Below are positions 1 to 64,000 of a stretch of 64,000 bases of DNA, one piece after another. The position numbers and the translations under genes are program-made. Below the pieces are notes generated by a model. That model searched no databases. It saw only the letters and a program-made list of their open reading frames with translations, and had not been told where the DNA came from. Positions within the stretch are counted from its first letter, which is position 1. Every line of letters begins with the position of its first letter. Origin of the DNA: Selaginella moellendorffii (taxonomy: Eukaryota > Plantae > Lycopodiophyta); the NCBI RefSeq assembly GCF_000143415.4, contig NW_003314405.1, positions 251,749 through 315,748 of the forward strand, given 5' to 3'.

Positions 1-629
1 CTGCACAGCAAGTAGTACGTGTACATGGCGACGTGAACGCCGGTGTTGGTGAGCAGCGCGATCACCTGGAGCGACTGCGTGAACTGGAGCCAAAAGAAGC
101 ACATCACGATCACGGTCGAGTGGTGGAAGACGTGGAGGAACGTCAGCGGCTTCTTGCGGAGGATGAGGATAGCGGTGTCGAGCAGCTCGTAGAACTTGCT
201 GAGGTAGTAAACGTAGGACCAGAAGAAGACCCTCCCCACGGATCTCGTCCCCAGCGGGAAGCACAGTAGCCAGTTGAGCCCCTTCTTCTTGTTCCACAGC
301 CACCTGTTCTCCTGGATCTCAATCACCGTAGCTTGGAGGCAGCCGATAAACATGGCCGCAGATCCCACCACGAGAACGATGTTGTGCAGCACTGGCACCG
401 GACCCAATGGAACCGGCCTCTTGCGGAAGCTGAGCAGGAGCCTGAGCAGCAGGACGAGCGAGAGGTAGAGCGGCACGGAGGCGACCAGGAACGTCCACGA
501 CGCACCGAAGGTGTTGAAGTCCCATCGGAATCTGGCAACCGGCGGGTGCTCCGCGGCCCAGTAGCGAATGCTCGAGCGGACGCTCCGCCAGGCAGTGCCA
601 TTGAAAGCATTGGTAGCACTGGCGGCCAT
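1..629 (-). CDS. GNS1/SUR4 (ELO) family fatty acid elongase, 3' end beyond the window edge
   Basis: Manual translation from ATG at 629: MAASATNAFNG...LCFPLGTRSVGRVFFWSYVYYLSKFYELLDTAILILRKKPLTFLHVFHHSTV...HVAMYTYY. Contains the ELO motifs KxxExxDT, FLHxxHH and HxxMYxYY. Absent from the ORF track because it runs off the edge. Confidence 0.93.
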   Translation of the reverse strand, partial: MAASATNAFNGTAWRSVRSSIRYWAAEHPPVARFRWDFNTFGASWTFLVASVPLYLSLVLLLRLLLSFRKRPVPLGPVPVLHNIVLVVGSAAMFIGCLQATVIEIQENRWLWNKKKGLNWLLCFPLGTRSVGRVFFWSYVYYLSKFYELLDTAILILRKKPLTFLHVFHHSTVIVMCFFWLQFTQSLQVIALLTNTGVHVAMYTYYLLC

Positions 630-769
630 TTACCTCTTCAGCTTTTTTGCTGCTTCCCTTGCCTCTCGCTCTCTTAACCCCTAAATACTTTCTGAAAGCA
701 AAGGAGAAAAAGCAATGTGAGAAGGTCGTCCAAAACTCACAGTTATTCAAAGATTCGACTGGCCCAGTC

Positions 770-2508
770 TCATGTAGTGTGCTCTGCGTAGAACTTGACA
801 ATGCTTTGGTCCAAGCGAAAGTAGTGAGGGATCTTGTCCAGCCGCTTCAAATCCAGGTCCAAGAATGATATCTGCGGAGTAAAGCTTGTCAAATGACTCT
901 CATCATGGGGAGTAAAGACTATACCTTGTAGACGTAAGATCTTCCAGTCGTTGGACAAGAGATGATGCTCCTGGTCACGGACGACGCAACGATGGAATCG
1001 TCAAGCGGCTTTAAGGTGACCATGAGGCTGCAATCCTTCGCAGTGGCGGCTATAAGAAACTTGCAGAGATTTCGTCTTTGCTCATCAGCTGGCATGGAGT
1101 GGGGGCTTGCGAATAAAACGGATCGCTTGTCAACGTCCGAATCGATGGAGCATCCTGTTTTGTCGGATCCACACTCCGGGCAGTGCAACCCCACGAAGCT
1201 ATAGTACAGGTGTATGACGCCTTCAATGTCCAAACTGTCAAGCTGTTGTGTCTGCAACAGCTTCCTCAGGGTCTCGCTGCTGTGCAAGATCTCCGCTATC
1301 AGCTTCTCGAGTACGTCCAACCTTTGGCCCGTCACAGAATCCGTGAAGTCCACCAGAGATCTTTCTAGAAGATCACGGCTCGCACTGCTGTCAGTCGAGT
1401 CCTGTGCACCGTCTACACTTCCAGTGAAGATCCTGTTGCCGTCTTTGAAAACCCGTAAGTTGTTCTGAGGACTCTTGAACAAGGCGTTCAAAGCCTTGAT
1501 TATTCCATCGCGCGTTCCAGAAAAGAGGTCAAGCGGGCAGTAAGAGCTAGAGCTTCGTATCTGTAGACAAAAGAAGAAAGAAGTTCATACTAGCTAGGTG
1601 AAAGAATCAATTTTGCATACCTTGCCTTGAACGAACTTGAGAAGCTGGTGCATTGCGAAGCGGGAAACCACCTTCTTCACGTGATTTTCGGTTGAAATGG
1701 CATCGGACTGTGGCAAGTATCCCCACTTGGGCTGAAAAAAAAGCCTGGCCATCACTAAAACCACAAGAGAAAGAAGAAACCAGACCTTTATCTCGATAGA
1801 CAAGGTGGGAGAGTCGGATTCATTCGCTCTCACGCCTGGAAAAGAGATGGTGCACTTAGAACTCTCCAAGTCAAACACCAAGCAACGAAACAAACCTGGA
1901 AACAAGGTGTGGTCGCACACGGCAAGAACGTTCTTGCTGGAAAAATCCAGGTCGGCTTCCTCAGCTCTCCATGCTGGTCGATTTGCTCGAATGTGTTGAG
2001 AAACGTCCTCCAAAAACTTTCTCGACACTGGGACGATTACCTGGAAGAAAAAAACTTCGCGTAAGACGCATCTCATCTCTCGAGAAGAATGAGAAAGGAT
2101 AGAAAGAAAAATCTTAGTAGAGAACACACACCCCGGAATCAACGTAGTCCTCACCCAGCAATGGCCGCATCACATCTCTCACGTATACGTGGCGCAATTC
2201 CTCTTCGTTGCTCGAGGACGCCACGGCAGGCCAATCTTTCCAGAGATTTCTCTCCAGATCGGAGAGAACAGGAGCGCACCCCCCTCCATTCTCTCGCAGT
2301 GGCGCCTTCCGGATCCTCAGCACTGTTCCAAGCTGCATGGAAGAAGCTCGCTTGGCTGCATTCTATCGAAATCCCGAGAAAGAAAGAAATCCAGACTTAC
2401 GAGCTGTGAATCCGATCCACGATAGTCGAGCACAACATTGGATGCGCCTTCTCCCTTGTAGCGCCAGTCGCCAGCGGCATTTAGAGCGCCATCGCCACAA
2501 GCATGCAT
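770..2508 (-). CDS. IPK1: Inositol-pentakisphosphate 2-kinase, multi-exon
   Basis: Exon fragments give DWRYKGEGASNVVLDY, VLRIRK, IEIK/PKWGYLP, SRFAMHQLLK, PQNNLRVFKDG, IAATAKDCSLM and FLDLDLKRLDKIPHYFRLDQSI, all plant IPK1 motifs, separated by short GT-AG introns. Confidence 0.92.
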
Positions 2509-2524
2509 TCCAATAGGCCTTCGT

Positions 2525-5365
2525 TTAGGGTTTATACCTGGTGGAAATATTTCTTACCAGTTCTTGCGATTTCCCGCGAGGAGGAGGCATTCCTGCCGAT
2601 CCAGCCAAAATCTTCGCCATCAATGTGTACGCTGCGCCGTGATTCTCATCCAAGCTCACTAGCGATCGAAATGCGAGCTCTCCAATCTCCACATTCTTCC
2701 ATTTCTCGCAGGCTCCAAGCAGCGTCGTCCACGACACCACTGTAGCGTCGTAGGGCATGCTCCGGATCATTGCTAGAGCCTCCTCCAAGCGATTCGCGCG
2801 TCCGAGAAGATCGATCATGCACTGGTAGTGCTCGATTCGAGGCTGGAATTCCATGCGCGCGAAGATTTTCTTGCCAGTTTCTACCAGGCCAGCACGGCTA
2901 CACGCAGTGAGGATCGAGAGAAGCGTCACACCCCCCAGCTCGATGCCTTCATCGACCATTCTCTGGAAAGTTTCCAGTGCCCGGGAAGAATCTCCTTGGC
3001 CGCCATAGCCAGCAAGCACTGCGTTCCACAACACCGTGCTCTTCGTGGCGATCGAATCAAAGACCTGGCAAGCAGCGCCCATCTTCCCACACTTGGCGTA
3101 GAAATCCACGAGCGAGCTCGCCACAAACTCCCGGCTTTCGAGTCCCTGGCGGCAGATCTCCGCGTGGATCGCTACTCCAGATTGGGGAGCCGCCATATTC
3201 GAGCACGCCGAGAGAGCCGCGACGTAAGTTCTAGCATCCATCGCCACTGTTTCAGCTCTCATGGACGCAAAGAGCTCGAGAGCTAGCTCGTTCTCGCCGC
3301 TGGCCGCGTATCCCAGGATCATCGAGTTCCATGGAATCGGCGAGGAGCTCCTTCTACGATCAAGCACCGCTCGAGCCTCGGCCATGCTGCCACACTTTGC
3401 GTAGAAATCCACCAGCGAGTTGGTGACGAAGACGTTGTTATCGAAGAACTTCCTCGTGGCTCTTGAGTGGATCCTCCTCCCTCTCTCGAGAAGCTTTCTC
3501 CGGTCGGGCACTCCTTCTAACGATTCCACCATGCTCGAGCACGCCACCATCGCCGCTACGAATGTTCTCTCGTTAACTTGGGACGTTTCTTTGTAGCTCT
3601 CGAACATCTCCAACGCCAGCTCCGGTTTTCCATTCTCGGCATAGCCTAGCAGCAGCGCGTTCAAGGCCACCACGCTCACGCTCGCTGGATCGAGATTTGG
3701 ATTCCCAGCTCCACACTTCTCGTCAAAAACTCTGCGAGCTCGATCCATGCTACCACACTTGGAGTACATATCCACCAGCGTGCATGCAACGTAGACGTCG
3801 GAATCACACCCCTGCTCGGCTGCTCGATCGTGAAGATCAGTCCCTCTCTGGAGCCAGAAACTCTTCCTTCTCCGATGATCGTCCCCTTCTTCTCTCGCGG
3901 CTAAGCTCGACACTGCCATCATCGCTGCTACGAAGCTCTGTGAATCCGGCCGCTCGTCCATGCTGGCGAAGAACTTGAGAGCTACATCGCTCTCCCCGCT
4001 TGCTACATATCCCAGGATCATCGAGTTCCAAGCTGCCACCGTCGGGCTTGGCACCATCTCCCGGAAAACCTCAAGCGCGTCCTCCATGCTTCCACTCCTG
4101 GCGTACATCTCCACCAGAGCGCTCGCGACGTAAGCGTCTAAATCGAACTGGGACTTCGCAGCTTCGGCATGGATTGCCAGTCCTTTCTCCAAGCATCTCG
4201 CCTTGGAGAAAGCTCGGCCATCTTCTTCTTCTTCCTTGGAAGCAGTGGCCAAGCTCGAGCAAGCCACGAGCACGGCAACGTAAGTTCGATCGTTTGGAGC
4301 GCAGCCAGTGGCTTTCATCCGCTGGAACTTCTCCAGAGCCAGCTCGCTCTTGCCGTTGAGAACACACCCGTGGATCAGTGCGTTCCACGGAACCGGGTCG
4401 CGAGAAGGTGTGACAGCTGCGAAGGCGTTCTCGGCGTCCTCCAAGCTTCCACACCTCGAGTACATGTCGATGAGAGCGCTGGCCACGAAAACATCACCCC
4501 CGCAGCCACTCTCCACCGCTCGATGGTGCAAATCCCTGCCTTTCTCCAAGCACCTCACTTTGAGAAGCCTGCCACCTTGATCTTTCACTGCCAAACTCGA
4601 GCAAGCCATCAATCCGGCCACGAACGTCCGAGAGTTTGGAGAACAGCCACTGCACTGCATAAGGTCGATCAACTCGAGAGCGATTTCTTCTTCACAGTTC
4701 TCCGCGTAGACCAGGATCAGCGACGTCCACGAAACCACGTCGTGGCAGTCCATGCGGTCGAAAATCTTGCGAGCATCCACCAAGCTCCCGCATTTCCCAC
4801 ACAAATCCAGCATGGAGTTCGCGACAAAGATCTCTGTGTGACAGCCCTTCTTCGCAGCGTCAGAATAAAGAGCCATTCCTCTCGCCAAACTCTCCATCTT
4901 CACGAGCTTTCCATCGATGAGCTCTCCCTGTTCTTTGGTTGCCAGGCTAGAACAAGCCGCCAATCCAGCCACGAACGATCGACCATCTGGTTCGCAAGCC
5001 AATCCTCTCATCCTGGCAAAGAGTTCCAGCGCCAGAGAGCTCAGATCGTTCCTCACATACCCCAGGATCATCGCGTTCCAGGGAGCAGCATCGCGGCACT
5101 GGATGTGACTGTCAAAGGACTTCCGAGCTTCTCCAATCTCTCCACACCTGGAATACATATCGATGATCGCTGTCTGGGCATACTTGTCTATCTTGCCGAC
5201 CTTGCCCGCGATGATCTTGCCGAGTTCCAGATCTTTCAAGACGCCGCAAGCCCTCAATGCCGCAACAAACTCTGCCGCCGGGCCAGCGCCATCGCTTGGC
5301 TCGCCAAAATACCTGGAAATCCAAGCGATCCCGCGCCTGGCCCTGCCGGCATTGCAGTATCTCAT
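2525..5365 (-). CDS. PLS-class PPR protein with E-type C-terminus, no DYW; likely organellar RNA-editing factor
   Basis: 946-aa intronless ORF with repeated P-L-S triplets (WNxMILGY / TFVAxLxACS / VASALxDMYxKCG), ending HYQCMIDLLGRA...WTTLLGAC...AYTLMAKI. The Arg-rich N-terminus resembles a transit peptide. Confidence 0.93.
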   Translation of the reverse strand: MRYCNAGRARRGIAWISRYFGEPSDGAGPAAEFVAALRACGVLKDLELGKIIAGKVGKIDKYAQTAIIDMYSRCGEIGEARKSFDSHIQCRDAAPWNAMILGYVRNDLSSLALELFARMRGLACEPDGRSFVAGLAACSSLATKEQGELIDGKLVKMESLARGMALYSDAAKKGCHTEIFVANSMLDLCGKCGSLVDARKIFDRMDCHDVVSWTSLILVYAENCEEEIALELIDLMQCSGCSPNSRTFVAGLMACSSLAVKDQGGRLLKVRCLEKGRDLHHRAVESGCGGDVFVASALIDMYSRCGSLEDAENAFAAVTPSRDPVPWNALIHGCVLNGKSELALEKFQRMKATGCAPNDRTYVAVLVACSSLATASKEEEEDGRAFSKARCLEKGLAIHAEAAKSQFDLDAYVASALVEMYARSGSMEDALEVFREMVPSPTVAAWNSMILGYVASGESDVALKFFASMDERPDSQSFVAAMMAVSSLAAREEGDDHRRRKSFWLQRGTDLHDRAAEQGCDSDVYVACTLVDMYSKCGSMDRARRVFDEKCGAGNPNLDPASVSVVALNALLLGYAENGKPELALEMFESYKETSQVNERTFVAAMVACSSMVESLEGVPDRRKLLERGRRIHSRATRKFFDNNVFVTNSLVDFYAKCGSMAEARAVLDRRRSSSPIPWNSMILGYAASGENELALELFASMRAETVAMDARTYVAALSACSNMAAPQSGVAIHAEICRQGLESREFVASSLVDFYAKCGKMGAACQVFDSIATKSTVLWNAVLAGYGGQGDSSRALETFQRMVDEGIELGGVTLLSILTACSRAGLVETGKKIFARMEFQPRIEHYQCMIDLLGRANRLEEALAMIRSMPYDATVVSWTTLLGACEKWKNVEIGELAFRSLVSLDENHGAAYTLMAKILAGSAGMPPPRGKSQELVRNISTRYKP

Positions 5366-5394
5366 TCATTCTCTCAAGAACCCTAGGACAAGAG

Positions 5395-7398
5395 CTAGGG
5401 CTCTTGACTACTACAAATGCTGGCCAAGAACACATAGGCTCTGGGATTTCGTGGATCTAAGCGGAGGATCTGCCGTGCCGCGTCGATCGCCATGCCGAAA
5501 TCCTTGAATTTAATGCAGGATCCGAGAAGACACAGCCAATCCGAGCTATCGGCGAAGAATGGCATGCTCTCTATCAGATTCTTCGCAAACCCGAGGTATC
5601 CTGCGCGACCCAGGAGATCGATCAAGCAGCTATAGTGCTGCTTCGTGGCCGCCATTCCAAAATCCCTGCCCATCGACGCGAATTTCGCCCTCCCATCACT
5701 CAGTCCTCCTTGCTGGCTGCAAGCGATCAAGAGCGCCACGAAGCACAGCTCGTCGGGCGATTCGAGCGTGCTCATCTCCGAGAAGAGATCGATCACGCCG
5801 CGCCAATCGCCCTTGCGGCAGCAAGCGCCCATCATCCCACTCCATGGTCGCTTGAAGGCTACTGGCATCCTGTCAAAGAGATCCCTGGCGCGATCGAGGG
5901 TCTCGTCCGCCCTAGCAAGCGCAGCAATCACAGTGCTCCATGAGGTGGAGCTCCTTGCCGGGATCGCGTGAAAGAACTCCAAGCATTTTGAAATATCCCC
6001 AGTTAGGGTAATTGCAGCGAGCATCGTGTTTGTAGCAATAGCATCGTGCTCGGGCATCAAAACAAATATCGCTTTCGCCCTATCCACGTACCCGTGCATG
6101 GCATAACACTTCATTAGTGATGTCCATGTCACCACACCCTTGTTGGGTATAAGCTGGAAGAAACTCTCTGTTTTCTGCAATTGCCCATATACGGCAATTG
6201 CTGATAGCATTGAATTCCAGAAAATTTCATCCTTGTCTGAAAAAGAAGGGCAACTAAATAGTGTTTTGGATTTCTCTATCTGTCCACTTGGCGCGTACAG
6301 TCCGATCATTGTCGTCAAGAGCGCCATATCAAGCCTCGGGATTTTTTCGAGCAAATACTCGGCTTGGATCAAATCCCCGTGGCGAGATAGCGCAGTTAGC
6401 ATTGCGCTGGAAGAGATTAGATCCCAGCATGGCATATCGCAAAAGAAAATGTTCTTGGCCATGTCCATATTCCCGGCTTGCGAGTAGAGATTGATGATAC
6501 ACGTAAATGACACCAAGCTTCTCTCTTTCATCTCATCAAAGACTCTTTGTGCTTGATCGATCGATCCGTCTCCAGAATTTGTGGCAATCATCGTGTTCCA
6601 AGTGAGGAGATCTCGCTCGGGCATTCGATCAAACAGCTCTCTTGCATTGACAACGAGACCAGCTTCGCACAGACAGTGGAGTAGTGTGTTGTAGGAACTG
6701 AGCGTTCTCATGGGGATGAGATGGAAAATTTGTAGCGCTAGGTTGATATGATCTGGGCTAGAGCAAACTGCTCCCAGCACCGAATTCCAGCTGACCTGAT
6801 CCCTCTCAGGCATCTCTTGAAATACCTTAAAGCAATCTTGAATACGCCCTTCATGAGCATATACTGATAGCATTACGTTCCAAGTGATCAAATCCCTGAC
6901 TGGAATTCCATGAAATATAAAGATTGCATCAGAAACATTTCGGTTTTGAACGTAAGTTGTGAGAAGCGTGTTCCACGACACTAAAATTTTCTCTGGCATC
7001 TTATCAAACACTCGTTTTGCCTTGTCTACATCCCCAATGCAGGCATATGCTGCTAGTAATGAGTTCCAAGATACAGAATCCCACGCTGGCATTTTATCAA
7101 ACAGCTGATTAGCTTTAACAGCTTCATCAGCACGACCATACGATGTGAGCATTGAGTTATAGATTGCAATGTCTTTTTGCGGTATTTTCTCAAAGAAAAT
7201 TCTTGCTTGTTCAAGGTACCCTGATCGAGCATAAGCAGTAAGAACCATATTCCACAGCATCAAGCTGTGGTGTGGCATCTGATCGAACAAAGCTTTGGCC
7301 TCCTCCAGTTTCCTCTTGCTGGTCAACTCATGAAGCATCCTTTCGTTGATACTAGTTGACTCAAAAATTCTCATGGATTGGGAGAGCATGTAAGACAT
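5395..7398 (-). CDS. PLS-class PPR protein dominated by 31-aa S/SS motifs, E-type C-terminus, no DYW
   Basis: Tandem ~31-aa repeats (FDxMPxxDxVSWNxxLxAY), ending HYSCLIDLLGRAG...WLCLLGSC...AYVFLASI. First in-frame ATG is at 7398 (the ORF track starts at TTG 7434), so the start is uncertain. Confidence 0.9.
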   Translation of the reverse strand: MSYMLSQSMRIFESTSINERMLHELTSKRKLEEAKALFDQMPHHSLMLWNMVLTAYARSGYLEQARIFFEKIPQKDIAIYNSMLTSYGRADEAVKANQLFDKMPAWDSVSWNSLLAAYACIGDVDKAKRVFDKMPEKILVSWNTLLTTYVQNRNVSDAIFIFHGIPVRDLITWNVMLSVYAHEGRIQDCFKVFQEMPERDQVSWNSVLGAVCSSPDHINLALQIFHLIPMRTLSSYNTLLHCLCEAGLVVNARELFDRMPERDLLTWNTMIATNSGDGSIDQAQRVFDEMKERSLVSFTCIINLYSQAGNMDMAKNIFFCDMPCWDLISSSAMLTALSRHGDLIQAEYLLEKIPRLDMALLTTMIGLYAPSGQIEKSKTLFSCPSFSDKDEIFWNSMLSAIAVYGQLQKTESFFQLIPNKGVVTWTSLMKCYAMHGYVDRAKAIFVLMPEHDAIATNTMLAAITLTGDISKCLEFFHAIPARSSTSWSTVIAALARADETLDRARDLFDRMPVAFKRPWSGMMGACCRKGDWRGVIDLFSEMSTLESPDELCFVALLIACSQQGGLSDGRAKFASMGRDFGMAATKQHYSCLIDLLGRAGYLGFAKNLIESMPFFADSSDWLCLLGSCIKFKDFGMAIDAARQILRLDPRNPRAYVFLASICSSQEP

Positions 7399-8055
7399 TG
7401 TTTTATTATAAGAATTATTAACAGAACTAGTCAATCGATTTCCTTAAGATGGAGCTGCTAGAGAAGCATGGCCTGACTTGCACATCTTCTTTGAGAGAAA
7501 AACCTTTCAGAATAAATAGCCATTGGGTTGTCAGCATAAATCACTTACACCTCGTCAAACTTTCCTTCTGGTCCATCATATTATCATCGAGCAGAGGGAT
7601 TGTGCAAGAGTAGAAGTTACCAAAGTATGGTGGTCGTAGGAAGTGGTGATATTGATGGAAACTATTTGGCATGCTTGCAGCTGAAGAGATCACACTGCTG
7701 TGAGTCTGTTGTGCGGGGATGTGATAAGGTCTTGCCTGAGTGCTGAATGTCCCACTAGAAAGCTTCTGTAGTCGTGATGAATTGCTGTGAAGATCAAATC
7801 CATCACCTTCGTCAACATGACACCGTCGAAAGAAAAATATGGCCTCGCTGGTGGGAGCAACTGTGGTAGAGCAAGGCCTAGAGCTGGTCATAGCTGGAGG
7901 GGCATGTTGCTCCATGTCGAAGTAGAAAGAAACTGCTGATGCCTCACAAATGCCAGCTCGCAATGAAGAACAGGCGAAGGATGGATACGTTGCTTCCATT
8001 CGGCAGCTTTCTTCTGCCTGGTTGCAAGCTCTGTGAATGAGCATGCTCTGTGAAG

Positions 8056-9015
8056 TTACAAGATTTTCTTGATTTGTTTCATGAATTCTTTCGTCACTAG
8101 TGTGTACGTGTGCTCTGTTGGGTGAATTAAATCCCAGAAAACATAATCACTTGGGTTCCTGCACAGCCCGCTCAAGGTATTTTTGTGTGATAGGCAATTG
8201 GGGCAACAACCCCCTCCATTCTGGAATCCAAACTTAATTGGGTTCTCCACGTACGATTTGATCAGTGAATAGCCGTCAACAAATGCACCTCTCATCCCTG
8301 GGAATTTCTTTGCCACCCCCAAAACAATCGCCCGAGCTTGCCAATTGAATTGTTCTACTAAATCGTTGATCTCTCTCACACAATTTCCATCCGACGTGAC
8401 AATAGGCACACAGCCTAACGGCCCAAGGCTAGAGTAGACAATCTTCCTGAATCCATATTTATAAAGTTGCTCCAAGCCTTTCTCCAATGACACTAGCATT
8501 GCTTCCAAGTCCACATTAGCAAGGTTTTGAAGATTTGCCGCAATGTCATTGCCACCCGAAGATATCACAACCACAAAGTCATTGAGATTCATCATGGGGA
8601 TCTTGTTGGCTAGCTGTCCAAGTTGTTTTAGCTGCTCATTAAACGACACGACACCCCAGTCTGAGTGAGTAGAATCAAGCAGTCCACTACCGTCTGACGC
8701 AAAGTTGATGCTTAGTGGAAGTTGGCTCCCACCTTTCAAGCCCAAGAATGGTTTTGAAAAGGGCAAACCGATCACTTTGTTTATCAGATCTGGAATTAGA
8801 AACCCATCGCTACATCTTCCTGATGGCTGGTTATACCTTGTCTTCCCATACGGCACAAAATCACAACGAGAAACAGAGTTCTTCACGTACTTGTTAGTTC
8901 CAACATCAAAGATTGAGTCTCCCATGTAGATAGTCCGAAGTTGAGGAACCGACCTCCCATACACGCACGCGCAGAGAGCCAAGATCGCAAACACCAACAC
9001 TAAAATCTTCGTCAT
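8056..9015 (-). CDS. GDSL esterase/lipase, copy 1 (intronless, signal peptide)
   Basis: MGDSIFDVG, GRCSDG, INFASDGSG, SGGND and FWDLIHPT blocks; hydrophobic N-terminus; TATA-like CTATATAAAC on the minus strand at ~9057-9066. Confidence 0.95.
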   Translation of the reverse strand: MTKILVLVFAILALCACVYGRSVPQLRTIYMGDSIFDVGTNKYVKNSVSRCDFVPYGKTRYNQPSGRCSDGFLIPDLINKVIGLPFSKPFLGLKGGSQLPLSINFASDGSGLLDSTHSDWGVVSFNEQLKQLGQLANKIPMMNLNDFVVVISSGGNDIAANLQNLANVDLEAMLVSLEKGLEQLYKYGFRKIVYSSLGPLGCVPIVTSDGNCVREINDLVEQFNWQARAIVLGVAKKFPGMRGAFVDGYSLIKSYVENPIKFGFQNGGGCCPNCLSHKNTLSGLCRNPSDYVFWDLIHPTEHTYTLVTKEFMKQIKKIL

Positions 9016-9348
9016 CTCGCCAAAACCTTCACGAGAGAACCTAATACAGAAAGCCCGTTTATATAGTGAAACGAGAAAAAGGTGAACCCACCTTTACAGC
9101 TGCGCTTCATGCCTTTTTGGATTAGAAAGAGCCTTGAACAAGTTTTTGTCGCTCTTCTTCTTCTAGCTCGCCAGTAGATGCGATTCACAAGGATTTCTCC
9201 ATGCCACTCGCATCATTGGCTAGAACAGGGAAATGGAGCTCTCCTTTGCGCAAAGGCGAAGGATTAAGCAAGCAAAGTCAACACTCGATAACCCATAAAA
9301 ATAACTCTAACGTAAAAAGGCTATAGGGCTTAGGGCTGTGCTGTGGCG

Positions 9349-11536
9349 ATGGAGGCAGTGATAGTCGAGCCGCCCCAGGATGCGACTTCACGTATCGTGT
9401 GCTTGCCAGAGCTAGGGAGAGTGCAGGAGCGAGTTGTGCTATGCAGCTTATCCGGACGTAAGAGATGTGCACCTCTATTCTGTACATCTCGAACTTCTCA
9501 AGTTACGCCGATCTCGACTCATGGATCACATTCGAGCATCTCTGGAGCTGTCAACATTCGGTACTCCACGAGCTCTGGAGCTCGCATTCACAAAGTAAGA
9601 GTGTGCATTGTACTTTTCAAAAAAATATCGGTGGTTCTTTTGCAGGATGAATGAAGAGCTGCGGGCTCTGGTAGGATCATCAGATTGCCGGGTATGTGGT
9701 AATCTCTCTTCTTGTCAGATGNNNNNNNNNNNNNNNNNNNNNNNNNNNNNNNNNNNNNNNNNNNNNNNNNNNNNNNNNNNNNNNNNNNNNNNNNNNNNNN
9801 NNNNNNNNNNNNNNNNNNNNNNNNNNNNNNNNNNNNNNNNNNNNNNNNNNNNNNNNNNNNNNNAAAGGACGAAAAGCTAACCCGTCCAAGTTCTCTCTAC
9901 CGTCTCAAAAATGCTAGCCCCCCGCAAAGTAGCAGTCTACCTTTTTATTACCACAAGGTACTTACTCTTTTGTTGAAATTTGTTATTCTGAAAGTGTGTG
10001 CACACAGGAGCGGCTGACTACGGCAGACACTTACCTAATCGTTGCGTCGAGACACCTAAATTATCACATGGATAGCGATTTTACAAGCGTTTTCACCACT
10101 CGGATCGACGCACTTGTGAGTATTGTATGCTTCTGATCTGCAAACAAGCTTGTAATGGGCGAACTAGTACAGGGCCTCGAGGAAGCTTGCCGCCAGATTG
10201 CCGATGTAGGGTCTGATGATTGCAGGACATTCGCAGTAGTTCCTGTTGGAGAGCTGCTGCGACAGAAAGTGGCCAATGGAGTGACTCAAGAGGTGAGTGG
10301 ACAGCTACACAGCGCCGCAGAGGACATAGAGGAAAACCCAGTCGATATAAATCCCGAGCCTGCGGACGAATCTGAGTCTGAAGATGAAGATGTGCCTGAA
10401 GACCCGGATGAGTCTGAAGACGAACAAGCGATGGAGTTATATGATGTTAGACCCGATGGTTTCCTTCCCCTAGGTACGTACAGTACATCAATTATAGCTA
10501 TATAACCTTATTTCTGTTTTCAGTCAATGGGAACCCTCAAGTACCCGAACCATTTACCTCTTGCAAGCCCGGACCTCCCAGGGACCCCTGCATAAGAGTG
10601 ATGGACCTCAAGGTTCAAATCTACCTCTCGTTTTGTTTGTTTATCTGAGTTTGTGGTTTGAGATTTAGTGGCTTTTGATCAGGAAAAGGACCTCAAGCTT
10701 GTTTGTAAAGTCGGCTCTTGCAAGTTCGTGATTAAAAACGGGGACATAAAAGAGTGGTTTGTAGACGGAAAGAATGACGCTATTGTAGTTCCTGTTGGAG
10801 GTCAGATACACAGAGGTAAAGCAAAGGGGTGTTTGGCATTTGACATGAGCTTTTCTCTTTTCAGAAATATGTATTGCTACTGGTTCCTTTACTGGCTTGG
10901 ATATCATGTAACTGTCTTTCCTCATTTCCTTTTAAAACTTTTAACTGACTTGTTTCTCAGCCCTTCAGGAGGACTGCCAGCACCTAAAATCATTGTTATT
11001 CAAGGCCCAAAATACTACAAAGACAGGGACATGGAAGCTGCTGAGTATCTTGGTCTCACTTACAGGTATGCCAGAGTGTGTAGCAAATTTGATACATTGT
11101 GCTTTGTCTATTACAGGAACGCTATAACACTTGCTTGCAAGGAGGGCGTTAAGCACATAGCGTTCCCAGCTATCTTGTGCAGATATGGCGGGTTTGTACC
11201 CACACCTTACCTATTGTATACTGAGTTCGCATTGTGTTTCAGGTTTCCTCTGGATAAAGTGGCAAGGATTGCTGTAGAAAGCGTACAAAAGGCACTCAAA
11301 ATTGCTAAAGTGTCCATTGAGGTAAGCTTCCCTGGATTAGACATGCCTTTGTTATTCTGTGTTCAAAATTGTAGGTTCACTTTGTCATAAAGGACGAACC
11401 CACCTGGAGACACTGGGTAGCTGCAACAAACCTCCTTGCATTTAAGGATTATGATCGTTATGTATCTTGTCGGTGCAACAGACCCCCCTTTCCAGTCACT
11501 TCTGAAGGCATTCCAACTTTTTTTAGCTGTGATTGA
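9349..11536 (+). pseudogene. PP2C-like/macrodomain fusion gene, copy 1 (8-bp deletion in exon 1; N gap at 9722-9863)
   Basis: Collinear with the intact copy at 18481. Reads GTGCTATGCAG versus GTGCTAATTTTCCATGCAG, which shifts the frame. Confidence 0.7.
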
Positions 11537-12826
11537 GAATAGGTCATCATTGTCTTACCACATTGATAATCTATCACCTATTGAATATATTGAGAGACTA
11601 AGCTCAATATTGCAAGGGTTTTCAACATTAGCAAGTGCAAATTAACAATATAAATTTCTCATTTATAATTTATAATTTCTTTCTTTAGTGCCCTTTTGGT
11701 CTAAATGCATACATATTAATTAGTTTCTTAATTAGCTCAGGTTTCTGCTATTATAACAGTAAAAGAAGAATATTCAAAAAGTCTTACTAATAGACAACTT
11801 TTGATACTATTTATGATATGTTCTCCCCCCTTTAAAAAGATTGACATTCTTGTTGATGCACACTTGAGACCACTGCCAAAGAAACAACTCTAGAAAAAAT
11901 TCATGATATTCATATTTTGTGAGAAATGCATTAACTAAATAAGTTATATTGTTGATAATCATTACCAAATAGAATAGAATGGCATATGATTATTAGCAAT
12001 AATAATTAAATATAATATTTAATAAAGATAATCAACTATCCCAGATGATCAAGAACCAAAAGCTCAAAGAAGTTTATAACTAAATCCTATATAATAACAA
12101 TCATAAGTTTCATACTGACTAACTTTAATGTTTAAAAAGAAATCATGATATAACCTATAATTTCCACCTTAGCAAATTCATAGGCCAAAACTTCATAATG
12201 CAAAAGTTAATAAAGAGTATATCTATGTTAATTTAAAATCCATGCTCAACAAGTGATCACCAAACCATCTTTTATAAATTTTAACATGTAACACACTTTA
12301 TAACAAGTGTAATGAGAATTATCAATAATCAATAATTTCAAACTTAAACCAACAAGGATCTAACAAGTTTAGTATTAATCACTAATTCTTCATTTTGCAA
12401 AACTAGCTAATTAAGTCACTTTTCAAAGAAAAGCCAAAACTCAACCCTACTAAAAAAGTTCATCTATAATATAGCTAACACCCTCCCATGGGTCTATTAT
12501 AGAGATTATTTTCTTTGGACTCACTATGCCATCGCATTGACACCAACTTACCACTCAATTTATTGAATGTCAGTATAATTGCTAACTAGCAAATGCATGA
12601 ACATTAATAACATAAAGCTATAACCAAATCACCAATATTATCTTTGTCAAAACTCATGAAGCAAATTATCAATTTCCAATGAGGCTTAATTAATTACTAA
12701 CTATCTGAATAATTATAGATCAAAAATTTATCTTTTGCAATATATTGATGAAGAAATATCTCATTTCACTCTAATATCAACTCTACCAATGTTAATGTCA
12801 AGGTTTTAACATTGACATAGGCATGC

Positions 12827-14211
12827 ACTTGTTGAGTTCATCAATGTAGTGCATGTGCAGCCAAAACATCTAAAGGCATCACAAATCTATTATTGCTTCA
12901 AACTTCTATCCACCAAAAGTAAATAGCCTCTCTAAGAAGCTAGCTTGGAGAAAACACTAGTTACTAGGCTGGGGTCTTGTTTGTTAATAAAATTAACCAA
13001 ACAAATCACTTCACCAACTAAGAAATTACAACCTATAGAATCAAGAAAGAGCTCTTAATCTATTAATTCTTACTATATCTAAACTTAGTAAGTTTCTTCA
13101 TCAAACCACAAGCTTCACTCCAAATAATACCCTTTCATAAATTCCTTTAAGTTTTAGCTTTGCAACCATACTCCTCTTGGAACTCAAAGACTTTGATTTT
13201 TCATGAGGTGATGGCATTGTCATCCAAATAACATCTGCCAATCCCTAATCATCATCATCTATGGTTAAGACTAAAATGGTATTTAATCATATTTGAGCTC
13301 CTAACTTTCATTCTTGATTAATAAAAGCATCCTCAGCAAATGCTTAAGAATTTCATCTCTAACAATAGAGTACAAATGCCCTCAATTGTCCCAACTAATC
13401 ATTACTCATATCTTGGAGACCAACACAACAGGATTAGAGTCCTATTACATTATTCCATACTAATGCATTTAGAGTATGAGTTTGTTTTGAGCACTTTAAT
13501 TTTTTCAAAATAACATTATCAGACTCCACACCCTAGCCAGTAAAGATCAAATTAGCATCATTGACTCATAGAATGGGGTGACTAGTGCATATAGGGAAAC
13601 CATTCATCTTGTCCTGAGATCCAAATGAGCTTTTTAACTATAATAACATGTTATTAGAATTAGAATTACTATAGCTATTGGCACTAGACGTGCCCTCTAA
13701 TGAATCTTCCTTAAGAGATTTATATTGTACTCATTCCAATTACCAAATTTTGAAAGGCCGGTATTATTATTTATTGTTAGTACCTCCCAATGTCAGAATT
13801 GGATAATTCGTGCGTTTGCTACCTTCCCTAGATGTGGTATCTGTGTCTCAAAATCAAACCCTAATTCCCTATTATATCCTACCATCAAAAGTTGATAGGG
13901 TAGAAATTTAATTTAAGTATCACTGACACGAGGACCATATGATTTGACAAGTTATCATGAACCACTGAGAATATAAATGAGTACGCATTAGTCTTGAATC
14001 TAGTAAGTGCATCCCTTTTGAAGGTCAGGACTCTTTACACATATTAGTTATAGAATTACTATAGTTATCTGAGTAGTAAGGTACTATCAAATAAACTATT
14101 ATTAATTTAATAAGCCATTCACAATTTCACAATATAAAACAATTTATATTTATACATTCATGGCTTAATCTTTGAAACAGACATATGACTACTAGTAAGA
14201 TCAACTAAGTA
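12827..14211 (-). pseudogene. Degenerate 18S rRNA gene fragment, from the 5' end through most of the gene, copy 1
   Basis: Reverse complement begins TACTTAGTTGATCTTACTAGTAGTCATATGTCTGTTTCAAAGATTAAGCCATG (canonical TACCTGGTTGATCCTGCCAGTAGTCATATGCTTGTCTCAAAGATTAAGCCATG). Collinear conserved blocks continue to the GCAATAACAGGTCTGTGATGCCCTTAGATG-like block. Mostly C>T/G>A changes plus deletions. Confidence 0.92.
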
Positions 14212-17178
14212 GTTAATGCAAAGCACATATGTTCTAGCACCCAAAGATGGAGTGAAGGCAATGTATAACCAGCATCAACTAAGATGGCATAGTTGTAAGG
14301 TTCATATTTCAAGTGCCAAAGGGTAGCCAAAGCCCTCAATAGCTGAGTGAAGCTTATGCACAATAAGAACATATGCACACAGCCTTTACTCATTTTGGCT
14401 GGACTTGGACTTGACCTTGGCTATCCTCTACTTGAGCATCAATCCAAAAATAATAATTGAGCTATTATGAAACCTCTTTATGATGCAATTTCATAAGGTT
14501 TCTCATGCCCTTAGATCTTACTATATTTGAAATATAGACACAAGAGCATACTTGTGTGGTTAACATACTAACATAGTCTTGCTCATGCTTTGGATGATAA
14601 AAAATTGGATTACCTTGTGCTCACACAACTACTACCAATTTTTTTAACTCTATGCTAACATATGTTACTTACTTGATTCTTATCATAAAACACATGCGAG
14701 TGTACTTTATCCTATTGACATTAAACATTTGGAAGTGCTTGGCATGTTGCTACAAAAAATTCATAAACTTCTGGGACACCCACAAACAAAAAAAAGTTTG
14801 TAATGAAGATCTTAAGAAAGAAAAATTAGAATTTTGTTGTGGGCATTATAGCAAATGTAGTTATAATTGACACATATACACTATACCAACTTGAAGTTTT
14901 AAAACTTTTTATTAATTTCTTATCATTTTTTAGCTATAAACATTTTTATATTTATTTTTTTAAATATTTTTTTATTTTTATAAAAAAAATTATACTTCAC
15001 ATTTTTGCAAACTTTAAACAATTTTAAAACTTCCACATCATATATATGATAATAATACAGACATAAGAATGAGCCAAGTAAAGGCGTGTGTCTCTCTTCA
15101 TACTTGCTTTGTAGAGCTTGACTTTGTATCTCCAGGACCCTGGCTCAAAAGAATTGCGACAAGGAGCATGAGAAAGTAGCGACCTCGATCACGCCTATTT
15201 CTGGACTGGTCAAAGTATTAAGTGTTGAGAACCGGTTTGTCTCTTGACTCGAGAGTTACCTGGTTAATTTGAGTTGCATGATATAAATATATGTGAAGAT
15301 CCACTTGCGCCTTACTGGGAGGATCACGTCCTTGGCATGTCCCCAAACGCTACCTTGGCTGGAGCAGACACTGCAAGGCCACAGCCATGCAGAGTATAAA
15401 ATCGATAGAAACTCTTTGAAAAAACTTAAGTAAAAAGCATCTTGCCTCTGGAGGAACTTGTCAAAGCAGCTTGAGAATTAGAAGAAAACTTTCCGGAATG
15501 AAGATTGACACTAAAATATCAAACTGAAACCAACGTTGGAAAAGCAAGAAAGATAAAGCAAGTGTTACCTGTATGAAGTCTAGATATATTGATTCGATAG
15601 AAAATCGACAATAAAATGATTTACAATTAGAAAATATACTAGATAGAGCTCAAAGTACCTCTAGTGTCAGTGTCTTTCTCTCACATTTTTCTTTTCTAAG
15701 GAAGAAGTTTTATCCTAGTCTGTTGTAATGCCTGAAATCCAATCCACAGATATTTGTTGATACTAGTTAAATCTAATTAACATGGTACGCTCTCACCACC
15801 ACCAGCTAGCACATATCGGACAGTATGCGTTTGGGAGCTCTTCCAGGTAGACGCTGCTATGAAATTATCTGAAAATCGAAAATCAGACGCATTCATCTCA
15901 GGCCGGACAAGGAAAGTCATGCAAGAAGAAGTGCACTGATCTAATAAGCAATGCTAAGAGAGGGGTATGATACCAGAAATTCATGGCCGTCCAAGGTATG
16001 ATCAAGATCAGCTACAAGCTCGATGAAATGCCGGTGATCCTGTCCCTGCCGCTCCCTACCCTAGCTAGATCCAAAGAGAAACGCTCCTTTGGGGGTCATG
16101 AGCAATCGGAAGAAACTGAAGTTCGCGAGTATGAAGTGTTCTTATGGTTTGCAGTTCCCTGTTCTTTGTTGTTTATCAAGCTTGCAGGGAGGCCTTGCAC
16201 ACGACGAGTTCTTGATCATGTTCCTGCATGACAATTTTTCCCCAGCTTAATTTTCATTGTGAAGACTTGGGGATGGAGCGGAACAGAGGGGGCCCTAATC
16301 CTTGTCAAGCAACAAGGCAAACACTGTTTCGAAGACCAAAAAAACGACAGGAATGCTTCTTCTTCGTTTTTTGTTTTGGAGGGGTTCTCCTCAAAGAGGA
16401 AATCCCCAAGAGAGGGCTGGGTAGCTGGTCTTCGATCCTGCTTGTTAGTAGTTTCACACAATCGAAAATCCTACATCTAAGTGTGGGGCAGCCGGGGGCT
16501 TCGATTCCCCGACTTCCTCTCGCTTTGGCCGCCTCAACGTACTGTACAAAACAGTAGCGACAGCCCAAAACGAATACTGAGTAGCCACGTTGAGAATGGG
16601 CACCCCACCATTTTGATGGTTTGAGAAAAACATAACGCCTCCTCCCACGCCGCCTCCTCCCAGCGCCGCCGCCAACAGCAAAACCAGCCCCCTCAAAACT
16701 TACCCTAAACACTAGCCTTTAGATATATTTACACAGCATCCTAACCGTCAGATTAGCTGATCCGATGGCTGTGAATTGTTTAAATCTAAGCTAACGAAAA
16801 ATGCATGGTTAAATAAAGAAACTCATTAAAGTAAATGCGATAGTAACTATTAACTCATAAAGGTTGGAGCAAAGTTAATTTTAAGGCGGATTTTTTTTTT
16901 TTACTTTTAATATTCCTTTTCTTTAACTTTTTAATTTCACCTAAAACACCATCTATTAAATATGGCCTCGCTGGTGGGAGCAACTGTGGTAGAGCAAGGC
17001 CTAGAGCTGGTCATAGCTGGAGGGGCATGTTGCTCCATGTCGAAGTAGAAAGAAACTGCTGATGCCTCACAAATGCCAGCTCGCAATGAAGAACAGGCGA
17101 AGGATGGATACGTTGCTTCCATTCGGCAGCTTTCTTCTGCCTGGTTGCAAGCTCTGTGAATGAGAATGCTCTGTGAAG

Positions 17179-18147
17179 TTACAAGATTTTCTTGATTTGT
17201 TTCATGAATTCTTTCGTCACTAGTGTGTACGTGTGCTCTGTTGGGTGAATTAAATCCCAGAAAACATAATCACTTGGATTCCTGCACAGCCCGCTCAAGG
17301 TATTTTTGTGTGATAGGCAATTGGGGCAACAACCCCCTCCATTCTGGAATCCAAACTTATTTGGGTTCTCCACGTACGATTTGATCAGTGAATAGCCGTC
17401 AACAAATGCACCTCTCATCCCTGGGAATTTCTTTGCCACCCCCAAAACAATCGCCCGAGCTTGCCAATTGAATTGTTCTACTAAATCGTTGATCTCTCTC
17501 ACACAATTTCCATCCGACGTGACAATAGGCACACAGCCTAACGGCCCAAGGCTAGAGTAGACAATCTTCCTGAATCCATATTTATAAAGTTGCTCCAAGC
17601 CTTTCTCCAATAACACTAGCATTGCTTCCAAGTCTACATTAGCAAGGTTTTGAAGATTTGCCGCAATGTCATTGCCACCCGAAGATATCACAACCACAAA
17701 GTCATTGAGATTCATCATGGGGATCTTGTTGGCTAGCTGTCCAAGTTGTTTTAGCTGCTCATTAAACGACACGACACCCCAGTCGGAGTGAGTAGAATCA
17801 AGCAGTCCACTACCGTCTGACGCAAAGTTGATGCTTAGTGGAAGTTGGCTCCCACCTTTCAAGCCCAAGAATGGTTTTGAAAAGGGCAAACCGATCACTT
17901 TGTTTATCAGATCTGGAATTAGAAACCCATCGCTACACCTTCCTGATGGCTGGTTATACCTTGTCTTCCCATACAGCACAAAATCACAACGAGAAACAGA
18001 GTTCTTCACGTACTTGTTAGTTCCAACATCAAAGATTGAGTCTCCCATGTAGATAGTCCGCAGCTGAGGAACTGACCTCCCATACACGCACGCGCAGAGA
18101 GCCAAGATCGCAAACAAGAACACTAAAATCTTCGACGACGTCTTCAT
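17179..18147 (-). CDS. GDSL esterase/lipase, copy 2
   Basis: 322-aa ORF with the same catalytic blocks; variant N-terminus MKTSSKILVFLF. Confidence 0.95.
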   Translation of the reverse strand: MKTSSKILVFLFAILALCACVYGRSVPQLRTIYMGDSIFDVGTNKYVKNSVSRCDFVLYGKTRYNQPSGRCSDGFLIPDLINKVIGLPFSKPFLGLKGGSQLPLSINFASDGSGLLDSTHSDWGVVSFNEQLKQLGQLANKIPMMNLNDFVVVISSGGNDIAANLQNLANVDLEAMLVLLEKGLEQLYKYGFRKIVYSSLGPLGCVPIVTSDGNCVREINDLVEQFNWQARAIVLGVAKKFPGMRGAFVDGYSLIKSYVENPNKFGFQNGGGCCPNCLSHKNTLSGLCRNPSDYVFWDLIHPTEHTYTLVTKEFMKQIKKIL

Positions 18148-18480
18148 CTCGCCAAAACCTTCACGAGAGAACCTATTACGGAAAGCCCGTTTATATAGAG
18201 AAACGAGAAAAAGGTGAACTCACCTTTACAGCTGGGCTTCATGCCTTTTTGGATTAGAAAGAGCCTTGAACAAGTTTTTGTTGCTCTTCTTCTTCTAGCT
18301 CGCCAGTAGATGCGATTCACAAGGATTTCTCCATGCCACTCGCATCATTGGCTAGAACAGGGAAATGGAGCTCTCCTTTGCGCAAAGGCGAAGGATTAAG
18401 CAAGCAAAGTCAACACTCGATAACCCATAAAAATAACTCTAACGTAAAAAGGCTATAGGGCTTAGGGCTGTGCTGTGGCG

Positions 18481-20673
18481 ATGGAGGCAGTGATAGTCGA
18501 GCCGCCCCAGGATGCGACTCCACGTATCGTGTGCTTGCCAGAGCTAGGGAGAGTGCAGGAGCGAGTTGTGCTAATTTTCCATGCAGCTTATCCGGACGTA
18601 AGAGATGTGCACCTCTATTCTGTACATCTCGAACTTCTCAAGTTACGCCGATCTCGACTCATGGATCACATTCGAGCATCTCTGGAGCTGTCAACATTCG
18701 GTACTCCACGAGCTCTGGAGCTCGCATTCACAAAGTAAGAGTATGTGCATTGTACTTTTCAAAAAAATATCGGTGGTTCTTTTGCAGGATGAATGAAGAG
18801 CTGCGGGCTCTGGTAGGATCATCAGATTGCCGGGTATGTGGTAATCTCTCTTCTTGTCAGATGGATTATTGCTGTTTCTGTGAATGTTTACTTTGGTTTT
18901 ATAGGATTGGTGTGCGCAAAACAGGTCCTTGGTGGTGGTGCTTGGAGACGCGCATGTGTATGTATTTGGCCAGGCCCTTGCGTTGGTGATACTGTGCCGA
19001 AGTGGGAAGGACGAAAAGCTAACCCGTCCAAGTTCTCTCTACCGTCTCAAAAATGCTAGCCCCCCGCAAAGTAGCAGTCTACCTTTTTATTACCACAAGG
19101 TACTTACTCTTTTGTTGAAATTTGTTATTCTGAAAGTGTGTGCACACAGGAGCGGCTGACTACGGCAGACACATACCTAATCGTTGCGTCGAGACACCTA
19201 AATTATCACATGGATAGCGATTTTACAAGCGTTTTCACCACTCGGATCGACGCACTTGTGAGTATTGTATGCTTCTGATCCGCAAACGAGATTGTAATGG
19301 GCGAACTAGTACAGGGCCTCGAGGAAGCTTGCCGCCAGATTGCCGATGTAGGGTCTGATGATTGCAGGACATTCGCAGTAGTTCCTGTTGGAGAGCTGCT
19401 GCGACAGAAAGTGGCCAATGGAGTGACTCAAGAGGTGAGTGGACAGCTACACAGCGCCGCAGAGGACATAGAGGAAAACCCAGTCGATATAAATCCCGAG
19501 CCTGCGGACGAATCTGAGTCTGAAGATGAAGATGTGCCTGAAGACCCGGATGAGTCTGAAGACGAACAAGCGACGGAGTTATATGATGTTAGACCCGATG
19601 GTTTCCTTCCCCTAGGTACGTACAGTACATCAATTATAGCTATATAACCTTGTTTCTGTTTTCAGTCAATGGGAACCCTCAAGTACCCGAACCATTTACC
19701 TCTTGCAAGCCCGGACCTCCCAGGGACCCCTGCATAAGAGTGATGGACCTCAAGGTTCAAATCTACCTCTCGTTTTGTTTGTTTATCCGAGTTTGTGGTT
19801 TGAGATTTAGTGGCTTTTGATCAGGAAAAGGACCTCAAGCTTGTTTGTAAAGTCGGCTCTTGCAAGTTCGTGATTAAAAACGGGGACATAAAAGAGTGGT
19901 TTGTAGACGGAAAGAATGACGCTATTGTAGTTCCTGTTGGAGGTCAGATACACAGAGGTAAAGCAAAGGGGTGTTTGGCATTTGACATGAGCTTTTCTCT
20001 TTTCAGAAATATGTATTGCTACTGGTTCCTTTACTGGCTTGGATATCATGTAACTGTCTTTCCTCATTTCCTTTTAAAACTTTTAACGGACTTGTTTCTC
20101 AGCCCTTCAGGAGGACTGCCAGCTCCTAAAATCATTGTTATTCAAGGCCCAAAATACTACAAAGACAGGGACATGGAAGCTGCTGAGTATCTTGGTCTCA
20201 CTTACAGGTATGCCAGAGTGTGTAGCAGATACATTGTGCTTTGTCTATTACAGGAACGCTATAACATTTGCTTGCAAGGAGGGCATTAAGCACATAGCGT
20301 TCCCAGCTATCTTGTGCAGATATGGCGGGTTTGTACTCACACCTTACCTCTTGTATACTGAGTTCGCATTGTGTTTCAGGTTTCCTCTGGATAAAGCGGC
20401 AAGGATTGCTGTAGAAAGCGTACAAAAGGCACTCAAAATTGCTAAAGTGTCCATTGAGGTAAGCTTCCCTGGATTAGACATGCCTTTGTTATTCTGTGTT
20501 CAAAATTGTAGGTTCACTTTGTCATAAAGGACGAACCCACCTGGAGAGACTGGGTAGCTGCAACAGACCTCCTTGCATTTAAGGATTATGATCGTTACGT
20601 ATCTTGTCGGTGCAACAGACCTCCCTTTCCAGTCACTTCTGAAGGCATTCCAACTTTTTTTAGCCGTGATTGA
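18481..20673 (+). CDS. Putative ~530-aa, ~12-exon protein: PP2C-like pseudophosphatase + acidic linker + degenerate macrodomain (Appr-1-p processing family); intact copy
   Basis: Manual splicing at GT-AG introns gives a continuous frame from ATG 18481 to TGA 20671-20673. C-terminal GDIKEWFVDGKNDAIV, LPAPKIIVIQGPKY, IAFPAILC and EVHFVI match plant macrodomain proteins. N-terminal LVVVLGDAHVYV..VILCRSGK, LTTADTYLIVAS and GSDDCRTFAVV match the order of PP2C motifs (less certain). Confidence 0.78.
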
Positions 20674-20769
20674 GAATATTCTAGGTCATTGTTGTCTTGC
20701 AAGTCAATATCTCACCTATTGAATATATTGAGAGACTGAGCTCAATATTGCTAAATTATAACTTAGGAT

Positions 20770-21467
20770 AGGTAAAGCAAAGGGGTGTTTGGCATTTGAC
20801 ATGCGCTTTTCTCTTTTCAGAAATATGTATTGCTACTGGTTTGTGGTTTGCTACTGGTTCCTTTTGTAACTGTCTTTCCTCATTTCCTTTTAAAACTTTT
20901 AACGGACTTGTTTCTCAGCCCTTCAGGAGGACTGCCAGCACCTAAAATCATTGTTATGCAAGGCCCAAAATTCTACAAAGACAGGGACACGGAAGCTGCT
21001 GAATATCTTGGTCTCACTTACAAGAGTGTGTAGCAAATTTGATACATTGTGCTTTGTCTATTACAGGAACGCTATAACACTTGCTTGCAAGGAGGGCGTT
21101 AAGCACATAGCGTTCCCAGCTATCTTGTGCGGCTATGGTGGGTTTGTACTCACACCTTACCTCTTGTATACTGAGTTCACATTGTGTTTCAGGTTTCCTC
21201 TGGATAAAGCGGCAAGGATTGCTGTAGAAAGCATACCAAAGGCACTCAAAAGTGCTAAAGTGTCCATTGAAGTAAGCTGCGGATTAGACATGCCTTTGTT
21301 ATTCTGTGTTCATAATTGTAGGTTCACTTTGTCATAAAGGACAAACCCACCTGGAGAGACTTGGTAGCTGTAACAAACTTCCTTGCATTTAAGGATTATG
21401 ATCGTTATGTATCTTGTCGGTGCAGCAGACCCCCCTTTCCAGTCACTTCTGAAGGCATTCCAACTTT
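20770..21467 (+). pseudogene. Partial tandem duplicate of the macrodomain 3' exons (unit 2 only)
   Basis: Repeats ~19956-20657 with deletions that remove splice donors (e.g. CTTACAAGAGTG versus CTTACAGGTATG). Confidence 0.85.
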
Positions 21468-22774
21468 GTTTATAGCATATTGGACATTGGTGATGAAAAA
21501 TTTATATTGTTAATTTGCACTTGCTAATGTTGAAAACCCTTGCAATATTAAGCTTAGTCTCTCAATATATTCAATAGGTGATAGATTATCAGATGTCGAC
21601 TTGGATATGGCGAGACAATGATGACCTATTCTCAATCACAGCTAGGATTTCTTTCTTTAGTGCCTTTTTGGTCTAAATGCATATATATTAATTAATTTCT
21701 TAACTAGCTTATGTGGAGATTGATAAAAAGTCTAACAATACTAACCTTTCTGCCATACAAAAAGAAAAAAAGAAAAAAATATTCAAAAAGTTTTACTAAC
21801 AGACAACTTTTGATACTATTTATGATATGTTCTCCCCCCTTTAAAAAGATTGACATTCTTGTTGATGCACACTTGAGACCATTGCCAAAGAAACAACTCT
21901 AGAAAAAAATTTATGATATTCATATTTTGTGAGAAATGTATTAACTTAAATAAGTTATATTATTGATAATCATTGCCAAATAGAATAGAATGGCATATAA
22001 TTATTAGCAATAATAATTAATTATAATATTTAATAAGGATAATTAACTATCCCAGATGATCAAGAACTAAAAGCTCAAAGAAGTTTATAACTAAATCCTA
22101 TATAATAACAATCATAAATTTCATACTGACTAATTTCAATGTTTAAAAAGAAATCATGATATAACCTATAATTTCCACCTTAGCAAATTCACAGGCTAAA
22201 ACTTCATAATGCAAAAGTTAATAAAGAGTATATCTATATTAATTTAAAAGCCATGCTCGACAAGTGATCACCAAACCATCTTTTATAAATTTTAACATGT
22301 AACACACTTTATAACAAGTGCAATGAGAATCATCAATAATCAATAATTTCAAACTCAAACCAACAAGGATCTAACAATTTAAGTATTAATCACTAATTCT
22401 TCATTTTACAAAACTAACTAATTAAGTCACTTTTCAAAGAAAAGCCAAAACTCAACCCTACTAAAAAATTTCATCTATAATATAGCTAACCCAACTTACC
22501 ACTCAATTTATTGAATGCCAGTATAATTGCTAACTAGCAAATGCATGAATATTAACAACATAAAGTTACAACCAAATCACCAATATTATCTTTGTCAAAA
22601 CTTGTGAAGCAAATTATCAATTTCCAATGAGGCTTAATTAATCACTAACTATCTGACTAATTATAGATCAAAAATTTATCTTTGGCATTATACTTATGAA
22701 GAAATATCTCATTTCACTCTAATATCAACTCTACCAATGTTAATGTCAAGGTTTTAATATTGACATAGGCATAC

Positions 22775-24156
22775 ACTTGTTGAGTTCATCAATGTAGTGC
22801 ATGTGCAGCCCAAAACATCTAAGGGCATCACAAATCTATTATTGCTTCAAACTTCTATCCACCAAAAGTAAATAGCCTCCCTAAGAAGCTAGTTTGGAAA
22901 AAACACTAGTTACTAGGTTGAGGTCTTGTTTATTAATAAAATTAACCAAACAAATCACTTCACCAACTAAGAAATTACCACCTATAGAATCAAGAAAGAG
23001 CTCTTAATGTATTAATTTTTACTATGTCTAAACTTAGTAAGTTTCTTCATCAAACCATAAGCTTCACTCCAAATAATACCCTTCCATCAATTCCTTTAAG
23101 TTTTAGCTTTGCAACTATACTCCTCTTGGAACGCAAAGACTTTGATTTTTCATGAGGTGATGGCGTTGTTATCCAAATAACATCTGCCAATCCCTAATCA
23201 TCATCATCTATGGTTAAGACTAAAATGGTATTTAATCGTATTTGAGCTCCTAACTTTCATTCTTGATTAATAAAAGCATCCTCAGCAAATGCTTAAGAAT
23301 TTCATCTCTAACAATAGAGTACAAATGCCCCCAATTGTCCCTACTAATCATTACTCATATCTTGGAGACCAACACAACAGGATCAGAGTCCTATTACATT
23401 ACTCCATACTAATGTATTTAGAGTATGAGTCTGTTTTGGGTACTTTAATTTTTTCAAAATAACATTGTCGACTCCACATTAGCCAGTAAAGATCAAATTA
23501 GCATCATTGACTCATAGAATGGGGTGACTAGTGCTTATAGGGAAACCATTCATCTTGTCCTGAGATCCAAATGAGCTTTTTAACTATAATAACATGTTAT
23601 TAGAATTAGAATTACTATAGCTATTGGCACTAGACTTGCCCTCTAATGAATCTTCCTTAAGAGATTTATATTGTACTCATTCCAATTACCAAAATTTGAA
23701 GCCCAGTATTATTATTTATTGTCAGTACCTCCCAATGTCAGAATTGGATAATTTGTGCGTTTGCTACCTTCCCTAGATGTGGTAGCTGTATCTCAAAATC
23801 AAACCCTAATTCCCTATTATATCCTACCATCAAAAGTTGATAGGGTAGAAATTTAATTTAAGTATCACTGACACGAGGACCATATGATTTGACAAGTTAT
23901 CATGAACCACTGAGAATATAAATGAGTATGCATTAGTCTTGAATCTAGTAAGTGCATCCCTTTTGAAGGTCAGGACTCTTTACACATATTATTTATAGAA
24001 TTACTATAGTTATCTGAGTAGTAAGGTACTATCAAATAAACTATTATTTATTTAATAAGCCATTCACAATTTCACAATATAAAACAATTTATATTTATAC
24101 ATTCATGGCTTAATCTTTGAGACAAGCATATGACTACTAATAAGATCAACTAAGTA
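22775..24156 (-). pseudogene. Degenerate 18S rRNA fragment, copy 2
   Basis: Collinear with copy 1; retains CTTAATCTTTGAGACAAGCATATGACTACT and CATCTAAGGGCATCACA. Confidence 0.92.
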
Positions 24157-27069
24157 GTTAATGCAAAGCACATATGTCCTAGCACCCAAAGATGCAGTAA
24201 AGGCAATGTATAACTAGCATCAACTAAGATGGCATAGTTGTAAGGTTCATATTTCAAGTGCCAAGGGGTAGCCAAAGCCCTCAATAGCTGAGTGAAGCTT
24301 ATGCACAATAAGAAAATATGCACACAGCCTTTAATCATCTTGGCTGGACTTGGACTTGACCTTGGCTATCAAATTAATAAGCCTCTACTTGAGCATCAAT
24401 CCAAAAATAATAATTGAGCTATAATGAAACCTCTTTATGATGCAATTTCATAAGGTTTCTCATGCCCTTAGATCTTACTATATTTGAAACTAACATAGTC
24501 TTGCTCATGCTTTGGATGATAAAAAATTGGATTACCTTGTGCTCACACAACTACTACCATTTTTTAACTCTCTGCTATTACTTGATTCTTATCATAAAAC
24601 ACATGCAAGTGTACTTTATCCTAGTGCTTGGTATGTTGCTACAAAAAATTCATAAACTTCTGGGACACCCACAAACAAAAAAAGTTTGTAATGAAGAACT
24701 TAAGAAAGAAAAATTAGAATTTTGTTGTGGGCATTATAGCAAATGTAGTTATAATTGACACATATACACTATACCAACTTGAAGTTTTAAAACTTTTTAT
24801 TAATTTCTTATCATTTTTTAGCCATAAGCATTTTTATATTTATTTTTTATTAATATTTTTTTATTTTTATAAAAAAAATTTATACTTCACATTTTTGCAA
24901 ACTTTAAACAATTTTAAAACTTCCACATCATATATATGATAATAATACAGACATAAGAATGAGCCAAGTAAAGGCGTGTGTCTCTCTTCATACTTGCTTT
25001 GTAGAGCTTGACTTTGTATCTCCAGGACCCTGGCTCAAAAGAATTGCGACAAGGAGCATGAGAAAGTAGCGACCTCGATCATGCCTATTTCTGGACTGGT
25101 CAAAGTATTAAGTGTTGAGAACCGGTTTGTCTCTTGACTCGAGAGTTACCTGGTTAATTTGAGTTGCATGATATAAATATATGTGAAGATCCACTTGCGC
25201 CTTACTGGGAGGATCACGTCCTTGGCATGTCCCCAAACGCTACCTTGGCTGAAGCAGACACTGCAAGGCCACAGCCATGCAGAGTATAAGATCGATAGAA
25301 ACTCTTTGAAAAAACTTAAGTAAAAAGCATCTTGCCTCTGGAGGAACTTGTCAAAGCAGCTTGAGAATTAGAAGAAAACTTTCCGGAATGAAGATTGACA
25401 CTAAAATATCAAACTGAAACCAACGTTGGAAAAGCAAGAAAGATAAAGCAAGTGTTACCTGTATGAAGTCTAGATATATTGATTCGATAGAAAATCGACA
25501 ATAAAATGATTTACAATTAGAAAATATACTAGATAGAGCTCAAAGTACCTCTAGTGTCAGTGTCTTTCTCTCACATTTTTCTTTTCTAAGGAAGAAGTTT
25601 TATCCTAGTCTGTTGTAATGCCTGAAATCCAATCCACAGATATTTGTTGATACTAGTTAAATCTAATTAACATGGTACGCTCTCACCACCACCAGCTAGC
25701 ACATATCGGACAGTATGCGTTTGGGAGCTCTTCCAGGTAGACGCTGCTATGAAATTATCTGAAAATCGAAAATCAGACGCATTCATCTCAGGCCGGACAA
25801 GGAAAGTCATGCAAGAAGAAGTGCACTGATCTAATAAGCAATGCTAAGAGAGGGGTATGATACCAGAAATTCATGGCCGTCCAAGGTATGATCAAGATCA
25901 GCTACAAGCTCGATGAAATGCCGGTGATCCTGTCCCTGCCGCTCCCTACCCTAGCTAGATCCAAAGAGAAACGCTCCTTTGGGGGTCATGAGCAATCGGA
26001 AGAAACTGAAGTTCGCGAGTATGAAGTGTTCTTATGGTTTGCAGTTCCCTGTTCTTTGTTGTTTATCAAGCTTGCAGGGAGGCCTTGCACACGACGAGTT
26101 CTTGATCATGTTCCTGCATGACAATTTTTCCCCAGCTTAATTTTCATTGTGAAGACTTGGGGATGGAGCGGAACAGAGGGGGCCCTAATCCTTGTCAAGC
26201 AACAAGGCAAACACTGTTTCGAAGACCAAAAAAACGACAGGAATGCTTCTTCTTCGTTTTTTGTTTTGGAGGGGTTCTCCTCAAAGAGGAAATCCCCAAG
26301 AGAGGGCTGGGTAGCTGGTCTTCGATCCTGCTTGTTAGTAGTTTCACACAATCGAAAATCCTACATCTAAGTGTGGGGCAGCCGGGGGCTTCGATTCCCC
26401 GACTTCCTCTCGCTTTGGCCGCCTCAACGTACTGTACAAAACAGTAGCGACAGCCCAAAACGAAAACTGAGTAGCCACGTTGAGAATGGGCACCCCACCA
26501 TTTTGATGGTTTGAGAAAAACATAACGCCTCCTCCCACGCCGCCTCCTCCCAGCGCCGCCGCCAACAGCAAAACCAGCCCCCTCAAAACTTACCCTAAAC
26601 ACTAGCCTTTAGATATATTTACACAGCATCCTAACCGTCAGATTAGCTGATCCGATGGCTGTGAATTGTTTAAATCTAAGCTAACGAAAAATGCATGGTT
26701 AAATAAAGAAACTCATTAAAGTAAATGCGATAGTAACTATTAACTCATAAAGGTTGGAGCAAAGTTAATTTTAAGGCGGATTTTTTTTTTTTTACTTTTA
26801 ATATTCCTTTTCTTTAACTTTTTAATTTCACCTAAAACACCATCTATTAAATATGGCCTCGCTGGTGGGAGCAACTGTGGTAGAGCAAGGCCTAGAGCTG
26901 GTCATAGCTGGAGGGGCATGTTGCTCCATGTCGAAGTAGAAAGAAACTGCTGATGCCTCACAAATGCCAGCTCGCAATGAAGAACAGGCGAAGGATGGAT
27001 ACGTTGCTTCCATTCGGCAGCTTTCTTCTGCCTGGTTGCAAGCTCTGTGAATGAGAATGCTCTGTGAAG

Positions 27070-28029
27070 TTACAAGATTTTCTTGATTTGTTTCATGAAT
27101 TCTTTCGTCACTAGTGTGTACGTGTGCTCTGTTGGGTGAATTAAATCCCAGAAAACATAATCACTTGGATTCCTGCACAGCCCGCTCAAGGTATTTTTGT
27201 GTGATAGGCAATTGGGGCAACAACCCCCTCCATTCTGGAATCCAAACTTATTTGGGTTCTCCACGTACGATTTGATCAGTGAATAGCCGTCAACAAATGC
27301 ACCTCTCATCCCTGGGAATTTCTTTGCCACCCCCAAAACAATCGCCCGAGCTTGCCAATTGAATTGTTCTACTAAATCGTTGATCTCTCTCACACAATTT
27401 CCATCCGACGTGACAATAGGCACACAGCCTAACGGCCCAAGGCTAGAGTAGACAATCTTCCTGAATCCATATTTATAAAGTTGCTCCAAGCCTTTCTCCA
27501 ATAACACTAGCATTGCTTCCAAGTCTACATTAGCAAGGTTTTGAAGATTTGCCGCAATGTCATTGCCACCCGAAGATATCACAACCACAAAGTCATTGAG
27601 ATTCATCATGGGGATCTTGTTGGCTAGCTGTCCAAGTTGTTTTAGCTGCTCATTAAACGACACGACACCCCAGTCTGAGTGAGTAGAATCAAGCAGTCCA
27701 CTACCGTCTGACGCAAAGTTGATGCTTAGTGGAAGTTGGCTCCCACCTTTCAAGCCCAAGAATGGTTTTGAAAAGGGCAAACCGATCACTTTGTTTATCA
27801 GATCTGGAATTAGAAACCCATCGCTACATCTTCCTGATGGCTGGTTATACCTTGTCTTCCCATACGGCACAAAATCACAACGAGAAACAGAGTTCTTCAC
27901 GTACTTGTTAGTTCCAACATCAAAGATTGAGTCTCCCATGTAGATAGTCCGAAGTTGAGGAACCGACCTCCCATACACGCACGCGCAGAGAGCCAAGATC
28001 GCAAACACCAACACTAAAATCTTCGTCAT
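27070..28029 (-). CDS. GDSL esterase/lipase, copy 3
   Basis: 319-aa ORF with intact GDS, GND and DxxHP blocks. Confidence 0.95.
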   Translation of the reverse strand: MTKILVLVFAILALCACVYGRSVPQLRTIYMGDSIFDVGTNKYVKNSVSRCDFVPYGKTRYNQPSGRCSDGFLIPDLINKVIGLPFSKPFLGLKGGSQLPLSINFASDGSGLLDSTHSDWGVVSFNEQLKQLGQLANKIPMMNLNDFVVVISSGGNDIAANLQNLANVDLEAMLVLLEKGLEQLYKYGFRKIVYSSLGPLGCVPIVTSDGNCVREINDLVEQFNWQARAIVLGVAKKFPGMRGAFVDGYSLIKSYVENPNKFGFQNGGGCCPNCLSHKNTLSGLCRNPSDYVFWDLIHPTEHTYTLVTKEFMKQIKKIL

Positions 28030-28362
28030 CTCGCCAAAACCTTCACGAGAGAACCTAATACAGAAAGCCCGTTTATATAGTGAAACGAGAAAAAGGTGAA
28101 CCTACCTTTACAGCTGCGCTTCATGCCTTTTTGGATTAGAAAGAGCCTTGAACAAGTTTTTGTCGCTCTTCTTCTTCTAGCTCGCCAGTAGATGCGATTC
28201 ACAAGGATTTCTCCATGCCACTCGCATCATTGGCTAGAACAGGGAAATGGAGCTCTCCTTTGCGCAAAGGCGAAGGATTAAGCAAGCAAAGTCAACACTC
28301 GATAACCCATAAAAATAACTCTAACGTAAAAAGGCTATAGGGCTTAGGGCTGTGCTGTGGCG

Positions 28363-30558
28363 ATGGAGGCAGTGATAGTCGAGCCGCCCCAGGATGCGAC
28401 TCCATATCGTGTGCTTGCCAGAGCTAGGGAGAGTGCAGGAGCGAGTTGTGCTAATTTTCCATGCAGCTTATCCGGACGTAAGAGATGTGCACCTCTATTC
28501 TGTACATCTCGAACTTCTCAAGTTACGCCGATCTCGACTCATGGATCACATTCGAGCATCTCTGGAGCTGTCAACATTCGGTACTCCACGAGCTCTGGAG
28601 CTCGCATTCACAAAGTAAGAGTATGTGCATTGTACTTTTCAAAAAAATATCGGTGGTTCTTTTGCAGGATGAATGAAGAGCTGCGGGCTCTGGTAGGATC
28701 ATCAGATTGCCGGGTATGTGGTAATCTCTCTTCTTGTCAGATGGATTATTGCTGTTTCTGTGAATGTTTACTTTGGTTTTATAGGATTGGTGTGCGCAAA
28801 ACAGGTCCTTGGTGGTGGTGCTTGGAGACGCGCATGTGTATGTATTTGGCCAGGCCCTTGCGTTGGTGATACTGTGCCGAAGTGGGAAGGACGAAAAGCT
28901 AACCCGTCCAAGTTCTCTCTACCGTCTCAAAAATGCTAGCCCCCCGCAAAGTAGCAGTCTACCTTTTTATTACCACAAGGTACTTACTCTTTTGTTGAAA
29001 TTTGGTATTCTGAAAGTGTGTGCACACAGGAGCGGCTGACTACGGCAGACACTTACCTAATCGTTGCGTCGAGACACCTAAATTATCACATGGATAGCGA
29101 TTTTACAAGCGTTTTCTCCACTCGGATCGACGCACTTGTGAGTATTGTATGCTTCTGATCTGCAAACAAGCTTGTAATGGGCGAACTAGTACAGGGCCTC
29201 GAGGAAGCTTGGCGCCAGATTGCCGACGTAGGGTCTGATGATTGCAGGACATTCGCAGTAGTTCCTGTTGGAGAGCTGCTGCGACAGAAAGTGGCCAATG
29301 GAGTGACTCAAGAGGTGAGTGGACAGCTACACAGCACCGCAGAGGACATAGAGGAAAACCCAGTCAATATAAATCCCGAGCCTGCGGACGAATCTGAGTC
29401 TGAAGATGAAGATGTGCCTGAAGACCCGGATGAGTCTGAAGACGAACAAGCGATGGAGTTATATGATGTTAGACCCGATGGTTTCCTTCCCCTAGGTACG
29501 TACAGTACATCAATTATAGCTATATAACCTTATTTCTGTTTTCAGTCAATGGGAACCCTCAAGTACCCGAACCATTTACCTCTTGCAAGCCCGGACCTCC
29601 CAGGGACCCCTGCATAAGAGTGATGGACCTCAAGGTTCAAATCTACCTCTCATTTTGTTTGTTTATCTGAGTTTGTGGTTTGAGATTTAGTGGCTTTTGA
29701 TCAGGAAAAGGACCTCAAGCTTGTTTGTAAAGTCGGCTCTTGCAAGTTCGTGATTAAAAACGGGGACATAAAAGAGTGGTTTGTAGACGGAAAGAATGAC
29801 GCTATTGTAGTTCCTGTTGGAGGTCAGATACACAGAGGTAAAGCAAAGGGGTGTTTGGCATTTGACATGAGCTTTTCTCTTTTCAGAAATATGTATTGCT
29901 ACTGGTTTCTTTACTGGCTTGGATATCATGTAACTGTCTTTCCTCATTTCCTTTTAAAACTTTTAACTGACTTGTTTCTCAGCCCTTCAGGAGGACTGCC
30001 AGCACCTAAAATCATTGTTATTCAAGGCCCAAAATACTACAAAGACAGGGACATGGAAGCTGCTGAGTATCTTGGTCTCACTTACAGGTATGCCAGAGTG
30101 TGTAGCAAATTTGATACATTGTGCTTTGTCTATTACAGGAACGCTATAACACTTGCTTGCAAGGAGGGCGTTAAGCACATAGCGTTCCCAGCTATCTTGT
30201 GCGGATATGGCGGGTTTGTACTCACACCTTACCTCTTGTATACTGAGTTCGCATTGTGTTTCAGGTTTCCTCTGGATAAAGCGGCAAGGATTGCTGTAGA
30301 AAGCATACAAAAGGCACTCAAAATTGCTAAAGTGTCCATTGAGGTAAGCTTCCCTGGATTAGACATGCCTTTGTTATTCTGTGTTCAAAATTGTAGGTTC
30401 ACTTTGTCATAAAGGACGAACCCACCTGGAGAGACTGGGTAGCTGCAACAGACCTCCTTGCATTTAAGGATTATGATCGTTACATATCTTGTCGGTGCAA
30501 CAGACCTCCCTTTCCAGTCACTTCTGAAGGCATTCCAACTTTTTTTAGCTGTGATTGA
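28363..30558 (+). pseudogene. PP2C-like/macrodomain fusion gene, copy 3 (2-bp deletion in exon 1)
   Basis: Reads GACTCCATATCG versus GACTCCACGTATCG in copy 2; the remaining exons are collinear. Confidence 0.72.
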
Positions 30559-30643
30559 GAATAGGTCATCATTGTCTCGCCACATCCAAGTCAACATCTG
30601 ATAATCTATCACCTATTGAATATATTGACAGACTAAGCCCAAT

Positions 30644-31275
30644 CATACTTGCATTCAAACAGGTACGATTAAAAAAAACTGCAGTTTAAAACGAGCGTAT
30701 AATACGGCGTTTAAAACGGCATTTAAACACCAAGAATATTTTAAAGAAAACCCTAAAGAATATGCTTTCTTTTACTTAGATTAGGGTTCATGTAAAATCA
30801 GGGTTCGCGGGATCCAGAAGCGCTAAGGTAAGTCCAGGATGGGGGGAGGAAGGCAGCCATGCTGGAGCTAGGCTTATGTTCTAAAACTAAGGCCGACATC
30901 TGAGACAAGCCATGAATATGCATGTCGTATAGAAGATCAAGTCCGGGAGTTTGAGGCTTATCAAGCATGATCTTGATAACCTTGAGTTTGAGCCTCAGTG
31001 GCAAAGGATCCTTGCACTTCAGGAAGTTGTTGAAGAACCTCTTCAACAACCTAATGATGACAGTGCTAGTGGTGATGATGTTCTAGATTCGGAGGATGAA
31101 GATTAGATTAAACCTATATTATATTATGTTAAACTTTGTTTAGTAACAATTAATTATTTTTTAATTATATTAAAACTGAAAACCACTATACCCATTCGAA
31201 TAAAAGCTAAACAGGTATTAAACGTTCGATACCCATTCGAATCCAGTTGAGTTCGAATGATCAGATGCAAGTATG
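30644..31275 (+). mobile_element. Non-autonomous hAT-like DNA transposon (632 bp)
   Basis: TIR CATACTTGCAT...ATGCAAGTATG; 8-bp TSD AGCCCAAT/AGCTCAAT; empty site in unit 1; internal acidic tail DLDNLEFEPQWQ...DSEDED*. Confidence 0.85.
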
Positions 31276-33005
31276 AGCTCAATATTGTAAGGGTTTTTAA
31301 CATTAGCAAGTGCAAATTAACAATATAAATTTCTTATCACCAATGTCAAATATGCTAGGCTAAATTATAATTTAGGATTTCTTTCTTTAGTGCCCTTTTG
31401 GTCTAAATGCATATATATTAATTAGTTTCTTAATTAGCTCAAGTGGAGATTGATAAAGAGTCTAATAATACTAACCTTTTTGCCATTATGACAGTAAAAG
31501 AAGAATATTCAAAAAGTCTTACTAACAGACAACTTTTGATACTATTTATGATATGTTCTCTCCCCTTTAAAAAGATTGACATTCTTATTGATGCACACTT
31601 GAGACTATTGCCAAAGGAACAACTCTAGAAAAAATTCATGATATTCATATTTTGTGAGAAATGCATTAAGTTAAATAGGTTATATTGTTGATAATCATTG
31701 CCAAATAGAATAGAATGGCATATAATTATTAGCAATAATAATTATTTATAATATTTAATAAGGATAATCAACTATCCCAGATGATCAAGAACCAAAAACT
31801 CAAAGAAGTTTATAACTAAATTCTATATAATAACAATCATAAGTGTCATACTGACTAACTTCAATGTTTAAAAAGAAATCATGATATAACCTATAATTTC
31901 CACCTTAGCAAATTCACAGGCCAAAACTTCATAATGCAAAAGCTAATAAAGAGTATATCTATATTAATTTAAAAGCCATGCTCAACAAGTGATCATGAAA
32001 CCATCTTTTATAAATTTTAACATATAACACACTTTATAACAAGTGCAATGAGAATCATCAATAATCAATAATTTCAAACTCAAACCAAAAAGGATCTAAC
32101 AAGTTTAGTATTAATCACTAATTCTTCATTTTGCAAAACTAGCTAATTAAGTCACTTTTCAAAGAAAAGGCAAAACTCAACCCTACTAAAAACTTTCATC
32201 TATAATATAGCTAACCCAACTTACCACTCAATTTATTAAATGTCAATATAATTGCTAACTAGCAAATGCATGAATATTAACAACATAAAGCTACAACCAA
32301 ATCACCAATATTATCTTTGTCAAAACTTGTGAAGCAAATTATCAATTTCCAATGAGGCTTAATTAATCACTAACTATCTGAATAATTATAGATCAAAAAT
32401 TTATCTTTTGCAATATATTTATGAAGAAATATCTCATTTCACTCTAATATCAACTCTACCAATGTTAATGTCAAGGTTTTAACATTGACATAAGCATGCA
32501 CTTGTCAAGCTCATCAATGTAATACATGTGCAGCCCAAAACATCTAAGGGCATCACAAATCTATTATTGCTTCAAACTTCTATCCACCAAAAGTAAATAG
32601 CCTCCCTAAGAAGCTAGCTTGGAGAAACACTAGTTACTAGGTTGAGGTCTAATTTGTTAATAAAATTAACCAAACAAATCACTTCACCAACTAAGAAATT
32701 ACCACCTATAGAATAAAAAAAAAGCTCTTAATGTATTAATTCTTACTATGTCTAAACTTAGTAAGTTTCTTCATCAAACCACAAGCTTCACTCCAAATAA
32801 TACCCTTCCATCAATTCCTTTAAGTTTTAGCTTTGCAACTATACTCCTCTTGGAACTCAAAGACTTTGATTTTTCATGAGGTGATGGCGTTGTCATCCAA
32901 ATAACATCTGCCAATCCCTAATCATCATCATCTATGGTTAAGACTAAAATGGTATTTAATCGTATTTGAGCTCCTAATTTTCATTCTTGATTAATAAAAG
33001 CATCA

Positions 33006-33951
33006 TGTAGTGCATGTGATCATGGGATGAGATTTGGATATACTGTCATCGTGGATCCTTGGAACCTTAGGGGATAAATGAGGATAAAATAGCCACTAAG
33101 GGCTCTCTCATTAAATAATTGCCCCTTTTCCAATTGGCTTAAGGGGAGAGAGATAAGGTGCGTTATAGTTGGTATTGGAACAAATGGCACGGGTTCGATT
33201 CCTATTGATTAGTGGTTACTTAAAAATATAATATACCCTTGAGTAAGGTATATTCTTACCCCTAAATTTGAAATTGTACATATTGGGCGTCCTTCCTCTT
33301 GTGTGAACCTCAAACGGATTTGCAAAAAAATCCAGACTTGGGTTTGCAAATCCAGACTTGGGAATCTTCATTGTGCCTCGGCCACCCCCACCCTGCCCTC
33401 TTGCATCTCAAATCTGGGAATATTTTCAGCGACTGGAATCTTCATTGTGCCTCGGCCACCCCGCCCTCTTGCATCTCAAATCTGGGAATATTTTCAACGA
33501 CTGGACGAAGTATCCATGGACGAAAGTATCCACCGTGGGACTGCAGTATGGGTGGATGACTAGTTGCCTCACATGGAATACGGCATGGAATACAGACGAA
33601 GGTATCCACCATGGGACTACGGTACGAGTGGATGACTAGTTGCCTCATATGGAATACGGACGAAAGTATCTACCGTGGGACTGCAGTACGGGAAATGGAG
33701 GTGTTGGTTCCCCTTGGCTCAATAGGGGGTTGTTAGTCAATAGTCAATAGTCAATGAGGACATTGACATCTCTAAAGGGGGGGTGAAAGGGGGGGTGAGT
33801 GTAGCACATGTGATCATGGGATGAAATTTAGATATACTGTCACCATGGATCCTTGAAACCTTTGGGGATAAAATAACCACTAAGGGCTCTTTCATTAAGC
33901 AATTGCCCCTTTTCCAGTTGACTTAAGGGGAGAGAAATAAGGTGTGCTACA
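33006..33951 (+). mobile_element. TRIM (terminal-repeat retrotransposon in miniature), 946 bp
   Basis: LTRs 33006-33167 and 33800-33951 (right LTR TGTAGCACA...TGTGCTACA); TSD CATCA/CATCC; degenerate Met PBS TGGTATTGGAAC; PPT AAAGGGGGGGTGAG; non-coding interior with tandem repeats; empty site in units 1 and 2. Confidence 0.9.
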
Positions 33952-34623
33952 CATCCTCAGCAAATGCTTAAGAATTTCATCTCTAACAATAGAGTATAAA
34001 TGCCCCTAATTGTCCCTACTAATCATTACTCATATCTTGGAGAGTACAAATGCCCCCAATTGTCCCTACTAATCATTACTCATATCTTGGAGACCAACAC
34101 AACAAGATCAGAGTCCTATTACATTATTCCATACTAATGTATTTAGAGTATGAGTCTGTTTTGAGCACTTTAATTTTTTCAAAATAACATTGTCGACTCC
34201 ACACCCTAGCCAGTAAAGATCAAATTAGCATCATTGACTCATAGAATGGGGTGACTAGTGCATACAGGGAAACCATTCATCTTGTCTTGAGATCCAAATG
34301 AGCTTTTTCAACTATAATAACATGTTATTAGAATTAGAATTACTATAGCTATTGGCACTAGACTTGCCCTCTAATGAATCTTCCTTAAGAGATTTATATT
34401 ATACTCATTCCAATTACCAAATTTTGAAAGGCCGGTATTATTATTTATTGTCAGTACCTCCCTGTCAGAATTGGATAATTCGTGCGTTTGCTACCTTCCC
34501 TGGATGTGGTAGCTATGTCTCAAAATCAAACCCTAATTCCCTATTACCTATCACCACTATGATAGCCATCAAAAGTTGATAGGGCAGAAATTTAATTTAA
34601 GTATCACTGACACGAGGACCATA

Positions 34624-34911
34624 ATGCTTTATTTCGTTAAAGTGGGACTTTTCATTATCCCACTTATGGTGTGTGGCCACATGCCATTTTTATAACAACA
34701 ATAAAAAATTGAAGTTTTAACTTTATAATTTATAAATTAAAAACTTTTCATATGATTTTGTGTTATAATATTGTGAAATATAAAAAAATAAATTAAAAAA
34801 CTGATAGAAATATTAATAAATATTAATTAAGTACTAGTAAATGGCATGTGGACACATGCTAATTAATGTCCCACTTTACTGAATAAGTCCCACTTTAACG
34901 AAATAAAGCAT
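34624..34911. mobile_element. MITE, 288 bp, perfect 27-bp TIR, 4-bp TSD CATA
   Basis: ATGCTTTATTTCGTTAAAGTGGGACTT...AAGTCCCACTTTAACGAAATAAAGCAT; empty site GACCATATGA in units 1 and 2. Confidence 0.9.
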
Positions 34912-37769
34912 CATATGATTTGACAAGTTATCATGAACCACTGAGAATATAAATGAGCACACATTAGTCTTGAATCTAGTAAGTGCATCCCTTCTGAAAG
35001 TCAGGACTCTTTACACATATTAGTTATAGAATTACTATAGTTATCTGAGTAGTAAGGTACTATCAAATAAACTATTATTGATTTAATAAGCCATTCACAA
35101 TTTCACAATATAAAACAATTTATATTTATACATTCATGGCTTAATCTTTGAGACAGACATATGACTACTAGTAAGATCAACTAAGTAGTTAATGCAAAGC
35201 ACATATGTCCTAGCACCCAAAGATGGAGTAAAGGCAATGTATAACCAGCATGGCATAGTTGTAAGGTTCATATTTCAAGTGCCAAGGGGTAGCCAAAGCC
35301 CTCAATAGCTGAGTGAAGCATATGCCCAATAAGAACATATGCACACAGCCTTTACTCATTTTGGCTGGACTTGGACTTGACTTTGGCTATCCTCTACTTG
35401 AGCATCAATCCAAAAATAATAATTGAGCTATTATAAAACCTCTTTATGATGCAATTTCATAAGGTTTCTCATGCCCTTAGATCTTACTATATTTGAAATA
35501 TAGACACAAGAGCATACTTGTGTGGTTAACATACTAACATAGTCTTGCTCATGCTTTGGATGATAAAAAATTGGATTACCTTGTGCTCACACAACTACTA
35601 CCATTTTTTTAACTCTATGCTAACATATGTTACTTACTTGATTCTTATCATAAAACACATGCGAGTGTACTTTATCCTATTGACATTAAACATTTGGAAG
35701 TGCTTGGTATGTTGCTACAAAAAATTCATAAACTTCTGGGACACCCACAAACAAAAAAAGTTTGTAATGAAGATCTTAAGAAAGAAAAATTAGAATTTTG
35801 TTGTGGGCATTATAGCAAATGTAGTTATAATTGACACATATAAACTATACCAACTTGAAGTTTTAAAACTTTTTATTAATTTCTTATAATTTTTTAGCTA
35901 TAAAAATTTTTATATTTATTTTTTATTAATATTTATTTATTTTTATAAAAAAACAATTTTAAAACTTCCACATCATATATATGATAATAATACAGACATA
36001 AGAATGAGCCAAGTAAAGGGGTGTGTCTCTCTTCATACTTGCTTTGTAGAGCTTGACTTTGTATCTCCAGGACCCTGGCTCAAAAGAATTGCGACAAGGA
36101 GCATGAGAAAGTAGCGACCTCGATCACGCCTATTTCTGGACTGGTCAAAGTATTAAGTGTTGAGAACCGGTCTGTCTCTTGACTCGAGAGTTATCTGGAT
36201 AATTTGAGTCGCATGATACAAATATCTGTGAAGATCCACTCGCGCCTTACTGGGAGGATCACGTCCTTGGCATGTCCCTAAACGCTACCTTGGCTGAAGC
36301 AGACACTGCAAGGCCACAGCCATGCAGAGTATAAGATCGATAGAAACTCTTTGAAAAAACTTAAGTAAAAAGCATCTTGCCTCTGGAGGAACTTGTCAAA
36401 GCAGCTTGAGAATTAGAAGAAAACTTTCCGGAATGAAGATTGACACTAAAATATCAAACTGAAACCAACGTTGGAAAAGCAAGAAAGATAAAGCAAGTGT
36501 TACCTGTATGAAGTCTAGATATATTGATTCGATAGAAAATCGACAATAAAATGATTTACAATTAGAAAATATACTAGATAAAGCTCAAAGTACCTCTAGT
36601 GTCAGTGTCTTTCTCTCACATTTTTCTTTTCTAAGGAAGAAGTTTTATCCTAGTCTGTTGTAATGCCTGAAATCCAATCCACAGATATTTGTTGATACTA
36701 CTTAAATCTAATTAACATGGTACGCTCTCACCACCAGCAGCTAGCACATACCGGACAGTATGCGTTTGGGAGCTCTTCCAGGTAGACGCTGCTAGGAAAT
36801 TATCTGAAAATCGAAAATCAGACGCATTCATCTCAGGCAGGACAAGGAAAGTCATGCAAGAAGAAGTGCACTGATCTAATAAGGGGTATGATACCAGAAA
36901 TTCATGGCCGTCCAAGGTATGATCAAGATCAGCTACAAGCTCGATGAAATGCCCGTGATCCTGTCCCTGCCGCTCCCTACCCTAGCTAGATCCAAAGTGA
37001 AACGCTCCTTTGGGGGTCATGAGCAATCGGAAGAAACTGAAGTTCGCGAGTATGAAGTGTTCTTATGGTTTGCAGTTCCCTGTTCTTTGTTGTTTATCAA
37101 GCTTGCAGGGAGGCCTTGCACACGACGAGTTCTTGATCATGTTCCTGCATGATTGAATCAAGGTCAATTTTTCCCCAGCTTAATTTTCATTGTGAAGACT
37201 TGGGGATGGAGCGGAACAGAGGGGGCCCTAATCCTTGTCAAGCAACAAGGCAAACACTGTTTCGAAGACCAAAAAAACGACAGGAATGCTTCTTCTTCGT
37301 TTTTTGTTTTGGAGGGGTTCTCCTCAAAGAGGAAATCCCCAAGAGAGGGCTGGGTAGCTGGTCTTCGATCCTGCTTGTTAGTAGTTTCACACAATCGAAA
37401 ATCCTACATCTAAGTGTGGGGCAGCCGGGGGCTTCGATTCCCCGACTTCCTCTCGCTTTGGCCGCCTCAACGTACTGTACAAAACAGTAGCGACAGCCCA
37501 AAACGAATACTGAGTAGCCACGTTGAGAATGGGCACCCCACCAGTGTGCATTTTGATGGTTTGAGAAAAACATAACGCCTCCTCCCACGCCGCCTCCTCC
37601 CAGCGCCGCCGCCAACAGCAAAACCAGCCCTCTCAAAACTTACCCTAAACACTAGCCTTTAGATATATTTACACAGCATCCTAACCGTCAGATTAGCTGA
37701 TCCGATGGCTGTGAATTGTTTAAATCTAAGCATGTATGGTTAAATAAAGAAACTCATTAAAGTAAATGC

Positions 37770-39545
37770 GATAGTAACTATTAACTCATAAAGGTTGGAG
37801 CAAAGTCTAATCGTATTAATTTTAAGGCGGACATTTTTTTACTTTTAATATTCCTTTTCTTTTAACTTTTTAATTTCACCTAAAACACCATTTATTAAAT
37901 TATATTTGAAGTTTAGAACAATCCCAGAGACATTGCAATGACCCTCATATGCCTGTGTGCCAGCTTGCCAAGACCATTGTCGTGCAAAGTAGCTATACCC
38001 ACGGCAAATATCTTTTTCCCATTTTGGAAGCATTTCAAGAATCAGATGCGCTTGGACGTTCCATAGACACAACAACATGCTTGTCCTTCTCCATTTTCAA
38101 CATGTTGCAGTTGGTGCGTTGATTGAACATGCTCCAATGAGTTCCATGATGGCATCCTGCAATTTAAGATTTGACGCACTCATTCTGGACAATGAAAGAA
38201 AGCTGGAAGAATGGGAAAGTGAAATCATTCTTGGTAACTCCAACCCCAGGCCACCTCATCGTCAGGAGTGTTTCCAGACGTTTGCAAGCTTGTCCGAGGC
38301 TCAAAAGCCTTGCCTTGAGTGCACCTCTCGATCAGCTGTGCAACCGAGTAGAGAGACTCCCGGAATGAACCATGCTTCTTGCGTGTAACTCCACTTGAGG
38401 CATTTCTCGAGATTGAAAAGTAATTTGAAGAAGCTAGCTGGTCGTTCTCCAATTCTAGAGAGCGAGCAATCACCCCAGTTTTCACATATGTAAGATCCTC
38501 CTGTTCCTGGGAAACAAATGGGTTGGCACTTGCCGGAAAAGAAATAACTTCTGGAATCGCCTCCAAGTCAGGAGGTTCTTCACACAGCAGCCTTCGATTT
38601 GCATCGTCCCACAGTCAAAAGAAGATCTGGGATTTAGTAACTAGAAGCCCTATCCCATGTGCCCAAAGCTCTTCGCTTATCACTTCCCTGAGGAGGCACC
38701 AGATAAACATGGCAACAACTACATGGTCCCTTAATGGAGAAATGGTGCAAACTGTTTTGTCCTTGCTCCCATGTAGACTTGCAGATCCATCTTGTTCGCA
38801 TTCATGTATCCTTGTTGGTTTCTTCTTTGGATTTCTTGTTTATGCTAAGCCTTGGGGAGCATTTGTCTTTTATTCGAGAAAATGAATGGTTGCCAAGGGC
38901 AGCCCAATACGAATCCTGATTAGAATCTATTGAGTCCTTACCATCAAACCCAAGTTTTGTTAAGCAGATCATGGCATAAAATGGCAGTTCAGCTTCCCTG
39001 TTTAAGTTGCATGGTTGATTCATAAAAGTAAATATGGGGTAAATAATAGTAACTATTAACTCATAAAGGTTGAACAAAGTTTTAATTTTAATTTAAAGGC
39101 AGATCATATACCTTTTCTTTTAACTTTTTAATTTCTATTAAATTATATTTGAACTTTTCAATGCTAGCATCTACAGTCATGGTTGTCCTCCATTTTTGAC
39201 ATGTTGCAATCGTTGTGTGCATGCCCACATTGATCAAACAACACTCCAATGAGTTCCACAACAGCATCTTGCAATTTAAGCTCACTGAACCAAACCAAAT
39301 GGAGTAATGTCGAACCAAACCAAATGGAGCAATGAAGATTTGATAAGCACTCTTAAGGGACAGTTTCATTCCAGCTGATAAGCAAGCAGCAAGAAGAATG
39401 GGAAAGTGAAGCTATTCTCAATAGGAGTGTTTCCAGTCGTTTGTAAGCTTGTTTGATGCTCAAAGTCTTGCCTTGAGTGCACCTCTCTATCAGCTGCTCC
39501 ACTGAGTAAAGAGCTCTTGGAACGAGCCATTCTTCTTGCGAATGC
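37770..39545. repeat. Diverged local duplication (37770-38385 versus 39045-39540), possibly a decayed gene relic
   Basis: Shared blocks ATAGTAACTATTAACTCATAAAGGTTG, CTCCAATGAGTTCCA, GAAGAATGGGAAAGTGAA and CTTGCCTTGAGTGCACCTCTC. Confidence 0.65.
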
Positions 39546-41057
39546 ATCATATTTCATTATTTACTTAAAATAAAATTTGTTAAAAAAAATAGTATTATCA
39601 AGTTTGGACAGTTATGTATGTAGAAAATTCTTATTAGAAAATGAATATAATTACTAAAGTCTTCAGATTATAATACTTACTAGTTGAAATAGCCAATGCT
39701 ATAGATAACTCTAACAACAAAAACAAAGGTAAGCATCTCTGAAACTCCTCCTCTTGTCTTCCAAAGTACGATCCAAGAAAGAATGCTAGAAAGGGCATGT
39801 AAAATGTAGCAGTATATTTTAAATAATTTACTGCAGTTTTCTTTGGATTTGTTTTTGTTGTTAGAGTTATCTAACAATTCTTTTTTAATGTTCTTTTTGC
39901 AATAACAATTGGTTGTGAAAAAAATATGCAGATCAGTGTCTTATGAGGAGGAGGAAAGTGTCTTTGCAAACAAAGGTTTCAATAACTACTTTGGCTTTTG
40001 CAAAATTTTTTGTGGAAATTTTGCAAATTATCTCTGCGAACGCTCTATGTTGTGAAGTCTTGTAAGCTGGTTGTCATGTCCATACATGCGATCAGGTGTC
40101 GCATGCTGCTGTGCAAATCAGGCAAAATCAGGCAAAGTGTTAGGAAGAAATATGCTGAAGTCGAAGTTGCTGAAGACGAAATTGTTGATGACGAAGTTGC
40201 TGAAGTCGAAGTTGCTGAAGTAGAAGTTGTTGTAGTAGACGTTGCTGTAGTAGTTGTTGTTGAAGAATCTTGATCGCTAAGGAAAGCAATTGTTGATGAT
40301 ATCTGACGTCGCCTGAAGTTGTAGCTGTCGTTGTTGTTAAAGTAGTCGCCTATTGCTGATGTAGACTAATGTTGGTGATGATTGTTGATGTCGCCAGATA
40401 TCTGAAGCCAGAAATGAAGGCGAATTGATCACTTGAAATCATTCTCAAAGTCGATGCCTGAAGTCGCAGTTGAAGACCGTTGAGGAAGAGCCAAAGTTGA
40501 TGAAGAAAGGTGAAATCTTGTGCGCCGTGATGAGATGAACAAATGGGCAGTCTGGAAATTCTCGAATTTTTGGAAATTTGCCCGATTTTGACGACCCTAG
40601 TGCAAAACAGGGGAGTTGAGCGAATTGGTGAAAAAGAAAGGTGGCGCCGTGGAATTCGCCCAGCAGAATGAAGAATTGTGGGTAGCAGAGGAGGGAGAAG
40701 ACATTGCTGAAGCGAATTGAAAAAGAAAACCTGTAATTGCACAGAAAAACAGAGGATTGTCTGAAATTTCCTTAAGGGCCAATCATTGAAACGAAAATTG
40801 AAGAAATTCAAGGGAATTGAGGAGAGAAATCCATGAGCGCTGTGAAGAGGGGAACGGGGAACACCGTGGTCGCCAAAATGGAATGGGTGATTTCCACTCC
40901 AAGGGAAGAAATTGCAGGGAGAGAAAAAGAATGAATTGCTCAGGAAAGACTTATGCAGGAGGAAGATTACAGATGCAGAAGGATGCGAATGCTCTAGGGT
41001 AGTCTCTGTCTCTACCCTAACTACCTATATCAGCGGTTATAACTCCCGCTTACATAA

Positions 41058-41135
41058 TGCGCCTGAAGTTAGGCGTGCCTAATGTTAGGCGTGCCTGAGG
41101 TTAGGCATGCCTGATGCTAGGGGTGCCTAATGCTA
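41058..41135. repeat. Short 16-bp tandem repeat (GCGTGCCTRADGTTAG-like, about 5 copies)
   Basis: Visible directly in the sequence. Confidence 0.6.
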
Positions 41136-41205
41136 CCTTCAGTAAGGCATCAGGCGGAAGTCTGCCTGATACCTGCTTGCCTGAGCTCCTAAAAATGCTA
41201 TTTTC

Positions 41206-41636
41206 AGTAACTAATCCATGCTGACGTGACAAAACTCGCGGGAGCCGTGATATGACCTTATCACGAGAACGGTGATGTCGCGGGACTGCAGAGCTGAGGC
41301 TCTCAAAAGTTGCCCTAGTAAAGCAATTTCAAGTGCCGAGTAAGTGGCTACCAGCACAGAAGGCGCTGACGTAGCAGGAGTGTTGCAGTCGTGCATGGTT
41401 ATTTTATCAAGTCCTAGAAGCTGCTGATGTGGCAGGAATCGTGAAAGATGCTGATGTGGCAGGACTTGGGATGTTTGGTGGTTTTCTGCTAATATCACGA
41501 GCAGTGCTGACGTGGCAAGAGTCACGAGTAACACTGAAGTGGCAACTCGCGAAAGATGCTGACGAGGCAGGAGTTGCGAATATCGCTGATGTGGCAGAAC
41601 TCGCAAAAAATGCTGAAGTGGAGTCACGAGTAACGC
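41206..41636 (+). mobile_element. Partial LTR of the CACGTCA-array family, running into an N gap
   Basis: Reverse-complement similarity to 58200-58551 (CTCGCGGGAGCCGTG; GTGCCGAGTAAGTGGCTACC); repeated GCTGA(C/T)GTGGCAG. Confidence 0.75.
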
Positions 41637-42017
41637 NNNNNNNNNNNNNNNNNNNNNNNNNNNNNNNNNNNNNNNNNNNNNNNNNNNNNNNNNNNNNNNN
41701 NNNNNNNNNNNNNNNNNNNNNNNNNNNNNNNNNNNNNNNNNNNNNNNNNNNNNNNNNNNNNNNNNNNNNNNNNNNNNNNNNNNNNNNNNNNNNNNNNNNN
41801 NNNNNNNNNNNNNNNNNNNNNNNNNNNNNNNNNNNNNNNNNNNNNNNNNNNNNNNNNNNNNNNNNNNNNNNNNNNNNNNNNNNNNNNNNNNNNNNNNNNN
41901 NNNNNNNNNNNNNNNNNNNNNNNNNNNNNNNNNNNNNNNNNNNNNNNNNNNNNNNNNNNNNNNNNNNNNNNNNNNNNNNNNNNNNNNNNNNNNNNNNNNN
42001 NNNNNNNNNNNNNNNNN

Positions 42018-43546
42018 GGGTCTAATTGTCGCAATTAATCCGAGCTCTAAGTAGATATTTGATGGTATGCTGGATGCCCTTGACTCGCAACGTGGGTAAA
42101 GGCTGCTAGATATGGCAGTCATATCACGGTTGCTTTCAGAAATGGGGGCACTCCGTGACATGCAAGTTCTGATGGAGAGAGACCGTAGATGGAACCCCAT
42201 GGAGGTTGTTTGCCGGCCTTCAAGTCGATTAAGCAGTTATACAGACGATGTTCGGGTAATCGTTCTGCCCTGACATTGTCGAACACATCTTGGAAATCGT
42301 TATATTCATCTGGAAGAGTTAAAAATGACTGAGATTTCATTAAGATTGGCAAACAAGAACCTTGCTCCATCTTTGCACTCTTTGTACAACCAGTATCCAT
42401 CTCTAACACTTACAGTGAGATTGTAAAAACCTTTAGATGTTCTTGAGATATCAGATCTGGAATTAGGATTGGAATTAGAACTGGAGCTAGGGTTAGAGAT
42501 TTCACTCGGGTAGCAGAAATACGATTCGAGTTGAAACAACCTTATTTTTCTTAACTGGAACTAAAACAGCCAAAACTGGAAGTGGAATTGATACTAGGAA
42601 AGGAGGAACTAGAGACGACGCGGGACTATATCAGAGTCAGGAGCTTGTCGACGTGCTTCTTATCGACGTTCGAAGAGACAATTGTTGCAACGAATCGCTT
42701 TTTTCATCGCATCAGCAATTGTAGTTGGATCAGCAACTGTTAAGATAAGATCTTTGAAATTGTTGCGAAGGCCATAACAGAATTGATCAGTCAGTGTAGC
42801 TTCATCCTAAGATAAATTCATCGCCAACTGTTAAAATTCTAATGCATAGACTGATGCTAGACAAGATCCTTGAAATAATTTATGAATCTTAGTCTTTGAG
42901 ACTCGAGCTCAGTCTGTTTGTCCAAAACATGCTTCAAATAATTCGAGGAATATATTGAAATCGTTGAGCTCTGGGGCATTCCTCTTCAGAAGGGGAGAAA
43001 ACCATTAAACAGTAATGTCGCTGAGAAGAAATTCTACAAGACCCATTTTGACCTGGTCATTTGCATATTTGTGAGGTTACATACAAATGACTAACTTGAC
43101 TTGGTTGACGAATCTATGAAACTTGGATCTTGTCGTATCAAATTTTATTAGAAAACTGATCTTAGCTTCAGGTATACAACTACTGATAAGCTGTTGTTGC
43201 AGATAAGAATAGAATTTCATGATGGTTTCCTGAAGCTGTTGATTTTGTAATTGAAGATTCATGATGACTTGATCCATGATGATACGAGTAAGAGAAATTG
43301 AAAATACCAAAGATTCAAGAAAGATGGCGACATTGATATCTTTGGGATTTCTACTCAAACTGTCATGGGTCTAAACAGGGATTGCAGAACATGAATGTAT
43401 TTAAGATGCTCATTACTATACAAAAATAGGAACAAGAATAGGAGACTAAAACGAGACTAGAAACTGGATTTCAAAAATGGTGATGAACAAGAATGCCGAA
43501 ACCCTTACTAGAACTCCCCTTATTTAGTTGTGTAATGGAAGGTTTC
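42018..43546 (-). mobile_element. Degenerate Ty3/Gypsy of Tcn1/Tf1-like chromovirus type (gag, RT N-terminus, partial LTR from 43361)
   Basis: Gag PEAKIS..KFDTTRSKFHRFVNQVKL with stops; RT start LPDEYNDFQDVFD..RLPEHRLYNCLIDLKAGKQPPWGSIYGLS. Confidence 0.75.
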
Positions 43547-46500
43547 TGTAAACCAGCAATCCCGAGGCTTCGGATGTATGATCTGAAGTCCTCGGATCTG
43601 AAGGCCAATAGGCCACTAGGGTAGAATTAGGATGACGAGTCCAAAGGCCGAGAGGCCATTAAAAGAGTCAGGCTTAAAGATCCTGACTCATCCCAATCCC
43701 TAATCCTAACTCCATCTCCCACTTGTTCATCAATCGTCTTCTTCTTGATTACGACTATCTTCCACTTTCCAATTCTCTATCTCATCCACATCACCGCAGC
43801 CCATCCTTATTCACACCTTCCAGGGATCGAAGGCAAGGAGTAGGCTCAGGCTACAAGATCCAACACTCAGACTCGAGTATCCGGTAATCAGACTTTACGT
43901 TCCTTAGTTTAGTACAAGAACGACCGCAGATACAGTAACAATGAACTGCTTGTTTCTGACGGTTTTCACTGGCAACCACGGTGGGATGGGGGGCCATGTG
44001 TGATGAGAATTCGAGAAGAAACCATGGAAGAAAAAAAACACACAAGTTTTGAAGAACTGAATTTCAGAATTCAGGATTGAATGCCCGATCAGGGTGAATG
44101 CGACCTGTTCTGAAGCGGGCACACAACTAAGACCCAAGCAACTGAGAGAGAGAGTTTACTGGCATCTTTCAAAGCTCAAGTTCTCAGTGGCACCGCTCAG
44201 GGCTGTGTAGACGTTTTGAGCCGGCAGCTTAGGTGCTGTGTAGACTCTCAAAGCCGAGCAGTGAAGCATCGCCGGATTCTGAAACTTGAGACCATCCGAG
44301 CACATGGGAAAAGCACATGAAGAAGATTTCCAAAGTCCAGGCAAAACCCAAGTCGGGTGTATAAAACCTGCTTTAAAGTTTGGCAAAATAAGTAAGACCC
44401 AAGAAGATACATTGATTGCTTCGGCAGACACTGGAGTGCAAGGAGCTTTAGACACCGAGTCAGCAGTGCATAGCCGATCTACCAAAGAATCAGAAAGATC
44501 CAGACAATATTCCTGGAAGTTGCACAACTGAGAGGCGGGAGTAACCACCAGCTGACCGGTCCAATTATAAATTGACACGTGTTTATCAAAATAGTGATCC
44601 GAAACTGATATCGGAATGGAGATCCGAGGCCCGAGGGTCTCACCCCTGAAGTTTGCCAGGGAGACAAATTGAATTTTCCTGGAAGTATTGCCCAGATGAC
44701 TGATTATTGAATTTTCCCAGAAGTATTGCCCGGATGACTGATTATTGAAATTTCCCGGAAGTGTTGTCCGGGTGATTTACTATACGAATTTCCCAGAAGT
44801 TTACCTGGAAGAAAGATTATTGAATTTCCCCGGATGTGTTTCTCGGAAGTAGAATTATGAATACCCCGGAAGAGTTTCCCGGAGGACTTAGGAATTGAAA
44901 TCCGACAAAATAGAATGCCAAAAAGATAAGCGAGGGGAGTTAACCGCAAATATATTCTCTTGAGAGAGAAACGGTTATCCTAACCGAAATTCAAACTGGC
45001 CAAATGAGAGACTGACCCATGGAAGAGGAACAGGACAAGGAGGTTCCGAGCGGGGAGAAACGGGGGATCCAATGAGCAACGGAGAGGAGGAGCGCTGAGG
45101 CACGATGGAAGAGGCAAGCTTTGAAATTTTGGTTTGTCATCTTCGAATTCCTTCCCTCTCTGGCATCCCTCACCTAAATTCATGAAAGCTCTATCCACAT
45201 TTAGAATCACTACTGACTTTCTTCGTAAGTATACGTATTCGTAAGTATATAAGTATCGGGAGTTCTACTCGGACATGTGGTCTGCAAACAGGGCATACTG
45301 ATAGACAAAGCAAAAATAGAGATTATCCTCAATATGGAACCTCCAACAGAAGTCTCAGGGGTCCGAAGATTTCTAGGAAAGATGGGATATCACCGACGAT
45401 TCATCCAATATTACGCTCGGATCAGCAAGCCGATAACTGACTTGTTAAAGAAGCAACATCCATTTAAGTGGACCTCCGAGTGTGACACCGCATTTCAGAC
45501 GCTGAAAAATCACTTAGTACGAGCACCAATACTCGCTCGACTGAATTGGAAATATGAATTCATCATACAAGTTGATGCATCCGACTACGCTATCAGAGCC
45601 ATACTTTCCCAACTTCAAGATGACGGGAAGGACCGACCGATATATTATGCAGCACGTCGGCTGAATCCAGCCGAAATGAACTACACAACCACAGAAAATG
45701 AAACACTCGGCATGGTTTATGCTTTACAAAAGTTCAGGCACTATCTTCTGGCCAACAAAGTCAAGATCATGGTCGATCACAAGGCTTTATTGCATCTACT
45801 CAATAAATCAGTGCTCATGGGACGTATTGCCAGATGGTTCATTCACAAACCAGGAAGACAACATGAACAAGCTGATCATCTCAGTCGAATCACGATAGGG
45901 GAAGACCCAAAATACTCCAATGACGACTTCCATGCTCCCCTCTTAAATGTCAAAGCAGTTCAAGCTTACAGTCCGACTTAGCTACAAGACATCCAAAGCT
46001 ACCTCACGACAGGTAGCGTTCCCGGCAATTACACAACAATAGACCAAAAACGCCAATTTGCCTTGAGGACAAGGCCTTATTCAGTTGTGGGAGGAAGGTT
46101 ATACAAGCTGGGAATAGACAATGTTCTTAGACGATGTGTCGAGCAATACGAAATACCGGAATTACTATCTGAAGCTCATGAAGGCAAATCCGGAGGACAT
46201 TTCGGCAGCGAAATTACGGCAAGAAAAGTACTACAAGCAGGCCTATGGTGGCCAAACTTGTGGGCCGATGCGGAGAAGCATTACAGGGAATGTGATACCT
46301 TCCAACAGACTAAACCACCTCCAAACAAAATTTTCCAGGAACTACACCTGACAACAGCTATGGAACCTTTTCAAAGGTGGGGACTAGACTTTGTTGGTCA
46401 ACTAACAACGAGCTCTAGAAGAAACAAGTGCTCATTGCTACAGATTACATGACAAAATGGGCCGAAGCACTGCCGTTGAAGGAAGCTACAGCTCGAAATA

Positions 46501-46888
46501 CGGCAAAGTTTATTTAAGAATACATCATTGTCCGATATGGCATTCCGAGAGAGATAGTCACGGACAGGGGAACTCATTTCCTCAACAGGACGCTAGAGAT
46601 CCTAACTCAGGAATTTATGATCAAGCACAAAGTGTCTACACCATATTATCCACAAGGAAATGGACAGGCCGAATCAACCAACAAGACGCTGAAAAACATC
46701 CTGAAAAAGATTTCAGCTACGCACTTGAGAGACTGGGACAAGAGGATTCACGATGCATTATGGGCATACAGAACGGCCTACAAATTTTTTACCAATGCGA
46801 CACCATTTTGGCAGGCATTCGGGCTAGAGGCCTTGACACCGCTTGAATATCTTATTCCAACGCTCAGGACAGCAGTTGAATTCGGCAT
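43547..46888 (+). mobile_element. Truncated non-chromovirus Gypsy copy: 5' LTR 43547-43968, tRNA-Arg-like PBS, pol fragment (RT C-terminus, RNase H, integrase) at 45258-46888
   Basis: LTR TGTAAACC...TTTTCA is the reverse complement of 46889-47316; PBS TGGCAACCACGGTGGGA; ORFs 45277-46958 match 49480-51560. Confidence 0.85.
44660..44885. repeat. ~38-bp minisatellite (ATTATTGAATTTCCCGGAAGTRTTGCCCRGATG-like, about 6 copies)
   Basis: Visible imperfect tandem repeats. Confidence 0.7.
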
Positions 46889-47352
46889 TGAAAACCCCCG
46901 TCAGAAACCAAGCAATTCATTGTTTACTGTTTCTGAGGAAGTTCTTGCTCTAAACTAAGGAATGTAAAGTCTGAGTACCGGATACTCGAATCTGAGTGTT
47001 GGATCTTGTAGCCTGAGCCTGATCCTTGCCTTCGATCCCTGGAAGGTGTGAATAAGGATGGGCTGCGGAGATGTGGATGAGATAGAGAAATGGAAGGTGA
47101 TAGATAGTCGTGTACAAGAAGAAGTTGGTTGATGAACAGGTGGGGGATGGAGTTAGGATTAGGGATTGGGATGAGTCAGGATCCCTAAGCCTGACTCTTC
47201 TAGTGGCCTCTCGGCCTTCGGACTACTCATCCTGATTCTATCCTAGTGGCCTCTCGGCCTTCAGATCCGAGGTCTTCGGATCATACATCCGAAGCCTCGG
47301 ATTTTCAGGTTCAACACATCTCCCACAGCTATTCTGAACTCCGTCCCGGAGT

Positions 47353-49271
47353 TCACTGCAGCATCTCAGTGATCCCGGCTTCTTCTGCCTGCTTCAGCTC
47401 CCTTGCTCTCGCTCGCTCTTCGGCATGCTTCTCCAGTTCGGCTCTGGCTTCGTCTGCTGCTTTCAGCTTCAGTTCGACCAATGTTCGGTTCGTAGCTTTC
47501 TCTTGGACGAGCATTTCTTGCACCTCTGCCAGCTGCTCCTTCATGTGGTAATACTCATCGGACAGCTTCTGGCATGACGTTGTGTTCATCAAAACTCTGG
47601 CTCGTTCCCCGTCCAGCAGCGTGGCCATCCGACTCACTTCTTCCTTCATCTCTGCTATCGCGGAATTTACCGCGGATTTCATTTCCGCAACAGCCGCATT
47701 GAGCGGGCCGAAAAATCTTCTGTCGAAGACTTCCTGATTCACCAGCAGCACCTGATCTGCCTGGAGAGCTTTGGCCACTTCCTCCGGTGAAAACTGTGCT
47801 GCTTTTCCACCTTGCTGCTGCTCCATACCTCGGATGGCGTTCATGAACATTGTTGCCGGAGACGATGGGCGCGGTTCTTCATTCCTGTGCTACTTTGGCT
47901 TGTCCTAGTCAAATTCCCTGCGCTCCGGGTATGGTCGCTTCTGCCCCTGCTCGTACCTCCTCATGAGTGATGTTGTGACGCCCTTGCGCTCCGTTCTTGC
48001 CTCTGCCTCCTGACCGTTCTTGGCGCTTATATCCCTCAGCCGATCCGAATATTCCTCAACCGTTTCCGGGTCCACTCGGGTTTCGGCTCTGAGTTCCTGA
48101 GGCTTCTCGGATTCCTTTTCCTTGATTGGTCGGCTCAGCATCTCTCCTGCTACCTGTTCCGTCTCACTGGAGCTTGCATAACTTACCAGTGGCTTTTTCT
48201 GCACCTCCTCTGCTTTCGGATCTCCTCGCTCCTCCTGCGATTTCTTCTCCAGCTCCTCTCTAGAATCCGACAGCTGAATTGCTTCCGCAGGTTCGGCCTC
48301 CTTGTCCGGTTTCCAGCTTCGGGTTCGCACACCCGGAGTTCCTGCTCGCGCCTGTTTCCTCCTTGCTTTTGGTGTCTCCGGCTTCTTTCCTTTTCTCTTC
48401 CCGTGTGTTTCAGCTTCTTCTTGGGCACCGGCGTATGTGCTGCTGCTGCTGCTACTGCTGCTGCTCGTTTTCGCCCCTTCAACTTTGGGGTCTCGTCCAC
48501 CGATTCCTCGGGCTCGTCCTCGGCTCCTTCTTCTGTCTCCTCTATTTCTTCTTCGGCTGGGCAATCCATCCGAATCACCCGATCAAGCTGTGGTCTCAGG
48601 CTTGTTTCTGCGCCCATCTATGCTAATGCTTCATAGAATGGCACCACACAGGTTTGCACCTGATCTGCTCCTCCTGCAATCGCCTCCACAGCAGTTTCCG
48701 TCTCCTTTTTCAGCCTCTGGAAAATGTAGGCCGCCACATCGATTGGGTCCCCGAACTGCAGAGCCTCATACATGAACGTTATCGTCTTGGATACTGACGA
48801 GTTCGATTTTCTGACATCCAATGCCGCCACCATGAATTTGAACACTGGCTTCAGGTGATCGGGGACGTTAGATATCTGGAGGCCGTCCTTCCGGTTGTAC
48901 TTTCCGAGATTCTGGATGAATCTCGGATTGATGTCCCGACCCTGTGCGCTGCCGATCATCAAGTCGCCGAATGGAAGCCCCAATGCCTCCCGAAGGTTTT
49001 CTGCTGTGATTTTGTACTGCCCAGAAGGCAGCTCCACGTACCCATTCTTCCACCTCCTGAGAAGACTGGCTCCGTGTGTCTCCTGATCATTGTTGATAGC
49101 TCGCTCCAGCCCTTCAAATCCCCTACTTCTTACCCATTCTCGGAAGCTCTGCTCGTGTCTCCCGGCCGGCCAGGTGAGTCTGGGGGCGTAGATCAGCAGC
49201 CTGAAGTTGTCCTCGCTCACGCTCCTGAGTTCTGCGGCAGCTGCTGGCGTCCATTCTGAAATCCTCACCAT
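47353..49271 (-). pseudogene. Extra 3' ORF of the Gypsy element: PMD/Transposase_32-like N-terminus, charged linker, coiled-coil C-terminus
   Basis: YKITAENLREALGLP and IDVAAYIFQRL motifs; in-frame TAG at 48618 and 47905; apparent frameshift near 48400. Confidence 0.6.
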
Positions 49272-49479
49272 TGTTGCGGCTGGGGTTAGGGTAAGCCGCC
49301 CTGAGTATTGGGTTTTGTTCCCCGAGCTTGGTTCGGAGTTCAAGTCCGTGCCCCGAATGTTTTTGGACTTAGTTGTTTTTCCGTTCCGGAGCCGCGGTAT
49401 ATCCGGATCTTGTCGCCGCGGTATATTCAGATTCACTTTCCGCGGTATATTCGGATCTTGTCGCCGCTGTCTGTCAGGA

Positions 49480-52400
49480 TTATCTTTCCGGTTCGATTCC
49501 GATGGCCTCAATTTTCCGAATCTGCGGATTTGGTCTTCTAGTTTCTTGCTCGTCATCCTTTTCTATTGTAAAATATTTCTGCAGTTTGTTGAAGTTCACA
49601 GTCTCGAGTTCTTCACCATCTAATGTCGCCAGTTTGGCTGTTCCTGGCGCTGTGAATTCTTTGATCACAAATGGTCCCTGCCATGAGGTCTTCATTTTAT
49701 TTCCGAGTTCTTCAACTTTTCCCCTGTACCAGAGGACTAAGTCGCCTTCTCGGATTTCATACTTCTTTTTCCCAACTTTTCGGTCATGCCGAGCTTTACG
49801 ACGAGCTTGAATAGCTTCTAATGTCCATACTGCTCGAAGCCTTTCTTCACTTAACTTGTCAAGCATAGCAAGCCTCTTTTTCACTCCTTCTTCTTGGTTG
49901 ATACCGAGTTCAACTGCCGTCCTGAGAGTCGGAACAACATATTCGAGTGGTGTCAGGGCTTCTAGCCCGAATGCTAGCCGAAATGGTGTCGTGTTGGTAG
50001 AGATTTTGTAGGCCGTTCTGTACGCCCATAATGCGTCGTGAATTCTCTCATCCCAGTCTCTCAAGTGCGTAGCTGAGATCTTTTTCAGGATATTTTTCAA
50101 CGTCTTGTTGGCTGATTCGGCCTGACCATTTCCTTGTGGATAATACGGTGTAGACGCCTTGTGCTTGATCATGAATTCCTGGGTTAGGATCTCCAGTGTT
50201 CTGTTGAGGAAATGAGTTCCTCTGTCAGTGACTATTTCTCTAGGAAGGCCATATCGGACAATAATGTATTCGTAAATAAATTTCGCTGTATTCCGAGCTG
50301 TAGCTTCTTTCAACGGCAATGCTTCGGCCCATTTTGTCATGTAATCTGTAGCAATCAGCACGTATTTGTTTCCCTTAGAACTCGTCGTCAGTGGACCGAC
50401 AAAGTCAAGTCCCCACCTTTGAAAAGGTTCCATTGCTGTTGTCGGATGTAGTTCCTGGAAAATTTTCCTTGGAGGTGGTTTAGTCCGTTGGCAGACATCA
50501 CATTCTCTGCAATGCTTCTCCGCATCTGCCCACAGGTTCGGCCACCATAGGCCTGCTTGTAGTACTTTTCTTGCTGTGATCTCACTGCCGAAATGACCTC
50601 CGGAGTTGCCTTCGTGAGCTTCGGATAGCAATTCCGGTGTTTCGTCTTGCTCAACACATCGTCTTAGAACATTATCGATTCCAAGCTTGTATAACCTTCC
50701 TCCCACAACTGAATAAGGCCTTGTCCTCAAGGCAAATTGTCGTTTTTGGTCAGCTGTTGTGTAGTTGTCGGGTATGCTACCCGTCGTGAGGTAGTGTTGG
50801 ATGTCCTGAAGCCAAGTCGGATTGTACGCCCGAATTGCTTTGACAGTAAATAGGTGAGCATCTGGGAAGTCATCGTTGGAGTATTTCGGGTCTTCGCCTG
50901 TTGTGATTCGGCTGAGATGATCAGCTTGTTCGTGTTGTCTTCCTGGTTTGTGAATAATTTCGAAATTGTATTCCTGAAGCAAAAGGAACTATCTTGCAAT
51001 GCGTCCTGTCAACAATGGCTTGTTGAGTAAATGTAACAAGGCCTTATGATCGACCATGATTTTGACTCTATTGGCCAGTAGATAGTGCCTAAATTTTTGC
51101 AAAGCGTAAACCATTCCGAGCGTTTCCTTTTCTGTGGTTGTATAGTTCATTTCGGCTGGGTTCAGCCGACGTCCGGCATAATATATCGGTCGGTCCTTCC
51201 CGTCGTCTTGAAGTTGGGAAAGTATGGCCCCGATTGCATAATCGGATGCATCTACTTGGACAATGAATTCTCGTTTCCAATTCGGTTGAACAAGTATTGG
51301 TGCTCGCACCAAATGACTCTTGAGTGTTTGAAATGCTTTGTCGCACTCAGAAGTCCATTTAAATAGCTGTTGCTTCTTCAACAGGTCAGTTATCGGTTTA
51401 CTGATCCGAGCGTAATCTCGGATGAACCGGCGGTGATATCCCATTTTTCCTAGAAATCTTCGGACTCCTGAGACTTCTGTCGGAGGTTCCATATTGAGAA
51501 TGATCTCCATTTTGGCTTTGTCTATTAGAATGCCGTGTTCACAGACGACATGTCCGAGTAGAACTCCCGATTTTACGAAAAAGGTGCACTTCTCCGGATT
51601 TAGAGCGATGTTGTTGTCCCTGCACTTGTTGAAGCATTTTTGAAGGCATTCCAAGTGCCTTGCTTTGTTGCTGAAGACGCTGAAATCGTCCATAAAAACT
51701 CGCATGAAGTCTGTAAGGTATTCCTGAAAAGTCTCGGTTATAATTCTTTGGAATGTGAATGGAGCATTCGTAAGGCCGAATGGCATGCGCAAATATGCGT
51801 AAGCTCCCCACGGACTGATGAATGCTGTTTTATGTTGATCTTCCTCTGCGATGTGCACTTGGTTATAACCGCTAAATCCGTCCAGAAAAGAGTACATTTC
51901 ATGTCCGGCAACTGAATCCAGTATCTCGTCTGTGAACGGAATTGGAAATGTGTCGGTGGTGGTGCTCTCGTTCAACTTCTTGTAATTGACACATATTCGT
52001 AGCTTGCCATTTTTCTTGGGCACGATTACTAGTGGTGATAGCCATCTAGCATTCTGTATCGGCCTGATGAATTGAGCCTCGAGGAGTTTGTCGAGTTCGG
52101 CTTTCACCCTTTGCTGGAAGTTCGGGTTCATTCGGTATGCTCTTTGTTTCTTCGGTGTTGCACCTGGAATGAGTTGAATACGATGAGTATATAACTCTGG
52201 GGGTATTCCTCGTAAATCTTTGTATGACCATGCGAAAACATCTTGGTTTCGTCGCAAAAGGTCGATAGCTTGTTGTTTGAAGTCGGAATTGAGTTCCTGA
52301 GCCATGAGAACATTTCGGGGCTGTTCGCTTGTCCCTATGTTCACTGTATCCAGTTCTTCATTGACCTTGATTTTGTTTTGAAGAATCTCTCCTCTTTTCA

Positions 52401-54450
52401 CCAACGCTGGAGTCTCGTCAAGCTCTATTTGATACTCTCGTGATTGTATTTGTTCGAGTTTGATATCCGGAATTTCACGTTGGCCGATCTTCGGCTGTGT
52501 TTTGGCGAATGCTTCGGGTTGTGTTTCCGTACTTTGTGGCAGGATTCGTCTAAGGTCGACCTGCGTGATTGGTTGCAGTTCGGGATATGCCTGGAGAAGT
52601 TGGAGTTCTTCCATATCGTCCAATCCTTCGTGCCAGTCATATGATTCTACATAAATCGGCTTGTTTGACTGAAGAATTCGTTTAGTACGTGTTGTCGATA
52701 ACTGCGGTGCATCTGGATGCTGGCCTAGAGTTATCTTGTTACTTCCCCAAAAATGTAGAATGTCTGCACTGCGGAGCCATGTTCGGCCTATTAGAACATC
52801 GTATCCGCCTTCGGCATCAGTCATCTTGAGGATGATGAAGTTGAGTCTGTACTTGTTTGCTTTGACTTGTATGGGTACATTTCGTATGATCCCGAATGGT
52901 CGGATTTGTCGCTGGTCAGCCATGATGACGTTAAATGGGGCTGGCTCGCATTGTCCCGTGCCTAGAGATTTGAAAGTGTTGTATTCCATGATATTGACTC
53001 CTGAGCCACCATCGAGTATAGCTTCCACGGGTTTGTTTTTGCCGACAATAATGTTGATGCATGGTGAATCTCCGTCATAATCTCCGGGTTGTACCTCGGC
53101 TTGGAGTGCTTCGACTGTTGGCTGATCTTTCCGAGTGTTCGGCTGAGTCTGAGTAGCATTTCAGATTTGTTTGGTCAAGTATGGTGCAAGCTGAAGTATT
53201 TGTTGAAGCGTCAACGTAACGCCTTGCTGCAAAATTTGATTAACTATTTCAGTGTGTTCATCTTGTGTGAAAGGCTCGTAGCCTTGCGGTAATTCTTGGT
53301 CATTGATATCATTGATCTCGGGAGCCATGTTTCTGAGCTCCTCGGTAATCTCCTGAGTTTTTCGTTTCGCTTCCTTCCACTCCGAAGAGGAAATTTCCTC
53401 TACTTCTGGGTCGTTGTTATCTTCCGGCTCCGGTTCGGGTTGCCGAGCTCGCGCTCGGGTAATTGCCCGAGCTGTTGGCCGTTGTTCGTAATTCTCCTCT
53501 TCTCCGGTTTCTTGTGGTTCGGTGACTTCCATTGACCGAGTTGTTGGTTGTTGAGGTCTATTTGGTGGACCTTGTGCTTGTTCTCGACCTTGATATTGTA
53601 TCCTTTGTCCTGGAGGCTGTGGACGATTTGAATTCGCATTTCTCGTATCTTGGTAGTTTTGTGGCTGTGGTTGTTGCATTCTCTCGTATTGAAGGTATGT
53701 CGGAGCCTGTTGGTATGGTTGGCTTTGGTAACCTCGGTTCGTGTCTTGCTGGCTGGATTGGCCATAAGGGCCATATGGTCGACGATAGTCATCTCTCCTC
53801 CGGTCATTTCGAGGTGGTCCTCGGTAGTTCCATGTGTTCCTCTCGTTTGGATACTGGGGCCGATCATTCAGATATGGGGGCCGATTGCTCAGATACGGAG
53901 GCCGATTGTCTCTTCGATTGAAATTGGATACTTGCTGCACCTCAGTGTACATTCTCTGTCGGCAAATCTGAGCTGTGTGTCCTTCTCGGTCACATATTTG
54001 ACATCGTGGTACCTGGAATCTGCATTCGCTGGATGCATGCCCTTCATTTTTGCATTTGGCACAAAATACTCCGGGTTTGAGTTCCGAATACTTCGGTTTG
54101 GTTTCCTTGTTTTTGCCTTTGAGCAATTTCTTGAGTATATTTGGGATAGAGTCCTCATTTGAGTCGTGATTCTTGTCTCTTTTTCTTTCCATATCTTCGT
54201 ATTCATCATTGTTGTTCACTTCGGAGAGATTCGGGTTGAATGCCTTCATCTGCCTATCAACGGCTATGGCAAACTCGCACATTTCCTGAACTCCAAACTT
54301 TGAAGTGGTTGTCTCATCATCAAGTGCCATTGCCGGTATGAGTGATGCAAAGTATTGTCGGTACCTTTTGAGCATTCCCCGAAAGTACCAGTTTCTTCGT
54401 CCTCTATCGGTTAAGAGTTCCGTGCATTTGGCTGCATGGTCATTGAATCT
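49480..54450 (-). pseudogene. Single-frame gag-pol with two in-frame nonsense codons (53161 TGA, 50989 TAG)
   Basis: All three ORF pieces are in the same frame. The sister copy has ARW where this one has AR*, consistent with TGG>TAG. Confidence 0.88.
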
Positions 54451-54453
54451 TCA

Positions 54454-57400
54454 TGTTTAGCACTTGGAATCACCCAAGTGCTAAACTCGACCACGACCCT
54501 CATGACAAAACTCCTCACCCAACGCAGAGCGCTTAGGTGTCTTTGGTGCTCAGTCAACATACTTCAGACCAACGCTTCCAAGTCCAAATGCTAAGGTTTC
54601 TGATATCAACTGTGTGAGCAGCCTGAGCCACTCACCAGGACAGATCCTACAGCATCCAGCGCAAGCACCACTCATCCGTAAGTTCACTTACTTCCAAAAC
54701 TAGAGTCGATTCAGACTTCACTTCTTTTCCGCTAAAGCACCCATCACGGTGCCCCTTGCCTAAGTATCACCTTAGTACAAGAATTGAAGAAGAAAAGAAT
54801 TACTGACCACACTTCCGCATGATACCACGTGTGATATCATACTACGTGTAGTTCTCAACCTTGGCAGCAGGACCGGAGGTGCCTACGATGGCAATAGACC
54901 TACAAGGTTGATGGCCTTGCTTTCAGTCGATTGTCCACCTTAACACCCCACAACCAAAACCAGCAAATCACAACTCCACTTCCCCATGTCCGATTTAGCA
55001 AGAAGCCCAATCCTCATCCTCATGATAACTTTCTTTTGCAAGCTCGGTCTATCTCGATATCCAGGGAACCCTACCCAGATATCTCAAGGACACTAAGTCC
55101 AGCAGCAGAACCTTTGCTACTTAGACTCGTTCACTACTTTTCGATCAGCTTTTCAGCTGACATTCAGGTCGAGGGCAAGATCCTGCCCAATCCTGTGCAC
55201 CATCCCTCGCCTCGCATAGGTAGCTCCTTCAGTTATCTCGTAGCTTAGAGGATGAAGTCAGACTTCATCCTCACTTGGGTCCTTCCACCGATCGACACTT
55301 GAATGAACCAGCTAAGTTTTTATGGATTTTCCAGATCCAAGCTCTCGCTTGCTCCCTCCATTTTAACTTAGCCCTCTGATTCCACGAACCAGAATGGTAA
55401 CTTGCTATTACCATGCTCACCAGTACTAAGGGAAGATCATTTAGGTAACTCGGCTCCTAGGGTCGCCACAAACGTCTGACTCCTAAGGCCTCTAGCCACC
55501 GCTAGTTCTCTACGCCACCACCAACATGATCCTTTCCCGTTTCCCACCAAGTATAAACTCAGTCATCTGAAACTCAGACAACCTCATCTCGTCGATCAAC
55601 TCTGGTTTGTCCAGCTTTTCTAGACACCCAAGTCTACGGTAACCAATGGTGAGTGGGGTAGTGTACTCTCACTTATCCCTACTCCAGCCACTCTATCTCT
55701 CGGTAAATTATCCCAGTATTGCCTCTAGCTCCAAAAGCCTTCTGCAATACTCAGCAGTATCTCCATGTATCTATCGTTGGAGAGTTCCAAGTCAAGTAGT
55801 CTCGCCTCATTGTCCTGCGAGTGGGGAGTTCTTTCCCCCACGGCCACTACCACTCGGAACATAACCAGCTCTGGTGGTAACCACAAGGCCTCCGCCGAGT
55901 GCGTTACCTCGATCTTATCTTTTGGGGACTTCTCAGGGCAGTTCACAACCTGAACCTCCTTCCTCGTTCCCTACTCAGCTTCCTCGGTTCAACATGTTTT
56001 CACATGTCTCTGCAAGTGCCGTTCCCTTTGGTAATTCACATCTTGCTAAGAAGGCCAAAGCGTCCTAACCAAGAAGCTTCCTGCTTCCGGTACTTTTCAC
56101 TTTACCAAGGTCACTCCTGTAGAGATGGATAGCAGCTAGTAATTTCTCAACCAAGCAGAGGGGCACTTCGTCCACCTCTCTACCAAGTCCGATTACTCTT
56201 TCAATGGTAACAAATTTCACTTTGTCTGTTCTGAACTCTTATCAGACAGGTCCTGATAAACCAAGTATTTGACGTATATCAGGCACCAGGCAGAATGGAG
56301 TACATCGGGACTTAGCTCAATTCGCATTCCATCTGTTCTACTCGGCCCTCTCCGAGTGAACCTTCACTCCTTAGTGAAAACCACCCTCAGAGTTTTAGCT
56401 GCCTCAGTGACTTGCCTTTTCGCAACCTCCTGCTAGCTACTTACCCTTACAAGCCACTGATCCTAGCTCTCCGAAGAACTCGAAGAACTTGATATCCAAC
56501 ATCTCTCACAGGGACAAGTTCTTTCCAAACATGGGGTGTGCACTTCACCCCACTTTTCAAGCCTTTCTAGTTATGCCTGCATCTCAACGCTTCCACAGTC
56601 TAGCTTAGTCCCATACCTAAGCACTGTGGAGCATGAGCTCTCTGTGTTTGTCGGTTCACCCATCGGTAGGAAGAAAAACTCATCCACACCAACTCCGACA
56701 AACTCATTCCAACCGCTTAGCCTACAAACACTTTGCAGCCAGCAAGGAATCTGGATTTTGTCAGTCGCAACTCACAAGGCACAAGAAATTTTGAGTTGAT
56801 AACCTCTCATTTCTCAGTCCATCTCATGGAGACAAACTCCGTCCACGACAAACTGAAAAACAAAAATTTTATCAACTTGGCTCTGATACCACGTGTGACG
56901 TGGCACCCTCTCTGATACCACGTGTAACGTGGTACCCTCTCGAATACCACGTGTGACGCGTATTACCCCTTGGAGGCCACACGGGAAACGGGTGGTGCCA
57001 TTGCTGATCCCACCTGTAACGTGTGCTACCCCTCGGAGGCAATACGTGTCGACGACTGCCGTCTCAAGCAGCCTTGGCCCACGTTGCGACTACGAGGGCT
57101 TTTAGCATACCATCAAATATCCACTTGGAGCTCGATTAACCGCGACGTCTAGACCCTTGGTGGACTTAGCCTCCCAAGACATCCACCTCTGAGGAATCAC
57201 CCAACAGGAGGCTTCAACACCTAGAGTCTCCTAACCATGAGCTAGCCAGAGCTAACTCCCCCCGAGCGAGTCAAGTGGGAACCTCACACGACGAGGCTCG
57301 GTATCGGGCCTCCAGCCTCAGCGTGTCTCGTGACTTGGCTGTTTCCACCCAAGTCCTTCCCACACCTCGTCCGGATTCACAGTGTAGCCTTGCCACGAGC

Positions 57401-58551
57401 TACACCGGCACCTTGGCTGCTGCCCTCGCTATCAGGGACTTACTCTCAGCCAAGCCTTCACTTGTCAGAGCTGCTCTTCACAGCCTGCCTGACTTCCTGT
57501 GTCTTTCGCTCCTAAGAGCTTTTCTTAGTCAGAGCCGCTCTTCACGGCCTGCCTGACTCTCCACTTAGCCAGAGCTGCTCTGCACAGCCTGCCTGGCCCA
57601 AACCTCAGCCAGAGCTGTTCTTTACAGCCTGCCTGACTAGTTTGTCTTTTGCTCCTAATTTATCCGAGTTGTTCTTGACAACCTGCCGAATTTCCGCTTT
57701 GCCAGAGTCGTTCTTCACGACATGTCTGATTCCGCTTTTCAGCTGGAGCTGCTCTGCACAGCCTGCCCAGCTTCACCACAGCCAGAGCTGATCCTCTCAG
57801 CATGCCTGACTTCTCTTTGGAAAAACCCAGAAAACAGCAGTTTCCTCTCAGTTTTTCCCAGGTGGGAACTCAACTTCCACTTCCTTCTACAGAAGCAGAG
57901 GTCAGTCCCCTATACCCTCCGATACTTCCAGTAGGACCCCGGACCCCCCCTCTATTTGACCACACGGTGTAGGCTGCGATACTTTTTCTAGTGAGGGAGC
58001 TCCGACACGTCATCAGTCCCGACACATCATCAGTCCCGACACGTCATCAGTCCTGACACGTCAGCAGCGGAGGTTCTTTCAGGTAACTTTTCCCCTTGAG
58101 TCCCGACACGTCAGGACTCCCGCCACGTCAGCATGACTCCCGACTCCTGCCACGTCAGCACTCCTGCCACGTCAGCGTCTTTCGCGACTCCTGACACGTC
58201 AGCACTCTTGACACGTCAGCGATGGTCGCGACTCCTGCCACGTCAGCGTCTTTCGCGAGTCCTGCCACGTCAGCACTCCTGCCACGTCAGCGTTACTCAC
58301 GACTCGTGACACGTCAGCTCTCCTAACACGTCAGCGATCCTCGCGAGCGCTGCCACGTCAGCGTCCTGCCACGTCAGCAGCCCTTGGTACTTGGTAAATT
58401 CCCCTGCACTGAACTCAGCACTCCTGCCGATCAGCGTCTTTAGTGCCGGTAGCCACTTACTCGGCACTTTAAGTCCGGCGACATCACCCTCCTCGGGATA
58501 AGGCCTACCACGGCTCCCGCGAGTCCTGCCACGCCTGCTCGGACTAGTTAC
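54454..58551 (-). mobile_element. LTR element with a long LTR (~56892-58551), Met PBS at 56877-56891 and a non-coding or degenerate interior (LARD-like)
   Basis: TTGGCTCTGATACCA is the reverse complement of the Met PBS; LTR homologous to 41206-41636 and 63420-64000; no recognisable intact pol ORF. Confidence 0.65.
58005..58378. promoter_or_regulatory. Array of 16 CACGTCA (TGACGTG) ACGT-core motifs in the putative LTR U3
   Basis: Counted directly; upstream on the minus strand of a TATA-like site at ~57911. Confidence 0.7.
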
Positions 58552-58566
58552 TTAGCGGAGAAGCTA

Positions 58567-59797
58567 TGTTACGTCCTTATGCCAAGTACCACCGGAACCA
58601 GCCTGGCTCTACGACATACCTCCGTAACGCAAGATCTCTATTCCCGACTAAAATGCATCAATGTTGTCAAGAGGATAGGATTGGTCTGTACACCAGAAAA
58701 CGATCTGAGGTGGTTAGCAGCTCCAAATTTACCATTCGAACAGCTTGAGAAAGCTCTTTACGATGTGATTATGGTGGTAGATCCCCACAAACTTGTACTG
58801 ATCTACACCAATCAACGATACAGATACAATACCTTTGATTTAGCAACCCGAAACCGAAGCATGCAGCCGAATGAGTTCAATACTATTCGCTAAAGGTGAC
58901 CCGATTAAAGCAGCAGAGAGAGACAAAAGAGCAGAAGATAGATCTGTCAGAAAATCACAACTCCAACAGCAACGCGAAAACATTCTCGAACGAATATTCA
59001 CAAAGATCGGACAACAAGACAGCCAGACTCAGACTCCAAACCCGATACCCAAGATCCAAGAACTTAGTCCCGATAGACGGACACCAAGTCCAGAGTTTCC
59101 TGGACTAAATCCATTCGGAGCATCATCCTCAAGAGGATATCAATTTCCCTTTATCAGCAGCCCACTCACAAAGCTAACTACTGTTCAAGAGACACCAATC
59201 TTGACACATACAACAATATTCAAAGCAAAAGAAGAACACAAGTCGGAAGACGAGTCCGACCACCCGCAACCCGAAGCCCAGGAAGCATCAACAGCAGAGT
59301 CTGCTGGAATATCAACCCAGACAACACCTATTACACATACAAGGCAGGATATTGAGTCCGAAGATCCACCAAAACAACAACCGGAAAACAATTCCGAAGT
59401 TGAAAAACAATTTAGCCAGGGAGAGCGTAAAACCAACGGTGCTTACGTCGAGCTCACGTTTGACTTACCGCAGTCCATCAAGATGCAAGCCATCCCTTCA
59501 ACAGCCTATGGGCGAACGGTCTCTTACCCAATTTTTCAAGGCGCCAAAGGTGAAGATCCAGATCGACACCTCCAACAATACAACAAAGCCATTACCATCA
59601 ATGGCCAAGAAGCCTATCGAGAAACACTTTTTCAGTACACACTGAAAGACAGAGCACTCGACTGGTATTACACCTTAAACAAAGACAAGCAATACGATGA
59701 TATTATAAAAGCTTTCAAGCTTCGATATCAGTCACAGAGAACACCCGAAGAACACCTCGAGATCCTCAAAAACATCAGACAGGATCCAGATGAAGAC
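58567..59797 (+). pseudogene. N-terminal Gypsy gag fragment (Retrotrans_gag-like)
   Basis: YPIFQGAKGEDPDRHL...LFQYTLKDRALDWY...FKLRY...LKNIRQDPDED, truncated by a Copia LTR. Confidence 0.8.
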
Positions 59798-62700
59798 TGA
59801 TACAGCGACGGAGCTGATCAAGGCGGAAACACCGCCTTGATCCATATTTCAACCCGCAGTGGCTTCCAGCCTGCGGGCATTGACACTTCTGTGTGGCTTG
59901 ATTACTTCAGCACTCAAGCTCATTTTTGCAACATGGTATCAGAGAAGGCACCTAGATACTTTACTTTTTTTAGGGTTCTTCATTCTTGAAAACGCTTGCG
60001 CTGTCTCGGATCTGTTCCAGTAAAACCATCATTTTACCAACTCGTATCCCTTAAAATGATCAGCCTGCGGACGGTCATGATACTGATCTGGTGAGTGTAG
60101 GCTGTGGTGCAAGCATGCTGGGATTAGGATCGCTGAGCTACTGTGAGATACCTTCTAGGAAGCTCTGTCTACATAGTGAGGATTTCTGGAGCTTGCGGGA
60201 TTTGCTGATCGGAGGTTCGTGCAGAAGCAGATTGCCCAGTGCAGTAGTTTTTCCTACAAGCGGCCATGACACTTGACCACAGATACAGCTTGACGATCCA
60301 GAAGCTTGACTACAGCAACTCCCAGTTGTGGTTTGTCAAGATGAGGAATTTGCTGGATGAGTACAAGCTTGGAGATCATGTTTCTGGAGCTAGTAGATTC
60401 AGCACTCGCTACAGATATTCGGCTCACTCACAGAGGGAAAGTTGACGTCTGTGTACCATGTCAAGGGGAAGTATCAAGGAAAGTCATTACCAAAGTAAGC
60501 TACGTGAATCAGAGCTACAAGAACACTCCAACTTGTAGGTGGTGATGTCTGGGGGCCAACACAAGTTAAATCGCTGAATGGTGCCAGGTACTTTCTGTTG
60601 ATTGTTGACGATTATTCTCACAGGGCATTTTTCTTTTTCTTGCGTCTAAGAAGTGAAGCTCTCGAACGGTTCAAAGGATGGAAAGTCTATGCTGAGAAGG
60701 ATACTGATCAAAAGATACACTCATTTCGCTCAGACGATGGAGGTGAATTTATTTCAAACGATTTTAACGTGTTTCTTGAACAGGAAGGCATCCAAAGACA
60801 AACCTATGCGAAAGAACAGAATGGGGTGGTTTACCGTAGGATGGCAACGGTTGGAGAAGCTGCACAATGCATACACAAAGCTGCAGATCTACCACTCACT
60901 TTCTGGGCCAAGGCAGTCAGTTATGTGGTTGCTATCACCAACTTTCTTCCAACCAAAGCTCTCATAAACACAACTCATCACAAAAGCATGACAGGATGTA
61001 AGCCTTTTTTGAAATATTTCCGTGTTTTTGGATGTATAGCATACGCACATGTTGATCCGAAGCAGTGAGTAAAATGGGATGATCGAATGTTGAAGACAGC
61101 AAGACATTTCGATTGTTTGACATGAACACCTGTGTCGTTTTTAACAAAAAAATCAATAAGCTTTCTACATTAGACTAACCCTAGTTCTTAACAAAAAATC
61201 AATAAGCCTTCTACATTAGACTAACCCTAGTTCGTCGTCAAACTCCACAGAGAAATTGGTTCAGAAACCATTCAACTACTTTGGATTCAGCATCCCACTT
61301 CCATCCGAGGAGTCACAAGGAATAAAGAATCCTCCTGCAGTTCAACCACAGTTGCAAGTCCCTGAAGCTCCAGCACCTGAGCAGCAGGAACTTCCAGTCA
61401 TCAAGAACATTGTGTCAGAGAACTTTGAAGAAAACTGGGAAACTTCTTTCAACCAGCAGATGAGCTCGGTGATGATATCTTTGAGGATGAAAGGTGTGTT
61501 GAAGTCTTTGAACTTGAAGCTTCGGGACTTACAAAACGACAACGGAAACCAGCTCAGAGGTATTTAGAACAATTGGAAACTAATGCGTGCACTGTGTATA
61601 CAGAACCATCAACCTATAATCAGGAAATACTAGGCTCACACGCCCGGAAGTGGAAGCTGGCAATGCAGGATGAGTTCAACAGTTTGCTCACAAACCAGAC
61701 ATGGGATCTTGTACAACTTCCACCAAACAAGCATAAAATTAGTAACAAATGGTTGTACAAAGTCAAGTACACACTGGAAGGGCACATTCAACGTTACAAA
61801 TCATGACTGGTTGCCAGAGAATTCACACAAACACAGGGAGTTGATTTCTTTGGCGTTTTTTCTCCAGTTGCTAACATACTGGCCTTATTTGCTTTTGCAG
61901 CTCTTAACGATTTTGAACTTCACCAAATGGATGTTAAGAACGAGTTCCTCCATGGTACACTTGACGAGGAAATTTATATGAGGTAACCCTGATGTTTTGA
62001 AGTTGTCAGAAAAGAATGTCACGTCTGCCGTCTCAAAAAGTCGATCTATGGACTCAAGCGAAGTCTTCGATGCTGGTATAAAACAATCGACGTTTTCTTT
62101 CGTGGCCCTGGTTTTTGCAGATCTCAAGCCGACTGGAACATATACATTCTCACCACCAACGGCACTGTGGATGCAATCGTTGCGATTTATGTGGATGATC
62201 TAGCTCTGGCTGCACAGAACATGAGGGGAGTAATCTGGATTAAGCAGGCACTGATGGATCGTTTTTGTATGATAATTATTTTCTCGGTTTACAAATTTGT
62301 CGTGACAGGGAGAAACGAATCTTGTTCATGAATCAAGAGAAGTACACTCAAAGGCATGCTTCAGAACTATGCAGAATATTTCAATGGCAGTGCTCCTACT
62401 CCGACAGTTACACGATTAAAACTAGTTACAGACATGGCTCCTTCAACACAAGGAGATAAAGCGGCAATGAGGCTCCCCTATCAACAACTAGTCGGTGGAC
62501 TTCTGTACCTCTTGGTTTCGTCTCGACCAGACATTTCTGCAGCCAGTCTCCATCATTGCGCAGTTATGAAGAATCCGGGGCTCAAGCATTCGTCTGCAGC
62601 TCTTCGGATTTTGAAGTATTTAGCCAGGACAGTTGACTTTGGCCTTCTCTATGGATCAAACGCTGGGGCTAAGTCAGTGGTTGGATACGCAGACGCAGAT

Positions 62701-63320
62701 TGGGCAAGGGATGCAGGTGATAGGCGCTCTAGAACCGGTTATTGCTTCATATTCAACTCTGGCGTGATCAGTTGGACGTCCAAAAAGCAGACAACAGTAA
62801 CTGTATTGACATGTGAAGCAGAGTATCTAACAGTTGCTATATTGACATGTATCTTTCATTTTTAGCATGTTCATGGGAGGCATCTGGATACGAAAACTAC
62901 TGAGTGACTTCGGTATTAGACAAACTGATCCTTTGTTGTTGTTTGATGATAATCAGGCATGTTTGGCGCCGCTAAAGAACCCGGTACTGCACGGACGAAC
63001 TAAGCACATTGAGAATCACCATCATTTCATTCGGGAGAAAGTTGCAGACGGCGAGGTCACGGTCGAATTCCAGCAAACAACAAAGATGATAGCAGATATA
63101 TTCACTAAGGTGTTCGATCGAGGCTTACATGAACAATTCATCATCGACTTAGGCATATGTTCAGCGGGTGGGCTTGGAAAATCAAAACAAGGGGAGCTTC
63201 TGACAATACCTCAGAACAGAAGGAATAATTTAGGTCAGAAAATAGCAAGAGCCTCAACAGCGGGCGTTGAGACTTCTGTGTGGCTTGATTGCTTCAGCAC
63301 TCAAGCTCATTTTTGCAACA
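59798..63320 (+). mobile_element. Degenerate, internally deleted Ty1/Copia
   Basis: PBS TGGTATCAGAG at 59934; integrase (IVDDYSH, RSDDGGEF), RT (QMDVK, IYVDD), RNase H (YADADW, RTKHI); PPT AAGGGGAG; LTR ends 59798-59933 and 63201-63320 share the 3' ~60 bp. Confidence 0.9.
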
Positions 63321-63419
63321 GCGCCAAAGCTCCAATCGCTTTGGAATTCTTCTCATTTCAAGGCTTAAGATTTTCAACCTTTGGAAGCGGAGGCTTGAGA
63401 AAGGATCACCTTACACCAC

Positions 63420-64000
63420 AAGGTCCGGTATCGGGCCTTCAATCTCAGCGTGTCTCGTAATTTAGGTGTCACCACCCGAGTACTTCCCACACCTCGTTTG
63501 GATTCACGGTGTAGCCTTGCCACGAGCTACACTGACACCTTGATTGCTGCCCTCGCTACCAAGGACTTACTCTCAGCGAAGCCTTCACTTGTCAGAGCTG
63601 TTCTCCACAGCTTGCCTGACTCTTTGTCTTTCGCCCCTATGAGCTCACTTAGCCAGGGCCACTCTTCACAGCCTGCCTGGTTCCATCCTTAGTCAGAGCC
63701 GTTTTTCACAGCCTGTCTGACTACTTTGTCTTTTGCTCCTATTCCATCGGAGCTGTTCTTCACAGCTTGCCCGACTTCCACTTTTAGCCAAAGTCACTCT
63801 TCGTGACTTGCTTGATTCCATCTCCTGTTTCCAAGGAGGAGAGCTGTGGCAGTCTGGGAATCACCCCATTGCCACTTATACTCCTCCCAGATCAGACTAC
63901 AATTAACCGGAACTCACTTTTCAGAAGAAGGGTCCTCCTCTTCTTCCAAGGCGGAGGTCCCCCCTATATACTTTCTGGAACTCGCGGGTACCCCCCCTCC
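63420..64000 (-). mobile_element. Third LTR copy of the CACGTCA-array family, running off the window
   Basis: Collinear with ~57300-57930 (GGTATCGGGCCT, CTTCCCACACCTCGT, CCTTGCCACGAGCTACAC). Confidence 0.8.

What the first reader, a model, noticed from the sequence alone, without database searches (positions are those of the whole stretch)
18481..20673. Unusual fusion protein: PP2C-fold pseudophosphatase + acidic linker + degenerate macrodomain
Manual splicing gives an open ~530-aa protein invisible in the ORF track. The N-half follows PP2C motif order but lacks most metal ligands: VLIFHAAY (for GVFDGHGG), ALELAFTKMNEEL (for ALxxAFxxTDxxL), LVVVLGDAHVYVFGQALALVILCRSGKDEKLT (for ..LYVANxGDSRAVLCRxGxAxxLT), LTTADTYLIVASRHL (for LTxxDEFLILASDGL), and EEACRQIADVGSDDCRTFAVV (for GSxDNITVVVV). 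A D/E-rich linker and a plant-type macrodomain follow. I know of no described PP2C-macro architecture. Two apparently inactive enzyme folds in a locally amplified gene suggest a scaffold, sensor or decoy linking phospho- and ADP-ribose signalling (inference).
Basis: partly seen in the sequence, partly recalled or inferred. Interest (0 to 1): 0.82.

Follow-up and report, generated by a model that had tools for sequence, protein, structure and literature searches.

The report
Dead PP2C–macrodomain fusion gene, Selaginella
This is a real, spliced and transcribed spikemoss (Selaginella moellendorffii) gene whose protein joins a decayed PP2C-type phosphatase domain to a truncated macrodomain through an acidic linker; the domain combination is undescribed, is found only in this species' young, fast-turning-over gene family, and its function is untested.

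Summary
A 12-exon GT-AG gene at 18481-20673 (+) gives an open 529-codon frame. RNA reads confirm every junction, including a 43-nt mini-exon (20007-20049). One 1431-nt transcript contig runs from exon 1 into the macro exons.

- **C-terminal half:** it is a macrodomain by sequence (Pfam Macro, E 6e-12 to 1e-13). Only the last ~70 of 118 model positions match; the loop-1/helix-1 part is about 20 residues short.
- **N-terminal half:** it has no Pfam or PDB sequence hit. Four other tests all point to PP2C/PPM:
  - All top-50 Foldseek hits of a poor AF2 model are PP2Cs.
  - Protein-language-model features score 0.95 to PPM clusters.
  - The best Atlas shape hit is a SpoIIE cluster.
- **Catalytic residues:** the LASDG Asp is Arg and GDSR is lost, so phosphatase activity is unlikely.

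About 20 paralogs were found, all in S. moellendorffii and many broken. Tandem copies A and C in this window carry exon-1 frameshifts. The PP2C-like half is under purifying selection (ω 0.26-0.5). The macro pocket exons evolve almost neutrally.

The scan had flagged the same architecture on other DNA of this genome, without follow-up. Function is inferred only: a non-catalytic binding or decoy protein.

The parts
18481..18734 (+). Exon 1 (ATG at 18481). Start of the PP2C-like half; contains VLIFHAAY and ALELAFT.
   Evidence: Open frame. Joint 18734>18788 is seen in RNA, and the transcript contig starts at 18468. Copies A and C carry 8-nt and 2-nt deletions here.
18788..18833 (+). Exon 2 (MNEELRALVGSSDCR).
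   Evidence: Joints 18734>18788 and 18833>18905.
18905..19099 (+). Exon 3. PP2C-like strands 'SLVVVLGDAHVYVFGQALALVILCRSGKDEKLT', followed by the shortened flap region.
   Evidence: hhalign pairs it with GSTA...VANVGDSRAVLC..G...LS.DH. Joint to exon 4.
19150..19257 (+). Exon 4. 'LTTADTYLIVASRHL', the PP2C motif FLILASDGL with Asp replaced by Arg.
   Evidence: Joint 19257>19315 has 4+5 reads.
19315..19615 (+). Exon 5. Last PP2C-like motif (GSDDCRTFAVVPV, up to about 19410), then the acidic linker (19411-19615) in the same exon.
   Evidence: Joint 19615>19666 has 14+21 reads.
19666..19754 (+). Exon 6. Pro-rich end of the linker.
   Evidence: Joints. Evolves neutrally.
19825..19957 (+). Exon 7. 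Start of the macro-like half (FVIKNGDI...NDAIVVPVGGQIHR). It is the most conserved block of the family but is not matched by macro profiles.
   Evidence: Invariant columns. Profile matches begin only downstream of it.
20007..20049 (+). 43-nt mini-exon 7b (ICIATGSFTGLDI). It is missing from the original GenBank model P0004.
   Evidence: Joints 19957>20007 and 20049>20103 in all four runs. Present in all paralog loci.
20103..20207 (+). Exon 8 (PSGGLPAPKIIVIQGPKYY...). The macro Pfam match starts here.
   Evidence: Together with exon 9 it is the fastest-evolving part.
20254..20328 (+). Exon 9 (NAITFACKEGIKHIAFPAILCRYGG). Macro helix and loop 2.
   Evidence: Weak Pfam Macro hit on the exon alone, E 0.12. 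Strong in the full-length proxies.
20380..20458 (+). Exon 10 (FPLDKAARIAVESVQKALKIAKVSIE).
20512..20673 (+). Exon 11, with the stop codon at 20671-20673.
   Evidence: RNA depth ends near 20690.
21067..21513 (+). Duplicated alternative 3' cassette: E9' 21067-21141, E10' 21193-21271, E11' 21322-21513. It is open in frame and replaces exons 9-11 in some transcripts.
   Evidence: Joint 20207>21067 has 3+6 reads, against 8+6 for the E8>E9 joint. Open frames and intact splice sites; the donor of E8' is destroyed. The same cassette is present in L001.
9349..11536 (+). Tandem copy A. It has an 8-nt deletion in exon 1 and an assembly gap (N) in exon 3. RefSeq model P0002.
28363..30558 (+). Tandem copy C. 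It has a 2-nt deletion in exon 1.
17179..18147 (-). Head-to-head neighbour, a GDSL lipase gene. It belongs to the repeated unit, not to the fusion gene.
   Evidence: Pfam Lipase_GDSL, E 2e-23. Same arrangement in L001.

Best explanation
The locus is one member (copy B of three tandem copies) of a young gene family found only in Selaginella moellendorffii. The gene has 12 exons and encodes a 529-residue protein with three parts:
- a domain descended from a PP2C/PPM phosphatase, which has lost the motif-8 metal-binding Asp, the GDSR motif and most of the flap;
- a linker of about 70 residues that is roughly 35% Asp/Glu;
- a macrodomain that keeps its C-terminal two thirds but is about 20 residues short where loop 1 and helix 1 (the NAAN/GGG-D part of the ADP-ribose site) should be.

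Shown here: the splicing, the single transcript, the homology of both halves, the loss of key residues, the tandem and dispersed amplification with frequent gene death, and purifying selection on the PP2C-like half.

Inferred: the protein has neither phosphatase nor ADP-ribosyl-hydrolase activity and works by binding. The conserved pseudo-PP2C half would hold a protein partner. The fast-changing macro pocket, further varied by an alternative duplicated exon cassette, would be a variable recognition or decoy surface.
For: - **Splicing and transcript:** all junctions, a spanning contig and + strand RNA. The model is open over 530 codons.
- **Proxies:** the database protein P0004 differs from this copy at 2 residues apart from the missing mini-exon, so it serves as a by-reference proxy.
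- **Macro half:** Pfam E 1e-13 and 6e-12, model positions 47/51-118 only. PDB macrodomains by sequence, E down to 2.5e-10 and only from 'LPA.KII' onward. Foldseek hits are all macrodomains, probability 1.0.
- **PP2C half:** hhalign score 30.9, E 0.0011, against shuffles of mean 14.8 and maximum 24.2. All top-50 Foldseek hits are PP2Cs. ESM features 0.95 to PPM clusters, with 27 of 30 hits in one group of clusters that includes the PPM-named ones. The top Atlas shape hit is a SpoIIE cluster, TM 0.50.
- **Residue losses:** read.
- **Selection:** the PP2C-like half has ω 0.26-0.50, with a significant deficit of non-synonymous changes in all six paralog pairs (p 7e-7 to 6e-3). The linker is neutral. 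Exons 8+9 have pooled ω 0.91.
- **Open frames:** kept across dispersed paralogs at 12-16% divergence.
- **Family range:**
Against: - No Pfam or PDB sequence hit for the N-half, even at E 10.
- hhalign probability is only 21%.
- Both AF2 models are poor (pLDDT 40 and 50). Fold-level statements therefore rest on weak scores, with TM about 0.3 to PDB PP2Cs.
- Exon divergence equals intron divergence (K about 0.12-0.16 against 0.11-0.17), so overall constraint is weak.
- Many paralogs, including copies A and C of this window, are broken.
- Copy B's only private base is absent from the RNA.
- No binding, activity or phenotype data exist. The binding/decoy role is inference.
Confidence: 0.6

Rival explanations
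1. The family is a set of transcribed, decaying gene relics with no function. A chimeric gene arose once, spread by duplication, and is now eroding. The apparent constraint would be a residue of recent origin or of gene conversion.
For: - Frameshifts in exon 1 of copies A and C.
- Many truncated or scrambled paralog models.
- Exon K is about equal to intron K.
- Macro and linker ω are near 1.
- Both catalytic sites are degenerate.
- No relatives outside one species.
- Copy B's private base is not seen in RNA.
Against: - The PP2C-like half shows a significant deficit of non-synonymous changes in all six pairs.
- Several dispersed paralogs keep about 520-codon frames, and every exonic indel between them is in frame, at 12-16% divergence.
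- Splice sites and the 43-nt mini-exon are preserved in all loci.
- Transcripts are correctly spliced.
Confidence: 0.25
2. The N-half is not PP2C-derived. It is an orphan sequence whose motif order resembles PP2C by chance, fused to a macrodomain remnant.
For: - No Pfam or PDB sequence hit.
- BLAST and hhalign against the single neighbouring true PP2C find nothing.
- hhalign probability is 21%.
- The AF2 model has pLDDT 40, and TM to PP2C structures is about 0.3.
Against: - Four different methods converge on the same superfamily, which had been named in advance.
- The hhalign score lies above all 200 shuffles and the reversed control.
- The alignment is collinear over 148 columns and hits four PP2C signature motifs in order.
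- The predicted secondary-structure order follows the PPM order of strand, two helices, three strands, strands, two helices, strand (PPM topology from established knowledge).
Confidence: 0.12
3. The macro half is made mainly from a shorter transcript that starts inside the gene, around intron 4/exon 5 (for example from the ATG at 19297). The full fusion would then be a minor product.
For: - Raw-read depth is 0-3 over 18468-19286 but 9-29 from 19287 on.
- The E4>E5 joint has 4-5 reads against 14-21 for E5>E6.
- An in-frame ATG at 19297 opens into exon 5.
Against: - No cluster of read starts was reported (table 6).
- The spanning contig has uniform depth.
- The depth peak coincides with many mixed variants, meaning extra near-identical paralogs contribute there.
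- The N-half is the part under the strongest selection.
Confidence: 0.2

Closest known systems
PP2C/PPM phosphatases (Pfam PF00481, PF13672, PF07228), e.g. plant ABI1/HAB1 and human PPM1A
   Same: The order of signature motifs 3, 4/5, 8 and 11 is collinear with a PP2C profile. Foldseek, ESM-feature and Atlas shape hits are all PPM-type.
   Different: It falls below every family threshold. The motif-8 Asp is Arg, GDSR is ALAL, and DN is DC. The segment between 'LT.DH' and 'FLILASDG' is about 25 residues instead of about 65, so the flap and two strands are missing. It is almost certainly not a phosphatase.
PP2C-fold pseudophosphatases such as human TAB1 (own knowledge, not tested here)
   Same: A PPM fold that has lost metal ligands and is kept for binding rather than catalysis. 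Here the pseudo-PP2C half is the part under purifying selection.
   Different: There is no sequence relationship. TAB1 keeps a complete fold and has no macrodomain. A binding partner is known for TAB1 and unknown here.
MacroD/GDAP2/macroH2A-type macrodomains (Pfam PF01661)
   Same: The C-terminal two thirds ('LPA.KII..GP', helix, 'IAFPAI..G.GGFP', 'AA.IA...V') match at E 1e-13 to 2.5e-10. Fold hits have probability 1.0.
   Different: Model positions 1-46 are unmatched. The stretch between 'DAIV' and the 'C.TG' strand is about 20 residues short and lacks the NAAN Asn residues and the full Gly-rich/Asp loop. Loop 2 in this copy reads CRYGG. The pocket exons evolve at ω of about 0.9.
Other Selaginella macrodomain expansions noted by this scan (s1-405282, Gly-to-Glu MacroD pair)
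   Same: Same species, with lineage-specific amplification of macrodomains that have damaged ADP-ribose pockets.
   Different: That note describes stand-alone MacroD-type domains. Here the macrodomain is truncated and fused to a PP2C remnant. A relationship between the two families was not tested.

Membership tests
PP2C / PPM phosphatase (PF00481 clan) | Sequence match to the family profile at or above the curated threshold | tested here: not met
   No PF00481, PF13672 or PF07228 hit at E up to 10 for exons or for the proxies P0001, P0004 and P0007. No PDB PP2C by phmmer or hmmsearch.
PP2C / PPM phosphatase (PF00481 clan) | Remote homology: collinear profile-profile alignment across the signature motifs | tested here: met
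   hhalign of A3 against A5: score 30.9, E 0.0011, 148 columns. 200 column shuffles gave mean 14.8, sd 2.6, maximum 24.2; the reversed control scored 13.5. The HH probability is only 21%.
PP2C / PPM phosphatase (PF00481 clan) | PPM fold (central beta-sandwich flanked by helix pairs) | tested here: inconclusive
   The AF2 model has pLDDT 40. Even so, all top-50 Foldseek PDB hits are PP2Cs (best E 5e-3, TM about 0.3), and the top Atlas shape hit is a SpoIIE cluster at TM 0.50. ESM features score 0.95 to PPM clusters.
PP2C / PPM phosphatase (PF00481 clan) | Metal-binding acidic residues (human PPM1A D38, D60, D239, D282; numbering from established knowledge) | tested here: not met
   The LASDG Asp is Arg (Ala in two paralogs). 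The GDSR Asp is lost. Only the GS.DN Asp is kept, with Asn changed to Cys. The placement of the DGHGG motif is ambiguous.
Macro domain (PF01661) | Profile match above the gathering score | tested here: met
   51.6 and 45.9 bits against a cut-off of 22 on P0002 and P0004, which differ from the window copy at only a handful of residues in the macro exons (P0004 matches the window there but lacks the mini-exon and its junction residues). The window's exon 9 alone gives E 0.12.
Macro domain (PF01661) | Complete domain, including strands 1-2, loop 1 and helix 1 | tested here: not met
   Only model positions 47/51-118 of 118 align. The PDB profile search aligns only from profile position about 58 on. 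Foldseek aligns about 100 columns.
Macro domain (PF01661) | ADP-ribose site: NAAN Asn, Gly-rich loop 1 with catalytic Asp (MacroD type), and G-x-x-G loop 2 | tested here: not met
   The sequence reads 'DAIVVPVGGQIHRE-ICIATG' where canonical domains have 'DAIVNAAN..L..GGGVDGAIH....C.TG'. The canonical motif is from established knowledge and the alignment was made by eye. Loop 2 is 'CRYGGFP' here and 'CG.GGFP' in the paralogs. Binding itself cannot be tested with these tools.

The most novel reading that the evidence does not exclude
The family is a diversifying recognition or decoy module of lycophyte stress or immune signalling. A conserved pseudo-PP2C would dock onto a kinase, receptor or effector that normally engages PP2Cs. 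A hypervariable macro pocket would sense ADP-ribose-type marks or the effectors that write them. That pocket is varied in three ways: by tandem gene copies, by a mutually exclusive duplicated exon cassette (E9-E11 or E9'-E11'), and by near-neutral or positive evolution. One paralog shares a bidirectional promoter region with PARG.
Probability: 0.12. Interest if true: 0.75.

Novelty: new variant of a known kind. Interest (0 to 1): 0.48.

Why it matters
Pseudo-phosphatases and macrodomains are each well known. A protein joining the two has not been described in the papers I could search. None exists outside this family in the 5.8-billion-protein collection, as far as these searches reach.

If the protein is functional, it would physically link a phospho-signalling fold to an ADP-ribose-signalling fold, with both used for binding rather than catalysis. 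It would also be a compact example of how dead enzymes are recycled.

It is also a clear case of birth-and-death evolution: tandem triplication, dispersed copies limited to the transcription unit, frameshifted members, and an alternative duplicated exon cassette.

Its restriction to one species, its weak overall constraint and the absence of any functional data limit its importance for now.

Tried and rejected
- **Pfam on each exon by reference:** only exon 9 gave a weak Macro hit.
- **Sequence searches of the N-half against PDB** (phmmer and hmmsearch): nothing relevant.
- **BLASTP and hhalign of the N-half against the single true PP2C next to paralog P0007:** no similarity. I therefore reject a recent origin from that neighbour.
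- **AF2 with the shallow paralog alignments:** low-confidence models. I used them only for family-level Foldseek and Atlas hits, not for residue geometry.
- **More divergent family members (P0137, P0138)** as bridges to PP2C: they are degraded fragments and give no bridge.
- **Transposon capture (Pack-MULE or Helitron):** homology between dispersed paralogs starts 2-20 nt before the ATG and ends near the stop, with no shared terminal sequences. I found no support for it.
- **Retroposition of spliced mRNA:** rejected, because all introns are retained.
- **Conserved neighbour genes:** rejected. The partners differ by locus: GDSL lipase, true PP2C, isochorismatase-family gene, PARG.
- **Copy-specific expression:** only one base is private to copy B, and it is not seen in RNA.
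Full report
**1. What is at the coordinates**

The window is eukaryotic DNA with short introns. Database names identify it as Selaginella moellendorffii.

From the ATG at 18481, a chain of GT-AG introns gives an open frame. RNA evidence then corrected my first model. Between exons 7 and 8 there is a 43-nt mini-exon (20007-20049), and exon 8 starts at 20103. The final model has 12 exons:
- 18481-18734
- 18788-18833
- 18905-19099
- 19150-19257
- 19315-19615
- 19666-19754
- 19825-19957
- 20007-20049
- 20103-20207
- 20254-20328
- 20380-20458
- 20512-20673

These sum to 1590 nt, or 530 codons with the stop.

**2. RNA evidence**

Two raw stranded RNA-seq runs, and contigs of two older runs that the tool lists only as probable RNA, were laid on 18000-21500.
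- Every junction of the model is seen, with GT..AG ends.
- First mates lie on the minus strand, so the RNA is from the plus strand.
- One 1431-nt contig runs from 18468 (13 nt before the ATG, preceded by adapter sequence) through all junctions to exon 10.
- The boundary between the PP2C-like part and the linker lies inside exon 5. Both flanking junctions are read: E4>E5 with 4+5 reads and E5>E6 with 14+21 reads.

'Two halves transcribed separately' is therefore refuted as the only mode.

Caveats:
- Raw depth over exons 1-4 is 0-3, against 9-29 from exon 5 on. This could reflect an internal start. It could also reflect extra near-identical paralogs contributing reads, because many mixed variants are seen there.
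- The only base private to this copy (19173 A) reads T in all 6 raw reads and in both contigs.
- The spanning contig matches none of copies A, C or L001 exactly.

Expression is therefore proven for copies about 99% identical to this one, not for copy B itself.

An alternative junction from exon 8 (20207) to 21067 has 3+6 reads, against 8+6 for the E8>E9 junction. It leads into a duplicated cassette, E9' (21067-21141), E10' (21193-21271) and E11' (21322-21513). The cassette is open and has intact splice sites, whereas the duplicated exon 8' has lost its donor. The gene can therefore end in either of two versions of the C-terminal part of the macrodomain.

**3. How the joined protein was handled**

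Exons were searched by reference.

An exhaustive search with exon 1 returned two Selaginella proteins, and a word-based search returned the rest of the family.
- P0004 (SELMODRAFT_419711, 512 aa) differs from this copy's exon translations at 2 residues and lacks only the mini-exon.
- P0002 (LOC9646500) is the RefSeq model of tandem copy A and contains the mini-exon.

These two proteins served as by-reference proxies.

**4. The macro half**

- Pfam Macro matches P0002 at E 1.1e-13 and P0004 at 6.4e-12. Only model positions 47/51-118 of 118 align.
- Sequence searches against PDB find GDAP2, MacroD-type, YmdB, macroH2A and PARP14 macrodomains. With the family profile the E-value goes down to 2.5e-10. 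The match always begins at 'LPA.KII..GP'.
- A low-confidence AF2 model (pLDDT 50) hits only macrodomains in Foldseek, at probability 1.0 over about 100 columns.
- Upstream of the matched part the family reads 'FVIKNGDI....NDAIVVPVGGQIHRE-ICIATG'. Compared by eye with the canonical 'GDIT...DAIVNAAN..L..GGGVDGAIHRAAG......C.TG' (established knowledge), about 20 residues are missing. The missing stretch includes the Asn residues, most of the Gly-rich/Asp loop and helix 1.
- This N-terminal block is nevertheless the most conserved block of the family.
- Loop 2 is 'CRYGGFP' in this copy and 'CG.GGFP' in the paralogs.

Conclusion: this is a macro-derived domain that is unlikely to hydrolyse ADP-ribose. 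Whether it binds ADP-ribose is doubtful and untested.

**5. The PP2C-like half**

Ordinary sequence methods find nothing: Pfam at E up to 10, and PDB by phmmer and by family profile.

(a) Protein-language-model features of P0004:1-240. The nearest Atlas clusters score 0.95, share 171-180 of 256 features, and are named PPM-type phosphatase. 27 of the 30 hits fall in one group of clusters that includes the PPM-named ones, and further rows carry SpoIIE/PP2C_2/PP2C.

(b) AF2 model with the 9-paralog alignment. The model is poor (pLDDT 40.5). Its secondary-structure order is strand, two helices, three strands, two strands, two helices, strand, which is the PPM order. All of the top 50 Foldseek PDB hits are PP2Cs (ABI1, HAB1, PP2CA, TAP38, PPM1A/B), with best E 5e-3 and probability up to 0.82.

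(c) Atlas shape search. The best hit is a response-regulator-SpoIIE cluster, TM 0.50 over 185 residues.

(d) Profile-profile alignment. Paralog locus L002 happens to carry a true intronless PP2C gene (P0017) 600 nt downstream of the fusion paralog. I used it to collect plant PP2Cs and built a 36-sequence alignment. hhalign of the N-half profile against it gives score 30.9, E 0.0011 and 148 columns, pairing N-half 74-235 with PP2C 117-300. Two hundred column shuffles gave mean 14.8, sd 2.6 and maximum 24.2; the reversed profile gave 13.5.

| N-half | PP2C consensus |
|---|---|
| ALELAFTKMNEEL | aL..a...iD..F |
| SLVVVLGDAHVYVFGQALALVILCRSGK..DEKLT | STAvvAvlv...llVANVGDSRAvlC..g...a..LS.DH |
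| LTTADTYLIVASRHL | i...deFLvLASDGi |
| ACRQIADVGSDDCRTFAVVPVG | A..i..eA..rGS.DN.s.vVV |

From this alignment:
- The LASDG Asp (D239 of human PPM1A, numbering from established knowledge) is Arg. It is Ala in two paralogs.
- GDSR is ALAL.
- The GS.DN Asp is kept, but Asn is Cys.
- The segment that forms the flap and two strands is about 25 residues instead of about 65.

The first 73 residues cannot be placed with confidence. The first metal-binding Asp is therefore undecided.

I put the probability that this half descends from a PPM phosphatase at about 0.85, and the probability that it is catalytically dead at about 0.8.

**6. Linker**

The piece 19411-19614 has 24 D/E and 1 K/R in 68 residues. 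It evolves neutrally, with in-frame indels.

**7. Family and genome context**

In-window arrangement:
- The gene sits head-to-head with a GDSL lipase gene (17179-18147, minus strand).
- Both lie in a unit of about 9-10 kb that is present three times in tandem.
- Copy A (9349-11536) has an 8-nt deletion in exon 1 and an assembly gap in exon 3.
- Copy C (28363-30558) has a 2-nt deletion in exon 1.
- Only copy B keeps exon 1 open.
- L001, on another scaffold, is 98.7% identical to copy B. It has the same neighbour gene and the same E9'-E11' cassette, so it is probably the other haplotype.

Dispersed family:
- About 20 further loci exist, all in S. moellendorffii. Several have about 510-535-residue open models (P0007, P0008, P0009). 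Many are truncated or scrambled.
- Nothing from any other organism was found. This holds for the exhaustive exon-1 search of 1.84 billion representatives and for the two word-based searches.
- Homology between dispersed paralogs is confined to the transcription unit. It starts 2-20 nt before the ATG, after a short TTAGGGCT-like motif, and ends at or just before the stop. All introns are retained and no flanking termini are shared.
- Neighbour genes differ by locus: a true PP2C (L002), an isochorismatase-family gene (L003), and a PARG gene head-to-head, 81 nt from the exon-1 ATG (L004).

**8. Selection**

I made Nei-Gojobori counts exon by exon and summed them, without joining any sequence.

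| Region | ω | Note |
|---|---|---|
| PP2C-like half | 0.26-0.50 | Significant deficit of non-synonymous changes in all six pairs (p 7e-7 to 6e-3; pairs are not independent) |
| Linker | 0.6-1.3 | Neutral |
| Macro half | 0.5-1.0 | Weak or borderline constraint |
| Exons 8+9 (pocket strand and loop 2) | 0.91 pooled | Fastest part, dN 0.12-0.18 |

These figures come, with dS of 0.15-0.27.

Intron divergence (K 0.11-0.17) is about the same as overall exon divergence (0.12-0.16), so constraint is weak overall. Even so, the intact paralogs keep their frames, their splice sites and the mini-exon. This is a birth-and-death pattern, with selection mainly on the pseudo-PP2C half.

**9. Interpretation**

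Shown:
- a real fused gene and transcript;
- homology of both halves;
- loss of catalytic signatures;
- amplification and turnover;
- region-specific constraint.

Inferred: the protein is non-catalytic and works by binding. The conserved pseudo-PP2C would be the anchor, and the variable macro pocket would be a recognition or decoy surface. That pocket is further diversified by the alternative cassette and by copy number.

The main rival is a functionless, decaying chimera (0.25). Lesser rivals are a chance PP2C resemblance (0.12) and a predominant short macro-only transcript (0.2, compatible with the main reading).

**10. Novelty**

The gene itself is already in GenBank, RefSeq and UniProt as 'hypothetical' or 'Macro domain-containing' protein.

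No paper in the searchable library links PP2C and macrodomains in one protein.

First readers of this scan flagged the same architecture at other loci of this genome (s1-392255, s1-380555, s1-405350, s1-399040). None of those notes had been followed up.

I rate it a new variant of known kinds, of moderate interest.

Noticed in passing
window 21067-21513 (with 20760-21060): Partial tandem duplication of exons 7b-11. Exon 8' has lost its donor, but E9'-E11' are open. They are spliced to exon 8 in 3+6 RNA reads, giving a mutually exclusive alternative C-terminal macro cassette. The same structure is present in L001:8206-9086.
   Followed up: partly
window 18461-18480; L002:~4999; L003:~4984; L004:~4806: Homology among dispersed paralogs is limited to the transcription unit, from a few bases before the ATG to about the stop. 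All introns are kept and no flanks are shared. A short TTAGGGCT-like (telomere-repeat/telo-box-like) motif lies just upstream in several copies. The duplication mechanism is unexplained; gene conversion or copying of unspliced transcripts are possibilities.
   Followed up: partly
L004:2791-4740 (-) and 4821 (+): Paralog P0009 is head-to-head with a PARG (poly-ADP-ribose glycohydrolase) gene, only 81 nt from the exon-1 ATG. Its annotated model starts at the internal Met, but exon 1 is present upstream at 90% identity.
   Followed up: partly
L002:7760-8701 (+): A true, intronless PP2C gene (P0017, SELMODRAFT_405953) lies 600 nt downstream of paralog P0007. A degraded family member (P0137, SELMODRAFT_405956) is on the same scaffold. 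P0017 shows no detectable direct similarity to the pseudo-PP2C half.
   Followed up: yes
L003:2348-3329 (+): An isochorismatase-family gene (the family includes nicotinamidases) lies upstream of paralog P0008, whose ATG is mutated to ACG.
   Followed up: no
window 18353-18395: A 43-nt piece in the intergenic promoter region is matched by RNA reads of the opposite strand that run on into unrelated sequence on both sides (5-8 reads per run). It is presumably a fragment shared with a transcript from elsewhere.
   Followed up: no
window 9732-9864 (about): A run of N (assembly gap) inside exon 3 and intron 2 of tandem copy A. RefSeq model P0002 also borrows a last exon about 4 kb downstream, at 15847-15936, and that exon is repeated at 25737-25826 and 36782-36871.
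   Followed up: partly
window 2525-7431 (-): Two large intronless PPR-repeat ORFs (945 and 678 aa).
   Followed up: no
window 49480-53025 (-): Ty3/gypsy-type LTR retrotransposon pol region (reverse transcriptase, RNase H, integrase) with long open frames.
   Followed up: no
window 19435-19437: A strong alternative donor (CAAGAG|GTGAGT) lies inside exon 5. Some paralog models (P0001, P0011) skip the acidic linker. No RNA read in the four runs used this donor.
   Followed up: partly
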